64,000 bases of DNA from Escherichia coli. GTDB lineage: Bacteria; Pseudomonadota; Gammaproteobacteria; Enterobacterales; Enterobacteriaceae. How positions within the stretch are numbered: position 1 is the first letter of the stretch; each line of letters opens with the position of its first letter. The notes under the pieces are model-generated. The model was not told the DNA's origin and did no database searches. It saw only the letters and a program-made list of their open reading frames with translations. The stretch lies in NCBI RefSeq assembly GCF_013315695.1, contig NZ_CP054353.1; one strand, given 5' to 3'. Shown here one piece after another: positions 1 to 64,000 of this stretch. Both the position numbers and the translations under genes were made by a program.

Positions 1-612
1 GAAGTGCTCACGCTGGACGGTTTCTGCAAACTGCGTCGTGAACTGGATGCGCAACCAACTGGTTTCCTCGACAGCCGCATTCGTCGCTTCCAGTCATTTG
101 CTGAAATTAGCACTGAACCCGGTCCTCACTTTGGCCTCGGTCTGGAGGCATACGCCACCTGGACTTCGCCGATCCGTAAATATGGCGACATGATCAACCA
201 CCGTCTGCTGAAAGCGGTTATCAAAGGCGAAACTGCGACGCGTCCGCAGGATGAAATCACTGTCCAAATGGCCGAGCGTCGCCGTCTCAACCGAATGGCA
301 GAACGTGATGTTGGCGACTGGTTATACGCACGCTTCCTGAAAGACAAAGCCGGGACCGACACCCGTTTCGCGGCGGAAATTGTCGATATCAGCCGTGGCG
401 GCATGCGTGTGCGTTTGGTTGATAACGGCGCTATCGCCTTTATTCCAGCACCTTTCTTACACGCTGTGCGCGATGAACTGGTTTGCAGCCAGGAAAACGG
501 CACCGTACAAATTAAAGGTGAAACGGTTTATAAAGTGACTGACGTTATTGACGTCACTATTGCCGAAGTCCGCATGGAAACCCGCAGCATTATTGCGCGC
601 CCAGTCGCGTAA
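1..612 (+). CDS. rnb: ribonuclease II, C-terminal part (gene begins upstream of window)
   Basis: ORF in frame to window edge; C-terminal sequence (...[43 protein letters not shown]...) recognised as E. coli RNase II S1-domain region. Confidence 0.85.
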
Positions 613-847
613 TCTCCTTTCACGGCCCATTTCTCATGGATGGGCCGTTTATTTCCCCGCTCCACCTTCGTCATATCCCGGCAGTTTTTTTAACTGACTT
701 TCGTTTGAAAACTGGCGTTTTTCCAAAACTGGATTACAAATAAATATATAAAAAAAACAATGCGTTTAGCCGCCGTTAATTTCATGTAAGTCATGTTGTT
801 CCTTTTATTTAACCGCGGACTCCGCTGTTAACCGGAGGATATGCATC

Positions 848-2833
848 ATGAAAACCGTTAGGGAGTCCACAACGTTGTACAACTTTCTCGGATCGCACAA
901 TCCATACTGGCGGTTAACGGAAAGCAGCGATGTTTTGCGCTTTTCTACCACCGAAACCACAGAACCTGAACGTACGTTGCAGTTATCTGCCGAACAGGCT
1001 GCTCGCATCAGGGAAATGACGGTCATCACCTCCAGCCTGATGATGAGTCTGACCGTCGATGAAAGCGATCTTTCTGTGCATCTGGTAGGACGAAAAATCA
1101 ATAAACGGGAATGGGCTGGCAACGCGTCTGCATGGCATGACACACCAGCAGTTGCTCGTGATTTATCACACGGACTTTCCTTTGCTGAGCAGGTAGTTTC
1201 TGAAGCACATTCCGCAATAGTGATTCTCGACAGCCGGGGGAATATCCAACGCTTCAATCGGTTATGTGAAGATTACACTGGGTTGAAAGAACACGACGTC
1301 ATTGGCCAAAGCGTGTTTAAACTGTTTATGAGCCGTCGTGAAGCTGCGGCATCCAGGCGCAATAACCGTGTATTTTTTCGAAGCGGCAATGCATATGAAG
1401 TCGAACTGTGGATACCAACACGTAAAGGCCAGCGGCTGTTTCTGTTTCGCAATAAATTTGTCCACAGCGGCAGTGGCAAGAACGAGATTTTTTTAATCTG
1501 TTCCGGCACCGACATTACCGAAGAGCGCCGCGCTCAGGAGCGACTGCGTATTCTGGCAAATACCGACAGTATCACCGGACTGCCGAATCGTAACGCAATG
1601 CAGGAGTTAATCGATCACGCTATTAATCAGGCAGATAACAATAAAGTTGGGGTTGTGTATCTTGATTTGGATAATTTTAAAAAGGTCAACGACGCCTATG
1701 GGCATTTATTTGGTGACCAGTTATTACGCGACGTGTCATTGGCCATTTTAAGCTGTCTCGAACATGACCAGGTGTTGGCGCGTCCAGGTGGCGATGAGTT
1801 TCTGGTACTGGCATCCAATACCTCACAAAGCGCGCTGGCAGCAATGGCATCACGAATTTTGACCCGCTTACGACTCCCCTTCCGCATTGGTTTAATTGAA
1901 GTTTATACCAGCTGTTCAGTGGGTATTTCACTCTCTCCCGAACATGGTTCGGACAGCGCGGCTATTATTCGTCACGCCGACACAGCAATGTACACAGCGA
2001 AGGAAGGCGGACGAGGACAATTTTGCGTTTTTACTCCAGAAATGAATCAGCGGGTATTTGAATATCTCTGGCTGGATACCAACTTGCGTAAAGCACTGGA
2101 AAACGATCAGTTGGTTATTCACTATCAACCGAAAATCACCTGGCGTGGCGAAGTGCGCAGTCTGGAAGCACTAGTACGTTGGCAGTCACCTGAACGTGGG
2201 TTGATTCCACCGTTGGACTTCATTTCCTACGCCGAAGAGTCAGGGCTAATTGTGCCTTTAGGCCGTTGGGTGATTCTCGATGTCGTACGCCAGGTGGCAA
2301 AGTGGCGGGATAAAGGTATTAACCTGCGAGTGGCGGTAAACATTTCTGCACGTCAGCTCGCCGATCAAACCATTTTCACCGCCCTGAAACAGGTTCTCCA
2401 GGAACTCAATTTTGAATACTGCCCTATTGATGTTGAACTGACGGAGAGCTGCCTGATTGAGAATGATGAACTTGCACTGTCTGTTATTCAACAATTTAGC
2501 CAACTAGGTGCGCAAGTGCATCTGGACGATTTTGGTACCGGCTACTCTTCACTTTCGCAACTGGCGCGCTTTCCGATCGATGCGATTAAACTTGACCAGG
2601 TTTTTGTTCGGGATATTCACAAACAACCTGTCTCGCAGTCGCTGGTCCGGGCGATCGTCGCTGTGGCCCAGGCATTGAATCTTCAGGTGATCGCTGAAGG
2701 AGTGGAGAGTAAAAAGGAAGATGCTTTTTTAACCAAGAACGGGATCAATGAGCGGCAAGGATTTTTGTTTGCCAAACCGATGCCCGCCGTCGCCTTCGAA
2801 CGTTGGTATAAACGCTATCTGAAGCGCGCATAA
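848..2833 (+). CDS. pdeR: cyclic-di-GMP phosphodiesterase PdeR (PAS-GGDEF-EAL protein)
   Basis: 661-aa ORF with degenerate GGDEF region and EAL domain; position between rnb and yciT as in K-12 (gmr/yciR). Confidence 0.85.
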   Translation: MKTVRESTTLYNFLGSHNPYWRLTESSDVLRFSTTETTEPERTLQLSAEQAARIREMTVITSSLMMSLTVDESDLSVHLVGRKINKREWAGNASAWHDTPAVARDLSHGLSFAEQVVSEAHSAIVILDSRGNIQRFNRLCEDYTGLKEHDVIGQSVFKLFMSRREAAASRRNNRVFFRSGNAYEVELWIPTRKGQRLFLFRNKFVHSGSGKNEIFLICSGTDITEERRAQERLRILANTDSITGLPNRNAMQELIDHAINQADNNKVGVVYLDLDNFKKVNDAYGHLFGDQLLRDVSLAILSCLEHDQVLARPGGDEFLVLASNTSQSALAAMASRILTRLRLPFRIGLIEVYTSCSVGISLSPEHGSDSAAIIRHADTAMYTAKEGGRGQFCVFTPEMNQRVFEYLWLDTNLRKALENDQLVIHYQPKITWRGEVRSLEALVRWQSPERGLIPPLDFISYAEESGLIVPLGRWVILDVVRQVAKWRDKGINLRVAVNISARQLADQTIFTALKQVLQELNFEYCPIDVELTESCLIENDELALSVIQQFSQLGAQVHLDDFGTGYSSLSQLARFPIDAIKLDQVFVRDIHKQPVSQSLVRAIVAVAQALNLQVIAEGVESKKEDAFLTKNGINERQGFLFAKPMPAVAFERWYKRYLKRA

Positions 2834-2980
2834 GTAGATGAATATATATACTTAGCGATATATTCCGTCATTATATATCGTATTCCCGGATGATAATTAG
2901 CCGTTGCTGTTAAACACTTCTCTTTTAGCGGCAATTTTTGCATTATTCATTTTCCCCCTTTTGCTATAAGGATGTCCTTG

Positions 2981-3154
2981 ATGTCTGAATTTGATGCCCA
3001 GCGCGTTGCCGAACGTATTGATATTGTGTTAGATATCCTTGTGGCAGGCGATTACCACTCTGCGATCCATAATCTCGAGATACTTAAAGCAGAACTCTTG
3101 CGCCAGGTTGCTGAATCTACGCCAGACATCCCGAAGGCACCGTGGGAGATTTAA
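2981..3154 (+). CDS. yciZ: small protein YciZ (UPF0509)
   Basis: 57-aa [60 protein letters not shown] matches remembered YciZ; start chosen at internal Met of 2972..3154 ORF. Confidence 0.75.
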
Positions 3155-3243
3155 CAATCGTGCCTTCAGGTTTTCCTATTTGAGGATGCCCGGCGCGTCA
3201 GTATTTTTTTATTTAGTATTATAACGTTATAAGAATTACAGCG

Positions 3244-3993
3244 ATGAATTCCCGACAACAAACTATTCTACAGATGGTCATTGACCAGGGTCAGGTTAGC
3301 GTAACCGATCTGGCAAAAGCCACTGGAGTTTCTGAAGTTACCATTCGCCAGGATCTCAACACCCTCGAAAAACTGAGTTACCTCCGCCGTGCACATGGCT
3401 TTGCAGTATCGCTTGATAGTGATGACGTCGAAACTCGTATGATGAGCAACTATACGCTGAAGCGTGAACTCGCTGAGTTTGCCGCGTCACTGGTTCAACC
3501 GGGCGAAACCATCTTTATCGAAAATGGCAGCAGCAATGCCTTGCTCGCCCGGACTCTGGGCGAGCAGAAGAAAAATGTCACGATCATCACGGTCAGCAGC
3601 TACATCGCGCATTTGCTGAAAGACGCGCCTTGTGAAGTTATTTTGCTCGGTGGCGTGTACCAGAAAAAAAGCGAAAGTATGGTTGGTCCTTTGACACGCC
3701 AGTGCATCCAACAGGTGCATTTCAGCAAAGCATTTATTGGTATTGATGGCTGGCAACCTGAAACTGGGTTTACCGGTCGCGATATGATGCGTACCGATGT
3801 GGTCAATGCCGTGCTGGAAAAAGAGTGCGAGGCGATAGTCCTGACTGACAGCTCGAAATTTAGTGCTGTACATTCATACTCCATCGGCCCCGTTGAGCGA
3901 TTCAATCGCGTGATTACCGATTCGAAAATACGCGCCAGCGATCTGATGCATCTTGAGCACAGTAAACTCACCGTTCACGTCGTTGACATTTAA
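3244..3993 (+). CDS. yciT: DeoR-family transcriptional regulator YciT
   Basis: 249-aa ORF with N-terminal HTH and DeoR C-terminal sugar-binding domain; synteny. Confidence 0.85.
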
Positions 3994-4261
3994 CCATTTC
4001 CCTTCTCTACGGATGATTTGCTGTTTTGCAAATCATCCGCTCTAAGATGATTCCTGGTTGATAATTAAGACTATTTACCTGTTATTAACACTTTCAAGAT
4101 ATAAAATTATTATCAGCGATATAACAGGAAGTCATTATCACCTGCGTGATATAACCCTGCGCGCGAGCGGATTTCACGGAATAATTTCACCAGGCTTATT
4201 CTTAGCTATTATAGTTATAGAGAGCTTACTTCCGTGAATCATAAATTCAGGAGAGAGTATT

Positions 4262-4480
4262 ATGTTTGTAACGAGCAAAAAAATGACCGCGGCTGTTCTG
4301 GCAATTACCCTGGCAATGTCTCTGAGTGCCTGTTCTAACTGGTCTAAACGAGACCGTAACACCGCAATTGGCGCGGGCGCAGGTGCATTAGGCGGTGCAG
4401 TACTGACCGATGGCAGTACGTTGGGTACATTAGGTGGTGCAGCCATCGGTGGTGTTATTGGTCACCAGGTCGGTAAATAA
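4262..4480 (+). CDS. osmB: osmotically inducible lipoprotein OsmB
   Basis: 72-aa ORF with lipobox (LSAC) and Gly-rich repeats; good RBS; synteny. Confidence 0.9.
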   Translation: MFVTSKKMTAAVLAITLAMSLSACSNWSKRDRNTAIGAGAGALGGAVLTDGSTLGTLGGAAIGGVIGHQVGK

Positions 4481-4574
4481 TCGTAAATAAATGTCGATTA
4501 TCGACTCGCAATTATAATACGCTTGATTCTGTTCAGTACGAAATAACTGAATAATACACACAGTAAAATATTCG

Positions 4575-4602
4575 AAAGCCACGGATATATCCGTGGCTTT
4601 TT
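4575..4602 (+). terminator. rho-independent terminator downstream of osmB
   Basis: GC hairpin gccacggatatatccgtggc followed by TTTTT. Confidence 0.6.
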
Positions 4603-4605
4603 ATG

Positions 4606-4932
4606 TTAGCCGCCTGCGAGTTTTACCTTCATCCCTTTCGCTTCAAGCAGTGATTTTAATAAATCACGCTTATCGCCCTGGATTTCAATAATTCCATCTT
4701 TAACTGCTCCGCCGCAGCCGCATTTTTTCTTCAGTTCCGCTGCCAGTTTCGTCAGTTCGGCATCATCGAGATCGACACCGGTAATCAGGCAAACGCCCTT
4801 ACCTTTACGTCCACTGGTCTGACGCTGAATACGCACCACACCGTCGCCTTTAGGGCGTACAGGGGCCGCTTTTGGCTCATCAATACGTCCGGTTTCCGTT
4901 GAGTAGACCAGACGGCTGTTGGAATCACTCAT
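4606..4932 (-). CDS. yciH: SUI1/eIF1-like translation factor YciH
   Basis: 108-aa product [21 protein letters not shown]...; overlaps pyrF stop as in K-12. Confidence 0.85.
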   Translation of the reverse strand: MSDSNSRLVYSTETGRIDEPKAAPVRPKGDGVVRIQRQTSGRKGKGVCLITGVDLDDAELTKLAAELKKKCGCGGAVKDGIIEIQGDKRDLLKSLLEAKGMKVKLAGG

Positions 4933-5669
4933 CATGCACTCCGCTGTAAAGAGGCGTTGATCGCTTTCAGCGTCTGCGCTGGATCTACCGATTGCGTTAC
5001 CGGGCGACCAATCACCATATAATCAACACCAGCCGCCAACGCCTGTTCTGGCGTCATAATGCGGCGCTGGTCACCTGCTTCACTCCCCTGCGGACGAATG
5101 CCCGGTGTAACCAGTTTGAACTCCTGACCGAATACCTGTTTAAAGCGCACAGCTTCCTGAGCAGAACACACCACACCATCAAGGCCACATTTTTGCGTCA
5201 GTGCCGCCAGACGTTCTGCATAATCTGCAGGTGACAGTGTCACGCCAAGATCGGCCAGGTCGCTGGCTTCCATGCTGGTCAATACTGTCACAGCAATCAA
5301 AAGCGGTGCATCTTTGCCAAACGGAACCAGTGCCTCACGCGCTGCGGTCATCATACGCGCCCCACCGGAGGCGTGAACATTCACCATCCACACGCCTAAG
5401 TCAGCTGCAGCAGCGACAGCGTGCGCTGCAGTGTTGGGAATATCGTGAAATTTCAGGTCGAGGAAGATATCAAAACCACGCTGTTGAAGTTCGCGTACAA
5501 ATTGAGGTCCAAACAGCGTAAACATCTCTTTGCCGACTTTCAGACGACAATCGCGTGGGTCGATCTTGTCGACAAAGGCCAGCGCGGCATCACGATTATG
5601 ATAATCAAGGGCAACAACCACAGGAGAATTCGTAACAGCGCGGGAAGAAGATGAAGCAGTTAACGTCAT
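4932..5669 (-). CDS. pyrF: orotidine-5'-phosphate decarboxylase
   Basis: Start chosen at [23 protein letters not shown]... within longer ORF 4932..5729; OMP decarboxylase family. Confidence 0.9.
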
Positions 5670-5860
5670 GACCAGACCTTCTTGATGATGGGCACCGGAA
5701 GTGGCGCGAAACAGGTAAACGGCGAGCATTCTACCCGTGGAAATAAAAAATTAACAGTTGCGATTTCTCCCCTGGCAGGCTTTTCCGCGCCGTCGGTGCC
5801 GGAGCACAATAGAACATCAATAATTAGTATGTTGTAACTAAAGTCGGATTTTTTTGAAAA

Positions 5861-7030
5861 TTACAGGCCATCAAGACCGCGAATCGGTTTAATGGTTGAC
5901 CAGGCCCGACAAGACGGACAATGCCAGTAGAGAGTGTATGCGGTAAAACCACATTTCTGGCAGCGATAACGAGGCTTACTACGCACCCTCTCGCCAACCA
6001 TGTCACGCAGCACCATCAGACTCTCTTTGGCACGCCCTTCTTCTGCTTCATTTAAGTGGTAATCCATTAACTTATGGAACACACGCATGGTCGGATGACG
6101 CTGAAGCTGGCGCGTAATATAGACCTGTGCGGCCTCACTACCGTCGCGCGCTTCGATGATATCCGCAAGCATCAATTCAGCATCGGCACCGGTGTTCTCT
6201 TCCACCGCGCGCTGCAGGAATTCTGCCCATTCGGCAGTTTTACCCAACTGCTGATAGCATGTTTGCAGCATTTCCAGCGTTTCGCTGACCAGTTCTCTGT
6301 CCTGGGATATCACGCGTTGCAGACTTTCGACGGCTTTGGCGTATTCTCCTTTCGCCATAAATACGCGTCCCATCATGATGGATACGCGGGCGCTGTTTTT
6401 ATCTGCCGCCGCACCTTTTTTTAACAAGGCCATGGCACGATCGAGATCGTCGCTGGCCATATGCTGCAGGGCTAACTCACAGTAGAAATGGGCAATTTCG
6501 ACGCGCTGTTTATCTTTACCCAGCTTCACCAGGCGTTCGGCAACATCAATTGCTTTCTGCCACTCGCTGGTAGCCTGGTAGATTTGTAGCAACTGTTGCA
6601 GCGCGCCAATGCGGAAGTCAGTTTCATCGGTCAGCTGATTGAACATGTCTTCCGCGCGGTCGTATAACCCGGCGGCCATGTAATCACGCCCCAATTGTTG
6701 AATCGCCAACAGACGCTGTTCATAGGTCAGCGAGGCGCTTTCCATTAGGGTCTGATGGATGCGAATAGCGCGATCAACTTCGCCACGCGAACGGAACAGG
6801 TTTCCGAGCGTAAGGTGGGCTTCAACGGTACCTGTATCCTCTTTAAGCATATCGAGAAACAGATCTACCGCTTTATCCTGTTGATTACTAAGCAGGAAGT
6901 TAACCCCCGCTACGTAATCACGCGACAAGCGGTTGGCTTCATCTTGCTTGTTTTGTTGCGCACTTCTGCGGCCCATATACCAGCCATAGGCAGCGGCTAC
7001 AGGCAAAAGCAGAAACAACAACTCCAGCAT
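5861..7030 (-). CDS. lapB: LPS assembly protein LapB (YciM), TPR plus rubredoxin-like C-terminus
   Basis: 389-aa ORF with TPR repeats and C-terminal CxxC...CxxC motif; adjacent to lapA. Confidence 0.9.
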   Translation of the reverse strand: MLELLFLLLPVAAAYGWYMGRRSAQQNKQDEANRLSRDYVAGVNFLLSNQQDKAVDLFLDMLKEDTGTVEAHLTLGNLFRSRGEVDRAIRIHQTLMESASLTYEQRLLAIQQLGRDYMAAGLYDRAEDMFNQLTDETDFRIGALQQLLQIYQATSEWQKAIDVAERLVKLGKDKQRVEIAHFYCELALQHMASDDLDRAMALLKKGAAADKNSARVSIMMGRVFMAKGEYAKAVESLQRVISQDRELVSETLEMLQTCYQQLGKTAEWAEFLQRAVEENTGADAELMLADIIEARDGSEAAQVYITRQLQRHPTMRVFHKLMDYHLNEAEEGRAKESLMVLRDMVGERVRSKPRYRCQKCGFTAYTLYWHCPSCRAWSTIKPIRGLDGL

Positions 7031-7036
7031 AGAAAG

Positions 7037-7345
7037 TTATTCCTTCGACGCAGACGAGTGCGGCGCTACAGCCACGTCAGTCGCGGGTGAAAGCTGGTTT
7101 TCCAGTCGCTTTATTTTACGTTCAGCGCGCGCCAGGGAAACACGAACTCGCAGCCAGAAAAGGCCGCAAATCAGCCAACCGATAGCAAACCCCGCAGCAA
7201 ACAATACCGCCAGCAATGTGGAAATACGGTACTCCCCTTGCGCTAACAGATAATTAAACGTCACCTGTTGATCGTTCTGCGCACCTAACGTAACCGAAAT
7301 CACGAAGATCGCTAACACCAGTAAGAAAATGAGTAAATATTTCAC
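7037..7345 (-). CDS. lapA: LPS assembly protein LapA (YciS)
   Basis: 102-aa inner-membrane protein immediately upstream of lapB. Confidence 0.85.
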   Translation of the reverse strand: MKYLLIFLLVLAIFVISVTLGAQNDQQVTFNYLLAQGEYRISTLLAVLFAAGFAIGWLICGLFWLRVRVSLARAERKIKRLENQLSPATDVAVAPHSSASKE

Positions 7346-7493
7346 ATTACTTCCCGTTATGTGGTTAGAGCGAATAAATTATGATCAACTTACCGCAATA
7401 GCCCTTTAAAGTACCATTTTCGCGCCGTCTGCGAAATGGCATCCACGCGCATTGTTGATGATTTAAGGCCTAAATTCGGAAAATCAACCAGCG

Positions 7494-8258
7494 TTAACTT
7501 TCTTGTTCTCGTTGCGCTATTTCGCGATTTTCTTCCGCAGGTGGTGTTAATGGCCCACAAATTCGTTGCGCAAGCCACGTTGCCACCGCCACCAGCGCCC
7601 ACGAAATCAACGTAGCTACTACCAGATCGCGTGGCCAATGCATCCCGAGCAGCAGGCGGCTTCCCATGACTCCAGTTGCCCAGACCAGCAAGATAGCAAT
7701 GGTTAACGTTCGCCGACGCGGCCACAGCAAACCAACGGCCAGCAGTGCCCAACTGGCAGCAAACATCGTGTGACCGGAAGGAAAGGCAAACCCCGTCTCT
7801 TTCTGCCAGTGTGAACGCAAATATTGTGGGATATTTTTCTCTTCAGCCAACTGTTCTTTCACTAGATTTCCGCGTTCTGCTCGCTTTAAAGTGTAGAACT
7901 CATCAACCGGAATATGATGTGTTTTTTCCAGCCAGATAACAAAAGGTCGTGGTTCCTGGACTTTGTCTTTGATCCAGGATTTAACGCCTTGTCCCACAAG
8001 GATTGCGGCCGCCAGAATGGCAAATAATACAAAGGCAGCCTTAATGCGAAAACGCAGACACCAGAAAAACCAGCCGAATAAAATCAAATGTGTAATGACG
8101 CCCCAGGGCTGGGTGACAGTTTCAGTAACCCAAAAAGCCGCTTTTAGTAGCCAACTTTGTTCTCCAGGTTGCCAACGCCAGCCAGAAATCCATACGGCTA
8201 CTGGCATGACAAGCAATAGTGCAGCTCCCACTGCGGTACGTCTGGCAATCGAACGCAT
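7494..8258 (-). CDS. pgpB: phosphatidylglycerophosphatase B (PAP2 family)
   Basis: 254-aa polytopic membrane ORF with PAP2 motifs (PSGH, SRxxxxxH); synteny. Confidence 0.9.
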   Translation of the reverse strand: MRSIARRTAVGAALLLVMPVAVWISGWRWQPGEQSWLLKAAFWVTETVTQPWGVITHLILFGWFFWCLRFRIKAAFVLFAILAAAILVGQGVKSWIKDKVQEPRPFVIWLEKTHHIPVDEFYTLKRAERGNLVKEQLAEEKNIPQYLRSHWQKETGFAFPSGHTMFAASWALLAVGLLWPRRRTLTIAILLVWATGVMGSRLLLGMHWPRDLVVATLISWALVAVATWLAQRICGPLTPPAEENREIAQREQES

Positions 8259-8427
8259 GGCCTCTCCTTTTTGATAAGTCCCACAATCATAACTGAAAAC
8301 GCCAGTTCCAGGAAAAATTGACAGATTTGTGCCATTCCGTGAACGATCGACGCGTCGTGATTAGGTGAACCCCTTCTCGTTATGGCAAAATAAGCCAATA
8401 CAGAACCAGCATTATCTGGAGAATTTC

Positions 8428-9018
8428 ATGCAGCTTAAACGTGTGGCAGAAGCCAAACTGCCAACCCCATGGGGCGATTTCCTGATGGTGGGATTTGAAG
8501 AACTGGCAACCGGACACGATCATGTCGCGCTAGTCTATGGCGATACTTCCGGGCATACCCCGGTACTTGCGCGCGTCCATTCCGAATGTCTGACCGGTGA
8601 CGCCCTGTTCAGCTTGCGCTGCGATTGTGGCTTCCAGCTCGAAGCGGCACTGACGCAAATTGCCGAAGAAGGCCGTGGTATTTTGCTGTATCACCGTCAG
8701 GAAGGTCGTAACATTGGTCTGCTGAATAAAATCCGCGCTTATGCACTGCAGGATCAAGGTTACGATACTGTAGAGGCTAACCACCAGTTAGGCTTCGCCG
8801 CTGATGAGCGCGACTTCACTCTTTGCGCTGATATGTTCAAACTCCTTGGCGTCAATGAAGTCCGCTTGTTAACCAACAACCCGAAAAAAGTCGAAATTCT
8901 GACCGAAGCAGGGATTAATATTGTTGAACGCGTACCGTTGATTGTAGGTCGTAACCCCAATAACGAACATTATCTCGATACCAAAGCCGAGAAAATGGGT
9001 CATTTGCTGAACAAATAA
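8428..9018 (+). CDS. ribA: GTP cyclohydrolase II
   Basis: 196-aa product [18 protein letters not shown]... with Cys-rich zinc motif [14 protein letters not shown]; start at internal Met of ORF 8365..9018. Confidence 0.9.
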
Positions 9019-9081
9019 CCCTCTTGCATTGTGTAATTCATTTGCTTGCCGGAAGCAAAATAACCGGCAAGCAAATACTCG

Positions 9082-11757
9082 TTACTTCAACATATTACGA
9101 ATGACATAATGCAAAATGCCGTCGTTCTGGTAGTAGGTCAACTCCGTCGCGGTGTCGATACGACAACGGCAGGGTACGACCTCCTGGCTACCATCCGCGC
9201 GCGTAAGCGTCACCGGAACCGTCGCACCGGGCTGTAGATTTTGCAGATCGCCAATATCAATCTTCTCTTCCCCGGTTAGCCCTAACGTTTTACGCGTTAC
9301 GCCTTGCGGAAATTCCAGCGGCAGGATGCCCATGCCAATTAAATTCGAACGGTGAATTCGTTCAAACGATTCGGCAATCACCACACGAATGCCAAGTAGA
9401 CGCGGACCTTTTGCCGCCCAGTCACGGCTGGAGCCTGATCCATACTCTTTCCCGGCAATCACCGCCAGCGGCGTTTGCTCCTGCTTATAGCGCATCGCGG
9501 CATCATAAATAGAGATGACCTCGCTGTCAGGTAAATGCCGCGTCATCCCCCCTTCAACGCCAGGCACCATTTCATTACGGATGCGAATATTGGCGAAGGT
9601 GCCGCGCATCATCACTTCATGGTTACCACGCCGCGAACCGTAGGAGTTAAAGTCTTTGCGCTCAACACCCCGACCTTGTAGATATCGCCCCGCTGGGCTG
9701 TCGGGCTTAATACTGCCCGCCGGAGAGATATGGTCAGTGGTGACTGAATCCCCCAGCATTGCGAGGATCCGCGCACCGTGAATATCTTCCACAGGTGCTG
9801 GTGTTGCCTGCATTTCATCAAAGAAAGGCGATAAGCGAATATAGGTTGAATCCTCCTGCCAACCGTAGGTATCGGATCGTGCGACGTTAATTTCCTTCCA
9901 CTCTGCTGTGCCTTCAAAAACTTCTGCGTACTCTTTACGGAACATTTCTGTGGAGACTTGTTCTACCGCACGGGCAATTTCTTGTGCCGAGGGCCAGATA
10001 TCTTTCAGATATACCGGGTCGCCTTTACGATCGTGACCAATAGGCTCAGAAGCGAGGTTAATATTCATATTTCCCGCTAGCGCATAGGCAACCACCAGCG
10101 GCGGCGAGGCCAGCCAGTTAGTTTTAACCAGCGGATGGATACGGCCTTCAAAGTTACGGTTGCCGGACAGCACCGCACCGACGGTTAAATCGCCTTTTTT
10201 GATTGCCGTTTCGATAGGATCGGGCAATGGACCAGAGTTACCAATACAGGTGGTACAACCGTATCCCACAAGGTTAAACCCCAGTTCATCGAGATACGGT
10301 GTCAGTTTCGCTTTTGCCAAATAATCAGAAACGACTTTCGAGCCTGGTGCCAGCGACGCTTTGACCCACGGTTGCCGCTTGAGGCCCAGAGTTACAGCTT
10401 TTTTCGCCAGCAAACCTGCGGCCATCAGCACACTTGGGTTAGAGGTGTTGGTGCACGACGTTATCGCAGCAATGACCACCGCGCCATCAGGTAACTGATA
10501 CTGATGTCCGTTCATAACATAATCGACCGGCTGGCGATCTTTATGCGTGGCATTTACTTCCAGTTCGTTACTGGCGGCAAATGCTTTTGGTACATCGGGC
10601 AGTGCAACGCGATCCTGTGGGCGTTTTGGCCCTGCCAGGCTCGCTTCAACGTCATTCATATCCAGTTCTAACGTACTGGTAAAAATCGGTTCATCGCCCG
10701 GGTTACGCCACATGCCCTGCGCTTTGGCATATTTTTCGACCAACTCGACCTGATCTTCGCTGCGCCCGCTTAAACGCATGTAATCGAGGGTGACAGCATC
10801 GATTGGGAAGAAGCCACAGGTGGCACCATATTCTGGCGACATATTGGCAATGGTGGCGCGATCCGCCAGCGGTAGTGAATCCAGACCATCACCATAAAAT
10901 TCGACGAATTTCCCCACCACGCCATGTTTGCGCAGCATTTGGGTAACGGTGAGAACCAGGTCTGTGGCGGTAATACCTTCACGTAATTTTCCGGTAAGTT
11001 TAAAGCCTACTACGTCCGGGATAAGCATGGAAACCGGCTGGCCTAACATTGCGGCTTCGGCTTCGATCCCACCAACGCCCCACCCCAGCACGCCAAGGCC
11101 GTTGATCATGGTGGTGTGCGAGTCAGTACCAACGAGTGTATCCGGATAAGCAATCCATTCACCGTCCTGCAATTCGCTCCACACTGCTTTGCCGAGATAT
11201 TCGAGGTTAACCTGATGGCAAATGCCTGTGCCTGGCGGCACGACACTAAAACGACTGAACGCCTGCTTTCCCCATTTCAGGAACACATAACGTTCGTGGT
11301 TGCGCTCCATTTCCAGGCGCACGTTTTCTTCAAATGCCTCATCATCACCAAAACGATCGACGGTCACCGAGTGGTCAATGACCAGGTCGACCGGTGAGAG
11401 CGGGTTAACCTTTGCAGTATCGCCGCCGAGGCGTTTAACCGCTTCGCGCATTGCCGCCAGATCAACAACGGCAGGTACGCCGGTAAAGTCCTGCATCAGC
11501 ACTCTTGCCGGGCGGTAGGCAATTTCACGGTCAGCATGGGCATTTTTCAGCCATCCCGCCAGCGCGTGGATATCCTCTTCGGTAACCGATTTACCATCCT
11601 GCCAACGCAGCAGGTTTTCGAGCAAAACTTTGAGTGACTTGGGTAGACGGGTGATATCGCCCAGTGATTTGGCAGCAAGCGGCAAGCTGTAGTAGTGGTA
11701 AGTTTTATCTTTGGCCTGCAACGTGTCCTTACTGGCTTCTCGTAGGGTTGACGACAT
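9082..11757 (-). CDS. acnA: aconitate hydratase A
   Basis: 891-aa ORF, aconitase family with Fe-S ligand Cys residues; synteny. Confidence 0.95.
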
Positions 11758-12115
11758 AGCTCCTCCTTAATGACAGGGTTGCGAAGCCCTGATTCTCTTC
11801 AGGGTGAATATTAAAGATAACACAAACATCGCGTAACGATTTGATAACAACCCAAATTGATAAAAGAGGAGAAACCTTGAGACAAAGCAAACAGCGGGGT
11901 CAGGGATCAGTGAGTAATGATCCAGAGGAGTTCGGCCCAGAAGAGCATCGACAGAGAAAATGCGCCCATCCAGGACCAATATTTCATATTTGTGTTGATC
12001 ATAGGCTACACCCTTAACGGTTATTACTTTGTGTTGAGATAACTCAACCTGTTATTGCTGCGGTGTATTAAAAGCCCTGTGATTCATTAAAAATGGGTAA
12101 TAAGAATGATGATAA

Positions 12116-12283
12116 TTATTGTTTCGGCTGATCATCTTCAGCAAACAGTTCTATAAAGGCTTGTTGCTGCGATGTTAGTTGCCAGTCGTCTGGAATAACG
12201 ACGGAACATTCCCGTTTTGCTTCTGGTTCATTGTCACTATGCTGACATAATGGTGACGACTCCAGTTGCTCCTGACCGACCAT
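12116..12283 (-). CDS. yciX: small protein YciX
   Basis: Short ORF between acnA and cysB at the K-12 yciX position; start uncertain. Confidence 0.5.
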   Translation of the reverse strand: MVGQEQLESSPLCQHSDNEPEAKRECSVVIPDDWQLTSQQQAFIELFAEDDQPKQ

Positions 12284-12285
12284 AG

Positions 12286-12414
12286 TTATCCCCACACTTT
12301 CCAAATCAGCAGTGCGACAACCACCCAGAAAAGTGCAGAACCAAGAAAAACCGCCAGCCAGGCTTTACGTTTTAATTCAGGATCGCGGCGGGGTTCCTGA
12401 TTTCCAGAAGGCAT
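12286..12414 (-). CDS. ymiA: small membrane protein YmiA
   Basis: 42-aa ORF MPSGNQEPRRDPELKRKAWLAVFLGSALFWVVVALLIWKVWG read from sequence (below ORF-track length cutoff). Confidence 0.6.
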   Translation of the reverse strand: MPSGNQEPRRDPELKRKAWLAVFLGSALFWVVVALLIWKVWG

Positions 12415-12744
12415 TGCTAACCTCATATAATCGCCATCACTTATCAGCAAGACGTTGAACGATTGGTGTAATTAATCATACGATGAGACAAATCCTAAAG
12501 AAACTTTAGTCAAAAATCCAGCGAATTTACGAATCGTCTCCAGTGAATAATTCAATCTTTTGACCTGAAATAGATATTTGAAAACTGGAGTTTGCGAGGC
12601 GGGTAATTAGACACTACTTTACAGGTAATTTACCCTATAAATATGAGGGATAAAAATATTGTGCACGGTATAGAAATAAGTAACAAAAGAGAATATATTC
12701 CGGCACCTTCGCTACATAAAAGGTGCCGAAAATAACGCAAGAAA

Positions 12745-13743
<999 letters not shown>

Positions 13744-13928
13744 TCAGAACATCGTTTTTTCGTCACGCCAGGCGGGTGACTAATACGATTTAATAATAAA
13801 AAAGGGGCTAACTATAACCACTATATCATTTATAGCCTTAGTGTATAGGTGTGAAGAAAAAATAATATGCAATAAAAAAGGGCCGCTTTCGCGACCCTTT
13901 GTTTATAAAAACCTGACAAAATTAAAGG

Positions 13929-16526
13929 TTATTTTTTCCCTTCAACCCATTTGCCATCAACATAAAATGCTGACCAGCCAGTCGCCTTTCCGTCTTTTTC
14001 CGAAGAGACATATTGCTGTTTGGTTTTACGGCTAAAGCGAACCATGGTCTTATTACCTTCCGGATCCTGCTGTGGCGCATCGGCCAGATAACGCAGTTTT
14101 TCCGGCAGACGGTCGCGGAAGCGATAAAGCTCTTCCACCAGTGGCGCACGTGTTTCACGCGATTTCGGGAAGGTATTGGCCGCCAGGAACACACCGGCAG
14201 CACCGTCACGCAGCACGAAATAAGCATCTGATTTTTCGCACGGCAGCTCAGGTAATGGCACCGGATCTTCTTTCGGTGGTGCCACTTCGCCGTTACGTAA
14301 AATCTTACGTGTGTTTTTACACTCTTCGTTGGTGCAGGCCATGTATTTACCGAAACGGCCCATTTTCAGGTGCATTTCAGAGCCACATTTTTCACACTCA
14401 ACGATCGGGCCGTCATAACCTTTAATGCGGAATTCGCCCTCTTCGATCTCGTAACCGTCGCAGGTTGGGTTATTACCACAGACATGCAACTTACGTTTCG
14501 GATCGATGAGATAGCTGTCCATCGCCGTGCCGCATTTCGGGCAACGACGTTTTGCGCGCAGCGCGTTGGTTTCAGCGTCTTCGCCTTCCAGCACGTTCAG
14601 CACTTCGTTTTCCGGCACCAGGTTAATGGTGGTTTTGCAACGCTCTTTCGGCGGCAGCGCATAACCAGAACAGCCAAGGAATACCCCGGTGCTCGCTGTG
14701 CGAATCCCCATTTTGCGACCACAAGTCGGGCAGTCAATGCTGGTCAGAACCATCTGGTTCGGGCGCATACCACCCTCTTCCGGATCTTTTTCAGCTTTAT
14801 CTAACTGCTGAGTGAAATCCGAGAAGAAGTGATCCAGTACAGCTTTCCACTCTGCTTCGTGATTGGCCACCTGGTCGAGGCTGTTTTCCATCTGCGCAGT
14901 AAAGTCGTAGTTCATTAACTCGCGGAAATTCTCTTCCAGGCGATCGGTGACGATTTCGCCCATTTTTTCCGCATAGAAACGACGATTTTCTACTCGCACA
15001 TAGCCACGATCCTGAATGGTCGAAATGATCGACGCATAGGTAGAAGGACGACCGATACCGCGTTTTTCCAGCTCTTTGACCAGCGATGCTTCACTGAAAC
15101 GGGCTGGAGGCTTGGTAAAGTGCTGGGCTGGTGTCAGTTCAACGAGCGTCAGAGCATCGCCTTTATCGACTGCCGGTAAGATACGATCTTCATCGCCTTT
15201 ACGCAGTGCAGGCATCACTTTCGTCCAGCCATCAAAGCGTAAAATACGACCGCGTGCTTTCAGGCGGAAATCGCCCGCACCAACGGTCAGCGTCGTGGAG
15301 TCATATTTCGCTGGGGTCATCTGGCAGGCTACGAACTGACGCCAGATTAACTGGTACAGTTTCTGCGCATCTGCTTCCATATCCTTCAACGATTCCGCCA
15401 TCACATTGACGTCAGAAGGACGAATCGCTTCGTGCGCTTCCTGTGAGTTTTCTTTGCTGGCGTACTGATTCGGACTTTCCGGCAGATATTTCTTACCAAA
15501 ATTATCGCTGATATAACCGCGAACCATATTTACCGCGTCCTGACTCAGGTTAGTGGAGTCGGTACGCATGTAAGTGATATAGCCTGCTTCATACAAACGC
15601 TGCGCCATCATCATGGTTTTTTTCACGCCAAATCCAAGACGGGTGCTGGCAGCTTGTTGCAGCGTAGAGGTAATAAAAGGAGCGCCAGGTTTACTGGTTG
15701 TCGGTTTGTCTTCACGTTCCAGCACGCTGTAGCGCGCTTTTTCCAGCAGACTTACCGCAGCCTGAGTTTGTTCTTTGTTGACCGGACGGAACGGTTTGTC
15801 GTTCTGATGAGTCACCTGTAACGCCAACGCTTCACCAGATGGCGTGGTCGTGCTGGCATCGACTTCCCAGAACTCTTCCGGCACGAACGCTTTAATTTCA
15901 CGCTCACGCTCGACCACCAGGCGGACCGCCACCGACTGCACACGACCGGCAGACAGACCACGAGCGATCTTTTTCCATAGCAGCGGCGAAACCATATACC
16001 CCACCACGCGGTCCATAAAGCGACGCGCCTGCTGGGCATTAACACGATCAATATTCAGCTCACCCGGTTTGTTAAATGCCTGGCGGATCGCGTTTTTAGT
16101 AATTTCGTTAAACACCACTCGGCTATAGCGCGCATCATCACCACCAATCACTTCCCGCAGGTGCCATGCAATGGCTTCCCCTTCGCGGTCAAGGTCGGTT
16201 GCGAGATAGATGTGGTCGGCTTTTTCAGCCAGTTGTTTCAGTTCAGAGACGACCTTCTCTTTACCAGGCAACACTTCATAGTGCGCCTCCCAATTGTGCC
16301 ACGGGTCAACCCCCATACGGTTGACGAGAGCGCCACGTTCATCCTTTTTAGGCTTTTTAGCCGTCTTGGTGGAGGTAGAGTCGGCACTCTTTTTGGCAGC
16401 TGAGCCACTGGTCGGCAAATCGCGGATGTGACCGACGCTGGATTTCACCACGTAGTCACTACCCAGATACTTGTTGATCGTTTTGGCTTTTGCCGGGGAC
16501 TCAACGATGACAAGAGCTTTACCCAT
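13929..16526 (-). CDS. topA: DNA topoisomerase I
   Basis: Start at [22 protein letters not shown] within ORF 13929..16568; TOPRIM domain and C-terminal zinc ribbons. Confidence 0.95.
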
Positions 16527-16905
16527 ATTCACCTTACCTAATTTGATTCTTCCAGGAATGCGTCGCACGTTGATAAACCTTCCACTGGCAACGAGTTACC
16601 GATATGGACTCGCTCTCTGCGGATATCAACCCCTTGTCGTGACTCTGTTCACGAAAATTCAGGTGACTGAGTTAACAGGTCTTGGCCTACAGGCGCTATA
16701 GCACGACGGAATTTTGGTCGAATGTCAAGCAAATCTATTGCCAGATTGACGAAAGCGTCACACTGTACCTGATAAAATCCGATACGCAACTTTATTAGCA
16801 TGCAAAATCCAAAGTTGCCAGTAAGGCGCTCTTGCCACCAGCGTGGTATATTTGTCTGCAAGCCATGCCTGGCGTAGACTAATGTCCTTGTTTAAGGAGT
16901 AAATA

Positions 16906-17157
16906 ATGAACAAAGAGACACAACCCATCGACCGCGAGACGCTGTTGAAAGAGGCCAACAAAATCATTCGTGAGCATGAGGATACGCTCGCAGGGATTGA
17001 AGCCACCGGCGTCACGCAGCGTAATGGCGTGCTGGTATTTACCGGCGACTACTTTTTAGATGAACAAGGATTGCCAACAGCCAAAAGCACCGCGGTGTTT
17101 AATATGTTCAAACACCTGGCCCATGTGCTTTCAGAAAAATATCACCTGGTTGATTAA
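16906..17157 (+). CDS. yciN: small protein YciN
   Basis: 83-aa ORF between topA and sohB. Confidence 0.8.
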
Positions 17158-17192
17158 AGCAAAACGCGAGGTCTTAGCCTCGCGTTTGTCTT

Positions 17193-18242
17193 TTACATCA
17201 ATGGCTTTTGACCCCGCTGCCACCAGCGTAACAACAATCGATCGGCGCTCTCTGCCGCGCTGCCGGTGAATCGGTCAATGAGTCGTTTACGTTGCATATA
17301 GCGTACATTGACCACTTCACGGCCTTCCATCAGGCTAAGAATAACTTCATCACTGGTGTTGATTTCATCAACCAGGCCTTTCTCTACCGCCTGTTGTCCG
17401 TACCAGTGTTCACCCGTTGCCACCTGTTCAATATCCAGAGACGGACGCATACGCTTCACAAAATCTTTAAATAACTGATGCGTTTCGTTCAGCTCTTCGC
17501 GGAATTTCTCCCGCCCTTCTTCGGTGTTTTCACCCAGCAAGGTCAGCGTGCGCTTATACTGCCCGGCGGTGTGCAGTTCGATATCAATATCTTTGCTTTT
17601 CAGGAAGCGGTTAAAGTTGGGCATTTGTGCCACCACGCCAATGGAACCCACAATAGCAAACGGTGCGGAAACAATTTTGTCCGCCACACAGGCCATCATG
17701 TAACCGCCGCTGGCAGCGACTTTGTCTACCGTAACAGTTAAAGGAATGTTTTTATCACGCAGACGCTGCAGCTGCGAAGCCGCCAACCCGTAACCATGCA
17801 CCATGCCACCAGGGCTTTCCAGACGGAGCACAACCTGATCCTGCGGTTTGAATGCTGCGAGTACCGCCGTTATCTCTTCACGTAGCGAGTTCACTTCATG
17901 GGCGTCCATGCTGCCTTTAAAATCCAGCACCCAGACGCGAGGTTTACTGTCAGTTGCCATCTCGCCCAGTTTGGCTTTCGCTTTTGCTGCTTTCGCTTCT
18001 TGCTTGTGCTTTTTCTTCTGCGCTTTGTGCCACTGTTTTTGCTGATGTGAGTCCATCAGCGCCGCGGCCAGTTCTTCTTTCATCTCCTTATACTGTTCGC
18101 TGAGATTGTTGACCCGTAACTCGCCACGCTGGCGTTTATTACGTTGAGCAACATTGACTATAATGGCGGCAATCGCCGCAATCGCTAGCACAACGGTAAC
18201 GATTTTCGCCAAAAACAAACCATATTCAGACAACAATTCCAC
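17193..18242 (-). CDS. sohB: S49-family periplasmic protease SohB
   Basis: 349-aa ORF with N-terminal TM segment and ClpP/SppA-like domain. Confidence 0.9.
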   Translation of the reverse strand: MELLSEYGLFLAKIVTVVLAIAAIAAIIVNVAQRNKRQRGELRVNNLSEQYKEMKEELAAALMDSHQQKQWHKAQKKKHKQEAKAAKAKAKLGEMATDSKPRVWVLDFKGSMDAHEVNSLREEITAVLAAFKPQDQVVLRLESPGGMVHGYGLAASQLQRLRDKNIPLTVTVDKVAASGGYMMACVADKIVSAPFAIVGSIGVVAQMPNFNRFLKSKDIDIELHTAGQYKRTLTLLGENTEEGREKFREELNETHQLFKDFVKRMRPSLDIEQVATGEHWYGQQAVEKGLVDEINTSDEVILSLMEGREVVNVRYMQRKRLIDRFTGSAAESADRLLLRWWQRGQKPLM

Positions 18243-18461
18243 GAGTCCCCACCTTGGTTAAACAACGCTTTGGCTCACAGTTTACAACAGGCATGTTAAG
18301 CCGTCTCGCAGAGATGTTATTGCAGCGAAAGTATGACAAAGTATCCATTTTGCGGTGTTATCGCCCCAGGCTGATTGAAATGCCCTTCTGTTTCAGGCAT
18401 AAAGCCCCAAAGTCTTAAAGTACACTGGCAGCGCGACAGACAACGTCGTTGAGGAGTAGCC

Positions 18462-19220
18462 ATGCATTACCAGCCAAAACAAGATTTACTCAATGATCGC
18501 ATTATCCTGGTGACGGGAGCCAGCAATGGTATTGGTCGTGAAGCCGCGATGACGTATGCACGCTATGGTGCGACAGTGATTCTGTTGGGCCGTAATGAAG
18601 AAAAATTACGTCAGGTAGCCAGCCACATAAACGAAGAAACTGGGCGTCAGCCACAGTGGTTTATTCTCGATTTGCTGACCTGCACGTCCGAAGATTGCCA
18701 ACAACTGGCACAGCGCATTGCCGTTAATTATCCGCGTCTGGATGGTGTTTTGCATAATGCCGGATTGCTCGGCGATGTTTGCCCAATGAGCGAACAAAAT
18801 CCGCAGGTCTGGCAGGACGTCATGCAGGTCAACGTTAATGCCACCTTTATGCTCACCCAGGCACTGCTTCCTTTATTACTCAAATCGGACGCCGGTTCAC
18901 TGGTCTTTACTTCATCAAGCGTTGGACGTCAGGGGCGTGCAAACTGGGGCGCTTATGCAGCGTCGAAATTTGCCACCGAAGGGATGATGCAGGTACTGGC
19001 CGATGAATATCAGCAGCGCCTGCGCGTCAACTGCATTAACCCAGGCGGTACGCGCACCGCAATGCGTGCCAGCGCCTTCCCGACCGAAGATCCACAGAAA
19101 CTTAAAACACCCGCTGATATCATGCCGCTCTACCTCTGGCTGATGGGCGATGACAGCCGCCGTAAAACCGGCATGACCTTTGACGCCCAACCGGGCCGTA
19201 AACCAGGAATTTCCCAATGA
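18462..19220 (+). CDS. yciK: short-chain dehydrogenase/reductase YciK
   Basis: 252-aa ORF with TGASNGIG Rossmann motif. Confidence 0.9.
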   Translation: MHYQPKQDLLNDRIILVTGASNGIGREAAMTYARYGATVILLGRNEEKLRQVASHINEETGRQPQWFILDLLTCTSEDCQQLAQRIAVNYPRLDGVLHNAGLLGDVCPMSEQNPQVWQDVMQVNVNATFMLTQALLPLLLKSDAGSLVFTSSSVGRQGRANWGAYAASKFATEGMMQVLADEYQQRLRVNCINPGGTRTAMRASAFPTEDPQKLKTPADIMPLYLWLMGDDSRRKTGMTFDAQPGRKPGISQ

Positions 19221-19807
19221 GTGATGAACGCTACCAACAGCGTCAGCAGCGAGTGAAAGAAAAAGTCGATGCTCGTGTGGCCCAGGCCCAGGATGAACGC
19301 GGTATTATCATCGTCTTTACCGGCAATGGAAAAGGCAAAACCACCGCGGCATTTGGTACGGCAACACGCGCAGTTGGTCACGGAAAAAAAGTGGGCGTCG
19401 TGCAGTTTATTAAAGGCACCTGGCCTAATGGCGAACGAAATCTGCTGGAGCCGCATGGCGTTGAGTTTCAGGTAATGGCAACGGGCTTTACCTGGGATAC
19501 GCAGAATCGCGAGTCGGATACCGCCGCCTGCCGTGAAGTCTGGCAACATGCCAAACGGATGTTGGCAGATCCCTCACTGGATATGGTTTTGCTCGATGAG
19601 CTGACTTATATGGTCGCGTATGACTATTTGCCACCTGAAGAAGTGATTCAGGCGTTAAATGAACGTCCACATCAGCAAACCGTCATTATTACGGGTCGAG
19701 GCTGTCATCGGGATATACTCGAACTGGCGGATACGGTAAGTGAGTTACGCCCCGTGAAACATGCGTTTGATGCTGGCGTAAAAGCACAGATAGGGATTGA
19801 TTACTAA
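19217..19807 (+). CDS. btuR: cob(I)alamin adenosyltransferase
   Basis: 196-aa ORF with P-loop GNGKGKTTAAFG; overlaps yciK stop. Confidence 0.9.
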   Translation: MSDERYQQRQQRVKEKVDARVAQAQDERGIIIVFTGNGKGKTTAAFGTATRAVGHGKKVGVVQFIKGTWPNGERNLLEPHGVEFQVMATGFTWDTQNRESDTAACREVWQHAKRMLADPSLDMVLLDELTYMVAYDYLPPEEVIQALNERPHQQTVIITGRGCHRDILELADTVSELRPVKHAFDAGVKAQIGIDY

Positions 19808-19812
19808 GTGAA

Positions 19813-19846
19813 AGCACCTCAAAAGATTGCCTCTTGAGGTGCTTTA
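19813..19846. terminator. hairpin terminator downstream of btuR, at left edge of inserted islet
   Basis: Inverted repeat gcacctcaa...ttgaggtgc followed by T-rich tract. Confidence 0.5.
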
Positions 19847-19859
19847 ATCATAATTATAT

Positions 19860-20168
19860 TCAAGCGGCAATAGCAAAATTCAGAATGCGTATAATCTCAT
19901 TGAAATGTCTCTGATATGTTTCATGATTCTCAGCGTCAACATCTTCAATAAATAATATCAGTTCAGTAATTAGCGCATTAGCATCGTCATAATTTATCCC
20001 TGCTAACTCTGGCGAAGTTTCAGTACCATAGTTAATCGTCAGGTTGTTCATAACTGTGAGGATATGGATAAAATATTTATGACAAACATTACATGTGGTT
20101 TTATTGCCCAGGGTATTATACAGCATATCAAGTAATGCCAGTATTCTACGATTTTGCACATCGTTCAT
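19860..20168 (-). CDS. hypothetical 102-aa protein, co-operonic with upstream lipoprotein gene (islet)
   Basis: ORF 11 bp downstream of lipoprotein ORF stop; AT-rich; not recognised. Confidence 0.5.
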   Translation of the reverse strand: MNDVQNRRILALLDMLYNTLGNKTTCNVCHKYFIHILTVMNNLTINYGTETSPELAGINYDDANALITELILFIEDVDAENHETYQRHFNEIIRILNFAIAA

Positions 20169-20178
20169 AAAAAGCCTC

Positions 20179-21144
20179 CTATAACATTATTCCGCTGGCA
20201 ATAAGTAATTTTGCCAGCCCCTCAGACGCCTTTAACCCACTAATGACCTGTGCGCGCAATATCTCATTTAACCTTTTTTGTTCAGCTGCCGTGCGTGTTT
20301 TATTAACATATAAATTATTCAGATAATCACCCTTATCTATAAAGGCATTTAAAGCCTCAATTGCGGGCATGGCAGGTGCCGATGCCTGTAGCCTGGTTTC
20401 ATTCACATTGATTACTGAACTTAGAAACTCCTTCCTGTTTTTCAGAGTGTTAAACTCTGTATTCTTAGCGTTTTTAGATGCCGTACTATAATAAAACATA
20501 TTATCATGCACATTCGCAAAGGTATAATTTTCAATCTTATTGCTTTTTGTATAAATATCATTACGCAAAACTGTCATGTTCCCTATAAGTCTTACCCAGT
20601 TTTCATCTACCGTTTTGCCTATTTTTCCAGAATTGACTTTTATTATATATAACTCATTGAAATAATTTACCAAATCTTTAACCGCTGCTGCAGATTGTGC
20701 TAAATCTTTGCTATGTGAAATACCAAGTAGTGTTTGTGCGTTATTTGCGTGATCCAGAGCCTGTTTAAGTAATGCCACTTGCTGACTTTCTGTCGTTGCC
20801 ATGTCCTCATTCAGAAGTTCTACATAAGCGCTCATGCTATTAATGACTTCCATTGAAGCCAGTAATTTTTCTTTCTCGAAAGTGACTAATTGTACTTTTT
20901 TTGTATTTGGCCCAGGGCGCTGGCATAATTTTCCGCCATTACCATCACCGCCTATATCTATGGTATAATCAGGTCGCAATGCACAATCCGGATTAGTCGC
21001 ATAAAAATTAACAAGGAAGTTTTCACGAGAAGCATAGTATTGTTTAAAGAAACTTGCATTCGCCGCAACCGCCTTGTTACCCGCAGTAATAACAGTTTCA
21101 GCTTGTTCATTCTTCAATGCTTCGGTTGCACAACCTGAAAGCAT
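20179..21144 (-). CDS. hypothetical lipoprotein, 5' end (signal-peptide region) split by IS1
   Basis: ORF begins MLSGCATE (lipobox Cys); remaining N-terminal codons MIRYSGIFLSLL lie across IS1 at 21921..21957 on the minus strand; low GC. Confidence 0.6.
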   Translation of the reverse strand: MLSGCATEALKNEQAETVITAGNKAVAANASFFKQYYASRENFLVNFYATNPDCALRPDYTIDIGGDGNGGKLCQRPGPNTKKVQLVTFEKEKLLASMEVINSMSAYVELLNEDMATTESQQVALLKQALDHANNAQTLLGISHSKDLAQSAAAVKDLVNYFNELYIIKVNSGKIGKTVDENWVRLIGNMTVLRNDIYTKSNKIENYTFANVHDNMFYYSTASKNAKNTEFNTLKNRKEFLSSVINVNETRLQASAPAMPAIEALNAFIDKGDYLNNLYVNKTRTAAEQKRLNEILRAQVISGLKASEGLAKLLIASGIML

Positions 21145-21207
21145 TAACAGCGGGTGATGCTGCCAACTTACTGATTTAGTGTATGATGGTGTTTTTGAGG
21201 TGCTCCA

Positions 21208-21483
21208 GTGGCTTCTGTTTCTATCAGCTGTCCCTCCTGTTCAGCTACTGACGGGGTGGTGCGTAACGGCAAAAGCACCGCCGGACATCAGCGCTATCTC
21301 TGCTCTCACTGCCGTAAAACATGGCAACTGCAGTTCACTTACACCGCTTCTCAACCCGGTACGCACCAGAAAATCATTGATATGGCCATGAATGGCGTTG
21401 GATGCCGGGCAACAGCCCGCATTATGGGCGTTGGCCTCAACACGATTTTACGTCACTTAAAAAACTCAGGCCGCAGTCGGTAA
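21208..21483 (+). CDS. insA: IS1 InsA
   Basis: 91-aa [46 protein letters not shown]... (zinc finger plus HTH). Confidence 0.95.
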
Positions 21484-21905
21484 CCTCGCGCATACAGCCG
21501 GGCAGTGACGTCATCGTCTGCGCGGAAATGGACGAACAGTGGGGCTATGTCGGGGCTAAATCGCGCCAGCGCTGGCTGTTTTACGCGTATGACAGGCTCC
21601 GGAAGACGGTTGTTGCGCACGTATTCGGTGAACGCACTATGGCGACGCTGGGGCGTCTTATGAGCCTGCTGTCACCCTTTGACGTGGTGATATGGATGAC
21701 GGATGGCTGGCCGCTGTATGAATCCCGCCTGAAGGGAAAGCTGCACGTAATCAGCAAGCGATATACGCAGCGAATTGAGCGGCATAACCTGAATCTGAGG
21801 CAGCACCTGGCACGGCTGGGACGGAAGTCGCTGTCGTTCTCAAAATCGGTGGAGCTGCATGACAAAGTCATCGGGCATTATCTGAACATAAAACACTATC
21901 AATAA
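21402..21905 (+). CDS. insB: IS1 InsB (expressed as InsAB' transposase by -1 frameshift)
   Basis: 167-aa ORF overlapping insA 3' end, typical IS1 organisation. Confidence 0.9.
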
Positions 21906-22126
21906 GTTGGAGTCATTACCTTAACAGCGATAGAAATATTCCACTATATCTAATCATAACCCACCTCTTGACGTTGAGTTTATCTCAGATAATTAAATAG
22001 TAATGTGGCTATTTCCTGGTAATATTCATAAGCAAGTATGAAATTAAATTAAAATACTGCGACTATTTATCATACTTCAAATGAAGAAAAGGCCCCGCAG
22101 GGCCTTTATTTTATACTTAACTTAAA

Positions 22127-23002
22127 TTAACCGTTATTATTACGTCCGCCAGAACGACGACCGCCGCTCACCTGACTGTGACGTTTCACCGCACGACGAA
22201 TCTGATTCGCCTTCATGCGACGACGGTCTTTTTCTACAGCGACTTTAGAGCTGGTTTCTGGCGGTAGCTCCACCAGTTCGCGCAGATAGTTAGTCTGGGC
22301 GAGGTCCAGCTCCGTCCAGCCACCGCGTGGCAGACCTTTTGGCAGTGGGATATCACCGTAACGAACACGGATCAGGCGGCTCACCTGCACACCAACCGCT
22401 TCCCAAAGACGACGAACTTCACGGTTACGGCCTTCGGTCAGAGTAACGTTGTACCACTGGTTGATCCCTTCGCCGCCGCTGAACTTGATGGTTTTAAAGG
22501 CTGCCGGACCATCTTCCAACTGCACGCCACGACTCAAATCACGCAGTTTCGCGTCGTCAACCTGACCAAATACACGCACGGCATATTCACGTTCAACTTC
22601 ACGGCTTGGGTGCATTAAACGGTTTGCCAGTTCACCATCGGTGGTGAACAGCAGCAGACCACAGGTATTAACGTCCAGGCGCCCCACGGCAATCCAGCGT
22701 GCGCCACGCAGTTTTGGCAGACGGTCAAACACCGTTGGACGTCCTTCCGGATCGTTACGGGTACACAACTCACCTTCCGGTTTGTAATAGGCCAGAACGC
22801 GACAAATTTGTTCAGCGGACTCACGTACCGAAATCAGGTGACCATCGATACGGATTTTCAATCCAGGGGTAACTTCAACGCGATCGCCGAGTTTAGCAAT
22901 TTTGCCATCAACACTCACACGACCGGCTTCAATAATAGATTCGATTTCACGGCGAGAGCCGTGGCCGGCACGCGCCAGCACTTTCTGTAGCTTTTCGCTC
23001 AT
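22127..23002 (-). CDS. rluB: 23S rRNA pseudouridine(2605) synthase
   Basis: 291-aa ORF with S4 domain and RsuA/RluB catalytic domain, Arg/Gly-rich C-terminal tail. Confidence 0.9.
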
Positions 23003-23212
23003 AGAGCTTCCTTTTGGTGTCGCCTTCCCAGGCGTCTGATATGCTTTTGTGCAACAGTGAGTCAGAATTTACATCTGACTCACTGATAGTAAAGTCTGTT
23101 TGAACTCTTCAGGCCTTAAGTAAACGACTCGACGTTTATCGGCCTGGCTTTGAGGCGCAACATACTACACTATCTTTATGGTTAAAGCTTGTTTCGATTA
23201 ACATCAGCTTAA

Positions 23213-25108
23213 TTACCAGCCACCACCGCCTCCGCCACCCGCCCCGCCGCCAGCACCACCACCGGAATAACTTCGCCCCAACAAACTGGTATTGGCCCCC
23301 AGGCTCAGGTGCATCTGTAATGAAAACAAAACGCCACTACGGGCAATTTCCGGGGCGTGAACAGCCGCTGTGAGTGATGGGGTGATACGTGCTGCCCATT
23401 CTTTTCCAAGGTTTGCCGAGACTGCCCAACCTAGCAACGCGTAATCCAGTTTCCGTGTTTCCCCTTTCCGCCGCCGCCCACTGTGTGTTGCTGCCTCTTT
23501 ACGCGCAAGATAGTTAACGATAGCTTCACCGTGGGCATAACGTTGCTGCCCAGTTTGGGTAAACTTTGGCAGAAAAATATACCCCATGCCAGTGAGATAA
23601 CCGGTCAGGAAAACAGCGCTAAAATAACCCGCTGGCATATACCAGTAAAAGAATACATCTCCGACATTGATATAGAGAGAATAAAAGGCCACGCCTGAAC
23701 AAATCAGCGGTAAAAACAAAGTGATGATTACACGATTAACGCAAGGCTTGTCATCATCGCGGACAAACAAAAGCTCAAGGGAACAAAATAAAAAAGGAAG
23801 AAGCCAGCAGATCATAATAAACATATCGCCAACCAGACTCATTCCTGCCCAACCTACGGGACTCAGGTTACCGTAGAGAATGACCGCCAATATCGCCATT
23901 CCGCCCCATTGCAAAAACGTATCTGGTCGATAAAACGAAGACTTTTTACGCGGCAGATAAAATTTCTGCATCCGTAAAAATGCCCTGCGTAAGACTCTGT
24001 TGCGTCTCCCCGTAAGAACGACCTTATCGCCTTTACGAAATAACGCTTCCAGTAATAACTGCTCTGCGGGCAGTAATACCGCATTATTTCTGGTCGCGCC
24101 TTCATTAACACAAATCAGGATTTGCTGGTTCTTGTCATACTGATCTTCCAGATGAATTTTTCCTTTAACAATCAGATTTACGATATCGGCACAAAAACCT
24201 TTATCGTCGTAAACCAGCTTCGCATCGAGACGTAACATGCCGGGTGTGTAATCTGGCGGAATGACATCGGTTTCAATCACATCTACCGGCGTAAATTGCG
24301 GCCTGCGCTTCCAGAGATATAACCATCCACACGCCAGGAAGAGACACGGAAACCAAATTAACAACGATGACGTAGAGGGTAAAAGAAGATGGCTGAAAAT
24401 ATTCGTCGTTTGTGGTGCCGGGGCATTACCAAGTAAAGCGTGAGGCCAGCGGTAGAGGACCGTGAAATCTTCACGATAAAACGGATCGCGGGATTCAATT
24501 CTTCCGTCCTCAAGGATGCGGCCATTTCGATATGTGTCGCCCTCTTCTCCAGTAAAGAGATCGATTTCGCTAAATGGATTACCCGCAATATCAGGCAACT
24601 TGAGTGAAAATAGGGTCTTATAAATTTCAAACGGCCAGTGGTTACCGGTCACGTTCCAGATTAGCAGATCAGAATCCCCTTCACGCAGGAAAGCATTTTT
24701 AACCTGATAATGAATTTGATAATGATAGTCGCCTTGAGGCAAGAAACGTTGTTTATCGCCCACGACAATACTCATTAACCCGATATGCCAGTCAAGATGC
24801 CAGGGTTCAGGAATACCATCACGGGTGACGCCAACAATATGATAGTTCAGCAGTGCAGCGTCCCCATCAGGCTGCATCCAGAGTCGTGGTAAATCACGAT
24901 AAAATCCGTGCTTAATCTGCTGATTTCGCGCCTGAAAATGAATATTTTCTTTGATGTCGAGCACCCCATCCGGTTGCAGAGTGGCTTCAACATCAAAGAG
25001 AGAGATCCCTTCTTCATAAGAAGGGATCTCCGTGTTTTTCGCATAACTCAACGAAGAGAAAAAAAGCCCAACTATCAACAGCAAAATGCAGCGAAACTTC
25101 CCTGCCAT
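23213..25108 (-). CDS. yciQ: DUF2207 membrane protein YciQ
   Basis: 631-aa ORF with signal peptide, TM segments and Gly-rich C-terminus; synteny. Confidence 0.85.
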   Translation of the reverse strand: MAGKFRCILLLIVGLFFSSLSYAKNTEIPSYEEGISLFDVEATLQPDGVLDIKENIHFQARNQQIKHGFYRDLPRLWMQPDGDAALLNYHIVGVTRDGIPEPWHLDWHIGLMSIVVGDKQRFLPQGDYHYQIHYQVKNAFLREGDSDLLIWNVTGNHWPFEIYKTLFSLKLPDIAGNPFSEIDLFTGEEGDTYRNGRILEDGRIESRDPFYREDFTVLYRWPHALLGNAPAPQTTNIFSHLLLPSTSSLLIWFPCLFLACGWLYLWKRRPQFTPVDVIETDVIPPDYTPGMLRLDAKLVYDDKGFCADIVNLIVKGKIHLEDQYDKNQQILICVNEGATRNNAVLLPAEQLLLEALFRKGDKVVLTGRRNRVLRRAFLRMQKFYLPRKKSSFYRPDTFLQWGGMAILAVILYGNLSPVGWAGMSLVGDMFIMICWLLPFLFCSLELLFVRDDDKPCVNRVIITLFLPLICSGVAFYSLYINVGDVFFYWYMPAGYFSAVFLTGYLTGMGYIFLPKFTQTGQQRYAHGEAIVNYLARKEAATHSGRRRKGETRKLDYALLGWAVSANLGKEWAARITPSLTAAVHAPEIARSGVLFSLQMHLSLGANTSLLGRSYSGGGAGGGAGGGGGGGW

Positions 25109-25135
25109 AGTCTTCCATCCGTGGAACGCAATTTG

Positions 25136-25756
25136 TTATAAGAAAGGCTTCACATCACCTACGCCTTCACGCACCACGACCGGCGTATCATCGGTAAGAT
25201 CAATAACCGTTGTCGGTTTCTGCCCGAGATAGCCACCGTGAATAATCAAATCCACCTGTTTTTCCAGACGGTCTTTAATTTCTTCCGGATCGGATTCGGT
25301 AAATTCACTGCCTGGCAGCATTAGCGAAGTGGAAAGCATCGGTTCGCCCAATGCTTCAAGCAGCGCCTGCGCAATCGGGTTAGACGGCACACGCATACCG
25401 ATGGTTTTGCGTTTTTCCTGCAACAGACGGCGTGGCACTTCCTTCGTCCCCTTCAGGATGAAGGTATAGTTGCCCGGCGTGTTGTTTTTCATTAAACGAA
25501 ACGCAACGTTATCGACAAATGAATAGGTCGAGAGTTCAGAAAGATCGCGACACATCAGGGTAAAGTTGTGACCGTCCGGCAGCTGGCGAATACGACAAAT
25601 ACGCTCCATGGCGTTTTTATCTTCAATTTTACAGCCGAGCGCATAGCCGGAATCAGTTGGATAAACAATCACCCCGCCTTTACGCACGATCTCCACCGCC
25701 TGGTTGATCAGACGTTGCTGCGGGTTATCAGGATGAATATAAAAAAACTGGCTCAT
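25136..25756 (-). CDS. yciO: YrdC/Sua5-like dsRNA-binding protein YciO
   Basis: Start at MSQFFYIHPDNPQQRLINQAVEIVRKGG... within ORF 25136..25792. Confidence 0.9.
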   Translation of the reverse strand: MSQFFYIHPDNPQQRLINQAVEIVRKGGVIVYPTDSGYALGCKIEDKNAMERICRIRQLPDGHNFTLMCRDLSELSTYSFVDNVAFRLMKNNTPGNYTFILKGTKEVPRRLLQEKRKTIGMRVPSNPIAQALLEALGEPMLSTSLMLPGSEFTESDPEEIKDRLEKQVDLIIHGGYLGQKPTTVIDLTDDTPVVVREGVGDVKPFL

Positions 25757-26634
25757 AATTCCCTCTCTGTGGTGTTCTGCGGCTGTTCCCATAGCTGCCA
25801 GACGCCTTCAACGCCTGCGGGCAGCCAGAGTTTACGACCCAGTTCGATCCACGGGCATGGCTGATGAAAATCAGATCCTTGTGATGCCCATAAATGATGC
25901 TGACGCGCAAGTGTCGCCAGCTGGGTGCGTTCATTGGGCGATTGCTGGCACTGCGCGACTTCCATCGCGTCGCCGTGGTGTTCAGCAAAATGCGCAACCA
26001 ATCTTTTCAGCCATTTAGCACTAAGATTGTACCGCCCAGGATGAGCTAGCACCGCCTTACCGCCAGAATGATGAATGACATCAATAGCTTGTTCTATTGT
26101 ACACCACTGTGGCGGAACGTATCCGGTTTTCCCGCGCGCCAGATATTTTTTAAAGACATCCGCCATTGAACTGGCTTTGCCGCACTCCACAAGGAAACGA
26201 GCAAAATGACCGCGCGTCACCGCACCGCCCTGCGCCAGTCGTTGCGCGCCTTCCAGTGCCCCAGGTATTTGCGCTTTTTCAAGTCTTTCGGCAATCAGCT
26301 GCGCCCGCTGATTGCGCCGTTCTGTCTGCTGCGCGAGGAACTCACACATTAGCGGATGAGTAATATCAATATTCAGCCCGACAATATGAATTTCATGATT
26401 TTCCCAGACCGTGGAAATTTCCACGCCGGGAATAAGATTCAGCGCCAGTCCCGAACGTGAAATTTCCTCTCTTGCTGGTGCAATTGCAGCTGTGGTGTCA
26501 TGGTCGGTGATCGCCAGGGTGCCGACGCGCATCTCGACTGCACGGCGCACCAATGCTTCTGGCGTCAGGCAGCCATCGGAAGCTGTGGTATGGCTGTGCA
26601 GGTCGTAAATCACTGCGTAATTCGTGTCGCTCAA
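25753..26634 (-). CDS. yciV: PHP-domain 5'-3' exoribonuclease (RNase AM; TrpH/YciV)
   Basis: 293-aa ORF with PHP motifs (HSHTTASDG ... DHDT). Confidence 0.9.
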   Translation of the reverse strand: MSDTNYAVIYDLHSHTTASDGCLTPEALVRRAVEMRVGTLAITDHDTTAAIAPAREEISRSGLALNLIPGVEISTVWENHEIHIVGLNIDITHPLMCEFLAQQTERRNQRAQLIAERLEKAQIPGALEGAQRLAQGGAVTRGHFARFLVECGKASSMADVFKKYLARGKTGYVPPQWCTIEQAIDVIHHSGGKAVLAHPGRYNLSAKWLKRLVAHFAEHHGDAMEVAQCQQSPNERTQLATLARQHHLWASQGSDFHQPCPWIELGRKLWLPAGVEGVWQLWEQPQNTTEREL

Positions 26635-26709
26635 GGCGCACTCCCGTTCTGGATAATGTTTTTTGCGCCGACATCATAACGGTTCTGGCAAATATTCTGA
26701 AATGAGCTG

Positions 26710-26744
26710 TTGACAATTAATCATCGAACTAGTTAACTAGTACG
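26710..26744 (+). promoter_or_regulatory. trp promoter (-35 ttgaca, -10 ttaact) with TrpR operator palindrome cgaactagttaactagtacg
   Basis: Canonical trp promoter/operator sequence read directly upstream of trpL. Confidence 0.9.
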
Positions 26745-26771
26745 CAAGTTCACGTAAAAAGGGTATCGACA

Positions 26772-26816
26772 ATGAAAGCAATTTTCGTACTGAAAGGTTG
26801 GTGGCGCACTTCCTGA
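26772..26816 (+). CDS. trpL: trp operon leader peptide
   Basis: 14-codon [17 protein letters not shown] with tandem Trp codons. Confidence 0.95.
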
Positions 26817-26857
26817 AACGGGCAGTGTATTCACCATGCGTAAAGCAATCAGATACC

Positions 26858-26887
26858 CAGCCCGCCTAATTAGCGGGCTTTTTTTTG
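26858..26887 (+). terminator. trp attenuator (3:4 terminator hairpin)
   Basis: cagcccgcctaattagcgggc followed by T8. Confidence 0.9.
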
Positions 26888-26907
26888 AACAAAATTAGAG
26901 AATAACA

Positions 26908-28470
26908 ATGCAAACACAAAAACCGACTCTCGAACTGCTAACTTGCAAAGGCGCTTATCGCGACAACCCGACTGCGCTTTTTCACCAGTTGTGTGGGGAT
27001 CGTCCGGCAACGCTGCTGCTGGAATCCGCAGATATCGACAGCAAAGATGATTTAAAAAGTCTATTGCTAGTGGACAGTGCGCTGCGCATTACAGCATTAG
27101 GTGACACTGTCACTATTCAGGCACTTTCCGGCAATGGCGAAGCCCTGTTGGCATTACTGGATAACGCCCTGCCTGCGGGTGTGGAAAATGAACAATCACC
27201 AAACTGCCGCGTGCTGCGCTTCCCTCCTGTCAGTCCATTGCTGGATGAAGACGCCCGCTTATGCTCCCTTTCGGTTTTTGACGCTTTCCGCTTATTGCAG
27301 AATCTGTTGAATGTACCGAAGGAAGAACGGGAAGCGATGTTCTTTGGTGGCCTGTTCTCTTACGACCTGGTCGCAGGATTTGAAGATTTACCGCAACTGG
27401 CAGCGGAAAATAACTGCCCTGATTTCTGTTTTTATCTCGCTGAAACGCTGATGGTGATTGACCATCAGAAAAAAAGCACCCGTATTCAGGCCAGCCTGTT
27501 TGCTCCCAATGAAAAAGAAAAACAACGTCTCACTGCTCGCCTGAACGAACTTCGCCAGCAACTGACCGAAACCGCGCCACCGCTGCCGGTGGTTTCCGTG
27601 CCGCATATGCGTTGTGAATGTAATCAGAGCGATGAAGAGTTCGGTGGCGTGGTGCGTTCGTTGCAAAAAGCGATTCGCGCCGGAGAAATTTTCCAGGTGG
27701 TGCCATCTCGCCGTTTCTCTCTACCCTGCCCGTCACCGCTGGCGGCTTATTACGTGCTGAAAAAGAGTAATCCCAGCCCGTACATGTTTTTTATGCAGGA
27801 TAATGATTTCACCCTGTTTGGCGCGTCGCCGGAAAGTTCGCTCAAGTATGACGCCACCAGCCGCCAGATTGAGATCTACCCGATTGCCGGAACACGCCCA
27901 CGCGGTCGTCGTGCCGATGGTTCACTGGACAGAGACCTCGACAGCCGCATCGAACTCGAAATGCGTACCGACCATAAAGAGCTTTCTGAACATCTGATGC
28001 TGGTGGATCTCGCCCGTAATGACCTGGCTCGCATTTGCACACCCGGCAGCCGCTACGTTGCCGATCTCACCAAAGTTGACCGTTACTCTTACGTGATGCA
28101 CCTGGTCTCCCGCGTTGTTGGTGAGCTGCGCCACGATCTCGACGCCCTGCACGCTTACCGCGCCTGTATGAATATGGGGACGTTAAGCGGTGCGCCGAAA
28201 GTACGCGCTATGCAGTTAATTGCCGAAGCAGAAGGTCGTCGACGCGGCAGCTACGGCGGCGCGGTAGGTTATTTTACCGCGCATGGCGATCTCGACACCT
28301 GCATTGTGATCCGCTCGGCGCTGGTGGAAAACGGTATCGCCACCGTGCAAGCCGGTGCTGGCGTAGTCCTTGATTCTGTTCCGCAGTCGGAAGCCGACGA
28401 AACCCGTAATAAAGCCCGCGCTGTACTGCGCGCTATTGCCACCGCGCATCATGCACAGGAGACCTTCTGA
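26908..28470 (+). CDS. trpE: anthranilate synthase component I
   Basis: 520-aa ORF, chorismate-binding family; operon context. Confidence 0.95.
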
Positions 28471-30065
28471 TGGCTGACATTCTGCTGCTCGATAATATCG
28501 ATTCTTTTACTTACAACCTGGCAGATCAGTTGCGCAGCAATGGTCATAACGTGGTGATTTACCGCAACCATATTCCGGCGCAGACCTTAATTGAACGCCT
28601 GGCGACGATGAGCAATCCGGTGCTGATGCTCTCTCCTGGCCCCGGTGTGCCGAGCGAAGCCGGTTGTATGCCGGAACTCCTCACCCGCCTGCGCGGCAAG
28701 CTGCCAATTATTGGCATTTGCCTCGGTCATCAGGCGATTGTCGAAGCTTACGGGGGCTATGTCGGTCAGGCGGGCGAAATTCTTCACGGTAAAGCGTCGA
28801 GCATTGAACATGACGGTCAGGCGATGTTTGCCGGATTAACAAACCCGCTGCCAGTGGCGCGTTATCACTCGCTGGTTGGCAGTAATATTCCGGCAGGTTT
28901 AACCATCAACGCCCATTTTAATGGCATGGTGATGGCGGTGCGCCATGATGCGGATCGCGTTTGTGGATTCCAGTTCCATCCGGAATCCATTCTTACTACC
29001 CAGGGCGCTCGCCTGCTGGAACAAACGCTGGCCTGGGCGCAGCAGAAACTAGAGCCAACCAACACGCTGCAACCGATTCTGGAAAAACTGTATCAGGCGC
29101 AGACCCTTAGTCAGCAGGAAAGCCACCAGCTATTTTCAGCGGTGGTGCGTGGCGAACTGAAACCGGAACAACTGGCGGCGGCGCTGGTGAGCATGAAAAT
29201 TCGCGGCGAGCACCCGAATGAAATCGCCGGGGCAGCAACCGCGCTACTGGAAAACGCCGCGCCGTTCCCGCGCCCGGATTATCTGTTTGCCGATATCGTC
29301 GGTACTGGCGGTGACGGCAGCAACAGTATCAATATTTCTACCGCCAGTGCGTTTGTCGCCGCGGCCTGCGGGCTGAAAGTGGCGAAACACGGCAACCGTA
29401 GCGTCTCCAGTAAATCCGGCTCGTCGGATCTGCTGGCGGCGTTCGGTATTAATCTTGATATGAACGCCGATAAATCGCGCCAGGCGCTGGATGAGTTAGG
29501 CGTCTGTTTCCTCTTTGCGCCGAAATATCACACCGGATTCCGCCATGCAATGCCGGTTCGCCAGCAACTGAAAACCCGCACCCTGTTCAATGTTCTGGGG
29601 CCATTAATTAACCCGGCGCATCCTCCGCTGGCGTTAATTGGTGTCTACAGCCCGGAGCTGGTGCTGCCGATTGCCGAAACCTTGCGCGTGCTGGGGTATC
29701 AACGCGCGGCGGTGGTGCACAGCGGCGGGATGGATGAAGTTTCATTACACGCGCCGACAATCGTTGCCGAACTGCATGACGGCGAAATTAAAAGCTATCA
29801 GCTCACCGCAGAAGACTTTGGCCTGACACCCTACCACCAGGAGCAATTGGCAGGCGGAACACCGGAAGAAAACCGTGACATTTTAACACGCTTGTTACAA
29901 GGTAAAGGCGACGCCGCCCATGAAGCAGCCGTCGCGGCGAATGTCGCCATGTTAATGCGCCTGCATGGCCATGAAGATCTGCAAGCCAATGCGCAAACCG
30001 TTCTTGAGGTACTGCGCAGTGGTTCCGCTTACGACAGAGTCACCGCACTGGCGGCACGAGGGTAA
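28470..30065 (+). CDS. trpD: anthranilate synthase component II / anthranilate phosphoribosyltransferase
   Basis: 531-aa bifunctional ORF (GATase plus PRT domain), overlapping trpE stop. Confidence 0.95.
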
Positions 30066-31427
30066 ATGATGCAAACCGTTTTAGCGAAAATCGTCGCAGA
30101 CAAGGCGATTTGGGTAGAAACCCGCAAAGAGCAGCAACCGCTGGCCAGTTTTCAGAATGAGGTTCAGCCGAGCACGCGACATTTTTATGATGCACTTCAG
30201 GGCGCACGCACGGCGTTTATTCTGGAGTGTAAAAAAGCGTCGCCGTCAAAAGGCGTGATCCGTGATGATTTCGATCCGGCACGCATTGCAACCGTCTACA
30301 GAAATTACGCTTCGGCAATTTCGGTGCTGACTGACGAGAAATATTTTCAGGGGAGCTTTGATTTCCTCCCCATTGTCAGCCAAATCGCCCCACAGCCGAT
30401 TTTATGTAAAGACTTTATTATCGACCCTTACCAGATCTATCTGGCGCGCTATTACCAGGCTGATGCCTGCTTATTAATGCTTTCAGTACTGGATGACGAA
30501 CAATATCGCCAGCTTGCCGCCGTCGCCCACAGTCTGGAGATGGGTGTGCTGACCGAAGTCAGTAATGAAGAGGAACTGGAGCGCGCCATTGCATTGGGGG
30601 CAAAGGTCGTTGGCATCAACAACCGCGATCTGCGCGATTTGTCGATTGATCTCAACCGTACCCGCGAGCTTGCACCGAAACTGGGGCACAACGTGACGGT
30701 AATCAGCGAATCCGGCATCAATACTTACGCTCAGGTGCGCGAGTTAAGCCACTTCGCTAACGGTTTTCTGATTGGTTCGGCGTTGATGGCCCATGACGAT
30801 TTGAACGCCGCCGTGCGCCGGGTGTTGCTGGGTGAGAATAAAGTGTGTGGCCTGACGCGTGGGCAAGATGCTAAAGCAGCTTATGACGCGGGCGCGATTT
30901 ACGGTGGGTTGATTTTTGTTGCGACATCACCGCGTTGCGTCAACGTTGAACAGGCGCAGGAAGTGATGGCTGCGGCACCGTTGCAGTATGTTGGCGTGTT
31001 CCGCAATCACGATATTGCCGATGTGGTGGACAAAGCTAAGGTGTTATCGCTGGCGGCAGTGCAACTGCATGGTAAAGAAGATCAGCTGTATATCGACACT
31101 CTGCGTGAGGCTCTGCCAGCACACGTCGCCATCTGGAAGGCTTTAAGTGTCGGTGAAACTCTTCCCGCGCGCGATTTTCAGCACATCGATAAATATGTAT
31201 TCGACAACGGTCAGGGCGGGAGCGGACAACGTTTCGACTGGTCACTATTAAATGGTCAATCGCTTGGCAACGTTCTGCTGGCGGGGGGCTTAGGCGCAGA
31301 TAACTGCGTGGAAGCGGCACAAACCGGCTGCGCCGGACTTGATTTTAATTCTGCTGTAGAGTCGCAACCGGGCATCAAAGACGCACGTCTTTTGGCCTCG
31401 GTTTTCCAGACGCTGCGCGCATATTAA
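30066..31427 (+). CDS. trpC: indole-3-glycerol phosphate synthase / phosphoribosylanthranilate isomerase
   Basis: 453-aa bifunctional ORF. Confidence 0.95.
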
Positions 31428-31438
31428 GGAAAGGAACA

Positions 31439-32632
31439 ATGACAACATTACTTAACCCGTATTTTGGTGAGTTTGGCGGCATGTACGTGCCACAAATCCT
31501 GATGCCTGCTCTGCGCCAGCTGGAAGAAGCTTTTGTCAGTGCGCAAAAAGATCCTGAATTTCAGGCTCAGTTCAACGACCTGCTGAAAAACTATGCCGGG
31601 CGTCCAACCGCGCTGACCAAATGCCAGAACATTACAGCCGGGACGAACACCACGCTGTATCTGAAGCGCGAAGATTTGCTGCACGGCGGCGCGCATAAAA
31701 CTAACCAGGTGCTGGGACAGGCGTTGCTGGCGAAGCGGATGGGTAAAACGGAAATCATCGCCGAAACCGGAGCCGGTCAGCATGGCGTGGCGTCGGCCCT
31801 TGCCAGCGCCCTGCTCGGCCTGAAATGCCGTATTTATATGGGTGCCAAAGACGTTGAACGCCAGTCGCCAAACGTTTTTCGTATGCGCTTAATGGGTGCG
31901 GAAGTGATCCCGGTACATAGCGGTTCCGCGACGCTGAAAGATGCCTGTAACGAGGCGCTGCGCGACTGGTCCGGCAGTTATGAAACCGCGCACTATATGC
32001 TGGGCACCGCAGCTGGCCCACATCCTTATCCGACCATTGTCCGTGAGTTTCAGCGAATGATTGGCGAAGAAACCAAAGCACAGATTCTGGAAAGAGAAGG
32101 TCGCCTGCCGGATGCGGTTATCGCCTGTGTTGGCGGCGGTTCGAATGCCATCGGCATGTTTGCAGATTTCATCAACGAAACCGACGTCGGCCTGATTGGT
32201 GTGGAGCCTGGCGGCCACGGTATCGAAACTGGCGAGCACGGCGCACCGTTAAAACATGGTCGCGTGGGCATCTATTTCGGTATGAAAGCGCCGATGATGC
32301 AAACCGAAGACGGGCAAATTGAAGAGTCTTACTCCATTTCTGCCGGGCTGGATTTCCCGTCCGTCGGCCCGCAACATGCGTATCTCAACAGCACTGGACG
32401 CGCTGATTACGTGTCTATTACCGACGATGAAGCCCTGGAAGCCTTTAAAACGCTTTGCCTGCATGAAGGGATCATCCCGGCGCTGGAATCCTCCCACGCC
32501 CTGGCCCATGCGCTGAAAATGATGCGCGAAAATCCGGAAAAAGAGCAGCTATTGGTGGTTAACCTTTCCGGTCGCGGCGATAAAGACATCTTCACCGTTC
32601 ACGATATTTTGAAAGCACGAGGGGAAATCTGA
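31439..32632 (+). CDS. trpB: tryptophan synthase beta chain
   Basis: 397-aa PLP enzyme (HGGAHKTNQ lysine motif). Confidence 0.95.
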
Positions 32633-33438
32633 TGGAACGCTACGAATCTCTGTTTGCCCGTTTGAAGGAGCGCAAAGAAGGCGCATTCGTTCCTTTCGTC
32701 ACCCTCGGTGATCCGGGCATTGAGCAGTCGCTGAAAATTATCGATGCGCTAATTGAAGCCGGTGCTGACGCGCTGGAGTTAGGCATCCCCTTCTCCGACC
32801 CACTGGCAGATGGCCCGACGATTCAAAACGCCACACTGCGTGCCTTTGCGGCAGGTGTGACCCCGGCGCAGTGCTTTGAGATGCTGGCACTCATTCGCCA
32901 GAAACACCCGACCATTCCCATTGGCCTGCTGATGTATGCCAACCTGGTGTTTAACAAAGGCATTGATGAGTTTTATGCCCAGTGCGAAAAAGTCGGCGTC
33001 GATTCGGTGCTGGTTGCCGATGTGCCCGTGGAAGAGTCCGCGCCCTTCCGCCAGGCCGCGTTGCGTCATAATGTCGCACCTATCTTTATCTGCCCGCCAA
33101 ATGCCGATGACGACCTGCTGCGCCAGATAGCCTCTTACGGTCGTGGTTACACCTATTTATTGTCGCGTGCGGGCGTGACCGGCGCAGAAAACCGCGCCGC
33201 GTTACCCCTCAATCATCTGGTCACGAAGCTGAAAGAATACAATGCTGCGCCTCCATTGCAGGGATTTGGTATTTCCGCCCCGGATCAGGTAAAAGCAGCG
33301 ATTGATGCAGGAGCTGCGGGCGCGATTTCTGGTTCGGCCATCGTTAAAATCATCGAGCAACATATTAATGAGCCAGAGAAAATGCTGGCGGCACTGAAAG
33401 CTTTTGTACAACCGATGAAAGCGGCGACGCGCAGTTAA
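32632..33438 (+). CDS. trpA: tryptophan synthase alpha chain
   Basis: 268-aa ORF overlapping trpB stop. Confidence 0.95.
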
Positions 33439-33442
33439 TCCC

Positions 33443-33470
33443 ACAGCCGCCAGTTCCGCTGGCGGCATTT
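33443..33470 (+). terminator. trp operon terminator
   Basis: cagccgccagttccgctggcggc hairpin followed by T-run. Confidence 0.8.
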
Positions 33471-33818
33471 TTACTTTCTTTAACGAAGCCGGAAAAATCC
33501 TAAATTCATTTATTATTTATCTTTTTACCGTTTCGCTTACCCCTGTCGAACGTCAACTTACGTCTTTTTTCCGCCCAACAGTAATATAATCAAACAAATT
33601 AATCCCGCAACATAACACCAGTAAAGTCAATAATTTTCTCTAAGTCACTTATTCCTCAGGCAATTGTTAATATATCCAGAATGTTCCTCAAAATATATTT
33701 TTCCTCTTTTTTCTCGTTACGCTTAATTTGACTAATTCTCATTTGCGACTAATTTTAATGAGTGTCGACACACAACACTCATATTAATCAAACAATGCAG
33801 CGCAACGGGAGAAATAAC

Positions 33819-33998
33819 ATGGCCGAACATCGTGGTGGTTCAGGAAATTTCGCCGAAGACCGTGAGAAGGCATCCGACGCAGGCCGTAAAGGCGGTCAGC
33901 ATAGCGGCGGTAATTTTAAAAATGATCCGCAACGCGCATCTGAAGCAGGTAAAAAATGCGGTCAACAAAGCGGTGGTAATAAATCAGGAAAATCCTGA
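33819..33998 (+). CDS. yciG: KGG-repeat stress protein YciG
   Basis: 59-aa ORF MAEHRGGSGNFAEDREKASDAGRKGGQHSGGNFKNDPQRASEAGKKCGQQSGGNKSGKS. Confidence 0.85.
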   Translation: MAEHRGGSGNFAEDREKASDAGRKGGQHSGGNFKNDPQRASEAGKKCGQQSGGNKSGKS

Positions 33999-34083
33999 TT
34001 CACCGTTCATTATTAATATCAGCTGATAAAGATAATTGCATCTGCGGGCCGTATGGCTCGCAGTGATTTCACTGGAGAAAAAT

Positions 34084-34584
34084 ATGAATATGAAGACCAT
34101 TGAAGATGTATTTATTCACCTGCTTTCAGACACCTACAGTGCAGAAAAACAATTAACACGTGCACTGGCAAAACTCGCTAGAGCAACATCAAACGAAAAA
34201 TTAAGTCAGGCTTTTCATGCGCACCTCGAGGAAACACATGGACAGATTGAACGTATTGATCAAGTTGTGGAATCAGAATCGAATCTGAAAATTAAGCGCA
34301 TGAAATGTGTGGCAATGGAAGGTCTTATTGAAGAAGCTAATGAGGTCATCGAAAGTACCGAGAAAAACGAAGTGCGTGATGCCGCACTGATTGCCGCAGC
34401 ACAGAAAGTCGAGCATTATGAGATTGCCAGTTACGGGACATTAGCGACGCTGGCTGAACAATTAGGTTACCGTAAAGCAGCTAAGCTTCTGAAAGAAACT
34501 CTTGAAGAAGAAAAGGCCACCGACATCAAACTAACTGATCTGGCCCTTAATAACGTAAATAAGAAAGCCGAAAATAAAGCCTGA
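34084..34584 (+). CDS. yciF: DUF892/ferritin-like protein YciF
   Basis: 166-aa ORF MNMKTIEDVFIHLLSDTYSAEKQLTRALAKLARATS... Confidence 0.9.
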   Translation: MNMKTIEDVFIHLLSDTYSAEKQLTRALAKLARATSNEKLSQAFHAHLEETHGQIERIDQVVESESNLKIKRMKCVAMEGLIEEANEVIESTEKNEVRDAALIAAAQKVEHYEIASYGTLATLAEQLGYRKAAKLLKETLEEEKATDIKLTDLALNNVNKKAENKA

Positions 34585-34629
34585 AATATGAACTTTAACT
34601 TTTAGTCATTTTATAAAGAGGACATTTTC

Positions 34630-34921
34630 ATGAATCGTATTGAACATTATCATGACTGGTTACGTGACGCCCACGCAATGGAAAAGCAAGCCGAATCTAT
34701 GCTTTAATCCATGGCCAGCCGTATAGATAATTATCCTGAACTACGCGCTCGTATTGAACAACATCTTAGTGAAACCAAAAACCGATTGTTCAACTGGAAA
34801 CTATTCTTGATCGTAATGACATTTCACGTTCAGTCATTAAAGATTCCATGAGTAAAATGGCTGCGCTTGGGCAGTCAATCGGTGGTATATTTCCTTCTGA
34901 TGAAATAGTCAAAGGCTCTAT
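34630..34921 (+). pseudogene. yciE: yciE pseudogene: in-frame TAA at codon 26, 1-bp deletion frameshift, 3' end removed by IS1
   Basis: MNRIEHYHDWLRDAHAMEKQAESML* then YciE-like sequence continues in the same frame (SMASRIDNYPELRARIEQHLSETKN), then shifts frame (…SVIKDSMSKMAALGQSIGGIFPSDEIVKGS) until the IS1 end. Confidence 0.8.
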
Positions 34922-34976
34922 GGTGATGCTGCCAACTTACTGATTTAGTGTATGATGGTGTTTTTGAGGTGCTCCA

Positions 34977-35252
34977 GTGGCTTCTGTTTCTATCAGCTGT
35001 CCCTCCTGTTCAGCTACTGACGGGGTGGTGCGTAACGGCAAAAGCACCGCCGGACATCAGCGCTATCTCTGCTCTCACTGCCGTAAAACATGGCAACTGC
35101 AGTTCACTTACACCGCTTCTCAACCCGGTACGCACCAGAAAATCATTGATATGGCCATGAATGGCGTTGGATGCCGGGCAACAGCCCGCATTATGGGCGT
35201 TGGCCTCAACACGATTTTACGTCACTTAAAAAACTCAGGCCGCAGTCGGTAA
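34977..35252 (+). CDS. insA: IS1 InsA
   Basis: Identical translation to copy 1. Confidence 0.95.
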
Positions 35253-35674
35253 CCTCGCGCATACAGCCGGGCAGTGACGTCATCGTCTGCGCGGAAATGG
35301 ACGAACAGTGGGGCTATGTCGGGGCTAAATCGCGCCAGCGCTGGCTGTTTTACGCGTATGACAGGCTCCGGAAGACGGTTGTTGCGCACGTATTCGGTGA
35401 ACGCACTATGGCGACGCTGGGGCGTCTTATGAGCCTGCTGTCACCCTTTGACGTGGTGATATGGATGACGGATGGCTGGCCGCTGTATGAATCCCGCCTG
35501 AAGGGAAAGCTGCACGTAATCAGCAAGCGATATACGCAGCGAATTGAGCGGCATAACCTGAATCTGAGGCAGCACCTGGCACGGCTGGGACGGAAGTCGC
35601 TGTCGTTCTCAAAATCGGTGGAGCTGCATGACAAAGTCATCGGGCATTATCTGAACATAAAACACTATCAATAA
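35171..35674 (+). CDS. insB: IS1 InsB
   Basis: Identical translation to copy 1. Confidence 0.9.
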
Positions 35675-35888
35675 GTTGGAGTCATTACCGTGATAAACAT
35701 CCGGTTTCTTCCACCATCGCACCGGACAGGCGACTATGAGGGGACAACGCCGCGCTCCGTTAACGCGGTAAACCCCGGTGTGTATCGTTTTTGATTATCC
35801 CCGCACACTCGCGCAGAGGAGTCTCCCTGTCGGGCTGCGGTCTCTGTTAATGAGGGAATACAGCGACGATACGGCGCATCAACAAAAC

Positions 35889-36356
35889 TTATTTCAGGCA
35901 CTGAGTACGGATATATTCCTGCGCCCCTTCCAGTTGCTTCTGCATCGTCATCAGCCGCTCTCTGAGGGTGAAATAATCCCGTGTAACGGTGTCTGCCAGT
36001 TGGGGGCCGGTTGCATTATCCACGCGGGCGGTGCCGGTGGCTTCACGCACGGGACCTGGACAGGTGGCGTTGATACGCAGGCGCTTACGACCAGCGGCAA
36101 CGTCAGCGCGAAGAGTTTCATTTTCAGCTTTCGCATCAGCTAACTCCTTCGTGTATTTTGCATCGAGCGCAGCAACATCACGCTGACGCATCTGCATGTC
36201 AGTAATTGCCGCGTTCGCCAGCTTCAGTTCTCTGACATTTTTGTCGCGCTGGGCTTTGTAGGTAATGGCGTTATCACGGTAATGATTCAGCCCCAGACTA
36301 AGCGCACCACAGGCCACCAGCAGGGCAATGATGACCACGCACAGTACGCGGTTCAT
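35889..36356 (-). CDS. i-spanin Rz
   Basis: 155-aa ORF …[70 protein letters not shown]… closely resembles lambda Rz. Confidence 0.9.
35951..36136 (-). CDS. o-spanin Rz1 lipoprotein (embedded in Rz, +1 frame)
   Basis: 61-aa [25 protein letters not shown]…[32 protein letters not shown]; lipobox and Pro-rich, lambda Rz1-like. Confidence 0.85.
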
Positions 36357-36357
36357 T

Positions 36358-36456
36358 TCACCACCAGCGTATCTGACCGATGAAATAACCGGAGGCCATA
36401 ATCACAAACACCAGCCAGATAAGAATGAACTTCCAGGTGGATAATTTTTCAGCCAT
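36358..36456 (-). CDS. possible 32-aa single-TM peptide between endolysin and Rz
   Basis: [35 protein letters not shown] read from sequence; stop two bases before the Rz start codon; below ORF-track cutoff. Confidence 0.3.
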
Positions 36457-36654
36457 CACTCGAATCTCCCGAATCAGTTTGCTAAAATCAAACACACTTT
36501 CTCCTTTGACTTTTCCGGAGTCAGGAAACACAAAACCCCGCTTGGTGCCAACAAACGGGGTTTTTACTTTTATTCACTTACGTTTCGCCAGTTCGCAGGA
36601 TTTCGTGTTATCCGCCCGCGTGGCCATGCCTTATTTTTCAGCAAAATATTCTGC

Positions 36655-37188
36655 TTATCTGTCGATTCCCCAGCACGCCAGCGCGCTCTCCTGGTCACGA
36701 CGGGATACCTGACCATAACAGTTGTTTGAGCGGATACGGCAGTCTCTGCCACCGTCCTTAATCCACCAGCGAATCGCCTCACACGCTCCCCTGCGATCAC
36801 CTGCATTAATTCGTTTATAAAACGTCGACGGGAAACACTTACCGGGACCAATGTTGTACGGACAGAATGACGCGATCCCCGCTTTCTGGGGTTCACTCAA
36901 TGGCACTCTGATGTTTTTCTCCACCCATGCCAGCGCCTCATCACGCTCAATGGCGTTAACCCGGTCGCATTTTTCCTTCGACAACTTCATGCCCGGAACG
37001 ACAGGTTTGCCATCCACCAGGATGGCACCGCGGCAGATGGTCCAGATACCCGCACCATCACGGTATGCCGTGGTGTGGTTACCTTCCTTTTCATCCAGAA
37101 ACTGGTCGAGAATGTCAGGCGCAGGCGCACCAGCGGCAATCAGCGCCAGAACGGCAGCCGACAGGCCGTATCTGATTTTTGCGTTCAT
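36655..37188 (-). CDS. phage endolysin (GH24 lysozyme with N-terminal signal-anchor-release-like segment), RrrD-like
   Basis: 177-aa ORF MNAKIRYGLSAAVLALIAAGAPAPDILDQFLDEKEGNHTTAYRDGAGIWTICRG… closely resembles cryptic-prophage lysozyme RrrD. Confidence 0.9.
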   Translation of the reverse strand: MNAKIRYGLSAAVLALIAAGAPAPDILDQFLDEKEGNHTTAYRDGAGIWTICRGAILVDGKPVVPGMKLSKEKCDRVNAIERDEALAWVEKNIRVPLSEPQKAGIASFCPYNIGPGKCFPSTFYKRINAGDRRGACEAIRWWIKDGGRDCRIRSNNCYGQVSRRDQESALACWGIDR

Positions 37189-37293
37189 GGATATTTATCA
37201 GGATTTATCGGTTTCTGAGCCCTGGATATGTTTATCAGTTCCAGCCTGTTGCCTCAGGCTGCTAACAGGTCAATACAATCATGAGGATTATTT

Positions 37294-37566
37294 ATGGACA
37301 ATAACACCATTTCTCTACAGGAGTTGCTCGACAGCATTTCCAGGCTTCGGGAAGACGTGAATACCCTTACCGTCGCCTTCTCATATCTGGCATTCTCAAT
37401 TCCAAGGGAACAGATGCAATCAACGCTGGCATCAATCCAGTTTGAATCATGCAATCCCAAATGGTCTCAGGAACAACAAGACTCTTTCAGGCGGCTTGCT
37501 GTATTACTGGATGAAAAATATGCTGGTAAAATTACCATTTCGGCGGACTCTTCAGAGAACCCGTAA
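37294..37566 (+). CDS. hypothetical 90-aa protein, antisense-oriented inside lysis cassette
   Basis: ORF with strong SD (gaggatt, 6 nt before ATG); convergent with orf114, overlapping it by 35 nt. Confidence 0.45.
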   Translation: MDNNTISLQELLDSISRLREDVNTLTVAFSYLAFSIPREQMQSTLASIQFESCNPKWSQEQQDSFRRLAVLLDEKYAGKITISADSSENP

Positions 37567-37876
37567 TTATTCCCGGTAGTTTTCCTCTGTAGGTTATCAA
37601 CACATCCTGCGCCTCTAAAATTACGGGGCGCTTTTCCGGCGACTGCTCATCCCCTTCACATAACCCGGCAGCAACATCCAGGAAGACCTGTCTGATGCTC
37701 CTTCTGGCTGCTGCCTCATAAAACTCCAGCGCGGCACCTTCAACACGGTCCAGCGAGATGTCCAGGTCAAAAATTTCACCGTCAAAGCGTTTTTTGTCCC
37801 GTAACGCTAAAGTTACCGTAACTTTATTCTCAAAATTGCGGATCCCTTTCACAATCAGTTCATAGTTTTGAGTCAT
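37532..37876 (-). CDS. hypothetical 114-aa phage protein between holin and endolysin (position of ydfR-type genes)
   Basis: ORF immediately downstream of holin stop, co-directional with lysis genes. Confidence 0.55.
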   Translation of the reverse strand: MTQNYELIVKGIRNFENKVTVTLALRDKKRFDGEIFDLDISLDRVEGAALEFYEAAARRSIRQVFLDVAAGLCEGDEQSPEKRPVILEAQDVLITYRGKLPGIITGSLKSPPKW

Positions 37877-37880
37877 TGAA

Positions 37881-38096
37881 TTACTCTCCCCGTGCAGCCT
37901 TACGACGGTCCTCTCTGATTTTGAAATACAGGTTAGTCAGATATGTCAGCAGCCCAAACAGCAGACTCCCCAGCACGCCTATTGCCGCCCACTGAGACGG
38001 GGAAACCCTGTCCAGCAACTGCAGGAACCAGTAGCCCGTTCCCACCGCTGACGTGGTGTATGACACACCTGTTGTGATTTTTTCCATCTGGTACAT
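37881..38096 (-). CDS. phage 21-type pinholin S with dual-start motif
   Basis: [71 protein letters not shown] resembles S21 (MKSMDKISTG…); start set at dual-start Met within ORF 37881..38174. Confidence 0.85.
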
Positions 38097-38246
38097 ACCC
38101 CGTCTCCCGTTATCCGGAAGCTGACAACAATAAAAAAAGCCACCAGTTAAGTACTGATGGCTCTGATAACTCATGCAGGCATCTCAGACGACCCACTGAC
38201 ACTACCGGTGAGTTTAACGATACCTTCCATTTGGCTGGCTCACTTT

Positions 38247-40100
38247 TTATGATGATGCCGGTGCATTTATCTCCAGCACCAGACTTTCTATCTCAACGCC
38301 ATACGCTGCATTTTTGGTAATATCCGTCAGCGTCAGCGCATTCAGCCCCAGTGTCAGACTGTCTTTTATGACCTGGAATGCCGGGCCAGCCACTCCATTC
38401 AGTTTCGGAGTAACCGTGGCACTGCCGGCGGTGAACACCAGCTCCAGCGTCTGCCAGTCGTTACTGTAATTCCCGAACTCGCCCAACTTTGTGTTTCCTG
38501 CTTTCTTGTGATGCATCAGATTCAGTTTGCCGTCTGTGGTCTGGGTGAAGAACGACATCAGGAACGGGTTACCAGTCCCGGTCATCGCCACGACGTCAGG
38601 TAACGCTACATCGGTATACAGATAAATTCCCAGACCGAACTGGTTGTTGGTCAGTGCGCCTGACAGTCGAAACTTACAGCTCAGTCTGCCACCCCGTGTC
38701 AGCAGGGAGACTGCGTCATCCACCGGGCGCGTCAGGGACCAGGCTTTATTGCTCTGCTTGGTGATCTTAAATACACCATCTGACAACTGAATTCCGCCAT
38801 TCTTAATGCTCCAGCCCTGCGCAGCAGCGTCTCCGGCTGTCGGCAACAGGGAGATTGTGCGTATGGATGCATCTTCAGACGGCCCCGATGGCGTGTCGCC
38901 GCCGGGCGAGGGTTTGATTTCCGGTGCCTTACCACTAATGAAGGCTAAGGTGCGACCGGCTACGTTCAGAATAGCAGTTGCCATACGATCGGGAATAATG
39001 CCACGACGCGCCCATGAGCTGAAATGCGTCGGGCGATTTGATGATACCCAGTTTTTGTTCGTTCGGGATGCCGAACCGTAATAACCAGACCCGGCAATAT
39101 CAGGATCTTCTGACGGGTTGTTTGTCGGTGTATTAACTCCGCTACCATCGGTCATAAAGGGAACAAAATAAATCTGCTGGGATTCTTTACCTTTATATGC
39201 ACCATATACCACTTCATATTGCGTACCGTGTTCTTGTTTCCACGCGTATGTCGTGTCGCCACAAATCCAGGGGACTGATGCCGGACTTCCACCGTGACAC
39301 TGCGCCGCCAGCCCGGCAAGGTCAGCACGGAACTGCTGTACCATTGCAAGAAATGCTGCTGGCTGCTGGGCGTAACTGGCATTCGTCATATCGAATTCCC
39401 CCTGCATCCAGCATATCGCCAGCAAAACGTTTTTCGGGTTTTTCTGCAATGCTGCCTTCGTGCGGAAAAGCAGATCCTGATATAACGGCTTACCCACTCC
39501 CCAGCGAGCCGAATCCTGACTGGCTCCCGTGGACTCGCTGAATGTCCCCTCCGTGCCCTGGGTGAATGCCGAACCACCACGACAGCATGGTACCAGCAGG
39601 ATCCCCGCATTATTAGGGATATACGGAAGCAGTTTTTTGGCAATATGTAAGCCCTGTCCGACACAGCCGTACTGCCCTTTGCTCAGGTCAGCCCGGGGAT
39701 GGTTAATCGTACTCATATCCTGAACATCATGCAGACAATGGTCAGCAGGAATGATGTCGTTAAATACGCATACTTCACCACCGGGAGTCACTGTGTTACG
39801 ACGGGCCAGTTGCTTAATGCGCGGATGGGGCGCATCGTATGAATCCGGAAGCGGAAGCCCTTCACCGTAAGCCATGGCATTGGATTGCCCGGCCAGTACG
39901 ATGACGTAGTACCACTCCGGCTCAGTTGCACCACTGACGACCACATCACCTTCTGCTGCAATCGCCTGCATCAGGGTATAAGGGGTTATGGCCACCGGAC
40001 TACCAAACGGCTGCCAGCCCTCCTTCAGTTTTTGTGTCAGTCGTTTCGCAAGGTCTGACGGCGATGCCGCCCTGACCACGTCATAGTGTTTAAATGCCAT
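38247..40100 (-). CDS. prophage sialate O-acetylesterase NanS-p (N-terminal DUF1737-like, SASA/SGNH esterase domain)
   Basis: 617-aa ORF; N-terminus MAFKHYDVVRAASPSDLAKRL…; VIVLAGQSNAMAYGEG esterase motif; located between tRNAs and holin as in Stx-type phages. Confidence 0.8.
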   Translation of the reverse strand: MAFKHYDVVRAASPSDLAKRLTQKLKEGWQPFGSPVAITPYTLMQAIAAEGDVVVSGATEPEWYYVIVLAGQSNAMAYGEGLPLPDSYDAPHPRIKQLARRNTVTPGGEVCVFNDIIPADHCLHDVQDMSTINHPRADLSKGQYGCVGQGLHIAKKLLPYIPNNAGILLVPCCRGGSAFTQGTEGTFSESTGASQDSARWGVGKPLYQDLLFRTKAALQKNPKNVLLAICWMQGEFDMTNASYAQQPAAFLAMVQQFRADLAGLAAQCHGGSPASVPWICGDTTYAWKQEHGTQYEVVYGAYKGKESQQIYFVPFMTDGSGVNTPTNNPSEDPDIAGSGYYGSASRTNKNWVSSNRPTHFSSWARRGIIPDRMATAILNVAGRTLAFISGKAPEIKPSPGGDTPSGPSEDASIRTISLLPTAGDAAAQGWSIKNGGIQLSDGVFKITKQSNKAWSLTRPVDDAVSLLTRGGRLSCKFRLSGALTNNQFGLGIYLYTDVALPDVVAMTGTGNPFLMSFFTQTTDGKLNLMHHKKAGNTKLGEFGNYSNDWQTLELVFTAGSATVTPKLNGVAGPAFQVIKDSLTLGLNALTLTDITKNAAYGVEIESLVLEINAPASS

Positions 40101-40330
40101 GAATCCTCCCGGGCGGGATAATGTTGTGAGTCAGATAAGGAGCAGGCTGAAGTCCGGAAGTTACAGGACAATGGCAGAAGGGAGACTACAGCCCGCAATT
40201 CGAAAAAGACCGCGCAGTTGCGCAGAGTGATTACTATGGGGTATTATTCGCCAGCTGAAATATTACTTCACGTTTTATTGTTTATTCCTTGCCGCCCGCG
40301 TCTCCCAGCGCGGGCTTTTTTTGTCCATAA

Positions 40331-40568
40331 GAAAGCCCCTCCGGAGAGGGGCTAAAGCCGCGTATCTGTATCATCATGCACATGGTGCCGGGTGCCTCCC
40401 GGTGAGTTCAGCCCGGTGCCACTAAACCCGCGTCATTCTCGTTTTGATAATCAGAGATTATACCGTCACCAGTCGCCCCTCCGCTCAGGGGGATTCACCA
40501 TGCGAAATTTTTTTAACAAATGCCCAGTCTGACAGGCAACTGTCAACTTACTGAATTGTGAGCAACAT
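40331..40568. repeat. hairpin-rich noncoding repeat unit, copy A
   Basis: Shares blocks aaagcccctccggagaggggct, catggtgccgggtgcctcccggtga, cccctccgc.cagggggattcaccatgc, ttttaacaaa, ctgaattgtgag with copy B. Confidence 0.7.
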
Positions 40569-40815
40569 AGCATTTAACGGGGAACCTGTTTTCTGCAGTA
40601 AAAAGGCCCACCGGAGCGGATGGGCCTGGAAGGATAGCGGTCATGTGATGCCGGTTTCCCGGTAACTCAGCACCGGTATCTGAGTCAACGTTTTCTCTAC
40701 TGGGTCATTTCCGATACGCCCTGCCTGCTGACAGGCTTTCATCACATCTGAAAATATAGCACCCTGACTGATACTGTAGTACCTAAGGTTCCAGAAACTG
40801 TGATGTATCCGGCAC

Positions 40816-41036
40816 AGAAAAGCCCCTCCGGAGAGGGGCTGGAGAGTGGCGCTATGTGCCATTGCATGGTGCCGGGTGCCTCCCGGTGAATTCAGTACCA
40901 GCACCTGAATCCGCGATTATCCCATATACCTACTCGCTGATTGCCCCTCCGCACAGGGGGATTCACCATGCCAGTTTCTTTTAACAAACTCCCCGCAAAC
41001 CAGACAACAGTCAACCGCCTGAATTGTGAGACATTT
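40816..41036. repeat. hairpin-rich noncoding repeat unit, copy B
   Basis: Degenerate direct repeat of copy A (~485 bp period); a third partial copy of the ccgg-hairpin block lies at ~40690..40740. Confidence 0.7.
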
Positions 41037-41074
41037 AAAAAAAGCCCGCAAAAGCGAGCCAGGGAAAATAAGTG

Positions 41075-41151
41075 TGGCGCGTTGTACTGGATTCGAACCA
41101 GTGACCGATTGCTTAGAAGGCAATTGCTCTGTCCGGCTGAGCTAACAACGC
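41075..41151 (-). tRNA. tRNA-Arg (anticodon UCU)
   Basis: Manual fold: acceptor GCGTTGT/ACAACGC, D-arm GCTC..GAGC, anticodon stem ATTGC/GCAAT with loop CTTCTAA, T-arm ACTGG TTCGAAT CCAGT, CCA end. Confidence 0.9.
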
Positions 41152-41164
41152 AGGATACAGATAA

Positions 41165-41241
41165 TGGACCGCCTTCGGGGACCCGAACTCCGCGCAACCA
41201 GCTTCGAAAGCTGGCGCTCTTTCCTGATGAGCTAATGGCGG
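41165..41241 (-). tRNA. tRNA-Arg-like (anticodon UCG), possibly degenerate
   Basis: Perfect anticodon stem CCAGC/GCTGG with loop TTTCGAA, but one mismatch each in acceptor and T stems and T-loop TTCGGGT lacks the conserved A58. Confidence 0.5.
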
Positions 41242-41248
41242 TATGTGA

Positions 41249-41324
41249 TGGTGGCCCTTGCTGGATTTGAACCAGCGACCTGGCGATTATGAGTCGCTCG
41301 CTCTCACCACTGAGCTAAAGGGCC
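41249..41324 (-). tRNA. tRNA-Ile2/Met type (anticodon CAU), ileX/ileZ-like
   Basis: GGCCCTTTAGCTCAGTGGTGAGAGCGAGCGACTCATAATCGCCAGGTCGCTGGTTCAAATCCAGCAAGGGCCACCA; near-identical to remembered E. coli tRNA-Ile2 (k2CAU). Confidence 0.85.
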
Positions 41325-41373
41325 GGGAGCAGAATAATAATGGTGCGTAATTAATTCTGCAATCTCATCCGTT

Positions 41374-42423
41374 TCAAACGATTAAATCCTGAACTTCCCT
41401 GACTGTCTGCTCAAAACGTCCGGTCTCCAGTTCAACGCCAATCGCACGACGCCCAAGCGCCAGTGCCGCTTTTACCGTTGAACCTGAGCCCATAAAAAAA
41501 TCTGCAACCAGGTCACCCGGACGACTGCTTGCGCTGATTATCTGCTGCAGCATTTCTGCCGGTTTTTCGCACGGATGTTTCCCGGGATAGAACTGCACCG
41601 GTTTATGTGTCCACACATCCGTGTACGGCACCTGCGCCGTCACACCAAAATACCGCCGCAGATGCTTATATTCACTCTGCAGCTCCACATACTGCCGGTT
41701 CAGTGACGTATACGTATCCACCAGCTGGTGGTGGGGCTTTTCCAGTTCACCGCGCTGATGTTTCTCTTCTGCCACCCGGGCAAACAGCGACTGTAATTTC
41801 AGATAATCGCTTTCGTTCGGTAGCTGCCACTGACTGGCACTGAACCAGTGCGACACCATGTTTTTCTTTCCTGTGGCATCTGCAATCTGTTTTGCCGTTA
41901 TCCCCAGGGCAGCGCGCGCATCACGAAAGTAAGAAATCAGCGGGGCCATCACATGCTGTTTCAGTGCACTGCCCTTCGCCGCATACCCGGCATCTTTCGG
42001 ACGATACGGCCCCTGATAATGTTCCGCGAACAGAATGCGCTCTGTGGCGGGGAAATACGCCCGCAGGCTTTCCTTGTTGCATCCGTTCCAGCGTCCGGAC
42101 GGCTTCGCCCAGATAATATGGTTCAGCACACTGAAGCGTTCACGCATCATGATTTCGATATCAGATGCCAGGCGATGACCACAGAACAGGTAAAGACTTC
42201 CGACAGGTTTCAGCACCCGCCAGAACTGCGCCAGACACTGGTCCAGCCACTTCAGGTAATCATCGTCGCCCTTCCACTGGTTATCCCAGCCCTCAGGCTT
42301 CACTTTAAAGTACGGCGGGTCCGTGACTATCAGGTCAACAGAATTTTCGGGTAACGACCGGATAAATTCCAGGCAGTCGGCGTTGATTAACTCACAACTG
42401 GATATTTTTACAGTATTAAGCAT
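41374..42423 (-). CDS. orphan DNA methyltransferase (N6-adenine/N4-cytosine class, DPPY motif)
   Basis: 349-aa ORF with DPPY catalytic motif (LIVTDPPYF) and C-terminal AdoMet-binding FxGSGST motif; no adjacent restriction endonuclease gene. Confidence 0.8.
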   Translation of the reverse strand: MLNTVKISSCELINADCLEFIRSLPENSVDLIVTDPPYFKVKPEGWDNQWKGDDDYLKWLDQCLAQFWRVLKPVGSLYLFCGHRLASDIEIMMRERFSVLNHIIWAKPSGRWNGCNKESLRAYFPATERILFAEHYQGPYRPKDAGYAAKGSALKQHVMAPLISYFRDARAALGITAKQIADATGKKNMVSHWFSASQWQLPNESDYLKLQSLFARVAEEKHQRGELEKPHHQLVDTYTSLNRQYVELQSEYKHLRRYFGVTAQVPYTDVWTHKPVQFYPGKHPCEKPAEMLQQIISASSRPGDLVADFFMGSGSTVKAALALGRRAIGVELETGRFEQTVREVQDLIV

Positions 42424-42573
42424 GGATCATTAAGCCTGTCTCTGATAGGCTCATTCTGCTTTTGCGCAAAGCAGTGGGCCTGAGGTTTGCTTGTGAACCC
42501 AACGCATGAGCAGATGGCTGGTGGGTGCCCCTAACACCCACCAGCCGCCCATTTACCACAAATAAAAAAGCCT

Positions 42574-42858
42574 TCAGGACTGAAGGCGTCTGTAACAACC
42601 GAACTGATAGTCTGCCAGACCCGCCATAACCAGCTGGGTCAGTATTAACTGGCAGCGTTCGCGTGAAAGGTAAGTATTCTGCGCTATCTCCCCGACTGTC
42701 GCCGGTTCGGTAACGCTTAATTCATTAAACACCACTCTGGCGGTTTCTGTCATATCCTGCTGTTTTAGCATGTCTTTTTCCTTTTTCCGGTTAACGTGAC
42801 ATACCAATAACTCTTGTCGAAAAAGCCAGCAAGCTGAAAGACCCGTATTCGCAACCAC
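42574..42858 (-). CDS. hypothetical small phage protein (possible HTH)
   Basis: ORF between the Q-like gene/terminator and the methyltransferase; start may be an internal Met (MLKQQDMTETAR…). Confidence 0.4.
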   Translation of the reverse strand: MVANTGLSACWLFRQELLVCHVNRKKEKDMLKQQDMTETARVVFNELSVTEPATVGEIAQNTYLSRERCQLILTQLVMAGLADYQFGCYRRLQS

Positions 42859-42896
42859 CAGCGTGTTTACTGTACTGACGCGATTTTGGGCATAAA

Positions 42897-42930
42897 AAAA
42901 AACCGCCTGACGGCAGTTTTTTTTCTTACT
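42897..42930 (-). terminator. candidate tR'-like terminator downstream of Q-like gene
   Basis: A-run, short GC hairpin (ccgcctgacggcag), T-run; reads as terminator on both strands. Confidence 0.45.
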
Positions 42931-42985
42931 TTGCCATCGCGTACAAAATCGGCAAAATATCAGATTTATATGAAACGTACGCTAT

Positions 42986-43675
42986 TTAATTGACTTTTGC
43001 AATATCTCGTCGTGAAAAAGTCGCTTTTTGTTGCGCTCTTATTTTCACGGTGCAAATCACAGATTCTCTATCGAGACTCTTAAAAATATCGCACATCTCA
43101 CGCCAGTAGTTCGCATAATTATGGCTCCAGTTATCAGGCTTAACTCCACACAGTCTGGCAAGCTCCTGTCTCTGGTAGACCTCACACCCGGTAATCCATC
43201 CTCTGACATCCTGTGCCGCCAGCCAGATCAACTTCTTCACGCGCTCCTGCGTTTTCCCTGCAATTTTTCTGGTGCCGTACCGGGTTTTAAATTCATTCCA
43301 CACCCACTGCGTTATCGCGATCTGATATTCCCAACAAATACTCCCGCTGTAACACCACAACAACCAGGCTTTATGATGTTCTTCAAGAGACAGAACAGCC
43401 CGCCGCCACGATGATGTCGAAAACTCAACCGGACTGACGAGAGGAATTGACACCCCCTTCGCCAGCGATTGCTTTCCCGGGATTGGTGGATTATCCCGCG
43501 TTATCATTTTTCCAGTCACTTCATCGCGGTACCGGATTTTTTTACGCCTGTAACGCCCTGTATCAAACATGGCATTCTCCTGCCAGGCCTCAAGCTGCCC
43601 TTTTGTTGATCCACTCAAATCGGCGGTGGCAATCATGAGTTGCTCACGAACAAACTGTAAATACTGGTTATTCAT
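42986..43675 (-). CDS. putative late-gene antiterminator (Q-like), assigned by position
   Basis: 229-aa ORF immediately downstream of rusA and upstream of terminator and late genes; sequence itself not confidently recognised. Confidence 0.4.
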   Translation of the reverse strand: MNNQYLQFVREQLMIATADLSGSTKGQLEAWQENAMFDTGRYRRKKIRYRDEVTGKMITRDNPPIPGKQSLAKGVSIPLVSPVEFSTSSWRRAVLSLEEHHKAWLLWCYSGSICWEYQIAITQWVWNEFKTRYGTRKIAGKTQERVKKLIWLAAQDVRGWITGCEVYQRQELARLCGVKPDNWSHNYANYWREMCDIFKSLDRESVICTVKIRAQQKATFSRRDIAKVN

Positions 43676-44037
43676 GCGTACTCCAGTTCTGTGATTTTTA
43701 TCCCCAACCGCCCACCAGGAACAAGCTGACCGCGCACAATATTAATTTCATCAAACTGCTCGTCGTCTATGAGCAGCCCCGCATGCGTCAGTACATCCAG
43801 TGGTGCCTTCAGGATATTGTCCAGGTCACGACGGCGCTTATCCGGTGGCTCTGCAATAATTTCTATTGCCGGCCTTCCGGACAGGTTTAATTTCAGTTGC
43901 TGCTGGCGAACAATAAGCGCCACATCACGGCGATAACGCTCACCGACTTTTGATACAAAATATGTGCTGCCACGACGTCGCCAGTAAGTGTTCACCGTTG
44001 GCGGGTAAGGCAAAACAAATTCTATGCGTTCAGTCAT
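43672..44037 (-). CDS. rusA: Holliday-junction resolvase RusA
   Basis: 121-aa ORF with RusA motifs (LPYPPTVNTYW…, PDKRRRDLDNILKAPLDVLTHAGLLIDD). Confidence 0.85.
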   Translation of the reverse strand: MTERIEFVLPYPPTVNTYWRRRGSTYFVSKVGERYRRDVALIVRQQQLKLNLSGRPAIEIIAEPPDKRRRDLDNILKAPLDVLTHAGLLIDDEQFDEINIVRGQLVPGGRLGIKITELEYA

Positions 44038-45093
44038 TTATGCTTTCCACTTCAGAACACCCGAATTTCTCGCGTGCATTAAAAAACGAATCAGCAACAA
44101 CAGCTGGCTGCCGTGTTTTTCTTCAAAATCTTTTACCCCGGCGTGTAGTTCGCTATGGCATTTACGGCACAGCGGAATAACAAACAAATCATCAGCCTTT
44201 GTTCCCATCCCTCCCAGTCCATGACCAATGATGTGATGCGGATCATCTGCCTGATTGCCACACGTCATGCATTTCTGCGTTTTTACCCAACGCGTGTATA
44301 CAGGCATCTCTTCCCGTTGTGATTTCTGGCGCTGGAGATACTGAGCCGGTGACTCCGGATCAACGGCAATGCTGACCACCGTCTTTTCCTGTGGCGGGTT
44401 TTGCTGGTGGGCGTGAGGCAGCGGCGCAAGATTTTTTGTGCGCTGCTTCAGTATGCTGGTGGCGGTCTGCTCTCCCGGTACGATGTCGCTTTCACGGTAC
44501 ATTGAGCGGATTTTTTCCGCACGCAACCCCAGCGAACGACGTAATACCGCTTCCGGTAGCGCGTCCGCCACCTGATTGCGGACCGCCCACCAGGATAATT
44601 CAGCCAGCGATAATTCCCGTTCCTGCGAGCCATTCATTGCATGGCGTATGACGTCAATCATCCATGCAGACAGGTTTTGGTGAGCAAGTTGCCCGAGTGA
44701 TTCGGAGGTCTGGTCGCGCAGCTGGTTGTCGCAGTGCCAGCACAACACCATTGCGCCGGTACCATAACGGTGAATGACGGTTTCACTGTGGTGATAATCG
44801 CCGTGTGGCCACTGGCAGGATTTAACATGGCGCAGTAACCAGTCAGACAATGCGCCAGCGCCACCAGCAGCACGAATCACTCGTTCGTCGCTGAAAAATG
44901 GCAGTAATGATTTATCCTCCGCCAGCGGCTGGCGAACGGCAGGAACGACCCCGGACGGCAGATTACGCATGCTTTTCGGTTCCGGCTCCACCAGTACCCG
45001 GGTATTGTGGAATACCGGCATGGATTCACGGCCCGGCTTAACGATCACCAGCCCGAGTTCCGGTACCAGAACAGGTCGAAGTAATACCCGCAC
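44038..45093 (-). CDS. nin-region protein, DUF968-like with Cys/His-rich C-terminal region
   Basis: 351-aa ORF; C-terminus …CMTCGNQADDPHHIIGHGLGG…CRKCHSELH…; translationally coupled to upstream orf90. Confidence 0.45.
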   Translation of the reverse strand: MRVLLRPVLVPELGLVIVKPGRESMPVFHNTRVLVEPEPKSMRNLPSGVVPAVRQPLAEDKSLLPFFSDERVIRAAGGAGALSDWLLRHVKSCQWPHGDYHHSETVIHRYGTGAMVLCWHCDNQLRDQTSESLGQLAHQNLSAWMIDVIRHAMNGSQERELSLAELSWWAVRNQVADALPEAVLRRSLGLRAEKIRSMYRESDIVPGEQTATSILKQRTKNLAPLPHAHQQNPPQEKTVVSIAVDPESPAQYLQRQKSQREEMPVYTRWVKTQKCMTCGNQADDPHHIIGHGLGGMGTKADDLFVIPLCRKCHSELHAGVKDFEEKHGSQLLLLIRFLMHARNSGVLKWKA

Positions 45094-45094
45094 G

Positions 45095-45367
45095 TTACCT
45101 CCAGATGCGTTGCTGGAATGTGCGGGACGGACGCGGTGGGCGTTCAGAGTAAGGAAGCCTGACGGAGATTATCCAGTGACGATAATCGAGGCTGAGGGCT
45201 TTCTTAATCTCGTATCCGCGTCTGCGGTAGTTATGAATTAGCCATTCGGCCTGTTCTTCAGTACATGGTGGGTGTTGGTACCAGTCGGTTTTAAATGCGT
45301 GTGAACGCCGCCCATGCCGGATGGCAAGGTCGGTATCAGAATTGTGAAATTTGGTTTTGTGCGCCAT
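45095..45367 (-). CDS. hypothetical nin-region protein
   Basis: 90-aa ORF whose stop abuts the next start. Confidence 0.45.
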   Translation of the reverse strand: MAHKTKFHNSDTDLAIRHGRRSHAFKTDWYQHPPCTEEQAEWLIHNYRRRGYEIKKALSLDYRHWIISVRLPYSERPPRPSRTFQQRIWR

Positions 45368-45534
45368 CTGTTTTCTCTGCTGGCGCAGCAGGTGTCAGGT
45401 GTTCAGGCTGACGTGCGAATTGTAAACCAGAATGCCAGAAAAAAACAAAACCCGCCGAAGCGGGTTAAGTGCGGGTGCGTTGAGGATGCCTGACACATCA
45501 GAGGTGGCGAGGGATTTCTCCCCCGCCAGGTCTC

Positions 45535-45690
45535 TTACTCCTCAGGTTCGTAAGCTGTGAAGACAGCGACCTCCGTCTGGCCGGTTCGGAGTCGTACCTC
45601 GCAGAGGTCTTTCCTCGTTACCAGTGCCGTCACTATGACGGTTAAACAGATGACGATCAGGGCGATTAACATCGCCTTTTGCTGCTTCAT
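45535..45690 (-). CDS. hok: Hok/Gef-family type I toxin (HokD/RelF-like)
   Basis: MKQQKAMLIALIVICLTVIVTALVTRKDLCEVRLRTGQTEVAVFTAYEPEE, essentially the remembered HokD sequence; extended upstream frame (to 45747) corresponds to mok-like leader. Confidence 0.9.
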   Translation of the reverse strand: MKQQKAMLIALIVICLTVIVTALVTRKDLCEVRLRTGQTEVAVFTAYEPEE

Positions 45691-45927
45691 AGCCTGCTTC
45701 CCCTTGCCTTTCGGCACGTAAGAGGCTAACCTACATTTGTGAGACATAGATTGGGCCTCAGATTAATGTTAAGCGTCTTGCAGGACGCGAAATGTTAACT
45801 GGGGCTTTTCTCTATCTGCCTTTCAGTGTTCATGCCTGAGACAGATAGCCTCAAGCACCCGCAGCCATTCTACTTAACTCACGTCACCTCGCCAATATGA
45901 AATCAATCAGAAAGGTGATCCATAAAA

Positions 45928-46614
45928 TCACTCCTTCTCTTCTTTTCCGTAGTGGAGTTGGCCAATTTTGATAAGAGGGCGTCCCTGAGATTTGCGGTGT
46001 AGATTGGTATCGCGCAGAGAATACACACAGCCACAATATTCCTGCTGATAGAATTTTTCGCGCTTGCTGATTTCAATCATACGGGACGAGCCGCCCTGCT
46101 TGCGCCAGTTATAATCCCAGTACACCATACCCGGATAATGCGCAACAGCTCGCCGCCCACACTCGTTAACCTGCTGCATATTTTTCCAGCGTGAAATGCC
46201 CAGTGAACTGCTGATCACACTGAAACCATTTTCAGCAGCGTACAACGCTGTCCGCTCAAAACGCATGTCAAAACACATGGTACAACGGATCCCCCTCTCA
46301 GGCTCCCATTCCATTCCTTTGGCACGTTCAAACCAGTTGTCGGTGTCGTAATCAGCATCGATAAACGGCACGCCGTGTTGTTCAGCAAAGCGAATATTTT
46401 CATCCTTACGAATTAAATACTCTTTCTGAGGATGAATGTTCGGGTTGTAGAAAAAGATGGTGTAGTCGATTCCCGAGGCCTGAAGCGCCTCCATCACTTC
46501 ACCGGAACATGGAGCACAGCAAGAGTGCAGTAGTAGTTTGTTTGCCCCGTTTGGGAGCTCCAATTTAGGCCGTTTGAAATCAGCAATAGTCATAAATATT
46601 TTTATTGGGGTCAT
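45928..46614 (-). CDS. QueH-like (DUF208) putative epoxyqueuosine reductase
   Basis: 228-aa ORF with [11 protein letters not shown] motif plus additional Cys clusters (CTMCFD, YCGC) recalled as QueH/DUF208 signature; not verified by search. Confidence 0.5.
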
Positions 46615-46767
46615 GAAAATAGCACAGAGTGTAGCATCAGAGCAGGTCTATCGGGAATATATGTCTAAATCTGGTAATATCTGGTTTTGACGCAAAGCGG
46701 ACAACCACGCTGGCTCTACCCTGCGCCATGAAAATGTCAATTCACATCTGAACTAATGCTCTTTAAT

Positions 46768-47208
46768 CTAGTAACGTCTAAAATACCTAACATTTCCTTG
46801 ATAAAATGCCAGTACACGCTGCATAGCTTCGCTCTTCCGGCACTCGCGACAGATTATATTCAGGCGCCTGTCGTAGCGGCGTATTTCGCCGTCTGGTAAC
46901 GACCAGATAAGGTCCGGATCAACCACTGCAGGTTTCTTCACCTTTGCCCTTGAGAGTTTTTTGCGAGCATTTTGCCAGTCCTTACGCGCCTGTTCAGACG
47001 GGAATAACCCGTAACCAGAGTTGTATACATCGCCACTGGCAACCAGCTCTCTGGCGAGAACACTCATCAGATATCTTGTCGCACCTGTCCTGGCTTCCAG
47101 TTGCCGCAACGTCTCGCGACCGCTCAGACGTACAAGTTCAACAACCTGCCCTTTAATTTTTTCCCGCTCTTCTTGTGTAAATACTTTTGCCATAAGCGCC
47201 TCCGGCAA
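46768..47208 (-). CDS. hypothetical phage protein
   Basis: 146-aa ORF in replication/nin region. Confidence 0.5.
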   Translation of the reverse strand: MPEALMAKVFTQEEREKIKGQVVELVRLSGRETLRQLEARTGATRYLMSVLARELVASGDVYNSGYGLFPSEQARKDWQNARKKLSRAKVKKPAVVDPDLIWSLPDGEIRRYDRRLNIICRECRKSEAMQRVLAFYQGNVRYFRRY

Positions 47209-47979
47209 TCACTTTTCCGATACAACACGGCGGGAAGAATCAGTAATCTGTCGAACAATATCCCGGTGCTTGTTCAGCTCCCGCAGCGCGGCGCAGACTC
47301 GCTCCCACTTCTGAACATCACTTTTCGCCCTGCGCAGCGCCAGGTTTGCCCTGCGAAGGGACGGAAAAATCAGCTCATCTGCTTGCGTTTCGGTAAACGA
47401 TGGCAACGGCTGCACAATGTCCGCCACAGTTTCTGTTTTAATTTCTTCCTGTGTTGCGGCTTCCCGGACTGGTAACGCAGCACCTGCTGGCTGAGGAAAG
47501 GCCTTACCATCACTTTCCGTTACCAGCGCGGCTTTCGGCTCTGCTGGTAAATTATCGCCCGGCATGCAGTAACGAAATTTACCGTTCTGATTAACGCGTG
47601 CCAGCCGCCCCGTTGCGGTTACCACCGCCAGCGTGGAAGCAACCTTGCGAGTACTGACACCGAACTTACCCGCCAGTTCCTCACACGTTTTAGCCCCATC
47701 CTGACCGATAAACTCAATCATCATGTCTGCGGTAACTTTTTGTTCGACCTCCCCGGTCAGCATATCCTGTGCTTCAGATTTTACTGGCCGCTCTTCGGTT
47801 ACCCGGGATTCACCTTCGCCAGCCAGAAACCAGGTGTGACCAGTTTTATCAACGACGCCTTTTCTTTTGAGTTCCCACAGCTCGTTGACAGCCTCTTCAC
47901 GACTGATTCCAAGGCGAGCTGCCACCACATGTGAAGAGGCTTTTTTCAGTGCTTTCAGTGCGTCAGATACGGTTTCCAT
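47209..47979 (-). CDS. hypothetical phage protein with putative winged-helix segment
   Basis: 256-aa ORF immediately downstream of DnaC-like gene. Confidence 0.5.
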   Translation of the reverse strand: METVSDALKALKKASSHVVAARLGISREEAVNELWELKRKGVVDKTGHTWFLAGEGESRVTEERPVKSEAQDMLTGEVEQKVTADMMIEFIGQDGAKTCEELAGKFGVSTRKVASTLAVVTATGRLARVNQNGKFRYCMPGDNLPAEPKAALVTESDGKAFPQPAGAALPVREAATQEEIKTETVADIVQPLPSFTETQADELIFPSLRRANLALRRAKSDVQKWERVCAALRELNKHRDIVRQITDSSRRVVSEK

Positions 47980-48000
47980 TAAAATTTCCTCCGGACAAAA

Positions 48001-48747
48001 TTACTTCACAACCCTCATATTGCTGACATTTGGACGCCAGCTATCCCAGTTAAACGTCACCCATCGACCACCGTTCATGGTCATGCGGTCCATAATCCTC
48101 TCACCAAGAAGCGTACTCATTGCGGCATGATTCAGGTTTGTTAACATCCCGACACTGCACAGTGATGCTGTCCGGCGATCAATTATCTGGTGCAATACCA
48201 CCTGCTCGTTTTTCGTCTCCCGCTGAACGCCTATTTCATCCAGGACCAGCAAATCAACCCCGCAAAGCTCCTGTAAAAATTTTTCCCCGGATTTGCCGTT
48301 GTCGTAGCTGTCATGCAACACGCTCATGACGTCAGACACGGTGACGATAATCACGCTGCGCCCCTTCACCATCAGCCGGTTGCCCATCGCCGCTGCAAGG
48401 TGATTTTTCCCGGTGCCGGTTTTACCGCTGAACACAAAATTCGTGCACCCGGTCATCAGTTCGTCAGCTATGGATTTGGCCTGGCTCAGCGCGTATTTTT
48501 GCCCGTCGTTCTGCACCTGATAATTTGCAAACGAGCATTTGCTGTGCAGAGGCTGGATGCCCGAACGATTCAGGATTTTTTCCACCCGCAACTGGCGATT
48601 CTGGCGGTTAATCTCCTCGCTGCGTTTTCGTCCTTCAGCAAGTTGCCATTCCCGCCACTCCTCCACCGTCCGGTACGGTGGAACCGACCCCTGTGGTGCA
48701 AGTCTGCGAATACGTTCAAGACCCCCAACTGCCGCAATGTTTTTCAT
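48001..48747 (-). CDS. DnaC/IstB-like replication ATPase (helicase loader)
   Basis: 248-aa ORF with Walker A GKTGTGKNHLAAA and Walker B LLVLDEIG. Confidence 0.85.
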   Translation of the reverse strand: MKNIAAVGGLERIRRLAPQGSVPPYRTVEEWREWQLAEGRKRSEEINRQNRQLRVEKILNRSGIQPLHSKCSFANYQVQNDGQKYALSQAKSIADELMTGCTNFVFSGKTGTGKNHLAAAMGNRLMVKGRSVIIVTVSDVMSVLHDSYDNGKSGEKFLQELCGVDLLVLDEIGVQRETKNEQVVLHQIIDRRTASLCSVGMLTNLNHAAMSTLLGERIMDRMTMNGGRWVTFNWDSWRPNVSNMRVVK

Positions 48748-48753
48748 GACACG

Positions 48754-49731
48754 TCACCCCCTGAATCCCGGCGGTATTTCAGTGTCCGGTTCAGAAATGT
48801 GATTCACGCAACGCTGCGCAGGCGAACGCCCCAGGCGGATAACCAGTTCATCCCATTTTTCCCGGAGTTTTGCCGGACTCATGATGTTTTTTACCCAGAA
48901 CGAATCCCGCTGGAGACGCCCAAACATTTCACAAATTTGTCTGTGAGTTCTGCCATCCAGCATCCGCATTGTGCGAACGTCATTGGCCCATGCTGTCCAG
49001 TTGGGTTCTTTCGGTCTAGTGATCTCGCCATCATAGCTGGCCGCCTGCTCGTAAAGACTCACGATTCGTCCCCAGATCCACTGTGCGCACACCAAATCTT
49101 CCTGACTTCCCCACTGGCGTTTTTTCGCACTGAACACAACCGCGTCAGGGTGTCGGGTTAAAAAATCCTGTTCAGCCGTCTGCGGGTCCGGTTGCGAAGC
49201 GTCCGGACAAGAAGATCTTTTATCTGACGGATCAGGTTTTAATACTGACGGATCGGGGTCAATCATCGCCCCCCTAATCGGCAGTTTTTTATCAACAGTT
49301 GATCCATCAAAATTTGACGGGTCAACCGTTGAGGGGTCAATATTTGACGGGTCAACTGTTAACGGGTCATTTTTTGCCGGGCTAATTTTTCTTTTCGGTT
49401 TATATGACTCACGCGCCGCCGCCGCAGCTGCTTCGAGTTTTTCCACATTAAGCCGATAGATATTGCTTACATTACGCCCACCGACCTTACGCTCTTCCTT
49501 CGTCAGCCAGCCCTCTTTCGCCAGTTCTGCAATAGCCGATTTCACTGTGGATTCACTTCTTGCACCGATCTGACGCCGGATAGTTTCAATGGCAGGCCAT
49601 GACACGCCCTCGTCATTGCTGTAGTCTGCAAGACGGGCCATAACCGCCACCCTGGATAAGATCATGCCGGTGAAGGCGCACCCTTCCCAGACAAGACCAT
49701 GAAGCTTGCTGCTCATAAAACCCCCGAACAC
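48754..49731 (-). CDS. replication initiator (lambda O / YdaU-like) with internal origin iterons
   Basis: 325-aa ORF; N-terminal HTH region; repeated DPSNIDPSTVDPSNFDGSTVD peptide encoded by DNA iterons. Confidence 0.75.
   Translation of the reverse strand: MFGGFMSSKLHGLVWEGCAFTGMILSRVAVMARLADYSNDEGVSWPAIETIRRQIGARSESTVKSAIAELAKEGWLTKEERKVGGRNVSNIYRLNVEKLEAAAAAARESYKPKRKISPAKNDPLTVDPSNIDPSTVDPSNFDGSTVDKKLPIRGAMIDPDPSVLKPDPSDKRSSCPDASQPDPQTAEQDFLTRHPDAVVFSAKKRQWGSQEDLVCAQWIWGRIVSLYEQAASYDGEITRPKEPNWTAWANDVRTMRMLDGRTHRQICEMFGRLQRDSFWVKNIMSPAKLREKWDELVIRLGRSPAQRCVNHISEPDTEIPPGFRG
49299..49373. repeat. origin-like iterons (five ~15-bp direct repeats, ttgacgggtcaac-type) inside the O-like gene
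   Basis: ttgatccatcaaaat / ttgacgggtcaaccg / ttgaggggtcaatat / ttgacgggtcaactg / ttaacgggtcatttt. Confidence 0.7.
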
Positions 49732-49738
49732 CGTGCTT

Positions 49739-50164
49739 TTAGTGCATCACCACAGCATTCCCTGCCGGGCCGCCGCGATTCATCTGGTCATACAAAACAA
49801 CCGCTGACGCAACAAAATCATCGACATCCTTCACCAGCCGATCCCTCCGTTCGACGATCTCACGGTAATATTCAGAACTGTGGCTGCGCATACGGGCCAC
49901 CAGCAAAGGCGGCATCGCCTTTTCGATCGCCGGTAACAGAGCCTGCATTTTTTCAACAGCATCAGGGGGGGCTTTCTCTACCCAGCGGAAAATTTTCTGG
50001 GTATTGCGAGCCAGGGCTTCCGGATGGCTGTCGTCATACAGTTCCGGGAACGTCATACCCAACTCAAAATAAGCCTGGGTTATTCCAGCTGCTGGAACTT
50101 TTTCGCCATCAGGACGCGCCCAGGCATTCATCGCCATGCGGATGTGTTCATGCTTGATTTTCAT
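49739..50164 (-). CDS. YdaT-like protein (cII-position gene)
   Basis: 141-aa ORF beginning MKIKHEHI…, as remembered for Rac YdaT. Confidence 0.65.
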   Translation of the reverse strand: MKIKHEHIRMAMNAWARPDGEKVPAAGITQAYFELGMTFPELYDDSHPEALARNTQKIFRWVEKAPPDAVEKMQALLPAIEKAMPPLLVARMRSHSSEYYREIVERRDRLVKDVDDFVASAVVLYDQMNRGGPAGNAVVMH

Positions 50165-50429
50165 GAATCAAGCTCCTAGAAAGTGGTTGTGTTAACGTTT
50201 TGGTATCTTCCAGCTCGGGCCAAATATTCATCCAATCAAAAGGCCTTAGTTGCTGACGTGTAACTTCACCATTACTGGCTCGCTCAATAAGGACACATAA
50301 CGATGCCCCTAACACTTGACCTTTACTCAATGCCTTTCTTAGATAACCGATGCTGGTACCACACTCGCATGCAAACATACGCTGTTCATCTGACGAAAGA
50401 GAATTGAGAAATATTCTTAATTCTTCCAT
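50148..50429 (-). CDS. Cro-like/YdaS-family HTH regulator
   Basis: 93-aa ORF with HTH (ECGTSIGYLRKALSKGQ) and YdaS-like C-terminus (QQLRPFDWMNIWPEL); divergent from repressor gene. Confidence 0.7.
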   Translation of the reverse strand: MEELRIFLNSLSSDEQRMFACECGTSIGYLRKALSKGQVLGASLCVLIERASNGEVTRQQLRPFDWMNIWPELEDTKTLTQPLSRSLIHENQA

Positions 50430-50456
50430 AGCTACTCCTTAGTAAACACAGCAAAG

Positions 50457-50493
50457 AATACCCACAGGTAAACAAAAGCCAATACCCACAGGT
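50457..50493. promoter_or_regulatory. right operator region (two aatacccacaggt sites within gtaaacaa/ttgtttac inverted repeat)
   Basis: Repeated 13-mers at 50457..50469 and 50481..50493 in the 100-bp divergent intergenic region. Confidence 0.6.
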
Positions 50494-50529
50494 TGTTTAC
50501 CTTGCGGTAATCGCATCTATTATTTACCT

Positions 50530-50949
50530 ATGGACAAATATGAATTTAGACGACAGCAACTCATCAAAATTCGTGATGAGAAATGCGATGGTAAAGCGGT
50601 TAACGTGGCCAGAAAGATCGGGCGCGAGCCTTCTTATGTATCAAGAATGTTGTACCCAGAGGGGAAAAAGGGAAAAAAACGGATCGCTGATGATATGGTG
50701 GAGATTATCGAAGAGTCCTTTGGGTTACCCCGGGGATGGATGGATGGTATCGTTTCATCATCAACGAACACAGCCTCCAGTTATGAAACAAGGGTTCTAA
50801 CGCCACGACAACGTATTTTTTTAGATCTCTTAGACGAACTGCCAGAAAGTGAAGCGGATAAATTATTAAAAACTCTTGAAGAGAAAAAACAGTATTACAA
50901 TATGATCTACGAAGAAATCCGTAAAAAGAAAGCACAAAACGCATCATAG
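50530..50949 (+). CDS. prophage repressor, RacR-like (HTH, no S24 peptidase domain)
   Basis: 139-aa ORF with HTH (AVNVARKIGREPSYVSRMLY); divergent from cro-like gene. Confidence 0.7.
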   Translation: MDKYEFRRQQLIKIRDEKCDGKAVNVARKIGREPSYVSRMLYPEGKKGKKRIADDMVEIIEESFGLPRGWMDGIVSSSTNTASSYETRVLTPRQRIFLDLLDELPESEADKLLKTLEEKKQYYNMIYEEIRKKKAQNAS

Positions 50950-50989
50950 CTCACCAAACAACTAGTCACCAGTTAAGACACCGCAAAAT

Positions 50990-51028
50990 TTACCCATGGG
51001 TATTTACTTTTTAAATACCTATGGGTAT
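50990..51028. promoter_or_regulatory. left operator-like palindromes (tacccatgggta, atacctatgggtat)
   Basis: Palindromes sharing the accca.(g)ggt core with the right operator, just upstream of the leftward early operon. Confidence 0.5.
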
Positions 51029-51213
51029 CCTTCTTTTCATACCAACCCACCCCGCCCCACAGAATGCAGGGCAATACTTCGAGTTACCAGGCAGTGGTCA
51101 GGGGTTAAGTAGCCAGCCCGAGGCGTAAGAACATGACGGCAGGGTTCAACTTTAATAACTATGCAGCAGGTTTTTGTTCCGCTACCCCGGCGTTAAGGGG
51201 AAATGAGGTCAGC

Positions 51214-51366
51214 ATGGATACTATCGATCTTGGCAACAGCGAATCTCTGGTATGTGGCGTGTTCCCCAACCAGGACGGTACGTTCACCGCGATGACGTAT
51301 ACCAGAAGCAAAACGTTTAAAACTGAAGCTGGCGCGCGTCGCTGGTTAACCAGAAACACTGACTGA
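51214..51366 (+). CDS. hypothetical small early protein (YdaF-like by position)
   Basis: 50-aa ORF MDTIDLGNSESLVCGVFPNQDGTFTAMTYTRSKTFKTEAGARRWLTRNTD with RBS; alternative start at 51133. Confidence 0.45.
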   Translation: MDTIDLGNSESLVCGVFPNQDGTFTAMTYTRSKTFKTEAGARRWLTRNTD

Positions 51367-51779
51367 TGAGGTTGACGATGGAATTTAAAGATTTACCAGT
51401 ACCATTCCAGGAAATGGCATCGAATGTGGTTCGCTCTCAACTGGCGACTCTTGACCTGAGTACCGTAGAAAAGGAAACCATCGATACTATATCCGGTAAC
51501 GTGCGTCGTGCCTTTATAGGTCTGTATGAAGAGAAGCGCCTATTCGGCGGACAGAATTCGCCTGAAAACAAGAATCAAGCAAATGATGAGAAGCTGAAAC
51601 ACATTATCGCCTTACTTTTGGAAGACGCAAAACGTCTACAGCAACTGGAACCAAATGCAGGCACAGAGGCCCGCATTTGGATTGCCATGAAATCACTCAA
51701 ATGTGAAAGCAGTGATTATTTCAAAACAACAATTAAAACTACTCAACTTTCGGGAGAGCTACTGAAGAAATTGCCATAA
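51366..51779 (+). CDS. hypothetical early protein
   Basis: 137-aa ORF whose start overlaps the previous stop. Confidence 0.5.
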   Translation: MRLTMEFKDLPVPFQEMASNVVRSQLATLDLSTVEKETIDTISGNVRRAFIGLYEEKRLFGGQNSPENKNQANDEKLKHIIALLLEDAKRLQQLEPNAGTEARIWIAMKSLKCESSDYFKTTIKTTQLSGELLKKLP

Positions 51780-52056
51780 GAGCATGGTCTTTCTCTTGTT
51801 CTGCAAGATGAGCATTAATACCTGGTATGGTTTTTTCAAATTTATCTATCTGTTGAATAACAACTTCGCGGTATACGTTTGTTTTTGTACCACCAAGCGC
51901 AGCCGTTAATGCAGAAAGCATATTTAGTATCATATCAGTGCGATATGAAAGAATCCTGATAGCTTCATCTTGTTCTTCAATAATAGATTGCAGGGCCTCA
52001 ATTTGCTTTTTATCCATTTCACCCTCCTGAGGGTTGGTAATTAAGGAGTTCTCCAC
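51739..52056 (-). CDS. hypothetical protein, opposite orientation within early-left operon
   Basis: 105-aa ORF convergent with orf137; predicted coiled-coil-like composition. Confidence 0.4.
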   Translation of the reverse strand: MENSLITNPQEGEMDKKQIEALQSIIEEQDEAIRILSYRTDMILNMLSALTAALGGTKTNVYREVVIQQIDKFEKTIPGINAHLAEQEKDHALMAISSVALPKVE

Positions 52057-52588
52057 GGGTCAGGTGGAGTGCGTGCGCCGGACACGGGTGAGCATCCGGC
52101 ACTGACAGCTTACTGAAAGGATATGTCCCTGAAAAGTCAGGGCATAACGCGAAAGCGCACGGCGAAATTGGTCTCTCTGTACGGTGTCGTTAAATTTAGT
52201 TCGACCGTGCGCTTCCGGTTGTGGCACTCCGCGAAATGGCGCGGCGGTAAGTATGGCTGGGGTTTCCTCCATTGCTCCAGAAAATGCACCGGGTTGTCAG
52301 GTTGACCATACGCTTAAGTGACAACCCCGCTACAACGCCCTCTGTTATCAATTTTCTGGTGACATTTGGCGGTATCAGTTTTACTCCGTGACTGCTCTGC
52401 CGCCCTTTTTAAAGTGAATTTTGTGATGCGGTGAATGCGGCTATGCGCACGCGGAACAGTTAAAGCAGTAAGGCGGTATTTTACGGGCGTAACGAGCATC
52501 AACTAACCCGGCGTTAATTGTTAACTGGTTAACGTCACCTGGAGGCACCAGGCACTGCATCACAAAATTCATTGTTGAGGACGCGATA

Positions 52589-52777
52589 ATGGAAACGTTA
52601 TTACCAAACGTTAATACGTCTGAAGGTTGTTTTGATATTGGTGTTCTGCTCAGTAACCGGGAGTTTACTGAAGATGCCATTAATATGAGGAAATATGAGC
52701 CTTATCTGCTCAATGATAATTCCATACTTTCCCGAATTGCTCTTCTTGAACTTGGTATTTTCGGAGAACGTCAATGA
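52589..52777 (+). CDS. hypothetical small protein
   Basis: 62-aa ORF with RBS; stop overlaps next start (ATGA). Confidence 0.45.
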   Translation: METLLPNVNTSEGCFDIGVLLSNREFTEDAINMRKYEPYLLNDNSILSRIALLELGIFGERQ

Positions 52778-52962
52778 CTTCAGCATTTGCACTGATGATG
52801 ACGGTTTTTCTTATAACGGGTGAATCACAGAATGTGATTACCGGAATTTATGCAAGTAAAGAATCCTGCCTCCAGGCAAGAGACGAGCAAAAAATTTCTG
52901 GTGAATGCCTCCCGCTAAAAAAAGTATCGCTGTACCTGAATAACGAAACACCGGCTGGATAA
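52774..52962 (+). CDS. hypothetical small protein with N-terminal hydrophobic segment
   Basis: 62-aa ORF MTSAFALMMTVFLITGESQ…, translationally coupled to previous ORF. Confidence 0.45.
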   Translation: MTSAFALMMTVFLITGESQNVITGIYASKESCLQARDEQKISGECLPLKKVSLYLNNETPAG

Positions 52963-53057
52963 CCCTCCAGCCATATTAACACCATACCAACGGATTAAAA
53001 ATGCCAGCAATGGCAGGGATTCGTTCACCCTGAAATCTGTAATGAGGTTAAAACAAA

Positions 53058-55529
53058 ATGAGTAAGGTCTTTATTTGCGCTGCTATTCCTGATGAACAGG
53101 CCATAAAAGAAGATAGCGCTGTTGCGGTGGCCACTGCCATTGAAGCTGGTGATGAGCGTCGCGCACGCGCAAAATTTCATTGGCAATTTCTGGAGCAATT
53201 CCCTGCAGCTCAGGACTGCGCTTATAAATTTATTGTCTGTGAGGATAAACCCGGCATACCCCGCCCTGCCCTCGATTCCTGGGATGCTGAATATATGCAG
53301 GAAAACCGCTGGGATGAGGAGTCTGCTTCCTTTGTCCCGGTTGAGACTGAATCCGATCCGATGAACGTCACTTTTGACAAGCTGGCCCCTGAAGTACAGA
53401 ACGCTGTCATGGTTAAGTTCGACACATGTGAAAACATCACCGTTGATATGGTTATTAGCGCACAGGAATTGTTGCAGGAAGACATGGCAACATTCGACGG
53501 ACATATCGTTGAAGCGTTGATGAAAATGCCAGAAGTTAACGCCATGTATCCGGAGCTTAAGCTGCATGCCATCGGGTGGGTTAAGCATAAATGTAAGCCT
53601 GGTGCCAAATGGCCCGAAATTCAGGCAGAGATGCGCATCTGGAAAAAACGTCGCGAAGGTGAACGTAAGGAAACCGGAAAATACACGTCTGTTATTGATC
53701 TCGCCCGCGCCAGAACCAATCAACAGCACAGTGAAAATTCAACAGGAAAAATCAGCCCGGTCATTGCTGCCATTCATCGCGAATACAAGCAGACATGGAA
53801 AACACTGGATGACGAACTGGCCTACGCTCTCTGGCCTGGTGATGTGGATGCCGGAAACATTGACGGCAGCATCCATCGCTGGGCAAAAAATGAAGTTATC
53901 GACAACGACCGCGAAGACTGGAAGCGTATCTCGGCATCAATGCGCAAACAGCCTGATGCCCTTCGCTACGACCGCCAAACTATTTTTGGCCTTGTCCGTG
54001 AGCGTCCGATCGACATTCACAAAGATCCCGTAGCACTGAACAAATATATCTGCGAATACCTGACGACAAAGGGCGTGTTTGAGAATGAAGAAACAGACCT
54101 GGGCACTGTTGATGTTCTCCAGTCATCAGAAACACAAACTGATGCAGTGGAAACTGAGGTATCTGATATCCCAAAAAATGAAACCGCGCCGGAAGCTGAA
54201 CCATCTGTAGAGCGTGAGGGGCCGTTCTATTTCCTCTTCGCAGATAAGGACGGAGAAAAATGCGGTCGCGCAAACAAACTTTCTGGTCTGGATAAGGCAC
54301 TGGCTGCTGGCGCCACTGAAATCACAAAAGAAGAATATTTTGCCCGAAAAAATGGCACATACACGGGCTTACCGCAAAATGTAGATACCGCTGAAGATTC
54401 AGAACAACCAGAGCCGATAAAAGTTACCGCTGACGAAGTAAACAAAATTATGCAGGCAGCCAATATCAGCCAGCCTGACGCCGATAAGTTGCTTGCTGCA
54501 TCACGTGGTGAATTTGTTGAAGGGATTAGTGACCCGAATGATCCGAAATGGGTTAAGGGGATCCAGACCCGCGATTCTGTGAACCAGAACCAGCATGAAT
54601 CGGAACGGAACTACCAAAAAGCGGAACAAAACAGCCCAAATGCGTTACAAAACGAGCCAGAAACGAAACAGCCTGAACCAGTGGCGCAACAGGAAGTGGA
54701 AAAAGTCTGCACCGCCTGCGGTCAGACCGGCGGCGGCAACTGCCCTGATTGTGGCGCGGTGATGGGCGACGCAACATACCAGGAAACATTCGATGAAGAG
54801 TATCAGGTTGAAGTTCAGGAAGATGATCCGGAGGAAATGGAAGGCGCTGAACATCCACACAAGGAGAACACTGGCGGCAATCAGCATCACGATAGCGATA
54901 ATGAAACTGGCGAGACGGCAGATCGCTCAATTAAGGTGAACGGTCATCACGAAATCACATCCACCAGCAGGACGTGTGACCATCTAATGATCGACCTTGA
55001 AACCATGGGAAAAAATCCTGATGCCCCGATCATCTCAATAGGTGCAATATTTTTCGATCCGCAAACCGGAGATATGGGACCGGAATTTAGTAAGACTATC
55101 GATCTGGAAACTGCTGGCGGAGTCATTGATCGGGACACCATTAAATGGTGGCTTAAGCAATCACGCGAAGCGCAATCTGCCATTATGACCGATGAAATCC
55201 CGTTAGATGATGCACTGTTACAATTGCGGGAATTTATCGACGAAAACTCCGGTGAATTTTTTGTTCAGGTTTGGGGAAATGGAGCCAACTTCGACAACAC
55301 GATTTTGCGCCGTTCATACGAACGGCAGGGGATCCCCTGCCCGTGGCGTTACTACAACGATCGCGATGTACGCACAATCGTTGAGCTGGGGAAAGCCATA
55401 GACTTCGATGCCAGAACGGCTATTCCATTCGAAGGTGAGCGCCATAATGCACTTGATGACGCCCGTTACCAGGCAAAATACGTTTCAGTTATCTGGCAAA
55501 AACTGATCCCGAGTCAGGCTGATTTTTAA
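53058..55529 (+). CDS. exodeoxyribonuclease VIII-like protein with C-terminal DnaQ-type (DEDDh) 3'-5' exonuclease domain
   Basis: 823-aa ORF; acidic linker; C-terminal HLMIDLETMG…WGNGANFDNTIL…HNALDDARYQA exonuclease motifs. Confidence 0.7.
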   Translation: MSKVFICAAIPDEQAIKEDSAVAVATAIEAGDERRARAKFHWQFLEQFPAAQDCAYKFIVCEDKPGIPRPALDSWDAEYMQENRWDEESASFVPVETESDPMNVTFDKLAPEVQNAVMVKFDTCENITVDMVISAQELLQEDMATFDGHIVEALMKMPEVNAMYPELKLHAIGWVKHKCKPGAKWPEIQAEMRIWKKRREGERKETGKYTSVIDLARARTNQQHSENSTGKISPVIAAIHREYKQTWKTLDDELAYALWPGDVDAGNIDGSIHRWAKNEVIDNDREDWKRISASMRKQPDALRYDRQTIFGLVRERPIDIHKDPVALNKYICEYLTTKGVFENEETDLGTVDVLQSSETQTDAVETEVSDIPKNETAPEAEPSVEREGPFYFLFADKDGEKCGRANKLSGLDKALAAGATEITKEEYFARKNGTYTGLPQNVDTAEDSEQPEPIKVTADEVNKIMQAANISQPDADKLLAASRGEFVEGISDPNDPKWVKGIQTRDSVNQNQHESERNYQKAEQNSPNALQNEPETKQPEPVAQQEVEKVCTACGQTGGGNCPDCGAVMGDATYQETFDEEYQVEVQEDDPEEMEGAEHPHKENTGGNQHHDSDNETGETADRSIKVNGHHEITSTSRTCDHLMIDLETMGKNPDAPIISIGAIFFDPQTGDMGPEFSKTIDLETAGGVIDRDTIKWWLKQSREAQSAIMTDEIPLDDALLQLREFIDENSGEFFVQVWGNGANFDNTILRRSYERQGIPCPWRYYNDRDVRTIVELGKAIDFDARTAIPFEGERHNALDDARYQAKYVSVIWQKLIPSQADF

Positions 55530-55593
55530 TGTTCAACCCCGGTCGTTGCCCACCAGCTATAGTGGCGGCGACCATGATTAGCGAACGACGCCC

Positions 55594-55842
55594 ATGGCAA
55601 GACTTATTCTGCTCACTGAGTGGGCAAAAGAGGAATTCAGTGAACCGGTCCCTACTCCGAGTACGTTAAGTAAATACGCTAAAGCCGGAATGATATTTCC
55701 TCTCCCCAAAAAAGTTGGAAGACGCTGGCGAGTGGATCCGCAAGCTCGCTTTGTCGGAATGGTAAACAAGCCGGAGGTGATCGCCACAGATCACCCTGCT
55801 TTGAAGAGGATACTGGAAGATGGCGCGCCCGCGAAAATATAA
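55594..55842 (+). CDS. xis: excisionase-like protein
   Basis: 82-aa ORF immediately upstream of and overlapping the integrase gene. Confidence 0.6.
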   Translation: MARLILLTEWAKEEFSEPVPTPSTLSKYAKAGMIFPLPKKVGRRWRVDPQARFVGMVNKPEVIATDHPALKRILEDGAPAKI

Positions 55843-56950
55843 AACCGATGTTCCGGGATTATCTCCGTATTTTGACAAAAGAAATAACAAAGTTTACTGG
55901 CGTTACAGGCATCCCATAACAGGCAAAAATCACGGTCTCGGCAGTATTGACCAGAAACTGGCAGAAACTATTGCAGCAGAAGCGAACAGCCGTCTTGCCC
56001 GGCAGCAAATGGAACAAATGCTCAGTCTGCAGGAGAAAATTATTAGTGATACCGGCGGTTCATCAACCGTTACCATTTTTCTGAATAATTACAGAAAAAT
56101 TCAACAGGAAAGATATGAAAACGGCGAGATCAAACTCAACACGCTGAAACAGAAAGCAGCTCCTCTCAGGGTATTTGATGAACGTTTTGGCACCAGACCG
56201 TTAGATGCCATAACCGTAAAAGATGTGGTATCAGTACTGGAAGAGTACAAGGCCAGAGGACATAACAGAATGGGACAAATTTTCAGGAAAGTACTGATCG
56301 ATGTTTTCCGGGAAGCTCAGCAAACGGGCGATGTCCCGCCAGGCTTTAACCCTGCAGAATCGGCAAAAAAACCGCAGGTGCGGATATCAAGACAGCGACT
56401 GACTTTTGATGAGTGGATGATGATTTATAACGCAGCGGAAAAGGATGGTTACTTTTTACAGCGCGGTATGCTGCTGGCACTGATGACAGGCCAGCGCCTT
56501 TCAGATATTTGCAAAATGCAATTTTCGGATATCCGGGATGGTTATCTTCATGTCGAACAGCAAAAAACAGGAACCCGGATTGCCATCCCTCTGGCTCTGC
56601 GTTGCGATAAATTAAATCTCACCCTGGATGATGTGGTGTCATCCTGCCGCGATTGCGTTCTTAGTCCGTGGCTATTGCACCACCATCACGCGAAAGGGAC
56701 AGCTAAGCGCGGCGGGATGGTTAAGCCAGCAACATTAACCGTTGCATTTAAAAAAGCCCGGGATTCTGTGGATTACAACTGGCGTGCTAATGGCACCCCT
56801 CCCTCTTTCCATGAGCAGAGATCTTTATCAGAGCGATTGTTCAGAGAGCAGGGGGTTGATACCAAAATTTTGCTAGGCCATTCGAATCAAAAAATGACCG
56901 ATATTTACAACGACGCACGCGGTAAGGAATGGAAAAAACTGGTCATTTGA
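55820..56950 (+). CDS. int: tyrosine recombinase (lambda-type integrase)
   Basis: 376-aa ORF with catalytic-region motifs (…LMTGQRLSDICKMQFSDI…, …HHHAKGTAKRGG…, …LLGHSNQKMTDIY…); 3' end 35 bp from ompW stop. Confidence 0.85.
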   Translation: MARPRKYKTDVPGLSPYFDKRNNKVYWRYRHPITGKNHGLGSIDQKLAETIAAEANSRLARQQMEQMLSLQEKIISDTGGSSTVTIFLNNYRKIQQERYENGEIKLNTLKQKAAPLRVFDERFGTRPLDAITVKDVVSVLEEYKARGHNRMGQIFRKVLIDVFREAQQTGDVPPGFNPAESAKKPQVRISRQRLTFDEWMMIYNAAEKDGYFLQRGMLLALMTGQRLSDICKMQFSDIRDGYLHVEQQKTGTRIAIPLALRCDKLNLTLDDVVSSCRDCVLSPWLLHHHHAKGTAKRGGMVKPATLTVAFKKARDSVDYNWRANGTPPSFHEQRSLSERLFREQGVDTKILLGHSNQKMTDIYNDARGKEWKKLVI

Positions 56951-56984
56951 TGACCAGTTTTGCAGAGGGGTTTTGCAGAGAAAA

Positions 56985-57623
56985 TTAAAAACGATATCCT
57001 GCGGAGAACATAAACACCCACGGATCCAGTCGTACCGAGTCTTTTACGGTAGTAACACCAGATTTGTACTTAGCCGTGGTATCGATATCCATGTACCACA
57101 CTGACATGTTAACCAACCAGTCACGGTTAATCAGATAATCAACCCCCACCTGCCCGGCAGCTCCCCAGGAATCTTTCAGACTGAGATCGGAAAGCCCCGC
57201 CTCTTTGCCATGATCGTTAAATCCATTATCAAAGAAGGTGGTGTAGTTAATACCTGCCCCAACGTAAGGACGGAATTTGCTGCTGGCATCACCAAAATAC
57301 CACTGCGCCATCAGTGTTGGCGGCAGATGATGAACGGTTGCAATATCGCCGGTCGCCCGGGTGCCGATTTTATGGCGGAACGGCGTCGCAGCCAGTAATT
57401 CCACACCAATGTTGTCGGTCGCCATATAAGTAAACGTCAGGCCCAGTTGCGTGTTATTGGTCACGCTGAATCCACCCAGACTTCCTAACGTACCACCAGC
57501 ACCTTCTGTTGGACGTACGGTTGCAGACCCTGCACGCATAAAAAATTCGCCTGCTTCATGCGCATAGGCACTGCCAGAGAGAAGAGTTGTTACTGCCAAA
57601 GCCGCCACTGTTAACTTTTTCAT
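56985..57623 (-). CDS. ompW: outer membrane protein W
   Basis: Start at MKKLTVAALAVTTLLSGSAYA… within ORF 56985..57701; C-terminus …SAGYRF. Confidence 0.9.
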   Translation of the reverse strand: MKKLTVAALAVTTLLSGSAYAHEAGEFFMRAGSATVRPTEGAGGTLGSLGGFSVTNNTQLGLTFTYMATDNIGVELLAATPFRHKIGTRATGDIATVHHLPPTLMAQWYFGDASSKFRPYVGAGINYTTFFDNGFNDHGKEAGLSDLSLKDSWGAAGQVGVDYLINRDWLVNMSVWYMDIDTTAKYKSGVTTVKDSVRLDPWVFMFSAGYRF

Positions 57624-57977
57624 ATCCGCTCCGTCGTTATGGTTATAAAAACGTGACGAATATACCCACATTGGAGTAACAAATGATCCTACACAGATCA
57701 CATTATATATGATAATTCACCCTTTATTGATCTGGATTAATTTAGAAGTTGCACTGTGAATCCTGGTTAATGTGATTTAAATCAATTCCTATATATTTCA
57801 CTACGCAAACATTAACTCGCTCGCCACTTGCTGCGGTTTGCCCATAGCTTAGACCCGCAATTACCTCCGCTTTACAAAGATATGCTTTTCCATACAAGAC
57901 CTGATGCTGCCACCCGAGGCTTAACCAGGGTACAATTGCCCGCTAATTAACACCTGCATAAAACTCAAGGAGAGTGC

Positions 57978-58721
57978 ATGTCTATCACGGCGCAGTCCGT
58001 ATACCGTGACACCGGAAATTTCTTCCGTAATCAATTTATGACCATTCTGTTGGTATCGTTGCTATGTGCGTTTATCACAGTGGTGTTAGGGCATGTTTTC
58101 TCACCCAGTGATGCACAGCTTGCTCAGCTCAATGACGGCGTGCCCGTTAGCGGCAGTAGTGGGTTGTTCGACCTGGTTCAGAATATGTCACCTGAACAGC
58201 AACAAATTTTGCTGCAGGCTTCAGCGGCGTCCACTTTTTCAGGATTAATCGGTAACGCCATTCTCGCCGGAGGCGTAATATTAATTATCCAGCTGGTGTC
58301 TGCGGGTCAGAGAGTCAGTGCGCTTCGAGCTATTGGTGCCAGTGCGCCGATATTGCCAAAGTTATTTATTCTGATTTTTCTGACTACCCTTTTAGTACAG
58401 ATTGGCATCATGCTGGTGGTCGTTCCGGGAATTATCATGGCCATTTTACTGGCTCTGGCACCGGTGATGTTGGTACAGGACAAAATGGGCATTTTTGCCT
58501 CGATGCGTAGCAGTATGCGGCTGACATGGGCGAATATGCGTCTGGTGGCACCCGCAGTACTGAGCTGGTTGCTGGCAAAAACACTGTTGCTGCTTTTTGC
58601 CTCTTCTTTTGCCGCATTAACCCCGGAAATTGGTGCCGTACTGGCGAACACCTTGAGCAACCTGATTTCAGCCGTATTGCTCATCTATCTGTTCCGCCTG
58701 TATATGTTGATTCGCCAATAA
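57978..58721 (+). CDS. yciC: UPF0259 inner membrane protein YciC
   Basis: 247-aa polytopic membrane ORF; synteny. Confidence 0.85.
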
Positions 58722-58750
58722 CCTTAAGCATTTGATTACGGAATCGTAAA

Positions 58751-59290
58751 ATGAAGCAGTTTCTTGATTTTTTACCGCTGGTTGTCTTTTTCGCGTTCTA
58801 CAAGATTTATGACATCTATGCGGCTACTGCGGCGCTCATCGTCGCCACGGCGATTGTGCTTATCTATAGCTGGGTTCGCTTTCGTAAGGTTGAGAAGATG
58901 GCCCTGATCACTTTTGTTCTGGTGGTCGTCTTCGGTGGCTTAACGCTGTTCTTCCACAATGATGAGTTTATTAAATGGAAGGTTACTGTCATTTATGCCC
59001 TGTTTGCGGGTGCCCTGTTAGTCAGTCAATGGGTGATGAAAAAGCCGCTAATTCAGCGGATGCTGGGTAAAGAACTCACCCTGCCGCAATCGGTATGGTC
59101 GAAGCTGAATCTGGCCTGGGCTGTTTTCTTTATCCTTTGCGGCCTGGCAAACATCTACATCGCATTCTGGCTGCCGCAAAATATTTGGGTCAACTTTAAA
59201 GTCTTTGGCCTGACCGCCCTTACCTTAATCTTCACATTGTTAAGCGGTATCTATATCTACCGCCACATGCCGCAGGAAGATAAATCCTAA
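58751..59290 (+). CDS. yciB: inner membrane protein YciB
   Basis: 179-aa membrane [26 protein letters not shown]…. Confidence 0.9.
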
Positions 59291-59394
59291 CCAGACTGCC
59301 AGTCCTTCGGGGCTGGCGCTGTATCTCCTCTGTTCTCCTCAGGAAAATCATAGTAGCATCGCGCCTGTGATTTTCCTTTTAAGTCGGTTTTACC

Positions 59395-59793
59395 ATGTCT
59401 ACAACACATAACGTCCCTCAGGGCGATCTTGTTTTACGTACTTTAGCCATGCCCGCCGATACCAATGCCAATGGTGACATCTTTGGTGGTTGGTTAATGT
59501 CACAAATGGATATTGGCGGCGCTATTCTGGCGAAAGAAATTGCCCACGGTCGTGTAGTGACCGTGCGGGTTGAAGGAATGACTTTCTTACGACCGGTTGC
59601 GGTCGGCGATGTGGTGTGCTGCTATGCACGCTGTGTCCAGAAAGGGACGACATCGGTCAGCATTAATATTGAAGTGTGGGTGAAAAAAGTCGCGTCTGAA
59701 CCCATCGGGCAACGCTATAAAGCGACAGAAGCATTATTTAAGTATGTCGCGGTTGATCCTGAAGGAAAACCTCGCGCCTTACCTGTTGAGTAA
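59395..59793 (+). CDS. yciA: acyl-CoA thioesterase YciA (hotdog fold)
   Basis: 132-aa ORF MSTTHNVPQGDLVLRTLAMPADTNANGDIFGG…. Confidence 0.9.
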   Translation: MSTTHNVPQGDLVLRTLAMPADTNANGDIFGGWLMSQMDIGGAILAKEIAHGRVVTVRVEGMTFLRPVAVGDVVCCYARCVQKGTTSVSINIEVWVKKVASEPIGQRYKATEALFKYVAVDPEGKPRALPVE

Positions 59794-59832
59794 TAGTCAA
59801 AAGCCTCCGGTCGGAGGCTTTTGACTTTATGC

Positions 59833-60549
59833 TTACTGAATTTCGGTAGTGCCGTTAATTTTAAACAGGATATTCACCACAATCCCACTGCCTGGCTTAC
59901 CCGGCTCATAACGCCATCTGCGCATCGCATTTTTCACTTCACGCTCAAACATGTTCGCAGGCTTGGCTGAGAGGATTTGTACGTTATCCACGCGACCATC
60001 TGGCGTGACATCAAATTTAACTTTAACCTGCCCTTCAATGCGCAATGCCTGTGCTCGTGCCGGATACTGCGGCTGATTACGGCTTAATGCGCGTGGTCCT
60101 GAAGCCACACTGGTAACCGGCTTGCTGGTTGCAGCCGTTGCCGTACTTGATGTCGGGCGCGCGGGTGCCGTATTTTCAAACGGTGATGCCGGACGCGACT
60201 CTACGGGTTTGACATCGCGTTTTGGCTGCTCCACCTTTTTCACCGGCTTCGGTTTTGGCTTAGGTTTCGGCTTCGGCTTTTCAATGACCACCGGAGCTTC
60301 TTTTGGCGGTTCAGGGATCGGCTCAGGTTCCGGTTCTGGCTCTACCACCGGCTCCGGTGGTGGTTGAACGGCTTGTGGCGGTTCGAGATCCGCTGGCGCA
60401 ACCATCGTGACAGAAATCGGCTGCGCGGGCGCAGGTAGTTCAATAACCTGATGTACCGAGGTATAGAGCAAACCCGCCACAACAGCACCATGAATGCAGA
60501 CCGAAAGTAACGTCGGCCAGGGGAAGCGGCGAGGTAAATCAAGGGTCAT
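59833..60549 (-). CDS. tonB: energy transducer TonB
   Basis: Start at [26 protein letters not shown]… within ORF 59833..60600; Pro-rich EP/KP repeats. Confidence 0.9.
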
Positions 60550-60772
60550 TGAAGTCATAATCATTTCAGTAGAAAAACCAGGCCCCGATTTTAAATGCAA
60601 ATAGCAATCATATTCAATAAGGCAAGACGATCAGGATCAGTGAAAATGTCATTTTTGGCGTAATTGACCTTACTTTATGCATGGTCTTAACAAAGACATC
60701 ATCTTTCCGTTGCAGATCTTCGCCCTTTCAAATAACGTACTTTACAACTTTCCCGAACAAGGAGTTGTGCCT

Positions 60773-61069
60773 GTGTTGTATGTTATTTACGCTCAAGACA
60801 AAGCTGATAGCCTCGAAAAACGCCTTTCCGTTCGTCCGGCACATTTAGCACGTTTACAGTTACTGCATGATGAAGGTCGTTTGTTGACCGCCGGTCCAAT
60901 GCCAGCAGTAGACAGTAACGATCCAGGGGCTGCGGGATTTACTGGCTCAACCGTTATTGCTGAATTTGAGTCGCTGGAAGCAGCTCAGGCCTGGGCCGAT
61001 GCTGACCCGTACGTAGCGGCAGGAGTCTATGAACACGTTTCAGTGAAACCATTTAAGAAAGTGTTTTGA
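60773..61069 (+). CDS. yciI: YciI-like protein (GTG start)
   Basis: GTG start preceded by aaggag; product [38 protein letters not shown]…. Confidence 0.8.
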
Positions 61070-61221
61070 ATAAATTAAATATTATTTAAATTCAAAGCAA
61101 TAACGAAAGACAGTCAACATAATCAATAATAAAGGGCGCATTTAAGTACACATTAATCTAAGCGCCCCTTTTTTTTCGCTACGACTTATACTTTCAGTCT
61201 GACATCTGGCTGGAGGTTTCT

Positions 61222-61479
61222 ATGTGCGGACGCTTTTCACAGTCAATGACGCGTGAAGACTATCTCGCCCTTCTCGCAGATGAAGTCGAGCAAGACATTC
61301 CATATGACCCTGAACCGATCGGACGTTTCAACGTTGCGCCAGGCACCAAAGTTCTGCTTCTGAGCGAACGTGACGAGAAACTCCATCTTGATCCAGTTTT
61401 CTGGGGATACGCCCCGGATGGTGGGATAAACCTGGATTTTTACACATACCAAAGACAGATTAGATACTCTACTAATTAG
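61222..61479 (+). pseudogene. 5' fragment of an SOS-response-associated peptidase (SRAP/YedK-family) gene, truncated after ~70 codons
   Basis: MCGRFSQSMTREDYLALLADEVEQDIPYDPEPIGRFNVAPGTKVLLLSERDEKLHLDPVFWGYAP then unrelated residues and stop at the AT-rich junction. Confidence 0.7.
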
Positions 61480-61587
61480 ATTTTAAACTCATGATTAGTA
61501 AGAGAGACTACCATGATTTATTTAACCAAAATGTCATTTTGTGATATTCTGCATAAAAGTTCATTATTCTAGAGATAGAGCATTAAT

Positions 61588-63381
61588 ATGAGTATCGGTT
61601 TGAGCAAAGTCGTTACAAGATATAAAAACTTAAAGTTGAAATCATATGTTTTCGACATTGTCAACGTTATGTTTTTATTGTACTTATTTTGTTTTCTAAA
61701 TCAGTCAATAGTTATCATAGGAAATATTGAACCGCCTAAAGAGTTAATTGGTGCAATATTGAATTTCATCTGGCGTTCATCCCCCATTTTGTTTATTTAT
61801 TTGTTATTTAGAATAATAAACATTCCAATTTTTCTATGTTCTTATTTATCAGGCATCGCAATTATAACATTGATGTTTGTGAACAGTACTAAAATGGCGT
61901 TAACCGGTGAGCCTTTATCATTTAATGACATTGTTTCTGGATTCAATTTGAGTGTCGCAGGAAAATACCTCAACTTATCATCCATTACTTACTCTGTCGC
62001 TATTCTAATTGGCGCAATAATCTCAATCCTACTTAGCAAAAAAACGGTCACAACAAGAAAAAATTATATATCGTTATTTCTTTTAATTATCATTACGATC
62101 CCCTTTTCATTCTACCCCTATATTGGAACCATTTTTAGCCCTAACAATAGGATTTCTGAAATCATAAACTCCAGCGCGAACAACTTAAATATAAAATATA
62201 TTTACTGGAATTGGTCTCAAAATATTGGCGTTAATGGCTTGCCAATGCATATAATACAAACAAGTGTCAGAAAATCTGTACCACATGCAACTGATGCAGA
62301 ACAATTAAGATATTTAGATGAAAAAAGATCTTTAGTATCCACTCATATAAAAAATAAAACCATTATTTATGTTTTATGTGAATCATGTTGGTATGATAAA
62401 AAAAACTTCCGAGAAAATTTCAAACCTGTTATTGATGAAGGTTACAGTGAATTACGGGCCATCTCACCAGTTTACGGTGGAGGTACCGCAAATGCCGAAT
62501 TTGAAATGCTGACAGGACTACCAAGTAATTCAGATAAAATATCAGGAATCATCTATCAAGAATATTCAGATGCATTCAAACCAAAAGTTGACGCATTACC
62601 TAATGCCCTGAAAAACAAAGGCTATATTACTTTCGCAGCACATAATTACCAAGCAGACTTTTGGTATAGGAATAAAATTTACCCTAAATTTGGATTTGAT
62701 AGATTTGATAGCATTATTAATATGGGAGATTTACCACCAGAGTATAGCAGTATTAAAAAACCATGGCAGTGGCAACCTGATGACTACCTGCTTTACAATG
62801 CAGCATTAAAAGCCATCCAAAATGCAGGAAACAAAGATATTTTTGTACATTTGATCACTATGTCAACTCATGGTCCTTATCAACACATTAATGATTATGG
62901 TGAAGGTGTTTATACCTATGAGATTAATGAGGCAGTCAAAAGATTCGTTCAATTTTCACAGCAAGTAGAAAAAATAGATCCAAATGCTGTAATCGTCTTT
63001 TACGGTGACCATAAACCACCACTAAATAAATATTTCGTCGAAAATGGGGTGCTACCAAGTAATATTTTCAACAAAATCGGAGAAGAAAAAGATGAAGATT
63101 TCGTCTTTAAAATGAGCACAACCCCACTCGATTTTGGTGATGTTCCTGTGCTTATTAAATCAAATGATAAAGACGCCATTAAAAAATTCATAACCGACGC
63201 CAATGGAAAACCTTTTTTCTGTGTATCTTCATTAGTTGATAAACATTTCATTCAATCTGGATTGGTATCATTTAATCACAACGCAAAGCATGTCTGTGAA
63301 AACAGTGATAACTTTAATTATGATAAGTTAATTAACATGACCCCGTCGTGGATTTATTCAATGTCATTATTTCACGATTAG
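61588..63381 (+). CDS. LtaS-like sulfatase-family membrane enzyme (5 N-terminal TM helices plus alkaline-phosphatase-superfamily domain), very AT-rich
   Basis: 597-aa ORF; N-terminal TM segments; GGGTANAEFEMLTG nucleophile-type motif and YGDHKP metal-binding motif typical of LtaS/phosphoglycerol-transferase-like enzymes. Confidence 0.6.
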   Translation: MSIGLSKVVTRYKNLKLKSYVFDIVNVMFLLYLFCFLNQSIVIIGNIEPPKELIGAILNFIWRSSPILFIYLLFRIINIPIFLCSYLSGIAIITLMFVNSTKMALTGEPLSFNDIVSGFNLSVAGKYLNLSSITYSVAILIGAIISILLSKKTVTTRKNYISLFLLIIITIPFSFYPYIGTIFSPNNRISEIINSSANNLNIKYIYWNWSQNIGVNGLPMHIIQTSVRKSVPHATDAEQLRYLDEKRSLVSTHIKNKTIIYVLCESCWYDKKNFRENFKPVIDEGYSELRAISPVYGGGTANAEFEMLTGLPSNSDKISGIIYQEYSDAFKPKVDALPNALKNKGYITFAAHNYQADFWYRNKIYPKFGFDRFDSIINMGDLPPEYSSIKKPWQWQPDDYLLYNAALKAIQNAGNKDIFVHLITMSTHGPYQHINDYGEGVYTYEINEAVKRFVQFSQQVEKIDPNAVIVFYGDHKPPLNKYFVENGVLPSNIFNKIGEEKDEDFVFKMSTTPLDFGDVPVLIKSNDKDAIKKFITDANGKPFFCVSSLVDKHFIQSGLVSFNHNAKHVCENSDNFNYDKLINMTPSWIYSMSLFHD

Positions 63382-63731
63382 TATCTAGAAAATAATTGTA
63401 ATAAATCATCATTAATTATGTAGACGCCTAAAATTAGGCATCTACATTTTATTAGAAAAGAGGTTGTCCTGACTAGGTTGTGGAAATGTGCATCGCATAA
63501 ATCAAGGCTATAGAGCATGAAAGTGCGTTCTTCCCCCTCTACCATTGATAAATATTTAAAAGTGCTCACGCTGGATTCGATCCAGGCATTAGCATCTTTG
63601 AGTGAGAATTCCCAGTTAACTTTGCTCAACCCCTGAACAAATCGCTGTGTAGTGACGGTCTTCCGGCCATTCGGCTCTTGCTGTATCGAAGAATACCAGG
63701 CTATTTCAATATCGCTGCGTCGTGGCATCAT
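63378..63731 (-). pseudogene. 5' fragment of an unidentified (likely mobile-element-associated) gene running into the AT-rich cassette
   Basis: First ~85 codons (MMPRRSDIEIAWYSSIQQEPNGRKTVTTQRFVQGLSKVNWEF…) look like a real protein; remainder reads into low-complexity AT-rich DNA. Confidence 0.35.
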
Positions 63732-63806
63732 TACGCCCTCTCTTGAATACCGGATAAAAACACAGTATAAATACTGTATATACACCCAGTAAAGAGGCAA
63801 TGAGCA

Positions 63807-64000
63807 ATGTTCGTGGAACTCGTTTATGGCAAAAGGAATTTTGATGGACTGCCCGGTGCAAAAGATATCATTCTGGGCGAGTTGACCAAGAGGGTTCACC
63901 GGATTTTCCCCGGCGCTGATGTCCGGGTTAAACCGATGATGACATTGCCGGCGATCAACACTGACGCCAACAAGCATGAGAATGAACAGATAAGCCGTAC
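63807..64000 (+). CDS. DinI-like protein (partial; runs off window end)
   Basis: RBS aaagagg then MFVELVYGKRNFDGLPGAKDIILGELTKRVHRIFPGADVRVKPMMTLPAINTDANKHENEQISR, recalled as prophage DinI-family protein. Confidence 0.6.
   Translation, partial: MFVELVYGKRNFDGLPGAKDIILGELTKRVHRIFPGADVRVKPMMTLPAINTDANKHENEQISR

Follow-up and report, generated by a model that had tools for sequence, protein, structure and literature searches.

In the K-12 prophage DLP12 the holin gene essD directly abuts the lysozyme gene rrrD, in agreement with the statement in a preliminary description of this DNA that in canonical phage-21-type cassettes S is directly followed by R. We analysed a 64,000-nucleotide stretch of Escherichia coli DNA (contig NZ_CP054353.1; the window) in which two further genes were found between S and R, one of them antisense to the late operon. 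Given that holin and lysozyme abut in DLP12, a cassette with these two genes truly differs from the minimal one. The antisense gene, a 90-codon frame here called orf90, raises the question of whether it is an accessory passenger (a moron) or a regulator of lysis timing, as had been proposed, or a chance open reading frame.

The lysis cassette and its prophage

Gene positions were read from the open reading frames of the window. The lysis cassette was found on the minus strand in the order S, orf114, R, Rz/Rz1. Holin S (38096..37881, minus strand; 71 aa and 216 nt by PGAP, which names it 'class II holin family protein'; phrog_9876/phrog_20) carries a MYQM dual-start motif with an alternative Met at 38087, while the mechanical ORF extends to 38174. 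It is a class II holin of the phage-21/pinholin type, and PF04971 was matched on its orthologue in locus L088. Endolysin R, a lysozyme (37188..36655, minus strand; phrog_7), has relatives in the PDB from phage 21 (3HDE/3HDF) and DLP12 (RrrD, 4ZPU) at E ~1e-15, and its N-terminus, judged by inspection only, contains an Ala/Gly-rich, SAR-like hydrophobic stretch. The spanin gene Rz (36356..35889, minus strand) and the embedded Rz1 (36136..35951, minus strand) matched phrog_13 and phrog_3198 (Rz/Rz1). With a dual-start class II holin and an R21/RrrD-related lysozyme with a SAR-like N-terminus, the cassette fits, by its predicted features, the phage-21-type pinholin/SAR-endolysin kind.

The prophage occupies ~35.8-56.9 kb of the window, between ompW and yciE and beside the trp operon, with its integrase gene (~55820-56950) adjoining ompW. 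Directly downstream of Rz we found IS1 (transposase 34977-35674), in the place where relatives such as NCTC9082 have terminase, head and tail genes. The prophage is thus a truncated, defective element, although its lysis cassette is apparently intact. A yciE-like pseudogene lies near IS1 (~34630-34922), and the region is 100% identical to strain MSB1_4I. Rfam models detected two STnc100 RNAs (40323-40532 and 40810-41000) and three tRNAs (41078-41324), all downstream of the Q antiterminator region, as well as sok of a hok/sok locus (45685-45860) and DicF (52354-52405); no RNA family was found between 36400 and 38400. The late-region layout is typical of Stx-type lambdoid phages, yet no stx genes are annotated in the window.

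Coding signals of the two intervening genes

The first of the two genes, orf114 (37876..37532, minus strand), was confirmed as the 114-aa gene following S. It starts 4 nt past the S stop codon and is co-directional with the lysis genes, so that it is probably co-translated with them. PF07041 was matched over residues 1-111 (E 7.9e-43) and phrog_406 with E 4e-68; PGAP annotates the product as 'YdfR family protein'. Its site, on the late strand between a class II holin and a lysozyme, matches the gene order essQ-ydfR-rrrQ of the K-12 prophage Qin. By family match and position, orf114 is an ordinary YdfR/DUF1327 late gene, an outcome that the preliminary description had itself named as one that would count against its proposal.

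The window YdfR shares the DUF1327 N-domain with Qin YdfR (68% identity in the alignment) but differs in its last ~35 residues (…ITYRGKLPGIITGSLKSPPKW), which end in SLKSPPKW, the divergence beginning at about residue 75. In Qin, in addition, ydfR is fused stop-to-start with rrrQ, its stop overlapping the rrrQ start, and has no antisense neighbour. [quoted passage not shown] Our literature search for DUF1327 gave one incidental mention.

The second gene, orf90, lies on the plus strand (37294..37566) and overlaps orf114 tail-to-tail by 35 nt (37532-37566); it reaches into the 343-nt gap between orf114 and R (37189..37531). These coordinates hold as first described, and the Shine-Dalgarno sequence is GAGGA (37283..37287, plus strand), with a 6-nt spacer to the ATG; it is kept in homologues of the E. 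coli clade. RefSeq/PGAP annotates the frame as WP_000369850.1, 'hypothetical protein'. Its product matched the profile phrog_2411 over its full length (residues 1-90 of 90, E 1.1e-58), and its UniRef name is Ybl58. A literature search for WP_000369850, WP_000370546, WP_000370415, WP_000976359, ybl58 or phrog_2411 found nothing, and neither transcriptome nor proteome evidence for the gene came up.

We next asked whether the frame could be a chance antisense opening propagated by annotation pipelines. In favour of this, orf90 is short, matches no known domain, is absent from the literature and lacks a confident promoter, and some copies are damaged. Selection was measured on 19 distinct homologous DNA sequences over codons 1-79, the part outside the ydfR overlap. 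In the orf90 frame dN/dS was about 0.27 with no in-frame stops, even though the sequences reach down to about 58% identity, and variable columns were distributed 44/29/68 over the three codon positions, an excess at the third. Other reading frames of the same DNA gave dN/dS values of 0.85-1.8 or many stops, and the mirror antisense frame, with a dN/dS of 0.28, contained 15 stops. Over the comparisons made, dN/dS was 0.2-0.37; the structure model of the product is confident, with three helices, and homologues are found in other genera at 25-40% identity. The lack of conservation or coding signal that had been named as fatal to the original proposal was thus not what we found, and the selection analysis effectively refutes a spurious origin, to which we attach a next to negligible probability. 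Judged by its substitution pattern, orf90 is a genuine, selected gene.

Frameshifts or truncations affect some of the Ybl58 copies in databases (P0061, with an internal out-of-frame stretch, and several shorter clusters). Such copies indicate that, although purifying selection prevails overall, the gene is degenerating in a fraction of the population.

Distribution of orf90 within and beyond the S-R interval

To see how the interval varies, S-R regions of related prophages were compared, as had been suggested at the outset, and three architectures were found. In type A, represented by BP-4795, a 114-aa YdfR separates S from R and no antisense gene is present; K-12 Qin resembles it but for another YdfR tail. 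Type B, with orf90, is that of the window and of phages Chlobot (PP925838) and vB_EcoS-783R2 (ON470626). In type C, represented by PhiR5_1 and Stx2-converting phage 86 (Stx2-86), YdfR is lengthened by unrelated C-terminal extensions to 211 and 268 aa (minus strand, L003:3409-4044 and L002:3542-4348) and the orf90 site is taken by other antisense ORFs, phrog_2572 and phrog_1853 (plus strand, L003:3201-3461 and L002:3218-3532). No mutual homology was detected among the three alternative antisense ORFs (orf90, phrog_1853 and phrog_2572).

The alignment of the three types also delimits the variable segment. On the left, a ~45-bp segment directly 5' of R (37189..37233) is common to types A, B and C. 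On the right, the boundary falls at ydfR codon ~112, the 'PP', and in type C the YdfR motif 'SLK.PP' directly precedes the breakpoint; orf90 closes with codons (…SSENP/Q*) that are the antisense reading of the conserved ydfR 3' end. With a G+C content of 44% the cargo lies modestly below S, R and Rz (53-55%). By this comparison the S-R interval is a polymorphic cargo hot-spot. The segment 5' of R contains no obvious Shine-Dalgarno sequence for R, despite its conservation across all S-R architectures.

Orf90 DNA was detected in roughly one in five complete E. coli genomes (1,206/5,426), usually in one copy; they include the BL21/C41(DE3) lineage (locus L101; NZ_CP010585.1, 1403649-1403921), and the lysis cassette that holds orf90 is otherwise a textbook one. 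At a single site with sharp boundaries, the gene is present in some close relatives and absent or exchanged in others, and its base composition departs modestly from that of the neighbouring phage genes.

Within E. coli, nearly all copies of orf90 lie in the S-R interval, in at least 76 distinct neighbourhoods, which may point to a lysis-linked role. Such a role could take the form of a regulator of lysis timing, in which convergent transcription of orf90, or its protein, damps or delays ydfR, S or R, for example against leaky endolysin in the lysogen. The gene occupies the very interval that separates S/ydfR from R, a transcript from it would run antisense to the 3' end of ydfR, and the cassette is of the pinholin/phage-21 lysozyme type. 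Selection, however, acts on the orf90 protein sequence and not merely on transcription, and many related cassettes work without the gene.

We therefore looked for copies outside lysis cassettes. In loci L089-L091 a 72%-identical orf90 is intact and ydfR is cut to a 3' remnant. Our initial argument that orf90 is independent of ydfR, based on L089 as a locus without ydfR, had to be softened, as L089 retains this remnant and is a deletion derivative. A paralogue adjacent to iha, an adhesin/siderophore receptor gene, lies in an island with IS debris (L100:4001-4273) and was found on at least 1,000 contigs. Its flanks are fossils, with the R start codon lost and stops in the ydfR remnant, and the 90-aa ORF is intact. 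Another paralogue, on a 78-kb plasmid, adjoins an AIDA-like autotransporter gene and its heptosyltransferase gene, again among IS debris (L099:3995-4264), and here homology is limited to the orf90 ORF. Copies outside lysis cassettes gave dN/dS values of 0.19-0.37 against all others.

A profile search returned only 22 clusters among 1.84 billion representatives, and the distant members P0066-P0075 also match phrog_2411. Distant full-length homologues were found in phage tail operons, lying antisense there: in L103/L104 they separate gpM- and gpL-like genes, and in L108 the homologue adjoins a gpI-like gene. A chromosomal branch of ~92 aa, vertically inherited, occurs in Serratia, Chania, Gibbsiella, Sodalis and Acerihabitans; in both loci examined (L106:4001-4279 and L107:1463-1741) it sits between dinI and bssS on the same strand. 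The Serratia-branch genes are annotated only as hypothetical.

Intact, selected copies thus persist next to decayed lysis genes (L100) or with no lysis genes at all (L099), with nothing there to regulate, as well as in tail operons and on Serratia chromosomes, and a tie of orf90 to lysis is not supported by these sequences. This persistence outside lysis cassettes is why we disfavour a lysis-timing regulator, which we regard as quite unlikely. The comparison of loci shows a gene mobile between contexts and, judging from relatives without it, probably dispensable for related lysis cassettes. Of the two roles first suggested, the moron is borne out by presence/absence polymorphism, replacement by unrelated antisense genes, lower G+C and stand-alone copies, and the timing regulator is not, in view of the copies in L099, L100, tail operons and Serratia.

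With moderate confidence we lean towards orf90 being an autonomous accessory moron in the S-R interval, separately transcribed and acting in trans, next to an unrelated YdfR late gene in the same interval. As a moron it is an uncharacterised one, already annotated as hypothetical in more than 1,000 genomes. A selected, portable accessory gene, rather than lysis machinery or an annotation artefact, would mark the S-R interval as a place for cargo in lambdoid phages.

The moron reading fits two known arrangements. The bor/borD gene of lambda and DLP12 is likewise a small gene opposite the late operon, in or beside the lysis cassette and dispensable for lysis; in K-12 DLP12, borD is antisense right after rzpD. 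Bor is an outer-membrane lipoprotein with a known role in serum resistance. Ybl58, by contrast, has no signal peptide or lipobox, is predicted to be soluble and helical, is unrelated in sequence, and lies between S and R rather than after Rz. More generally, a gene that lies antisense to prophage lytic genes and has its own promoter is a typical accessory locus (PMC7067206). STMMW_20121 of the Salmonella prophage ST64B, proposed as an accessory/regulatory locus, was shown by Owen et al. (2020, PMC7067206) to be transcribed in lysogeny by a promoter of its own. Expression was demonstrated there, whereas for orf90 it is proposed, and the likeness is one of arrangement.

Transcription signals, product and convergent partner

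Promoter prediction upstream of 37294, one of the checks first proposed, gave no convincing sigma-70 site. A scan for consensus promoters upstream of orf90 found none, and the best candidate of a PWM scan, TTGCCT-19 nt-TACAAT (37249..37279, plus strand; -35 at 37249 and -10 at 37274), was at background level (score 10.0, ~90th percentile of background). Its -10 is so near the Shine-Dalgarno sequence that the leader would be ~8 nt long. The -10 is conserved among orf90 copies and reads TATAAT in the iha-adjacent L100. A small hairpin, CAGCCTG-N6-CAGGCTG (37243..37262, plus strand; -12.9 kcal/mol, z -1.6), lies upstream of orf90 and is partly conserved. No LexA box was seen by eye upstream of orf90.

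Downstream, ~43 nt past the orf90 stop and inside the ydfR coding sequence, we found a candidate terminator, GCGCCUC-N9-GGGGCGC followed by UUUU (37609..37635, plus strand). On the plus strand it folds with -13.8 kcal/mol (z -1.8; 10/200 shuffles as good), against z +0.5 on the minus strand, and it has only four U. In L100, which lacks ydfR, the hairpin is kept and better paired (z -3.3), while a synonymous CGC-to-CGG change disrupts it in BP-4795, a phage of type A (z -0.5). This pattern suggests that the hairpin may terminate the orf90 transcript. The putative terminator would cap the antisense overlap at ~100 nt of ydfR, short of S or R, a further point against a transcript that delays lysis. 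Collision of orf90 transcription with late transcription, as raised in the preliminary description, is possible.

For the accessory moron, these elements suggest the following arrangement. The cassette would be made up of the 90 codons and their ribosome-binding site, probably with a weak promoter and a hairpin terminator of its own, inserted in reverse between the end of ydfR and the conserved leader of R. In this orientation the gene cannot be expressed from the Q-dependent late promoter; its transcription would be independent and would most likely take place in the prophage state. The product would act in trans in the cytoplasm, binding a host or phage partner rather than the lysis machinery.

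The product of orf90 is small and acidic and was modelled as three helices (residues 8-35, 38-51 and 59-76; AF2 pLDDT 83.6); it is predicted to be soluble. No relatives were found in sequence searches of Pfam, NCBIfam, PADLOC or the PDB, and the structure check returned no fold or family match pointing to a function. Profile and structure searches, suggested earlier for both products, thus placed orf114 as YdfR and gave for orf90 a three-helix model with no functional relative. A single weak Foldseek match of the model was annotated 'Anti-RssB factor' (E = 5). Orf90 resembles IraP (PF10796) in size and helicity only: 86 aa compared with 90 aa, both all-helical and restricted to Enterobacterales. 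We rejected an IraP/anti-RssB identity, as there was no Pfam match and hhalign against PF10796 gave a probability of 1.5% (E 0.034). PADLOC matched no defence or toxin-antitoxin model in orf90, YdfR or the alternative cargo ORFs; a stray match of Cmr5 (E 0.018) to the long YdfR was deemed irrelevant.

We also compared the genes on which Ybl58 members converge. The phage-borne contexts examined include five independent ones, and in every one of them the partner is a late-strand gene ending in a motif like I-x-G-S/D-L-x-x-P-P. The tails read …IITGSLKSPPKW for the window YdfR, …ITGSLRAPIKL in L086, …IIGSLITPPEL in L087, …IFGDLKKPPSY in L103/104 and …EKITGSLFAP… in L108; outside the window the convergent loci are in tail operons and Citrobacter-like contigs (L103:4001-4476, L104:321-796, L108:2929-3361, L086:250-721 and L087:153-576). 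No such partner motif was found in the Serratia locus. As the Ybl58 member and its partner overlap by anything between 7 and 47 nt, the motif is not imposed by antisense coding. When the short partners were aligned with YdfR by hhalign, exactly the 19-residue tail was aligned (E 1.1e-4).

These findings raise the idea of a functional pair made up of orf90 and the C-terminal segment of its convergent late-strand gene; a protein made independently of late transcription might, for instance, bind or neutralise a partner that is expressed late. The lysis cassettes of E. coli would then have this partner segment fused to the YdfR N-domain. In line with this, K-12 YdfR, with no orf90 neighbour, also lacks the motif. 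However, the hhalign probability is just 57%, on a short motif, and the YdfR of BP-4795 carries the motif with orf90 absent. Conversely, orf90 occurs with no intact partner in L089-91, L099, L100, L102 and the Serratia loci. Neither protein matches toxin-antitoxin or defence models, and the co-occurrence could arise simply because the 3' end of the partner is inherited within one recombination unit. Such a pair is, in our estimate, unlikely, though it deserves some weight.

A broader version would make the phage-borne Ybl58 and the 'ITGSL..PP'-tailed genes a portable two-gene cassette hopping between late operons (lysis and tail), with one partner made only in lytic growth and the other independently. 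This would amount to a new phage switch or antidote pair, possibly linked to the reported RNase E and RNA binding of YdfR; we consider it a long shot. The significance of orf90 is modest and would rise if a function were found or the convergent pairing turned out to be real.

Upstream of the cassette, a strong terminator-like hairpin with a T-run was observed on the minus strand (38136-38164), between holin S and a nanS-p-like gene of the SASA-family esterases (38247-40100). Late transcription presumably has to read through this hairpin.

Follow-up and report, generated by a model that had tools for sequence, protein, structure and literature searches.

A probable cluster of small-RNA genes, with a divergent relative of STnc100, among the late genes of a cryptic lambdoid prophage in Escherichia coli

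An ORF-poor kilobase in the prophage late region

The window, that is, the whole stretch of 64,000 nucleotides of Escherichia coli DNA that was analysed (NCBI RefSeq assembly GCF_013315695.1, contig NZ_CP054353.1), contains at positions 40101-41074 about one kilobase that is flanked by the gene of a 617-aa SASA/NanS-p-type esterase and by three tRNA genes (Table 1). The ORF list holds no credible ORF for 40101-41074: the ORFs lying wholly inside it reach at most 46 aa, those of 87-109 aa extend into a tRNA gene or across the repeat units, and where another genome is identical, RefSeq marks just one feature in this interval, a partial pseudo 'hypothetical protein'. On the strand of the esterase gene, a DNA methylase gene and the antiterminator gene Q are found upstream, while a holin, a lysozyme and a frameshifted lysis gene are found downstream. 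The resulting order, as read from the ORF list and RefSeq, is Q, methylase, tRNAs, sRNAs, esterase, holin, lysozyme, which identifies the region as the late part of a lambdoid prophage read from the minus strand. The same order is found in the Stx2 phage ASU11 and in EPEC PP2, and the tRNA cluster is of the ileZ-argN-argO type, as in Stx phages. Within this cryptic prophage the kilobase sits in the 'moron' slot: Q, PR' and the tRNAs precede it, and nanS-p and the lysis genes follow it.

The earlier note, made from the letters alone, had described the kilobase as poor in ORFs and rich in direct repeats and hairpins, and all the features that it listed were present on recheck. A direct repeat of 88 nt (40475-40562 and 40943-41030) is 80% identical between copies at a spacing of 468, and another of 31 nt (40381-40411 and 40865-40895) is 97% identical at a spacing of 484. 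Over about 235 nt the two larger copies, units A and B, share 67.8% identity, as compared with a mean of 50% and a maximum of 53% in shuffled controls, and the identity of these copies to a third unit, M, is 55%. The hairpin gcccctccggagaggggc is present twice (40335-40352 and 40822-40839), the hairpin gcccgcgtctcccagcgcgggc is followed by T7 at 40294-40322, and terminator-like sites number 10 in the region against 1.8 +/- 1.4 in shuffles, a fivefold excess.

Four small-RNA genes make up the kilobase: A, M and B on the minus strand, in the orientation of phage late transcription, and P on the plus strand. An array of small RNA genes was among the proposals of the earlier note, and it is this one that holds: two units score above the Rfam threshold for STnc100, a third is divergent from them, and the T7 hairpin ends the plus-strand sRNA, an orthologue of experimentally validated sRNAs of EPEC and EHEC. 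The suggestion of terminators for late transcription stands in so far as there is a terminator for each sRNA gene and one after the tRNAs; the structures are mainly RNA bodies, not cis regulators. The same 1.4 kb, without a difference, is found in 339 of the 5426 complete E. coli genomes; strains that carry this locus include CE10, APEC O18 and ATCC 11775. For annotation this means that an 'empty' kilobase, common in E. coli, should be read as four sRNA genes.

Table 1. Features of the late-region cluster and of the dicF-dicB spacer (window coordinates)
Feature	Position	Strand	Evidence or remark
NanS-p-type SASA carbohydrate esterase gene (617 aa)	38247..40100	minus	ORF list; RefSeq annotation of identical locus
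P, sRNA gene, antisense to late transcription and nanS-p leader	40094..40322	plus	EPEC orthology, promoter scan
Unit B, STnc100-family sRNA gene, convergent with P	40323..40539	minus	Rfam RF02076
Unit M, divergent STnc100-family sRNA gene, missed by annotation	40598..40761	minus	Rfam (sub-threshold), R1, MFE fold
Unit A, STnc100-family sRNA gene	40810..41007	minus	Rfam RF02076
Intrinsic terminator (GGCUCGCUUUUGCGGGCU then U7) directly after tRNA cluster	41036..41060	minus	terminator scan
Phage tRNA cluster: Ile/Met-CAU, Arg-UCG, Arg-UCU	41075..41324	minus	ARAGORN, Rfam, RefSeq annotation of identical CE10 locus
DicF	52354-52405		Rfam, 77 bits; immediately upstream of core
STnc100-like 5' core, dicF-dicB spacer, early-left operon of same prophage	52424..52562	plus	R1, Rfam
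dicB homologue	52589-52777		downstream of core

Three STnc100-family units and a plus-strand gene

A covariance-model scan with Rfam returned two full-length matches to STnc100 (RF02076, model positions 1-206), both exceeding 47 bits, the curated gathering score by which Rfam defines membership. Unit A scores 136.3 bits (E 9e-31, 41000..40810) and unit B 165.4 bits (E 3e-38, 40532..40323). In unit A the predicted promoter consists of a -35 box TTGTCT (41007..41002), an 18-nt spacer ending in TGT and a -10 box TAAAAG (40983..40978), with a predicted start at about 40971, a 5' core at 40973..40862 and a terminator stem at 40840..40821 followed by UUUUCUGU. In unit B the corresponding elements are a predicted -35 box TTGCCT (40539..40534), TGT with the -10 box TAAAAA (40518..40510), a core at 40505..40378 and a terminator stem at 40353..40334 followed by UUUCUUAU. 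The core model described below, R1, gives 118 bits for A and 123 bits for B. Unit A also matches perfectly the STnc100 qPCR primers of PMC12370729. The U tracts of A (UUUUCUGU) and B (UUUCUUAU) are short and interrupted, making weak terminators and poor Hfq 3' sites; longer read-through products are therefore likely.

Unit M was seen by the earlier note as a third, partial copy of the ccgg block. The block is real (40641-40663 region); what was taken for a fragment is a full third unit. In particular, a local search with RF02076 aligns M over model positions 1-206 (40771..40598) at 30.1 bits (E 4.6e-5), which is below the gathering score, so that M is classed as a divergent relative, outside the formal Rfam family. 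With R1, from whose construction M was withheld, it scores 33.5 bits (E 2e-6). Its core (40749..40641) comprises P1 (AUGUGAUG/CAUCACAU), which is a compensated version of GCAUGGUG/CACCAUGC, P2 (GCCUG/CAGGC), P4 (GACUCAG/CUGAGUU) and P5 (CCGG-GAAA-CCGG), and is preceded by an extended -10 box, TGcTATATT (40761..40753), the best -10 in the array. The 3' part has a 16-nt single-stranded C/U-rich tail and then the best terminator of the array, a stem at 40627..40604 followed by U5. Folded from its predicted start, the MFE structure of M reproduces the family architecture (P1, P2, P4, P5 and terminator), as that of A likewise gives the family fold. The full-length alignment, the R1 match and the fold together make M a complete divergent third gene, not a fragment. 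Of 5426 complete E. coli genomes, 672 contain M, which hardly ever has an annotation there and exists in two variants that share about 91% identity; the differences between the variants are compensatory, in that P2 and the terminator stay paired. A gene found in about 12% of complete E. coli genomes is missed by the Rfam threshold, and P has no Rfam family.

The fourth gene, P, is recognised by orthology. The plus strand of the window at 40101-40330 is 96% identical over 230 columns to the EPEC E2348/69 region 'E2348C_1409.E2348C_1408.IGR', an sRNA of 182 nt from EPEC RIL-seq that its authors equate with EHEC EcOnc08/21/42 (Sakai Sp4/Sp15). The stretch CCUUGCCGCCCGCG is identical between P and the EPEC sRNA. 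P is of the EcOnc08/21/42 type, from which it shows point differences only; the EcOnc08/21/42 Northern probe matches 28 of its 31 bases at 40218-40248. In both loci the sRNA gene points away from a 617-aa esterase-like gene that lies at an equal distance, and P and the EPEC sRNA have the seed box and the terminator in common. By orthology P extends over 40141-40322, and a promoter-like site from the promoter scan (ATGCCA, 17 nt, GATAAT, 40094-40122), whose -35 box is overlapped by the start codon of the nanS-p-type gene, fits a start near 40130-40141. A predicted seed, CCUUGCC, lies at about 40287-40293, directly ahead of the terminator (GCCCGCGUCUCCCAGCGCGGGC then U7, 40294-40322). The transcript length of the P-type sRNA is given as 182 nt by EPEC RNA-seq and as about 271 nt by Sakai Northern blot. 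In EPEC, the CCUUGCC seed has mRNA partners with a GGCAAGG motif, cfa, dppA and tir among them.

No Rfam family matches P. The AsxR/AgvB families (RF02703/RF02702) were considered for it and rejected for want of a covariance-model or sequence match: these are defined by a conserved 3' region of about 42 nt (..GUAUCUCAUGC..GCCCGAACCCACUCGGGCUUUU) or by a covariance-model match, and neither model reported a hit even at E<=10 in a 251-nt search, while the AsxR and EcOnc03 sequences met the window merely in 11-nt chance matches located elsewhere. P and B are convergent, with their terminators back-to-back, and form a convergent sRNA pair of the kind described by Tree et al. (2014), downstream of PR'.

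A conserved 5' core, its promoters and its covariation

The STnc100/PasD 5' core consists of a closing helix, P1, around the hairpins P2, P3 (variable), P4 and P5. Each unit is laid out as a putative promoter box, the core and a short 3' tail that varies, and ends with its own intrinsic terminator. The family is modular: at least three unrelated combinations of 3' tail and terminator are found attached to this core, and some STnc100 cores have PasD-like tails. A simple sigma-70 scan found no promoter on the minus strand; the boxes emerge by family conservation, as sites with a weak -35 and an extended -10. Across 32 distinct upstream sequences of the family they read TTGnCT, an 18-nt spacer ending in TGn, and TAAAAR, at a fixed distance from P1, with TTGACT, 17-18 nt and TAAAAA in the PasD type and TGcTATATT in M. 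The published RNA-seq 5' end of PasD2 is the first base of P1, which agrees with the boxes being extended -10 promoters. We infer from these family-conserved boxes that the promoters of A, M and B are probably of the sigma-70 type.

Conservation of the fold was evaluated with R1, a core model built from 14 diverse units of viral contigs. M and PasD were left out of it, as a MAFFT alignment containing them shifted the register of P2 and P5, and both were then aligned to the finished model. Over the window and 99 loci (886 kb), R1 gave 130 matches, 54 of them distinct. In the 54 distinct sequences 97.4% of the cells form standard pairs, a figure that comes from an alignment fitted to the model and therefore favours structure. 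In the same model-fitted alignment 16 of the 26 pairs change on both sides (covariation score 0.253), and the margin over controls is large: none of 500 shuffles reaches these values, and sliding the 3' partners by 1-3 columns leaves at most 4 such pairs and 32-48% pairing. A pseudoknot between L2 (UGUGCGG) and L5 (AGGCA), judged by eye, was rejected, at most 3 bp being possible and both loops being essentially invariant. Other Rfam families produced only sub-threshold, terminator-driven matches to the cores and P, OmrA-B at 25 bits for example.

The core is not confined to the late region. [quoted passage not shown] It also occurs in four viral contigs, in three of which a DicF motif lies just upstream. 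P1, P4 and P5 show compensated changes there, and GUGAAU, UCACC and the AGGCA loop are retained. This core differs from the late-region units in being an internal mRNA leader, in a P1 extended to 15 bp and in lacking its own terminator. At the DicF terminator there is an overlapping GTGACT-16-TAAAGT site. In the parts of a recent dicBF study that we consulted, in which mapping was upstream of dicF, neither such an element nor an internal promoter is reported, and within the literature searched the STnc100-like core of the dicB leader appears to be undescribed. As a leader of the dicB mRNA, the core may act in cis, beyond its role as an sRNA body, and its presence in K-12 makes the function of this widespread RNA domain testable in a standard laboratory strain.

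Position relative to stx, proposed working and known relatives

The kilobase occupies the place that stxAB has in Stx phages, between the tRNAs and nanS-p, and the earlier note had accordingly raised the possibility of a decayed toxin locus. In ASU11 the order is tRNAs, stxA, stxB, about 510 bp, nanS-p. The 510-bp spacer between stxB and nanS-p aligns with 40561..40101, which contains B and P, at 91.7% identity, and directly behind the last tRNA, 45 nt (41077..41033) match the ASU11 spacer between tRNA and stxA at 84% identity. Searches of the window with stx2AB of ASU11, by blastn (word size 7) and tblastx, return just this 45-nt flank and nothing similar to stx2A or stx2B. With the flanks shared and stx2AB without a match, A and M (41033..40562) lie exactly in the place of the stx cassette. 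The earlier note's remark on the stxAB slot holds: A and M replace stxAB, and B and P are found downstream of stxB in Stx2 phages too. A decayed Shiga-toxin locus, for which the shared position would speak, is refuted at the sensitivity of tblastx and is extremely improbable: only the post-tRNA 45 nt and the spacer after stxB are common to ASU11 and the window, and the DNA between these flanks consists of two complete sRNA units. That the repeats are an assembly duplication, which the earlier note had named as a way in which its observation could fail, has nothing in its favour beyond their being repeats, and its probability is negligible given copies that have diverged to 68% (A to B) and 55% (to M) and an identical array in 339 independent complete genomes as well as in many viral contigs. 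The comparison with ASU11 suggests that sRNA units are the common, default occupants of the slot and that stxAB would be an alternative cargo, inserted exactly after the terminator that follows the tRNAs and before the first sRNA unit. Such a view of the slot helps in reading the mosaics of toxin phages and the variants downstream of stx2 that have been linked to clinical outcome (PMC12711010).

As for the working of the cluster, we consider it highly probable that A, M, B and P are four independently transcribed small regulatory RNA genes with promoters of their own, active in the lysogen. By analogy with their orthologues, the four RNAs would be made in the lysogen from these promoters and would associate with Hfq. 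They most likely act in trans, with the variable 3' regions pairing with host and prophage mRNAs; P, like its EPEC orthologue, may pair through the CCUUGCC box with GGCAAGG targets such as the cfa and dppA leaders, and it lies, in addition, antisense to the part of the late transcript that leads into nanS-p. On induction, RNA polymerase modified by Q would run on through the entire cluster. In a minimal reading, the conserved 5' core may be a 5'-terminal helix that protects against 5'-end-dependent decay.

Several other readings of the units have to be weighed against independent trans-acting genes. One, which concerns a single unit, is that M is a decaying pseudogene copy of STnc100 rather than a working gene. 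Its score under the Rfam threshold would fit with decay, and so would the loss of the loops conserved in the family (AGGCA replaced by GAAA in L5, UGUGCGG by UCAG in L2). However, all four modelled helices are kept by compensated changes, no -10 box in the array is better than that of M (TGcTATATT) and no terminator better than its own (U5), and M has been retained in 672 genomes, in the two variants of about 91% identity, with the pairing of P2 and the terminator preserved, so that we regard decay as unlikely. For the units in general, translation could be imagined from the conserved AUG of GCAUGGUGAAUCC, which lies 2 nt from the predicted transcript start and would open small leaderless peptides with a recurring MVNPP(V/E)RRG prefix (MVNPP...), and ribosome footprints have been seen on some EDL933 STnc100 copies (PMC5331693). 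Yet the units bear no coding signal: the ORF varies from 1 to >40 codons with unrelated C-termini, ends after 1-2 codons in the lineages of M and of the dicB leader, and has no Shine-Dalgarno sequence, while substitutions track base-pairing and not codons. Peptides of this kind are therefore very improbable.

A broader alternative is that the cores work in cis, as structured parts of long phage transcripts, and are not trans-acting sRNA genes. They could then serve the late mRNA, the nanS-p leader and, in the early-left operon, dicB as modules that govern processing, stability, anti-termination or translation. The core in the dicF-dicB leader, co-oriented with its operon and without a terminator of its own, points in this direction, as do the co-orientation of every late-region family unit with late transcription and the weak terminators of A and B. 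Against it, homologues are discrete, Hfq-bound RNAs of about 170-250 nt in uninduced lysogens, each unit has conserved promoter-like boxes and a terminator, and PasD has RIL-seq targets in trans; a purely cis-acting role thus seems rather improbable. A tentative proposal, which we consider less likely than not, is that the STnc100/PasD 5' core is an autonomous RNA module with a function of its own, deployed both as the body of late-region sRNAs and as the dicB leader. Were this so, the function could be protein binding, control of processing or stability, or control of translation; late-region cores would recombine with interchangeable seed and terminator tails; the dicB-leader core would sit directly after the DicF terminator, K-12 Qin included; and M would be a third lineage in which the scaffold is kept and the conserved loops are swapped for GNRA-type tetraloops.

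The reading as four independent sRNA genes is in line with what is known of related prophages, and the cluster is an instance of a described prophage arrangement with the addition of one previously unrecognised divergent relative, M. Convergent pairs of Hfq-binding sRNAs have been reported 3' of PR' in eight Sakai prophages (Tree et al. 2014, PMC4104026), one of which is EcOnc27 with AsxR, downstream of stx2B (PMC4104026; review PMC7873438). EcOnc27, also termed sRNA103, lies downstream of stx2B and overlaps an STnc100 prediction (PMC12711010), binds Hfq (PMC7873438) and measures about 235/247 nt on Northern blots. In EDL933, 11 STnc100 copies are transcribed, one of them confirmed by Northern blot (PMC5331693), and STnc100 RNA has been detected with primers in outer-membrane vesicles (PMC12370729). 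Discrete Hfq-associated RNAs are known for STnc100/PasD homologues (PMC5331693, PMC4104026, PMC8550237), and PasD and STnc100 have been shown to be of common ancestry and to lie beside sialate esterase genes (Zhu, Shabalina and Storz, 2026 preprint, bioRxiv 10.64898/2026.05.13.724894).

The window units compare with these systems as follows. PasA gave no blastn match in the window, and the PasA, PasB and PasC probes only chance 10-11-mers. With PasD1/PasD2 (EPEC E2348/69, EcOnc13 type) the units share the promoter box, the core helices P1 and P2 and the site upstream of a sialate esterase, and the R1 score of PasD, 37 bits, is comparable to that of M. PasD differs in being without P5 and in its 3' end, where a long U-rich tail carries the seed CCUUGUGAG and the terminator has a U8 tract. 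None of the three units has this tail, the PasD probe finds no match in the window, and only the promoter box and the 5' portion of the core align. As an antisense partner converging on an STnc100-type sRNA 3' of PR', P resembles AsxR/AgvB, the anti-sRNAs of the convergent 'dyads' of Tree et al. (2014), but it is three times longer and its EPEC orthologue pairs with mRNAs instead of acting as a sponge for sRNAs. The 3' tails of A and B are unlike that of EcOnc27, whose probe has no match. A and B agree with RF02076 STnc100 in their full-length matches, the five-helix 5' core, the 3' terminator and the late-region place beside nanS-p, and, like STnc100 and PasD, the units lie between Q/PR' and the lysis genes, adjoining a sialate esterase gene. 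In particular, unit B is the orthologue of the STnc100 copy that follows stxB in Stx2 phages, and where those phages have one family unit after stx2B, the window has three in tandem.

Mosaic composition of the STnc100 family

The family is a mosaic. Among the viral contigs, one and the same STnc100 5' core, the conserved structured part of STnc100/PasD RNAs, carries 3' modules (seed plus terminator) that are unrelated to one another, some of them U-rich tails like those of PasD, the related EPEC sRNAs. This make-up points to recombination at the core/tail junction.

A related core also lies in the dicF-dicB spacer, where it starts within 19 nt of the DicF end and precedes the dicB homologue. 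The spacer of the K-12 MG1655 Qin locus carries the same element, of which a keyword search of one dicBF paper found no description. A possible sigma-70 site, the candidate motif GTGACT-16-TAAAGT, overlaps the DicF terminator.

Coordinates of the features discussed (window positions unless a contig or locus is named)
Feature	Position	Strand	Remark
STnc180	11863-12075	-	Rfam above threshold, 183 bits
Host Trp leader	26793-26886
Part of the prophage that looks cryptic	about 34000-38250
Terminator-like hairpin	40210-40225	-	CUGCGCAACUGCGCGG then UCUUUUU
'Hypothetical protein'	40856-40981	+	partial pseudo
CAU tRNA	41249-41324	-
Bidirectional terminator-like hairpin	42850-42980		A8, stem, T6-8; just downstream of Q
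sok antitoxin RNA	45685-45860	-	Rfam above threshold, 120 bits
DicF, STnc100-like core, dicB homologue	52354-52777	+	DicF RF00039, 77 bits
STnc100-like core	52424-52562	+
Counterpart of 52354-52777 in K-12 MG1655 Qin	L127 2383-2798
Mosaic STnc100 examples	L057 11447-11650; L046 1897-2100

State and annotation of the prophage

The prophage looks cryptic: CE10, whose locus is identical, has a frameshift in the lysis gene and, a short way on, an IS3-family transposase; since the host Trp leader lies where it does, there is no room for structural genes. The sok antitoxin RNA adjoins a hokD-type toxin gene. In identical genomes, RefSeq places a 'hypothetical protein' inside sRNA unit A, a call that is very likely spurious, and small 'hypothetical proteins' are likewise annotated across these sRNAs in phage records.

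Two hairpins and the CAU tRNA

The minus-strand hairpin lies about 110 nt upstream of the start of the esterase gene nanS-p, within the region antisense to the plus-strand sRNA P, and could act as an attenuator of transcription that runs on from unit B into nanS-p. The CAU tRNA, called Met by ARAGORN but tRNA-Ile by RefSeq in the identical locus, is probably of the ileZ type known from Stx phages, which is lysidine-modified. The hairpin next to the antiterminator gene Q has weak, sub-threshold Rfam matches (STnc370, E 0.007; isrK, E 0.86) and probably represents the short PR'-tR' transcript, which corresponds to the 6S RNA of lambda or to StxS.

Follow-up and report, generated by a model that had tools for sequence, protein, structure and literature searches.

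The middle gene of the three-tRNA cluster found at positions 41075–41324 (minus strand) of the window, a 64,000-nt stretch of an Escherichia coli chromosome (contig NZ_CP054353.1 of assembly GCF_013315695.1), is argN of the phage-borne ileZ-argN-argO module, and it carries three derived, uncompensated substitutions that damage its tRNA structure. As judged from sequence comparison, this argN is probably a hypomorph or an early pseudogene within a known cluster (we estimate the probability of this reading at about 0.68). The cluster itself is already known and named, and the exact sequence present in the window is annotated in hundreds of RefSeq genomes. Mildly new is the quantitative side of the picture: the argN slot appears to be the expendable member of the trio and is decayed to varying degrees in many prophages.

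Composition and identity of the tRNA cluster

Exactly three tRNA genes were detected by ARAGORN in the 64-kb window, all of them on the minus strand, and PGAP annotation gives tRNA for each. The gene ileZ (41249–41324) belongs to the tRNA-Ile2 type with the anticodon CAU (Met/Ile2(cat) in the ARAGORN output), argN (41165–41241) is a degenerate allele of tRNA-Arg(UCG), and argO (41075–41151) encodes a tRNA-Arg(UCU) with a canonical cloverleaf. The CCA end is encoded in all three genes, which are separated by spacers of 7 and 13 nt. The Rfam scores (model RF00005, gathering score 29 bits) are 72.5 bits for ileZ, 42.9 bits for argN and 70.1 bits for argO, with whole-window E-values of 6e-14, 9e-06 and 3e-13, respectively. 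An unusual C1-G72 pair and U73 as the discriminator base are present in argN. The assignment of ileZ is in agreement with PGAP/tRNAscan-based annotation as tRNA-Ile in 3 genomes and with the name ileZ in GenBank phage records. The pairs C4-G69 and C5-G68, which along with a CAU anticodon are the determinants of TilS, are present in the ileZ sequence and identify an Ile2-type body, distinct from that of an elongator or initiator tRNA-Met. The A27·C43 combination of ileZ is constant among the 99 prophage clusters described below. A permissive Rfam search for non-tRNA RNA families over the cluster returned sub-threshold chance matches only. The open reading frames overlapping the cluster (e.g. 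40941–41270, plus strand) have no RefSeq annotation and were discarded as mechanical.

The 301-nt cluster matched 289 phage records, nearly all from Stx-converting or related lambdoid phages, with 93–95% identity for the best of them, and the genes are named ileZ, argN and argO in several of the matched GenBank records. [quoted passage not shown] The annotation of VT2-Sakai lists a putative tRNA promoter, tRNA-Ile (L0100 of 933W), tRNA-Arg (L0101), tRNA-Arg (L0102), a rho-independent terminator and stx2A, in this order, and the window aligns base for base with the trio of 933W and VT2-Sakai, terminator included. Gene order, homology and context all identify the trio as the ileZ-argN-argO module of Stx-type lambdoid phages. 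The initial annotation had suggested this identity, and its proposal is borne out by the identity level over the 301 nt and by the same position in the late region; the span 41075–41324 and the three anticodons that it gave coincide with those of ARAGORN to the base.

The cluster shares with 933W (L0100–L0102), VT2-Sakai and Stx2a phages the order, strand, spacing and anticodons (CAU, UCG and UCU) of its genes as well as the promoter-like element and the terminator. As in Stx phages, the trio is located between Q (in many phages together with a DNA methylase) on one side and the nanS/yjhS esterase and the genes for lysis on the other. Unlike in Stx phages, the prophage of the window has no stx operon, two STnc100-like sRNAs being found there, and it is a remnant cut by IS1. 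The decoding roles of ileZ and argO are the same as those of chromosomal ileX/ileY (AUA) and argU (AGA/AGG), but in contrast to the latter both genes are phage-borne extras. E. coli is not known to possess a native tRNA-Arg(UCG), because CGA is read by the ICG tRNA.

Promoter-like element and terminator

A promoter-like element (41334–41362, minus strand) is located upstream of ileZ. It consists of TTGCAG (41362–41357), a 17-nt spacer and TATTAT (41339–41334), is separated by 9 nt from the first base of mature ileZ and is the counterpart of the “putative tRNA promoter” of VT2-Sakai (AP000422). The consensus scan missed this element because its -35 hexamer matches at only 3 of 6 positions. In the alignment the TTG and TTATTAT columns are unchanged in four upstream backbones that are divergent elsewhere; this invariance of the TTG-17 nt-TATTAT arrangement supports a putative dedicated promoter of the trio. 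Homology between the backbones ends just upstream of the element, which makes the tRNA module resemble a cassette exchanged by recombination, presumably with its own promoter. In O157:H7 TW14359, the exact window allele of argN follows another Q and other upstream genes, which indicates that recombination carries the module from one backbone to another. Directly after argO, the terminator scan revealed an intrinsic-terminator-like structure (41036–41060, minus strand), formed by the hairpin GGCUCGC-UUUU-GCGGGCU (41060–41043) and the following U7 tract; it aligns with the “possible rho-independent terminator” of VT2-Sakai.

With this arrangement the trio may be transcribed from its own promoter, within a Q-dependent late transcript, or in both ways, and the transcript may either end at the hairpin after argO or read through it. 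The CCA-encoding precursors would be cut into three tRNAs. C34 of ileZ would be converted to lysidine by TilS, after which AUA would be read, and argO would read AGA/AGG. A copy of argN would read CGA/CGG, yet the allele present here is degenerate.

Structural defects of argN

The anticodon arm of argN is perfect (CCAGC/GCUGG with the loop UUUCGAA), and so is the D arm. Position 32 is U in the window allele and C in most alleles. Full pairing of all four cloverleaf stems is not attained: the sequence, the cmscan alignment and the ARAGORN drawing display an A6·A67 mismatch in the acceptor stem (41236/41174) and an A52·C62 mismatch in the T stem (41189/41179). Some tRNAs remain functional with a single A·C or A·A mismatch. 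The T-loop TTCGGGT (UUCGGGU in RNA) departs from the conserved U54-U55-C56-R57-A58 pattern, with G58 (41183) replacing A58. A58 provides a near-universal tertiary contact in tRNA. Among the 82 distinct tRNAs recognized by ARAGORN in all sampled loci, the 7-nt T-loops contain A58 in 53/53 non-argN tRNAs, and G58 occurs in argN alleles only.

The elements A20, C35 and G36 (or U36) determine tRNA-Arg identity for ArgRS of E. coli, and they are preserved in argN: its D-loop AUCAGGAAA has A after G18-G19 (A20), and C35 and G36 belong to the anticodon UCG. General tRNA models accept the gene as well (42.9 bits in Rfam, i.e. above 29; ARAGORN; tRNA-Arg in PGAP). All features ascribed to the middle tRNA by the initial annotation, namely a perfect anticodon arm, mismatches in the acceptor and T stems and a TTCGGGT loop lacking A58, are confirmed by these data. 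The opposite outcome that it had considered, i.e. three canonical tRNAs of high confidence, holds in part: PGAP reports three tRNAs, but the score of the middle gene lies about 15 bits below that of intact argN and about 28 bits below those of its neighbours. A search of the accessible literature for ileZ, argN and argO yielded nothing on the function of argN.

The divergence of argN from 933W/VT2-Sakai is much higher than that of its neighbours. There are 0/76 differences in ileZ (100% identity) and 1/77 in argO (A37 versus G37; 98.7%), whereas argN has 8/77 (89.6%), at positions 17, 20a, 32, 44, 52, 58, 63 and 67 (Fisher p = 0.0008 for the excess over the neighbours). The 933W-type argN forms a clean cloverleaf with the T-loop UUCGAGU. 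In the window allele, the structure-damaging changes are G52A (T-stem pair), A58G (conserved T-loop base) and U67A (acceptor pair). G52, A58 and U67 are found in all intact argN alleles and in the Lys(UUU) and Arg(UCU) homologues occupying the same slot, so the alignment identifies A52, G58 and A67 of window argN as derived. Intermediate alleles are present too: Nil3 has A52 alone, and the IMG/VR alleles L106 and L112 have G58 alone on perfect stems. Sub-alleles of the window-type lineage have acquired an additional G50A (37.5 bits) or a change of CCA to UCA. Segregating sites within the clade of window-type alleles, which includes 12 loci only, number 4 in argN, 4 in argO and 1 in ileZ, too few for constraint to be detectable.

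The cloverleaf of window argN is predicted by ViennaRNA to be 8–11 kcal/mol less stable than that of intact alleles. The predicted MFE structure contains an alternative 5-bp hairpin (41174–41187, minus strand), in which U54-G58 pairs with C63-A67 around the loop GUCC. Its pair probabilities are 0.5–0.8 in the window allele, where it dominates the predicted ensemble, 0.00 in 4 natural comparison alleles and not higher than 0.2 in the in-silico revertants G58A and A67U; it is the derived G58 and A67 that make this hairpin possible. Thermodynamic folding was nevertheless rejected as a decisive test of function. A poor T stem is predicted for the accepted 933W allele as well, and no cloverleaf is obtained as the MFE structure of the healthy ileZ and argO. 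Because the same method mispredicts the accepted 933W allele, the folding results carry little weight.

Compared to the host ORFs of the window, the prophage ORFs are enriched in AGA (2.8-fold), AGG (3.6-fold), AUA (1.6-fold) and CGG (2.6-fold), as counted in a small sample. The explanation that codon usage makes argN dispensable was considered and found unsupported: CGG is among the codons enriched in prophage genes, so the demand for a CGR reader is not obviously gone.

Decay of the middle position in related prophages

Prophage loci were collected from IMG/VR by an exact match to the 3' end of ileZ, and the 99 clusters that also contained argO were analysed. Because the sampling depends on that match and includes genomes related to one another, the counts do not represent independent events. 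In the 99 clusters, argN is as variable as the spacers, with a nucleotide diversity (pi) of 0.191 against 0.18–0.20; the values for ileZ and argO are 0.009 and 0.033. ARAGORN recognizes ileZ and argO in 98/99 clusters each and argN in 67/99; the middle tRNA is no longer recognizable in 31 or 32 of them. With “fully intact” meaning full pairing, a T-loop with A58 and the CCA end, 42/99 argN genes and, as judged from the alignment, 76/99 argO genes are fully intact (ileZ was not scored owing to its constant A27·C43). The three genes are not maintained alike: ileZ and argO hardly vary, but the argN slot changes as fast as the spacers do and often holds a remnant.

The Rfam scores of argN alleles form a graded series. 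Intact alleles have 58 and 56 bits, alleles with G58 only 54 and 49.7 bits, the window allele and its C32 variants 42.9–43.4 bits, and the window type with G50A 37.5 bits; remnants with the anticodon arm replaced or deleted fall below 29 bits. In the 37 distinct argN alleles of 77 nt, 95.8% of the cells are paired and four pairs exhibit compensatory double changes; this covariation supports a genuine tRNA ancestry of the argN family. The 6-67 and 52-62 pairs depart from pairing solely by unpaired cells, and compensation is observed in no allele.

The commonest form of the middle slot, seen outside the window (e.g. in the IMG/VR loci L053, L045, L052 and L059), is an 80-nt sequence. It keeps the acceptor stem and the D arm of argN along with a T-arm-like hairpin (6-nt loop GCGGGU), in place of the anticodon arm it has another hairpin, of 7 bp and with a loop of 3 nt, and its score is below the Rfam tRNA threshold. 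In L127 (PPompW_EH2201, 1501–1576) and in several IMG/VR loci, the slot after ileZ is occupied by argN homologues of about 77% identity with a switched anticodon (Lys-UUU or Arg-UCU); downstream of some of these the set of tRNAs differs as well (Thr-UGU and others). By these comparisons, the position after ileZ changes its identity as well as decays.

Among 5,426 complete E. coli genomes, at least 558 carry the window allele of argN (at least 99% identity over 87 nt), annotated there as tRNA-Arg, and 277 carry the 933W allele. The 80-nt remnant-like form, which has no annotation, occurs in 912 genomes at 99% identity or higher and in 1,813 when any identity is allowed.

Functional state of argN

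The three derived substitutions would break a T-stem pair (G52A), abolish the T54-A58 contact (A58G) and break an acceptor pair (U67A). They suggest that argN is most likely poorly folded, processed or charged and hitch-hikes with its two conserved neighbours. Of the two options left by the initial annotation for the middle tRNA, the decaying copy is favoured, for its three derived and uncompensated lesions stand within a graded decay series across prophages. In this respect the gene resembles prophage tRNA pseudogenes and remnants: the argN scaffold is recognizable, the mismatches are uncompensated, a conserved loop base is lost, and related copies are found at every stage. In contrast to such pseudogenes, window argN is above the tRNA thresholds and has an intact anticodon arm and CCA end, which would correspond to an early stage of a presumed pseudogene.

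It is conceivable, though rather unlikely, that argN is still a working, sub-optimal tRNA-Arg(UCG), processed, charged by ArgRS and reading CGA/CGG, in which the mismatches and G58 are tolerated. Recognition by ARAGORN, Rfam (42.9 bits) and PGAP would fit such a tRNA, as would the perfect D and anticodon arms, the retained A20/C35/G36 and CCA, and the CGG enrichment in prophage genes. The occurrence of the exact allele in at least 558 genomes and on at least two prophage backbones could mean that it is tolerated or even useful; alleles with G58 only and perfect stems do exist, and the folding argument against function is weakened by the T arm of 933W, which nearest-neighbour folding also mispredicts. 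However, A58 is retained in all 53 other sampled tRNAs, and three damaging derived changes have accumulated within 77 nt of argN, compared to 0 and 1 changes in the neighbours. The further damage gathered by sub-lineages, CCA loss included, and the evolution of the middle slot at the spacer rate also argue for decay. Far less probable is that window argN is a selected, non-decoding tRNA-like RNA whose T arm refolds and which acts as a decoy, as a processing signal or as an evader of nucleases or host factors. All three lesions do shift the predicted fold in the same direction (A52 weakens the competing T stem), and the alternative hairpin reaches about 0.8 in the window allele versus 0.00 in four natural alleles. 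The allele is also widespread and identical across backbones, and the Lys-UUU and Arg-UCU homologues mark the slot as an evolutionarily active position. Nevertheless, the UUCGA/UCGAA segments are near self-complementary in any T arm, so that such a hairpin easily arises by chance; the G58-only and A52-only alleles indicate that the changes arose separately; later sub-alleles display miscellaneous damage and no conserved new structure; and no Rfam match other than tRNA was found over the cluster. None of the observations calls for such a role. That the cluster features reflect chance similarity or an error of sequencing or assembly is practically excluded by E-values of 9e-06 to 6e-14 and by the identical sequence in hundreds of independently assembled complete genomes.

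If the non-decoding reading were true, the middle slot would be a conflict-driven, fast-evolving position (Arg-UCG, Lys-UUU, Arg-UCU and the 80-nt cloverleaf-like remnant); this remnant, which lacks an anticodon loop, is found in roughly one third of the complete E. coli genomes. For T4, T5 and similar phages, it was proposed that phage tRNAs replace host tRNAs cut by anticodon nucleases. The resemblance of the present cluster to these systems concerns the general idea only, namely tRNA sets shaped by conflict and not by codon supply, and lies in the switching of the slot between Arg-UCG, Lys-UUU and Arg-UCU.

Under the preferred reading, that of a hypomorph or an early pseudogene, the unequal maintenance of the trio has two probable consequences. 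Where annotations treat argN as a working tRNA-Arg(UCG), the decoding capacity credited to many E. coli strains is probably too high, and selection on these prophage tRNAs appears to be directed at AUA and AGA/AGG rather than at CGA/CGG.

Prophage and genomic context

The window is a part of the E. coli chromosome. Strain MSB1_4I alone matches its trp-to-lysis junction over the full length; several further genomes, CE10 among them, share the 4.5 kb surrounding the tRNAs at 100% identity. The gene order was taken from the RefSeq annotation of identical DNA, the sRNAs from Rfam and the hairpin from the terminator scan. Along the minus strand, RusA, the Q antiterminator, a small ORF and a DNA methyltransferase (41374–42423) are followed by tRNA-Ile and the two tRNA-Arg, and then by the terminator-like hairpin, two STnc100-family sRNAs, a SASA/nanS-type esterase (38247–40100), holin, lysozyme and Rz. 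The tRNA trio is located within the late region of a lambdoid prophage beside ompW, and stx is absent from this prophage. IS1A (~34977–35674, within the interval ~34630–35674, plus strand) is flanked by a truncated yciE pseudogene and the prophage Rz. It removed everything past Rz and a part of yciE, and the prophage is left without packaging, head and tail genes; in CE10 the same late module is found in a prophage with the head and tail genes still present.

The interval from argO to the esterase gene, which holds stxAB in Stx phages, contains here the two STnc100-family copies (40810–41000 and 40323–40532, minus strand; 136 and 165 bits, respectively). A 2026 bioRxiv preprint (10.64898/2026.05.13.724894) links STnc100 to the prophage PasD sRNAs and points out that they are associated with esterase genes.

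Several other elements were observed in the window. A homologue of the epoxyqueuosine reductase QueH, a tRNA-modification enzyme, is encoded in the prophage (~45928–46593, minus strand) a few kb upstream of the tRNA cluster and adjoins a hokD/sok toxin-antitoxin locus (sok at 45685–45860). The DicF sRNA (52354–52405, plus strand; 77 bits), with dicB nearby in the identical DNA of CE10, marks the Qin-like region for immunity and inhibition of cell division in this prophage. Host DNA of the window contains the STnc180 sRNA (11863–12075, minus strand; 183 bits) and the trp leader (26793–26886, plus strand; 89 bits), the latter setting the chromosomal location as trpLEDCBA-yciGF-[IS1]-prophage-ompW.

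Follow-up and report, generated by a model that had tools for sequence, protein, structure and literature searches.

A predicted M.EcoGI/M.EcoGII-type adenine methyltransferase in the late operon of a truncated lambdoid prophage of Escherichia coli

What is a DNA methyltransferase gene without a restriction partner doing beside the tRNA genes of an Escherichia coli prophage? We asked this of a gene in a 64,000-nt stretch of E. coli DNA, hereafter the window. A preliminary description had read the gene as a phage methyltransferase that could protect against host restriction and, if expressed from the prophage, could alter the epigenetic state of the host. The answer that we consider very probable is that it encodes a late-expressed, anti-restriction enzyme of the M.EcoGI/M.EcoGII type, which belongs to a lambdoid prophage and is now a passenger in the remnant of that prophage.

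The coding sequence (41374..42423, minus strand) runs from ATG to TGA over 349 codons, and in the list of open reading frames it has exactly the boundaries given in the preliminary description. The start codon is without a clear Shine-Dalgarno sequence. The 349-aa product (WP_000935536.1) matches the Pfam family PF01555 (N6_N4_Mtase) over residues 29-340 with E=2.7e-44; the score is 152.2 bits against a cut-off of 26.7, and profile positions 1-219 of 221 are covered. The protein also matches MTase_II, the PADLOC model for Type II methyltransferases (E=4e-167), and PHROG DNA-methyltransferase families at about 1e-104. The DPPY motif on which the gene had first been recognized is indeed there: catalytic motif IV, D-P-P-Y, occupies aa 35-38 (42310..42321, minus strand), and the AdoMet-binding motif I, F-M-G-S-G, occupies aa 310-314 (41482..41496, minus strand). 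We checked both base by base. They are intact in the window and invariant across all eight aligned homologues, and the inactive catalytic site that had been named as a possible refutation is not seen.

FMGSG lies C-terminal to DPPY with the recognition domain between them, which is the motif order of the beta class. The N- and C-terminal halves, which an insert of about 165 residues separates, align with solved beta-class structures (8urk/9c3u, M.RsrI, CcrM and MboIIA). We rejected a Dam-type (alpha-class, GATC) orphan methyltransferase because the order of FxGxG and DPPY is reversed in the window protein. Among homologues of 81-98% protein identity, pairwise dN/dS values are 0.07-0.16, indicating that the family is under purifying selection.

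Fang et al. are said to have first reported M.EcoGI and M.EcoGII, in 2012. As given in the supplement of PMC11551740, the M.EcoGII sequence has machine-reading errors (HH for HI, RRR for RR, TKVPQ for TYKPVQ); uncorrected, it gives 330/350 identity to the window protein, and we set it aside. We looked up eight corrected variants by exact match. One of them is the protein of the O104:H4 strains 2011C-3493 and C227-11 (AFS73976.1, AKE83937.1), and this sequence was used for comparison. The window protein is identical to it at 333 of 349 positions without gaps (95.4%). A second copy in O104:H4 (WP_000935531.1) is identical to the window protein at 342 of 349 positions, with no indels (98.0%). This second copy is in turn identical to M.EcoGII at 333 of 349 positions, which equals the published figure for M.EcoGI against M.EcoGII (PMC5778455); by that figure, rather than by accession number, it is probably M.EcoGI. 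The window protein shares a 90% cluster with the probable M.EcoGI and carries a private A74V change; M.EcoGII is in a different 90% cluster.

By its sequence, then, the gene is an M.EcoGI/M.EcoGII-type beta-class DNA adenine N6-methyltransferase. It was found in 1965 of 5426 complete E. coli genomes (about 36%), with up to six copies per genome. The exact protein occurs on at least 1000 contigs, far beyond chance, and its 90% cluster has 5932 members. The best phage DNA match is phage 1720a-02 (95.5%), followed by many Stx2 phages, in which the gene lies between Q and the tRNAs, just upstream of stxAB. The M.EcoGII paper also mentions phage 1720a-02 and calls its methyltransferase 'very similar' (PMC5778455). 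On these matches, the window gene is an ordinary copy of an already known, characterized and very widespread family and not a new orphan enzyme.

The surroundings of the gene follow one order on one strand: Q, terminator, 65-aa ORF, terminator, methyltransferase, tRNAs, stx or sRNA copies, esterase, holin, lysozyme and Rz. In the window, this strand is the minus strand throughout. The late antiterminator Q (229 aa; 42986-43675; PF06323, E=1.4e-83, and RefSeq annotation) is followed, 72 nt past its stop codon, by a tR'-like terminator, which consists of a hairpin (42914-42902) and a run of nine T (42892..42914 in all). Next comes a 65-aa winged-helix-like ORF (42574..42771) that matches phrog_331 (PHROG E=1e-37) and, weakly, Pfam TrmB (E=0.006). 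Directly after it lies a second terminator-like hairpin of 7 bp (42587-42570) with a run of six T (42560..42587 in all); its stem co-varies in the mEp460/cdtI group. A 150-nt leader (42424..42573), structured by RNA fold, then separates the 65-aa ORF from the methyltransferase.

Downstream, the first tRNA begins 49 nt past the methyltransferase stop codon. The gene had been placed between the late terminator and the tRNAs, and the position is as described, with two terminator-like hairpins upstream. The tRNA cluster (41075..41324), identified by ARAGORN, Rfam and annotations, comprises Ile2(CAU), Arg(UCG) and Arg(UCU) and is of the ileZ-argN-argO type of Stx phages. Its first member, with a CAT anticodon (41249-41324), is tRNA-Ile/ileZ in RefSeq and in the phiP27 record and Met(CAT) in ARAGORN; the others are Arg-TCG (41165-41241) and Arg-TCT (41075-41151). 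The surviving rest of the late operon (35889..40100) holds a nanS-p type esterase (38247-40100), holin (37881-38096), lysozyme (36655-37188) and Rz (35889-36356). Between the tRNAs and the esterase, in the slot of stxAB in Stx phages, we also observed two full copies of the STnc100 sRNA (165 and 136 bits; 40323-40532 and 40810-41000), both of which close with the same terminator-like hairpin, at a spacing of about 487 nt, and a weak third match at 40598-40771, all on the minus strand.

The enzyme had been called an orphan, and our searches agree. No restriction endonuclease partner was found among the neighbours by Pfam, PHROG or PADLOC, nor in the RefSeq annotation of the whole prophage remnant. 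The neighbours are Q, the 65-aa winged-helix ORF, the tRNAs and the esterase, so the adjacent endonuclease that defines a Type II restriction-modification system is lacking. One protein was considered as a partner and rejected. This 351-aa DUF968 protein (44038-45093, minus strand) has a C-terminal HNH-nuclease-like domain (Pfam HNHc_6, E=4e-7; PHROG 'HNH endonuclease', E=8e-167). It lies 1.6 kb off, beyond Q and directly beside RusA, and has no PADLOC match.

Related phages show the same arrangement. We scanned IMG/VR and obtained 80 loci; their methyltransferases are all at least 95% identical, and the following counts describe that range of relatedness. The 65-aa ORF is present upstream in all 77 related loci with enough upstream sequence, and the tRNAs lie next to the methyltransferase in 72 of 73 relatives. 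The cassette occurs behind at least four types of Q, and stx2A is found in only seven of the 80 loci. Where phages have different Q genes, similarity starts exactly at the tR'-like hairpin and extends from there through the 65-aa ORF, the second terminator, the 150-nt leader and the methyltransferase. Judging from these alignments, the 65-aa ORF, the leader of about 150 nt, the methyltransferase and the tRNAs are a conserved late-operon cassette.

When would such a gene be expressed? In lambdoid phages, transcription from pR' reaches stx and other genes in this position only when Q drives RNA polymerase through the terminators. From that background and the position of the gene, we infer that the methyltransferase is a late gene, silent in the lysogen. 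A crude and insensitive consensus scan of the minus strand from 40000 to 43200 returned no sigma-70-like promoter, with no convincing -35/-10 pair. Only about 95 nt separate the Q stop codon from the tR'-like terminator (42892-42985, minus strand). A constitutive pR' transcript ending at that terminator would be a short RNA, comparable to the 6S RNA of lambda and the StxS sRNA. A search of the leader and the pR'-tR' region with Rfam at a permissive threshold gave only sub-threshold matches (isrK, 19.6 bits; STnc370, 39.4 bits; P26, 24.2 bits), of which the weak isrK match concerns this short interval after Q. The silence that we propose for the window gene would agree with the silence in the lysogen reported for M.EcoGI and M.EcoGII (PMC5778455).

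The mechanism that we propose is as follows. The methyltransferase would be a late gene that shares a transcription unit with the tRNAs and lysis genes and follows Q and the two terminator-like hairpins. It would be off in the lysogen and transcribed only after induction, once Q carries RNA polymerase through the terminators. The enzyme would use S-adenosylmethionine to methylate adenines in any sequence context. In a complete phage, replicating phage DNA would be heavily methylated before packaging, and the progeny would then be shielded from the many Type I, II and III restriction systems that are blocked by adenine methylation. In the window, the gene is an intact passenger with no virion to protect, left after an IS1-associated deletion; on induction of this remnant, the cell would make the enzyme along with the lysis proteins shortly before it lyses. 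In the literature that we searched, we found no report of transcription of the family on induction or of hypermethylated virion DNA of these phages, and no direct test of an anti-restriction purpose.

The 65-aa ORF and the leader raise a further question, namely whether they act on the methyltransferase. At the protein level, conservation of the ORF extends to homologues with as little as 53% identity. It lies about 150 nt upstream of the methyltransferase also in the mEp460, cdtI and phiP27 phages, and the length of the leader spacer is conserved in the Stx2a, phiP27, mEp460 and cdtI phages. The RNA of 42415-42600 folds to -75.1 kcal/mol (z=-4.26), and none of 200 shuffles was as stable. Within the leader, a 12-bp hairpin (42516-42546, minus strand) with no T-run behind it stays paired in phiP27, mEp460, Stx2c and cdtI, a small and closely related sample, despite two changes to G.U pairs. 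Pairing that is kept through G.U changes would point to constraint at the RNA level. A 4-codon upstream ORF that overlaps the start codon was also considered and was dropped, as its ATG is TTG or CTG in relatives.

The 65-aa protein may be a regulator of the enzyme or a partner to it, and together with the leader it could form an undescribed control module with the methyltransferase as its output. By analogy with a controller protein or a riboregulator, the protein and the leader might jointly gate the translation or stability of a toxic, non-specific enzyme; alternatively, they might steer the enzyme to phage rather than host DNA. We think such a module unlikely. No control circuit of this kind for M.EcoGII-type genes was described in the literature that we searched.

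The preliminary description had taken the gene to be phage-borne, and it does lie in a lambdoid prophage, which is integrated next to ompW (integrase, 55820-56950; ompW, 56996-57634). The window is chromosomal DNA, and we took the annotation of this prophage from NZ_LR898874.1 (strain MSB1_4I), which is 100% identical over window positions 24000-48000. Counting from the integrase, the prophage carries xis, exonuclease, dicB/DicF, repressor-type regulators, replication genes, QueH, hokD/sok, the DUF968 protein, RusA and Q. After Q come the 65-aa ORF, the methyltransferase, the tRNAs, the nanS-p type esterase, holin, lysozyme and Rz. The hokD/sok toxin-antitoxin pair (45535-45860; sok, 120 bits) and dicB with the DicF sRNA (52354-52405; 77 bits) are as in the Qin prophage of K-12. 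The QueH gene (45928-46614) encodes an epoxyqueuosine reductase.

Right after Rz, the prophage ends at an IS1A (34977..35674, plus strand; flanks 34630-36356), as seen from the annotation of NZ_LR898874.1 compared with strain CE10. Everything distal to Rz is gone, including the terminase, head and tail genes, plus part of yciE, and the IS1A abuts the truncated yciE. Elsewhere in the window, at about 18950-21910 between cobO and rluB, the annotation of the identical record shows an ISKpn26 (IS5-like), a 321-aa hypothetical protein and another IS1A inserted. In strain CE10, the same prophage, with the same allele (WP_000935536.1), extends into genes for terminase, portal, capsid and tail. Because the prophage in the window stops at the IS1A, whereas that of CE10 runs on into virion genes, it is a defective remnant of about 21 kb that is unable to make virions.

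Does this truncation make the gene a functionless relic, unexpressed or useless and awaiting decay? The prophage has no terminase, head or tail genes and thus no virion DNA to protect, and other genes are frameshifted in sister prophages. The state of the gene itself argues the other way: its ORF and all of its motifs are intact, the identical allele recurs on the 1000 or more contigs mentioned above, and the surrounding Q, tRNAs and lysis genes are intact as well. We judge this reading to be decidedly unlikely. It bears on the usefulness of the gene in this strain, and it is compatible with our main explanation of what the enzyme is.

That explanation draws on the reported activity of the family. 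When cloned, M.EcoGI and M.EcoGII are reported to methylate every adenine, without a target motif, and M.EcoGII methylates up to 99% of adenines in vitro (PMC5778455). Reconstructed ancestors, far more divergent than the window protein, show motif-free adenine methylation on RNA and also methylate DNA (PMC11551740). The non-specific binding has been ascribed to a positively charged surface of the recognition domain together with a charged interdomain linker (PMC11551740). By extension from M.EcoGI, M.EcoGII and the reconstructed ancestors, the window allele would be expected to methylate adenines in any sequence context. The family being reported as non-specific, a comparison with REBASE or a methylome analysis should return no target motif.

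An anti-restriction role has been assumed for the M.EcoGI/M.EcoGII family (PMC5778455; 2025 EcoSal review, PMC12707154). Protection against host restriction, as first suggested for this gene, therefore agrees with the literature for the family; in this strain, however, the presumed role cannot operate, as the remnant lacks packaging and virion genes and there is no virion DNA to protect. Heavy methylation is also not an unmixed benefit, since plasmid DNA modified by M.EcoGII reduces transformation of E. coli by 4-5 orders of magnitude. Expression of M.EcoGII is itself reported to slow growth (PMC5778455).

The NCBI name 'site-specific DNA-methyltransferase' suggests another reading, in which the protein is a site-specific orphan methyltransferase that the prophage expresses and that regulates the host epigenetically, as Dam and CcrM do. 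M.PflMI, the closest characterized site-specific relative, shares the overall predicted fold (PMC11551740), and M.EcoGIII and other phage methyltransferases do change host expression. The window protein, however, has 95-98% gapless identity to two enzymes that are reported as non-specific. Its 16 differences from M.EcoGII spare DPPY, FxGxG, NHIIWAK and HPCEKP. It keeps the charged linker, with 9 K/R and 8 D/E in aa 205-262 and no gaps relative to M.EcoGII, and this linker is absent from M.PflMI according to PMC11551740. The gene is also preceded by two terminator-like hairpins and no detectable promoter. Finally, silence in the lysogen holds for both M.EcoGI and M.EcoGII, and no additional methylation motif is seen in O111 strains that carry homologues. 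We consider a site-specific regulator very improbable; this silence, the slowed growth with M.EcoGII and the O111 strains speak against the earlier suggestion of an altered host epigenetic state.

We would give hardly any weight to the idea that the real in vivo substrate is RNA (the adjacent tRNAs or late mRNAs) rather than phage DNA: M.EcoGII does act on RNA and on RNA/DNA hybrids in vitro, and three tRNAs lie 49 nt away, as tRNAs do in nearly all close relatives (72/73), but its activity on RNA is about 100-fold below that on DNA (V0 0.12 versus 11.1; PMC11551740, Table S3), no tRNAs neighbour the homologues of mEp460 and cdtI (81% identical), and the methyltransferase uses few of the rare codons read by those tRNAs. 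A link between the methyltransferase and the tRNAs through rare codons was likewise rejected. AGA, AGG, CGA and AUA together make up 1.4 per 100 codons in the methyltransferase, below Q (5.2) and the 65-aa ORF (6.2), and more distant homologues lack the tRNAs.

We thus return to an M.EcoGI/M.EcoGII-type enzyme as the preferred reading. As a discovery it carries little weight: the family was characterized in 2012-2018, and M.EcoGII is sold as a reagent. Its value is for annotation. In about 36% of complete E. coli genomes, genes that carry the label 'site-specific DNA-methyltransferase' are of the M.EcoGI/M.EcoGII type; they should yield no methylation motif and will count as inactive in methylome surveys.

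How does the window gene compare with known systems? The closest is M.EcoGI, from a prophage of O104:H4 strain C227-11, which likewise has 349 aa. The probable M.EcoGI copy has the same neighbours as the window gene (65-aa ORF, tRNA-Ile/Arg/Arg, esterase and holin) and differs from the window protein by seven substitutions: V74A, A145D, Y147D, A148E, S152R, S212A and V246A. The Q upstream also differs, being of a 273-aa type there and of a 229-aa type in the window. M.EcoGII is, like the window enzyme, prophage-borne and of equal length, with no indels, and the two share DPPY, FxGxG, HPCEKP and the helix-turn-helix-like recognition region. Eight of the 16 substitutions between the two proteins fall in the charged two-helix interdomain linker (aa 236-263).

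Among phages, the 'DNA methylase' of 1720a-02, of Stx2a, Stx2c, Stx2d and Stx2e phages, and of phiP27, mEp460 and cdtI has 81-95% protein identity to the window enzyme. In these phages too, the gene is flanked by Q and the lysis genes and is preceded by the same 65-aa ORF and a spacer of about 150 nt. What follows varies: after the tRNAs, Stx phages have stxAB where the window prophage has STnc100 copies, and in mEp460 and cdtI, which lack adjacent tRNAs, the methyltransferase is followed directly by the holin. All of these phages are complete, whereas the window prophage is truncated.

More distant comparisons mark where the likeness ends. M.PflMI (CCANNNNNTGG), which PMC11551740 gives as the nearest site-specific relative and which is compared here by the description in that paper, is also a beta-class enzyme; its predicted Rossmann core and its recognition domain are similar. 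The same paper describes it as lacking the highly charged linker and as belonging to a restriction-modification system. Phage Mu Mom, M.EcoVT2Dam, T4 Dam and P1 Dmt are also DNA adenine-modifying enzymes encoded by phages, and several such enzymes are credited with shielding phage DNA from restriction. They differ from the window enzyme in kind: Mom is not a methyltransferase of its fold, and the Dam-type phage enzymes belong to the alpha class and are specific for GATC; Stx phages encode theirs in the early region.

What the first reader, a model, noticed from the sequence alone, without database searches (positions are those of the whole stretch)
45400..45930. hok-family type I toxin locus inside the prophage nin region
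The 51-aa product is essentially HokD/RelF. The upstream in-frame extension and the ~200-bp leader (45748..45930) should encode the mok overlap and the antisense Sok RNA, with the fold-back element downstream. This would act as an addiction or abortive-infection module that stabilises the defective prophage.
Basis: partly seen in the sequence, partly recalled or inferred. Interest (0 to 1): 0.4.

Follow-up and report, generated by a model that had tools for sequence, protein, structure and literature searches.

The report
Intact prophage hokD/mok/sok toxin-antitoxin locus
This is an ordinary, already annotated copy of the well-known hok/sok RNA-controlled toxin module, sitting in a truncated lambdoid prophage of E. 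coli with all of its known regulatory parts in place.

Summary
On the minus strand, window 45441..45895 holds a complete hok/mok/sok type I toxin-antitoxin locus.

- **Toxin:** a 51-aa Hok peptide (45535..45690; Pfam HOK_GEF, E = 6e-23). It matches K-12 HokD/RelF at 50 of 51 residues.
- **Mok:** an in-frame 70-aa ORF whose ATG aligns with K-12 mokC.
- **Leader:** a 170-nt leader that scores 120.5 bits against Rfam RF01794.
- **Transcription signals:** a sigma-70-like hok promoter and an intrinsic terminator.
- **RNA switch:** a 5' tac box pairs with a 3' fbi box in the predicted full-length fold (P about 1). It switches to the ucb box once the fbi box is removed.
- **Antitoxin:** a Sok homologue at 45739..45815 (+). 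Its -10 box has the same sequence as the one mutated experimentally in sokW.

K-12 hokD keeps only the part from the hok ribosome-binding site onward, so this copy is the complete form of that truncated gene.

The 561-bp query around the locus (45380..45940) is 100% identical in at least 24 E. coli genomes, where the gene is annotated hokD. Similar DNA occurs in 4937 of 5426 complete genomes and in many lambdoid phages.

The host prophage is defective: an IS1-linked deletion removed its head and tail genes. The proposed addiction or abortive-infection role is untested. The closest studied homologue, hokW-sokW, instead aids lysis on induction.

Already known; low interest.

The parts
45867..45895 (-). 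hok promoter, TTGGCG-17 nt-TAGAAT; the -10 box ends 7 nt before the inferred +1
   Evidence: Promoter scan, 9 of 12 matches, the only hit in 45300..46100. The -10 region aligns with hokW and hokC.
45441..45860 (-). Predicted full-length hok mRNA, about 420 nt. The +1 is inferred at GGGUGCUUGAGG by homology with R1, hokC and hokB, and the 3' end at the T tract after the terminator.
   Evidence: The Rfam model starts at 45860; alignment A1; terminator scan; fold. The ends are inferred, not mapped.
45849..45860 (-). tac box (translational activator element), mRNA nt 1-12
   Evidence: Pairs with fbi in the full-length MFE fold, pair probabilities 0.97-1.0. Pairs with ucb once fbi is removed. Forms a 5' metastable hairpin in nascent 26-52 nt transcripts.
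45799..45807 (-). ucb box (anti-SD), AAGCCCCAG, mRNA nt 54-62
   Evidence: In the truncated fold, nt 54-60 pair with tac nt 1-8. Homologous to the R1 A70-G71-C72 anti-SD described in PMC9841398.
45739..45815 (+). Sok antisense RNA homologue ('SokD'), about 77 nt: a single-stranded 5' tail, a long hairpin, then CUUUUCUCU
   Evidence: The annotated K-12 sokC and sokB both map to exactly 45739..45815 through alignment A1. Fold energy -31.1 kcal/mol with a terminator-like hairpin. Covers the mok SD and AUG.
45705..45733 (+). Sok promoter, TTGCCT-17 nt-TAACCT
   Evidence: The sequence from the -35 box through the -10 box matches hokW. TAGGTTA (mRNA sense) is the element replaced in the sokW promoter-less mutant, as deduced from primers YO-421 and YO-422 of PMC8621323. 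It is too weak for the consensus scan.
45535..45747 (-). mok ORF, 70 aa, in frame with hok; GAGG Shine-Dalgarno at 45756..45759, 8 nt before the ATG
   Evidence: ORF list. The ATG aligns with the annotated mokC ATG. Landmarks.
45535..45690 (-). hok toxin ORF, 51 aa (HokD type, I34L relative to K-12); SD AAGGGGAAG at 45697..45705
   Evidence: Pfam HOK_GEF 6.3e-23; NCBIfam Hok family match, 3.7e-13, below that model's curated cut-off; 50 of 51 residues identical to K-12 HokD and 47 of 51 to HokW.
45506..45527 (-). GC-rich 3' stem-loop GGCGGGGGA-GAAA-UCCCUCGCC, the presumed 3' end of the processed active mRNA
   Evidence: Present in all folds. It sits where R1 has the last stem-loop that protects the truncated mRNA (PMC9841398).
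45473..45485 (-). fbi box (fold-back inhibitory element), CCUCAACGCACCC, mRNA nt 376-388
   Evidence: 12 pairs plus one bulge with tac; duplex -21.5 kcal/mol against a shuffled mean of -14.3 (sd 1.9), with 0 of 500 shuffles reaching it. It is at the same place, 49 nt after the stop codon, in hokW, the Rac phage fragment and phage Evi. hokB has two compensatory changes.
45441..45466 (-). Intrinsic terminator AACCCGCUUCGGCGGGUU followed by a U tract
   Evidence: Terminator scan: 7-bp stem, 5 GC pairs.

Best explanation
The locus is a sequence-intact hok/mok/sok type I toxin-antitoxin module of the HokD/HokW clade. It sits in the nin-equivalent region of an IS1-truncated lambdoid prophage at the ompW site of E. 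coli.

Proposed mechanism; all steps are inferred from the R1 paradigm except where marked as shown:
1. A weak sigma-70 promoter makes a stable hok mRNA of about 420 nt.
2. During transcription a 5' hairpin hides the tac box (predicted here).
3. In the finished RNA the 5' tac box pairs with the 3' fbi box. This closes the molecule so that it is neither translated nor bound by Sok. The complementarity and the predicted fold are shown here.
4. Slow 3' trimming back to the GC-rich stem-loop removes the fbi box. The tac box then pairs with the ucb box, which is predicted here, and the mok start region opens.
5. Sok, about 77 nt and short-lived, is transcribed from the opposite strand. It is fully complementary to the mok Shine-Dalgarno sequence and AUG. 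It blocks mok translation, and hok translation is coupled to it. The duplex is cut by RNase III.
6. When Sok supply stops, Hok is made, enters the inner membrane and collapses the membrane potential. Sok supply could stop through loss of the element, a general shut-off of transcription, or prophage induction.

Which trigger matters in nature is not known.
For: - Hok peptide: Pfam HOK_GEF 6.3e-23; 50 of 51 residues identical to K-12 HokD.
- Leader: Rfam RF01794 at 120.5 bits against a gathering score of 59.
- Homology: the leader aligns with hokW, hokC, hokB and an R1-type hok.
- Sok and Mok: the annotated sokC and sokB map to 45739..45815, and the mokC ATG maps to 45747.
- Sok promoter: the -10 box has the same sequence as the one mutated in the sokW study.
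- RNA switch: tac-fbi pairing has P about 1 in the full-length fold, and tac-ucb pairing appears after truncation. A metastable 5' hairpin forms in nascent RNA.
- Specificity: the tac-fbi duplex beats 500 of 500 shuffles and shows compensatory changes in hokB.
- Transcription signals: promoter and terminator found.
- Annotation: the gene is called hokD in at least 24 genomes that match the 561-bp query at 100%.
- Function of relatives: HokW (47 of 51 identical) and sokW behave as toxin and antitoxin (PMC8621323). The K-12 HokD peptide is listed as a toxic control (bioRxiv 10.1101/2025.08.07.668861).
Against: - Nothing here measures transcription, processing, toxicity or Sok activity for this copy.
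- The full-length MFE fold pairs ucb with the hok SD (GGGG) rather than with the mok SD as in the R1 model, and it keeps the mok SD paired with the dcb box in both forms. The thermodynamic prediction therefore reproduces only part of the published switch.
- The hok SD carries a G where relatives have an A (AAGGGGAAG).
- The Sok promoter is a poor consensus match.
- Sequence-intact chromosomal hokA, hokB and hokC loci were reported not to give post-segregational killing or rifampicin activation (summarised).
Confidence: 0.88

Rival explanations
1. Addiction role. The module kills cells that excise and lose the prophage remnant, and so stabilises it.
For: The regulatory design (a stable closed mRNA and a cis-antisense RNA) is that of the plasmid post-segregational killing system. 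The remnant still carries integrase and excisionase genes, so loss by excision is conceivable. hok genes are enriched about four-fold in prophages.
Against: No test of this copy exists. Chromosomal hok loci that were tested did not mediate post-segregational killing. The one study of a close prophage homologue reported no stabilisation phenotype and found a lysis-helper role instead. The element is also fixed by an IS1 deletion on one side, so attR is probably gone and clean excision is unlikely.
Confidence: 0.25
2. Induction-coupled lysis helper, as for hokW-sokW. On SOS induction Sok disappears, Hok is made, and it speeds lysis and phage release. In this truncated prophage the role would be vestigial.
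For: HokW is 47 of 51 identical, and the sequence from the -35 box through the -10 box of the Sok promoter matches hokW. In Sp5, mitomycin C removed sokW RNA, induced HokW in a RecA-dependent way, and deleting the locus halved phage yield (PMC8621323). hok has the same orientation as the early-right operon, with no terminator-like site between queH and the hok promoter. Read-through at induction would therefore run against the sok promoter. That last step is my inference.
Against: The prophage here has no head or tail genes, so there are no progeny to release. The effect in Sp5 was only two-fold. The interference mechanism is untested.
Confidence: 0.3
3. Abortive infection. Shut-off of host transcription by an infecting lytic phage depletes Sok and releases Hok, which limits phage spread.
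For: R1 hok/sok on a high-copy plasmid reduced T4 plating by 42% and plaque size by about 85%, as quoted in PMC8621323.
Against: hok genes are not enriched near defence systems, according to the section heading of bioRxiv 10.1101/2025.08.07.668861 (I did not read that section). There is no evidence for a single-copy chromosomal locus, and none for this clade.
Confidence: 0.12
4. Silent passenger. The locus is intact in sequence but never activated under natural conditions, and is carried along with the prophage DNA.
For: Intact chromosomal hokA, hokB and hokC loci gave no killing after rifampicin or plasmid loss. K-12 hokD has lost its whole control region without harm.
Against: All regulatory boxes are conserved. 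The same architecture recurs across hokW, the Rac phage fragment and phage Evi with about 93-95% DNA identity, and 3306 genomes hold a near full-length copy. That argues for purifying selection. hokW-sokW is demonstrably active.
Confidence: 0.2
5. A toxin-only remnant like K-12 hokD/relF, with no mok, sok or 5' control elements.
For: The peptide is nearly identical to K-12 HokD.
Against: Homology to K-12 covers only window 45441..45704. Upstream of that, K-12 has relE, whereas the window has the full leader shared with hokW, hokC, hokB and R1, plus the Rfam match.
Confidence: 0.01

Closest known systems
hokW-sokW of Sakai prophage 5 (Stx2 phage) of E. coli O157:H7 (PMC8621323)
   Same: Same clade and same setting (a lambdoid prophage). 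HokW is 47 of 51 identical. The tac and fbi boxes match, as does the sequence from the -35 box through the -10 box of the Sok promoter. Both carry the same 16-18-nt insertion in the Sok hairpin. DNA identity is about 92.6%.
   Different: The C-terminus differs (TAYEPEE here, VDYESEK in HokW). The hok SD has GGGG instead of GGAG. The host prophage here is a remnant without morphogenesis genes, whereas Sp5 is inducible.
hokD (relF) of the Qin cryptic prophage, E. coli K-12
   Same: The peptide is 50 of 51 identical. The DNA is 98.1% identical from the hok SD to the terminator, including the fbi box. The DUF968 neighbour is 79% identical to YdfU.
   Different: K-12 lacks the promoter, tac, ucb, mok start and the Sok gene with its promoter. 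relE-relB sit there instead. Here queH lies upstream. The ORF in the position of rem is unrelated to Rem.
hok/sok (parB) of plasmid R1, the paradigm of the family
   Same: Same order of elements: tac, ucb, mok SD, mok, hok, 3' stem-loop, fbi. Same antisense arrangement, with the Sok promoter at the homologous place (TTGCGC-17 nt-TATCCT in the R1-type plasmid copy).
   Different: The peptide is clearly divergent; HokW is 44% identical to R1 Hok according to PMC8621323. The Sok hairpin is longer here. The location is a prophage, not a plasmid. Post-segregational killing has been shown only for the plasmid systems.
hokC/mokC/sokC (gef) and hokB/mokB/sokB of E. coli K-12
   Same: The leader aligns throughout. 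The annotated sokC and sokB map onto 45739..45815, and mokC is in frame with hokC just as mok is here.
   Different: K-12 hokC has IS186 directly downstream, and its 3' region does not align with the fbi box. mokB is out of frame with hokB. Neither locus is in a prophage.

Membership tests
hok/sok (Hok/Gef) type I toxin-antitoxin family | Small (about 50 aa) hydrophobic Hok peptide matching the Hok/Gef profile | tested here: met
   Pfam PF01848, E = 6.3e-23, 80.6 bits against a cut-off of 22, full profile 1-42.
hok/sok (Hok/Gef) type I toxin-antitoxin family | Overlapping mok reading frame that starts upstream of hok and has its own Shine-Dalgarno sequence | tested here: met
   70-aa ORF 45535..45747. 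Its ATG aligns with the annotated mokC ATG, and GAGG lies 8 nt upstream.
hok/sok (Hok/Gef) type I toxin-antitoxin family | Cis-encoded antisense Sok gene, with promoter and terminator, opposite the mok start region | tested here: met
   Homologue of the annotated sokC and sokB at 45739..45815 (+). Terminator-like hairpin followed by a U tract. The -10 box has the same sequence as the experimentally mutated sokW -10. Actual transcription was not tested.
hok/sok (Hok/Gef) type I toxin-antitoxin family | Long-range 5'-3' pairing (tac with fbi) that closes the full-length mRNA | tested here: met
   12 pairs with P = 0.97-1.0. Duplex energy -21.5 kcal/mol, reached by 0 of 500 shuffles. hokB shows compensatory changes.
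hok/sok (Hok/Gef) type I toxin-antitoxin family | Alternative tac-ucb stem once the 3' end is removed, and a metastable 5' hairpin in nascent RNA | tested here: met
   nt 1-8 pair with nt 54-60 in all three truncations. A 5' hairpin forms in 26-52-nt transcripts. These are predictions only.
hok/sok (Hok/Gef) type I toxin-antitoxin family | ucb sequesters the mok SD in the full-length mRNA | tested here: inconclusive
   The MFE fold pairs ucb with the hok SD GGGG, and pairs the mok SD with the dcb box. A 6-of-7 ucb to mok-SD complementarity can be seen by eye, but it is not the predicted optimum.
hok/sok (Hok/Gef) type I toxin-antitoxin family | Stable 3' stem-loop between the stop codon and the fbi box, marking the end of the processed mRNA | tested here: met
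   9-bp GC-rich stem at 45506..45527 in every fold.
hok/sok (Hok/Gef) type I toxin-antitoxin family | Match to the curated covariance model of the locus | tested here: met
   RF01794 at 120.5 bits against a gathering score of 59, full model 1-157. The match is on the hok-mRNA strand.
hok/sok (Hok/Gef) type I toxin-antitoxin family | Hok is toxic; Sok neutralises it; 3' processing activates the mRNA | not testable with these tools
   Shown only for relatives: hokW-sokW, the HokD peptide as a toxic control, and R1.
HokD orthologue group (NCBI 'type I toxin-antitoxin system toxin HokD') | Near-identity to K-12 HokD and a lambdoid prophage context next to a ydfU-like gene | tested here: met
   50 of 51 residues identical. 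RefSeq annotates the identical DNA as hokD. The DUF968 neighbour is 79% identical to YdfU.

The most novel reading that the evidence does not exclude
The most novel reading not excluded is that hok is deliberately co-oriented with the prophage early-right operon, with no terminator between queH and the hok promoter. Induction-time read-through would then silence the convergent sok promoter by transcriptional interference. That would make Hok a built-in, induction-timed lysis accelerator, and would explain the unexplained RecA-dependent loss of sokW RNA. The clade-specific 16-18-nt extension of the Sok hairpin might tune Sok half-life for this purpose.
Probability: 0.15. Interest if true: 0.35.

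Novelty: already known. Interest (0 to 1): 0.1.

Why it matters
It matters little beyond correct annotation. The window shows the complete form of the locus whose truncated remnant is the textbook K-12 gene hokD/relF. It can therefore serve as the reference for what K-12 lost: the promoter, tac, ucb, mok start and sok. RefSeq annotates only the toxin ORF here, so the mok frame, the Sok RNA and the mRNA control boxes mapped in this report fill in that annotation. The biological role of hok/sok in prophages is still open (prophage stabilisation, phage defence or lysis helper), but this copy offers no special handle on that question.

Tried and rejected
- **Rfam strand.** I first took the Rfam 'sok' hit as the antisense RNA. 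Its strand and alignment show that it is the sense strand of the hok mRNA leader, from +1 to the hok AUG. Sok was therefore located by mapping the annotated sokC and sokB instead.
- **Sok promoter scan.** The consensus promoter scan did not find the Sok promoter. It was identified by homology to sokW and R1.
- **Left boundary of the prophage.** I assumed from the K-12 gene order that ORF 35171..35674 was yciE. NCBIfam shows it is an IS1 transposase, and yciE is a pseudogene beside it.
- **Rem.** I expected the 90-aa ORF downstream of hok to be Rem, as in Qin. There is no similarity.
- **att repeats.** A search for att-like direct repeats at the prophage ends was run on each end region separately, so it could not detect a repeat shared between the two ends. 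It found nothing within either region.
- **tac-fbi in R1.** MAFFT does not keep the R1 fbi box in register with the others. tac-fbi pairing was therefore checked per locus by duplex folding rather than by column counts. For the R1-type copy, the unconstrained duplex search gave an ambiguous optimum.
- **Weak Rfam hits.** The hits in the 3' UTR (isrK at 27 bits, rsmX, CRISPR repeats) are all below their gathering scores. They reflect the terminator hairpin and were dismissed.

Full report
**1. What is there**

On the minus strand there is a 51-aa ORF at 45535..45690, with an in-frame extension to an ATG at 45747 that gives 70 aa.
- The 51-aa peptide is MKQQKAMLIALIVICLTVIVTALVTRKDLCEVRLRTGQTEVAVFTAYEPEE.
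- It matches Pfam HOK_GEF over the full profile (E = 6.3e-23, 80.6 bits against a cut-off of 22).
- It differs from K-12 HokD at one position (I34L) and from HokW of Stx2 prophage Sp5 at four further positions.
- A scan of the whole window against Rfam gave one match to RF01794 ('sok') at 45685..45860, at 120.5 bits against a gathering score of 59 (E = 7.7e-29 when only the local region is searched).

The feature is real and far beyond chance.

**2. It is a known, annotated gene**

The 561 bases 45380..45940 are 100% identical in at least 24 complete E. coli genomes, where the ORF is annotated 'type I toxin-antitoxin system toxin HokD'.
- 4937 of 5426 genomes hold similar DNA, and 3306 hold a place covering at least 80% of the query.
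- Similar loci occur in 110 phage records, annotated as MokW, host killer protein, HokD toxin or hok/mok.
- Similar loci also occur in 753 plasmid records.

**3. Anatomy, in mRNA orientation (minus strand)**

- **hok promoter.** The only sigma-70-like promoter in 45300..46100 is TTGGCG-17 nt-TAGAAT at 45895..45867. It ends 7 nt before GGGUGCUUGAGG at 45860, where the Rfam model begins and where R1, hokC, hokB and hokW mRNAs align.
- **Terminator.** The only terminator-like site is AACCCGCUUCGGCGGGUU plus a U tract at 45466..45441. This gives a transcript of about 420 nt.
- **Landmarks.** tac is nt 1-12 (45860..45849). ucb is nt 54-62 (45807..45799). The mok SD GAGG is at 45759..45756 and the mok AUG at 45747. 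The hok SD is at 45705..45697 and the hok AUG at 45690. The stop codon is at 45537..45535. The GC-rich stem-loop is at 45527..45506. fbi is nt 376-388 (45485..45473).

**4. The RNA switch**

- **Full-length fold.** The MFE fold of the 420-nt RNA pairs tac with fbi (12 pairs, one bulged C), with pair probabilities 0.97-1.0.
- **Truncated fold.** Cutting the RNA at nt 358, 362 or 370 removes fbi. In every case tac nt 1-8 then pair with ucb nt 54-60. This is the tac/ucb stem of the active form described for R1 (PMC9841398).
- **Nascent RNA.** Transcripts of 26-52 nt fold tac into a local hairpin, matching the published metastable structure.
- **Specificity.** The tac-fbi duplex (-21.5 kcal/mol) was reached by none of 500 shuffles of the 3' UTR. 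It lies at the same distance, 49 nt after the stop codon, in hokW, the Rac phage fragment and phage Evi. In hokB two positions change on both sides: U-A becomes C-G, and G-C becomes A-U.
- **One mismatch with the R1 model.** In the full-length MFE fold, ucb pairs with the hok SD (GGGG) rather than the mok SD. I score that feature as inconclusive.

**5. Sok**

The Rfam hit is on the same strand as hok and runs from +1 to the hok AUG. It is therefore the sense leader, not the antisense RNA.
- I located Sok by carrying the annotated K-12 sokC and sokB through alignment A1. Both map to exactly 45739..45815 on the plus strand.
- That RNA has a free 5' tail, a long hairpin and then CUUUUCUCU (-31.1 kcal/mol). 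It is complementary to the mok SD and AUG.
- Its promoter is TTGCCT (45705..45710), 17 nt, TAACCT (45728..45733).
- Primers YO-421 and YO-422 of PMC8621323 replace exactly this TAGGTTA (mRNA sense) to make the sokW promoter-less mutant. The window has the same sequence there.
- Relative to sokC, sokB and R1, the hokD/hokW clade has a 16-18-nt insertion in the hairpin loop that itself forms a 5-bp stem. Sok is therefore about 77 nt rather than 57-59 nt.

**6. Relation to K-12 hokD/relF**

Homology with K-12 is 98.1% but covers only window 45441..45704. Upstream of the hok SD, K-12 has relE-relB. K-12 therefore lacks the promoter, tac, ucb, mok start and sok. The window holds the complete version of that locus.

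**7. Context**

All neighbouring genes are on the minus strand. In order they are:
- replication genes;
- DUF1627 and DUF977 genes;
- queH (PF02677, 1.1e-65), whose stop codon lies 32 nt before the hok -35 box;
- hok;
- a 90-aa ORF;
- a DUF968 gene (79% identical to YdfU);
- rusA;
- Q.

This is the position of the lambda nin region.

Window 35690..61083 is collinear, at 99.6% identity, with part of a full-length prophage at ompW in strain AR_0013. It stops just after the Rz-like lysis gene. To the left lie an IS1 transposase gene (34977..35674) and a truncated yciE. Only one complete genome, E. coli MSB1_4I, has this junction. The prophage therefore has integrase, immunity, replication, nin, Q, tRNA and lysis genes but no head or tail genes.

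**8. Function**

The regulatory logic can be read from the sequence; the biological role cannot.
- For plasmids the role is post-segregational killing.
- For R1 on a multicopy plasmid there is partial exclusion of T4 (quoted).
- For the closest studied relative, hokW-sokW, mitomycin C abolished sokW RNA and induced HokW in a RecA-dependent way, and deleting the locus halved phage yield.
- Intact chromosomal hokA, hokB and hokC gave no killing in the classical tests.
- hok genes are about four-fold enriched in prophages.

I rank 'functional type I toxin-antitoxin module regulated as in R1' as well supported. I leave the trigger open, with a modest preference for a prophage-linked role. Because hok is co-oriented with the early-right operon and no terminator precedes it, read-through at induction would collide with the sok promoter. 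That is my inference and is untested.

**9. Verdict**

The locus is already known and annotated. Interest is low.

Noticed in passing
window 45685..45860 (-): The Rfam family RF01794, named 'sok antitoxin', matches the sense strand of the hok mRNA leader (+1 to the hok AUG), not the antisense RNA. Annotation pipelines that use this hit would place 'sok' on the wrong strand and with the wrong ends.
   Followed up: yes
window about 45773..45788: hokD/hokW-type loci carry a 16-18-nt insertion (GCGUCCUGCAAGACGC, a 5-bp stem) in the loop of the Sok terminator / sokT hairpin. It is absent from hokC, hokB and R1, and makes Sok about 77 nt long.
   Followed up: partly
window 45697..45705 (-): The hok Shine-Dalgarno region reads AAGGGGAAG here, against AAGGAGAAG in hokW, K-12 hokD, hokC and R1. 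In the predicted full-length fold this GGGG pairs with the ucb CCCC.
   Followed up: no
window 45547..45553 (-); Tyr47 codon 45550..45552: The Tyr47 codon TAC sits in UUACGAA, which contains the TACG motif edited A-to-I by TadA. This recodes Tyr to Cys in hokC, hokD and hokE of K-12 (PMC5630033, PMC12214031). The local hairpin predicted here is weak (-3.3 kcal/mol).
   Followed up: partly
window 45314..45493 (+): A 59-aa ORF runs antisense to the hok terminator and to the start of the 90-aa gene. RefSeq annotates it as a hypothetical protein and phage Evi as a 'mobile element protein'. It has no Pfam match and is probably not a gene.
   Followed up: partly
window 45928..46614 (-): An epoxyqueuosine reductase QueH homologue (PF02677, 1.1e-65) is encoded inside the prophage, directly upstream of the hok promoter. 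It is a tRNA-modification enzyme carried by a lambdoid phage.
   Followed up: no
window 34630..35690: The prophage ends abruptly at 35690 next to an IS1 transposase gene (34977..35674) and a truncated yciE (34630..34922). An IS1-linked deletion removed all head and tail genes. Only E. coli MSB1_4I (NZ_LR898874.1) shares this junction, so it is the likely source of the window.
   Followed up: yes
window 45095..45367 (-): A 90-aa ORF occupies the position that rem has in K-12 Qin, but it has no detectable similarity to Rem and no Pfam or other family match.
   Followed up: partly
window 40323..41324 (-): There are two copies of the sRNA family STnc100 (165 and 136 bits) followed by three tRNA genes, in the prophage late-regulatory region between Q/methyltransferase and the esterase and lysis genes.
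   Followed up: no
window 52354..52405 (+), 26793..26886 (+), 11863..12075 (-): DicF sRNA (77 bits) lies in the prophage early-left region. The trp leader and the sRNA STnc180 lie in the flanking chromosome.
   Followed up: no
window 45445..45526 (-): A weak isrK-like Rfam hit (27 bits, gathering score 50) covers the hok 3' UTR and terminator. It most likely reflects hairpin similarity only.
   Followed up: partly

Follow-up and report, generated by a model that had tools for sequence, protein, structure and literature searches.

A gene for a putative cobalamin-independent epoxyqueuosine reductase, QueH, in the variable cargo slot of Escherichia coli lambdoid prophages

A lambdoid prophage remnant of Escherichia coli (GCF_013315695.1, NZ_CP054353.1) carries an intact queH gene whose product, judging by its sequence and predicted fold, is likely to be a working cobalamin-independent iron-sulfur epoxyqueuosine reductase, which would convert epoxyqueuosine (oQ) to queuosine (Q) and free the completion of this tRNA modification from the supply of B12. 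We infer its enzymatic activity, iron-sulfur binding, independence of B12 in vivo and benefit from the evidence laid out below. All positions refer to the window, the whole stretch of 64,000 nucleotides that was analyzed, and are counted from its first letter. The family assignment as such is not new: in roughly a thousand complete genomes RefSeq gives this very protein the name QueH, and the QueH family, its reaction and its crystal structure are already known. What appears to be undescribed so far is that the gene is phage-borne, common in E. coli and under selection there; our full-text literature searches found no paper on a phage or prophage QueH.

The first-pass annotation of this locus had described a 228-aa product with an HSCCAPCS motif and further Cys clusters. 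In the six-frame ORF list, the minus-strand ORF 45928..46614 encodes 228 aa as the longest ORF and contains HSCCAPCS (residues 30-37), a central CxxC (CTMC) and a C-terminal CGC, so that the coordinates and motifs stand; the length has to be corrected, the coding sequence most likely starting at Met8 of this ORF and encoding 221 aa (Table 1). The first seven codons differ between prophage alleles, reading MTPIKIF here and MNLINTF in alleles L087, L088 and L002, and allele L085 has a stop codon inside them, while conservation among the alleles sets in at Met8 and covers everything downstream. The chromosomal QueH of Erwinia starts at the Met homologous to the prophage Met8, and the RefSeq/PGAP annotation of the prophage protein (WP_000150294.1) likewise has 221 aa. 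From the variable leader codons, the stop in L085 and these two downstream starts, we therefore place the beginning of the coding sequence at Met8.

Table 1. Positions in the window of queH and of the other features considered in this study.
Feature	Position	Strand	Remarks
IS1, 768 bp	34922-35689		joins truncated yciE directly to the prophage lysis genes
SASA-family (NanS-p-like) carbohydrate esterase, 617 aa	38247-40100	-	late region, before holin and lysozyme
Three prophage tRNA genes	41075-41324	-	anticodons CAU, UCG, UCU
DNA methyltransferase, 349 aa	41374-42423	-	late region, after Q
hok/sok type I toxin-antitoxin locus, complete	45535..45860	-	Rfam sok, Hok/Mok ORF, PGAP hokD
queH CDS, epoxyqueuosine reductase QueH, PF02677	45928..46593	-	221 aa plus stop; most likely start; PGAP CDS WP_000150294.1
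Seven in-frame codons, MTPIKIF	46594..46614	-	probably 5' leader rather than coding, from allele variation
Non-coding spacer between the DUF977 gene and queH, 174 nt	46594..46767	-	alignment of seven alleles
TGCTACACT, extended -10-like 9-mer	46628..46636	-	34 nt before the queH start codon
DUF977 family gene, last of the replication module	46768..47208	-	constant upstream neighbor of queH
DUF1627 protein	47209-47979	-	weak PADLOC CARF3/Csa3-like matches, E about 1e-3, short stretches
int	55820-56950		of the defective prophage
ompW	56985-57701		beside the prophage

The assignment to the QueH family has as firm a support as computation on sequence and model can give. Pfam detects a single domain, QueH (PF02677, the former DUF208; IPR003828), which is matched over model positions 1-174 of 175 (E=1.2e-65), and no domain besides it. 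A sequence search of the PDB matches nothing but Thermotoga maritima QueH and mutants of it (E values around 1e-21; 7.8e-22 for 7lc5). At E<=0.001 no NCBIfam family matches the protein, which says nothing against QueH membership; the name that PGAP assigns despite this presumably comes from other evidence. Among the PHROGs it falls into phrog_3217 (E=1.9e-138), which is listed as "unknown function" and whose profile omits the CCAPC N-terminus.

To place individual residues, we used an alignment of 40 diverse QueH sequences of 33-86% identity, in which the prophage protein keeps all 14 invariant columns: C25, C26, N52, Y59, R62, E99, R103, C104, C107, K137, Q184, C187, G188 and C189 (221-aa numbering). 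The near-invariant P28 and C29 are likewise present. The six invariant cysteines (C25, C26, C104, C107, C187 and C189) align with cysteines of T. maritima QueH, which in a 2021 structure paper are reported to bind a [4Fe-4S] cluster and an adjacent iron. Cys29 occupies the position of T. maritima Asp13, the residue changed in the depositors' D13N mutant (PDB 9dco), so that the motif reads CCAPC versus CCAPD. CCAPC is found in all 120 close homologues and in 92 of the 118 representatives at 50% identity that have the CC motif, with CCAPD in three of these 118. By sequence, Cys29 is therefore typical of the QueH family, yet the solved T. maritima active site is not reproduced exactly.

The AlphaFold2 model of the prophage protein, built from the 40-sequence alignment, has a mean pLDDT of 95.3 and a pTM of 0.91. 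Its top five PDB matches in Foldseek are all T. maritima QueH, with target-normalised TM scores of 0.90-0.92 and rmsd values of 1.2-2.0 A; the overlay on 7lc5 gives a TM of 0.92 and an rmsd of 1.2 A, and 7lc7 and the QueH-queuosine complex 9deu overlay it with a target-normalised TM of 0.92. The next matches are TtuA and LarE, adenine-nucleotide alpha-hydrolase-type sulfurtransferases, at a TM of about 0.5 by query length and about 0.37 by target. The identity proposed earlier from the cysteine motifs is thus borne out by the full-length match to the DUF208/PF02677 HMM, by the alignment to a characterised QueH with its cysteines in register, by PDB matches to QueH only, by the same predicted fold and by the retention of every invariant residue. 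The model also contains a basic C-terminal extension of ~25 residues (about 197-221; window 45931-46005), modelled confidently to about residue 210, which is absent in T. maritima QueH and common to other gammaproteobacterial QueH. This extension might contact tRNA.

Positions 35690-58987 of the window are 99.7% identical to the lambdoid prophage beside ompW in E. coli AR_0013, and the only other segment of the window matching AR_0013 is 30032-34921. All head and tail genes of the AR_0013 prophage are absent here (~30 kb comprising terminase, head, tail and tail-fibre genes), and what is left is a defective remnant of ~21 kb, from 35690 to about 56980, cut by IS1 and with queH intact. Along the minus (early-right) strand, the order begins with the cro-like gene, YdaT, an O-like gene, a DnaC-like P, DUF1627 and DUF977, which are followed by queH, hok/sok, a 90-aa ORF, DUF968, RusA, Q, the DNA methyltransferase and three tRNAs, and then by a NanS-p-type esterase, holin, lysozyme and Rz. 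The location in the nin region upstream of the prophage tRNA genes that was originally given to queH is broadly right, since the gene lies between the replication genes and hok/DUF968/rusA/Q, and the tRNAs follow 4.6 kb further on the same strand. The first of these tRNAs is called tRNA-Met (CAT) by ARAGORN and tRNA-Ile of the lysidine type by RefSeq, and the second and third are Arg-UCG and Arg-UCU. We reject a functional link between queH and these genes, as none of their anticodons is that of a queuosine (GUN) tRNA. Apart from the missing toxin, the late region looks like that of Stx-type phages.

The surroundings of queH are constant on one side and variable on the other. The DUF977 gene adjoins queH in 62 of the 63 IMG/VR loci with enough flank. 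On the downstream side, the immediate neighbor here is hok/sok, in which sok is matched by Rfam at 45685-45860 (120.5 bits, E=1.7e-28) and the Hok/Mok ORF spans 45535-45747; other cargo takes its place in other strains. The commonest queH allele lies in a conserved ~4-kb block, DUF977-queH-sok/hok-orf90-DUF968, among the same 63 loci. The slot between DUF977 and hok/DUF968 holds queH and an NgoMIV-type restriction-modification pair in O157:H7 Z1768, and queH and Kiwa (KwaA/KwaB) in strain 7/2, while an alpha/beta hydrolase is found in place of queH in O157:H7 MB41-1 and an FRG-domain gene in LF82. The slot is therefore a recombination hot spot of Rac/Qin/ompW-type lambdoid prophages, and queH is one among several cargos that alternate in it. 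The loci of this slot are L084, L089, L100 and L101 in our set.

We surveyed 5426 complete E. coli genomes and detected queH in 994 of them (18%), with at least 80% of the gene covered in 984 of the 994. Nearly all copies are chromosomal (1013 of 1016 places), and the RefSeq label is "epoxyqueuosine reductase QueH". Carriers include ST131 EC958, an O104:H4 strain from Germany, APEC O18 and an O157:H7 strain. That E. coli normally uses QueG, as had been assumed for this locus from the start, is confirmed by the presence of queG in 5425 of the 5426 genomes; queH and queG therefore always coexist. Of the phage isolates in GenBank, only Escherichia phage HannyBb (deposited as a complete genome of 45.3 kb) has a close copy, with 95% identity at the protein level and the annotation "hypothetical protein". 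In the 24 further phage records with a match, identity is 78% at most; this value is reached by two 330-380-kb "Acinetobacter phage MD-2021a" records, and Staphylococcus, Listeria and unannotated "Bacteriophage sp." records are 32-52% identical. A profile scan of the 2.9 million contigs of IMG/VR returned 186 relatives, at least 162 of them from this E. coli prophage lineage, and on these counts we reject a broad spread of QueH in viruses. Phage-borne QueH is rare and essentially confined to one lineage.

The closest proteins outside E. coli, at 80-86% identity, are chromosomal QueH of Erwinia, Providencia, Proteus, Photorhabdus, Gibbsiella and others, those of Erwinia and Providencia being 84-86% identical to the prophage protein; at the nucleotide level, identity with the chromosomal relatives is about 76%. 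We examined the chromosomal neighborhoods in three genera. In Erwinia the order is purL-queH-glrK and in Providencia the gene lies beside tmcA and purC, both housekeeping settings, and in Photorhabdus it is chromosomal with no phage genes nearby. The prophage alleles are 91-98% identical in nucleotides and all occupy the same prophage position. This common position, together with the upstream spacer that they share, points to a single capture, after which the alleles diverged on phages. A lambdoid phage lineage would have taken queH from an enterobacterial chromosome, and the gene would now be alternative cargo in a variable slot. Between prophage alleles, dN/dS is 0.054-0.085 at dS values of 0.10-0.44, and one allele has nine synonymous and no nonsynonymous changes; one truncated queH pseudogene was also seen. 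Read from these substitutions, the low ratios mean strong purifying selection on queH while phage-borne.

How the gene is expressed can be approached through its upstream spacer. In the seven-allele alignment, the queH-proximal ~95 nt of the spacer travel with queH across different prophage backgrounds, and the most divergent allele has only about 40 nt of it in common with the others. The extended -10-like TGCTACACT within the spacer is also found 31 nt before the chromosomal queH start of Erwinia (L096) and is altered in the prophage alleles L089 (TGCCACACT) and L085 (TGCTACACA). It may be a weak candidate for an own promoter of queH, and we offer it as a lead only. A consensus scan revealed no promoter or terminator on the queH strand next to the gene and did not pick up TGCTACACT; the only terminator-like site of the region is at 45466-45449. 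An upstream riboswitch was considered and rejected, since an Rfam search of the queH region (E<=1) gave no preQ1 or cobalamin riboswitch, returning sok, a sub-threshold isrK and noise only, and since the fold of the queH leader is not unusual (z-score -0.8). Since neither a terminator nor a consensus promoter sets queH apart from the replication genes, co-transcription with the early-right operon after induction is the default expectation. Between early-operon expression after induction and low lysogenic expression driven by a weak own promoter, we lean somewhat toward the former. A foreign base composition of the gene is rejected: its GC of 0.48 and GC3 of 0.53 are within the range of its neighbors (GC 0.48-0.54, GC3 0.48-0.62).

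In the queuosine pathway, QueA makes oQ on tRNA, and QueG or QueH reduces oQ to Q (PMC5372724, PMC9508795). QueH is a non-orthologous replacement for QueG (PMC5372724), and while QueG is cobamide-dependent, QueH is a cobamide-independent alternative (PMC6461909). The prophage QueH would act on position 34 of the host's Asp, Asn, His and Tyr tRNAs, turning the oQ there into Q. E. coli has no de novo B12 synthesis, and Frey et al. are said to have observed in 1988 that it accumulates oQ without B12. Under B12-poor conditions the GUN-tRNA pool of the host would stall at oQ, since QueG needs B12. One last-step enzyme that needs only reducing equivalents could then convert the existing oQ pool without any other pathway gene or precursor, and Q status would become independent of the B12 supply. 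That a single enzyme suffices on an existing oQ pool would explain why the phage carries the last step only. If queH is transcribed with the early-right operon upon induction, it would mature tRNA before late-gene translation; in a lysogen, a possible weak own promoter may give low-level expression. Whenever B12 is available, queH is dispensable, the host always having QueG, and we know of no established physiological difference between oQ and Q. A codon-usage sign of a translational need on the phage side was sought and rejected, as the prophage genes have an unremarkable and uninformative 52% NAU at Q-decoded codons.

Several other readings of the locus have to be weighed against a functional epoxyqueuosine reductase. 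Translation could start at the internal Met41 (46492-46494) of the 228-aa ORF, in which case the product would be devoid of CCAPC and would not be a reductase. The phrog_3217 profile and several metagenomic gene calls begin exactly at this residue, and its ATG is preceded by the Shine-Dalgarno-like GGTGAAGTG, none such being found before Met8. Codons 8-40, however, encode a conserved protein sequence in every allele and in each of the 120 close homologues, CCAPC included, and their substitutions between the nearest allele pairs are synonymous; C25 and C26, which a Met41 product would miss, are invariant across the QueH family. We consider a start at Met41 very improbable, and from the sequence comparison the short calls are best read as gene-caller artefacts. 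By dropping CCAPC they may explain the "unknown function" listing in phage databases.

The QueH fold could also have been repurposed in the conflict between phage and host, either for a substrate other than oQ in tRNA, be it a different epoxide or a 7-deazaguanine base of DNA, or for a tRNA change that evades or provides an anticodon-directed defence. The slot does hold defence and conflict cargo in related prophages (Kiwa KwaA/KwaB, NgoMIV-type restriction-modification, hok/sok, FRG-domain), and phages use 7-deazaguanine chemistry on their own DNA (PMC6884629). An identity of 84-86% to housekeeping QueH and the presence of all invariant residues nevertheless leave little room for a new specificity, and a 2019 survey of viral 7-deazaguanine genes found no QueA, QueG or QueH in the viruses that it analyzed (PMC6884629). 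No DpdA/Tgt, QueC, QueD or QueE-like gene is annotated in the AR_0013 sister prophage, on which ground a DNA-modification role was rejected. A defence-system component was rejected as well, PADLOC having no match for QueH or for three of the four neighbors tested; the fourth, DUF1627, is matched weakly (E about 1e-3), and its CARF/Csa3 matches probably reflect a common winged-helix motif and are not significant. Repurposing in conflict is thus very unlikely in our judgement. A passenger without selected function, gained by illegitimate recombination and kept by linkage to a successful prophage block, is very unlikely. It would fit with a host QueG in essentially every genome, with the location of the commonest allele in a conserved ~4-kb block with the self-stabilising hok/sok, with the truncated copy and with the state of the prophage here, a decaying remnant; against this, a dN/dS of 0.05-0.09 between alleles at the same position means selection while phage-borne, coverage of the gene reaches 80% or more in 984 of 994 copies, and the loss of about 30 kb of this prophage to IS1 has left queH intact.

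With a selected epoxyqueuosine reductase as the preferred reading, the biochemical inference is safe and unsurprising, and the physiological question is whether, and to whose gain, the prophage alters host tRNA modification under B12 limitation. Queuosine influences how the codons for Asp, Asn, His and Tyr are decoded, and E. coli is broadly affected when it is lost (PMC9508795). It is possible, if rather doubtful, that prophage QueH is a lysogenic-conversion factor acting on tRNA modification, one through which roughly every fifth sequenced E. coli, the O104:H4 outbreak lineage, ST131 EC958 and APEC O18 among them, would have a Q status independent of B12. If so, carriers should decode NAU/NAC in a measurably different way than QueG-only strains wherever B12 is scarce, as in urine, in blood or in aerobic environments, with consequences for fitness, virulence or phage yield, and no phage-borne enzyme of the tRNA-specific part of the queuosine pathway would have been described before. 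With a mobile B12-independent bypass in 18% of complete genomes, the tRNA modification of strains short of B12 would vary with a prophage gene, a difference that studies in K-12 would miss. The locus also shows that phages can carry the tRNA-specific end of the pathway. If QueH merely duplicates QueG without a phenotype, it is an ordinary accessory gene.

Among known systems, T. maritima QueH (7lc5, 7lc7, 9deu) has the same predicted fold, the CC..P, CxxC and CGC cysteines and the other invariant residues. It is only 30-33% identical to the prophage protein, however, and has Asp13 where the latter has Cys, the majority form of the family. The prophage protein is also longer by ~18 N-terminal and ~25 basic C-terminal residues, as are other gammaproteobacterial QueH, and its gene is carried by a prophage whereas that of T. 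maritima is chromosomal. The chromosomal QueH of Enterobacterales have the same length and start as the prophage protein, and Erwinia also has TGCTACACT upstream; their genes lie in housekeeping neighborhoods, whereas the prophage gene lies in a lambdoid cargo slot of a host that already has QueG.

The locus resembles lambdoid morons and accessory cargo in its location in a slot of variable content between conserved modules of syntenic prophages. Unlike morons, queH has no clear promoter or terminator of its own, lies on the early-right strand and has a GC content like that of its neighbors. Other queuosine/archaeosine pathway genes are also known to be phage-borne, namely the 7-deazaguanine sets (DpdA, FolE, QueC, QueD, QueE; PMC6884629). 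These sets comprise early steps and a DNA transglycosylase and act on DNA, in contrast to the prophage described here, which has only the last, tRNA-specific step and no transglycosylase. The QueG of E. coli, present in the same cells, performs the same reaction on the same tRNA substrates as QueH (PMC5372724), but it belongs to an unrelated protein family and depends on cobalamin, while QueH is described as cobamide-independent (PMC6461909).
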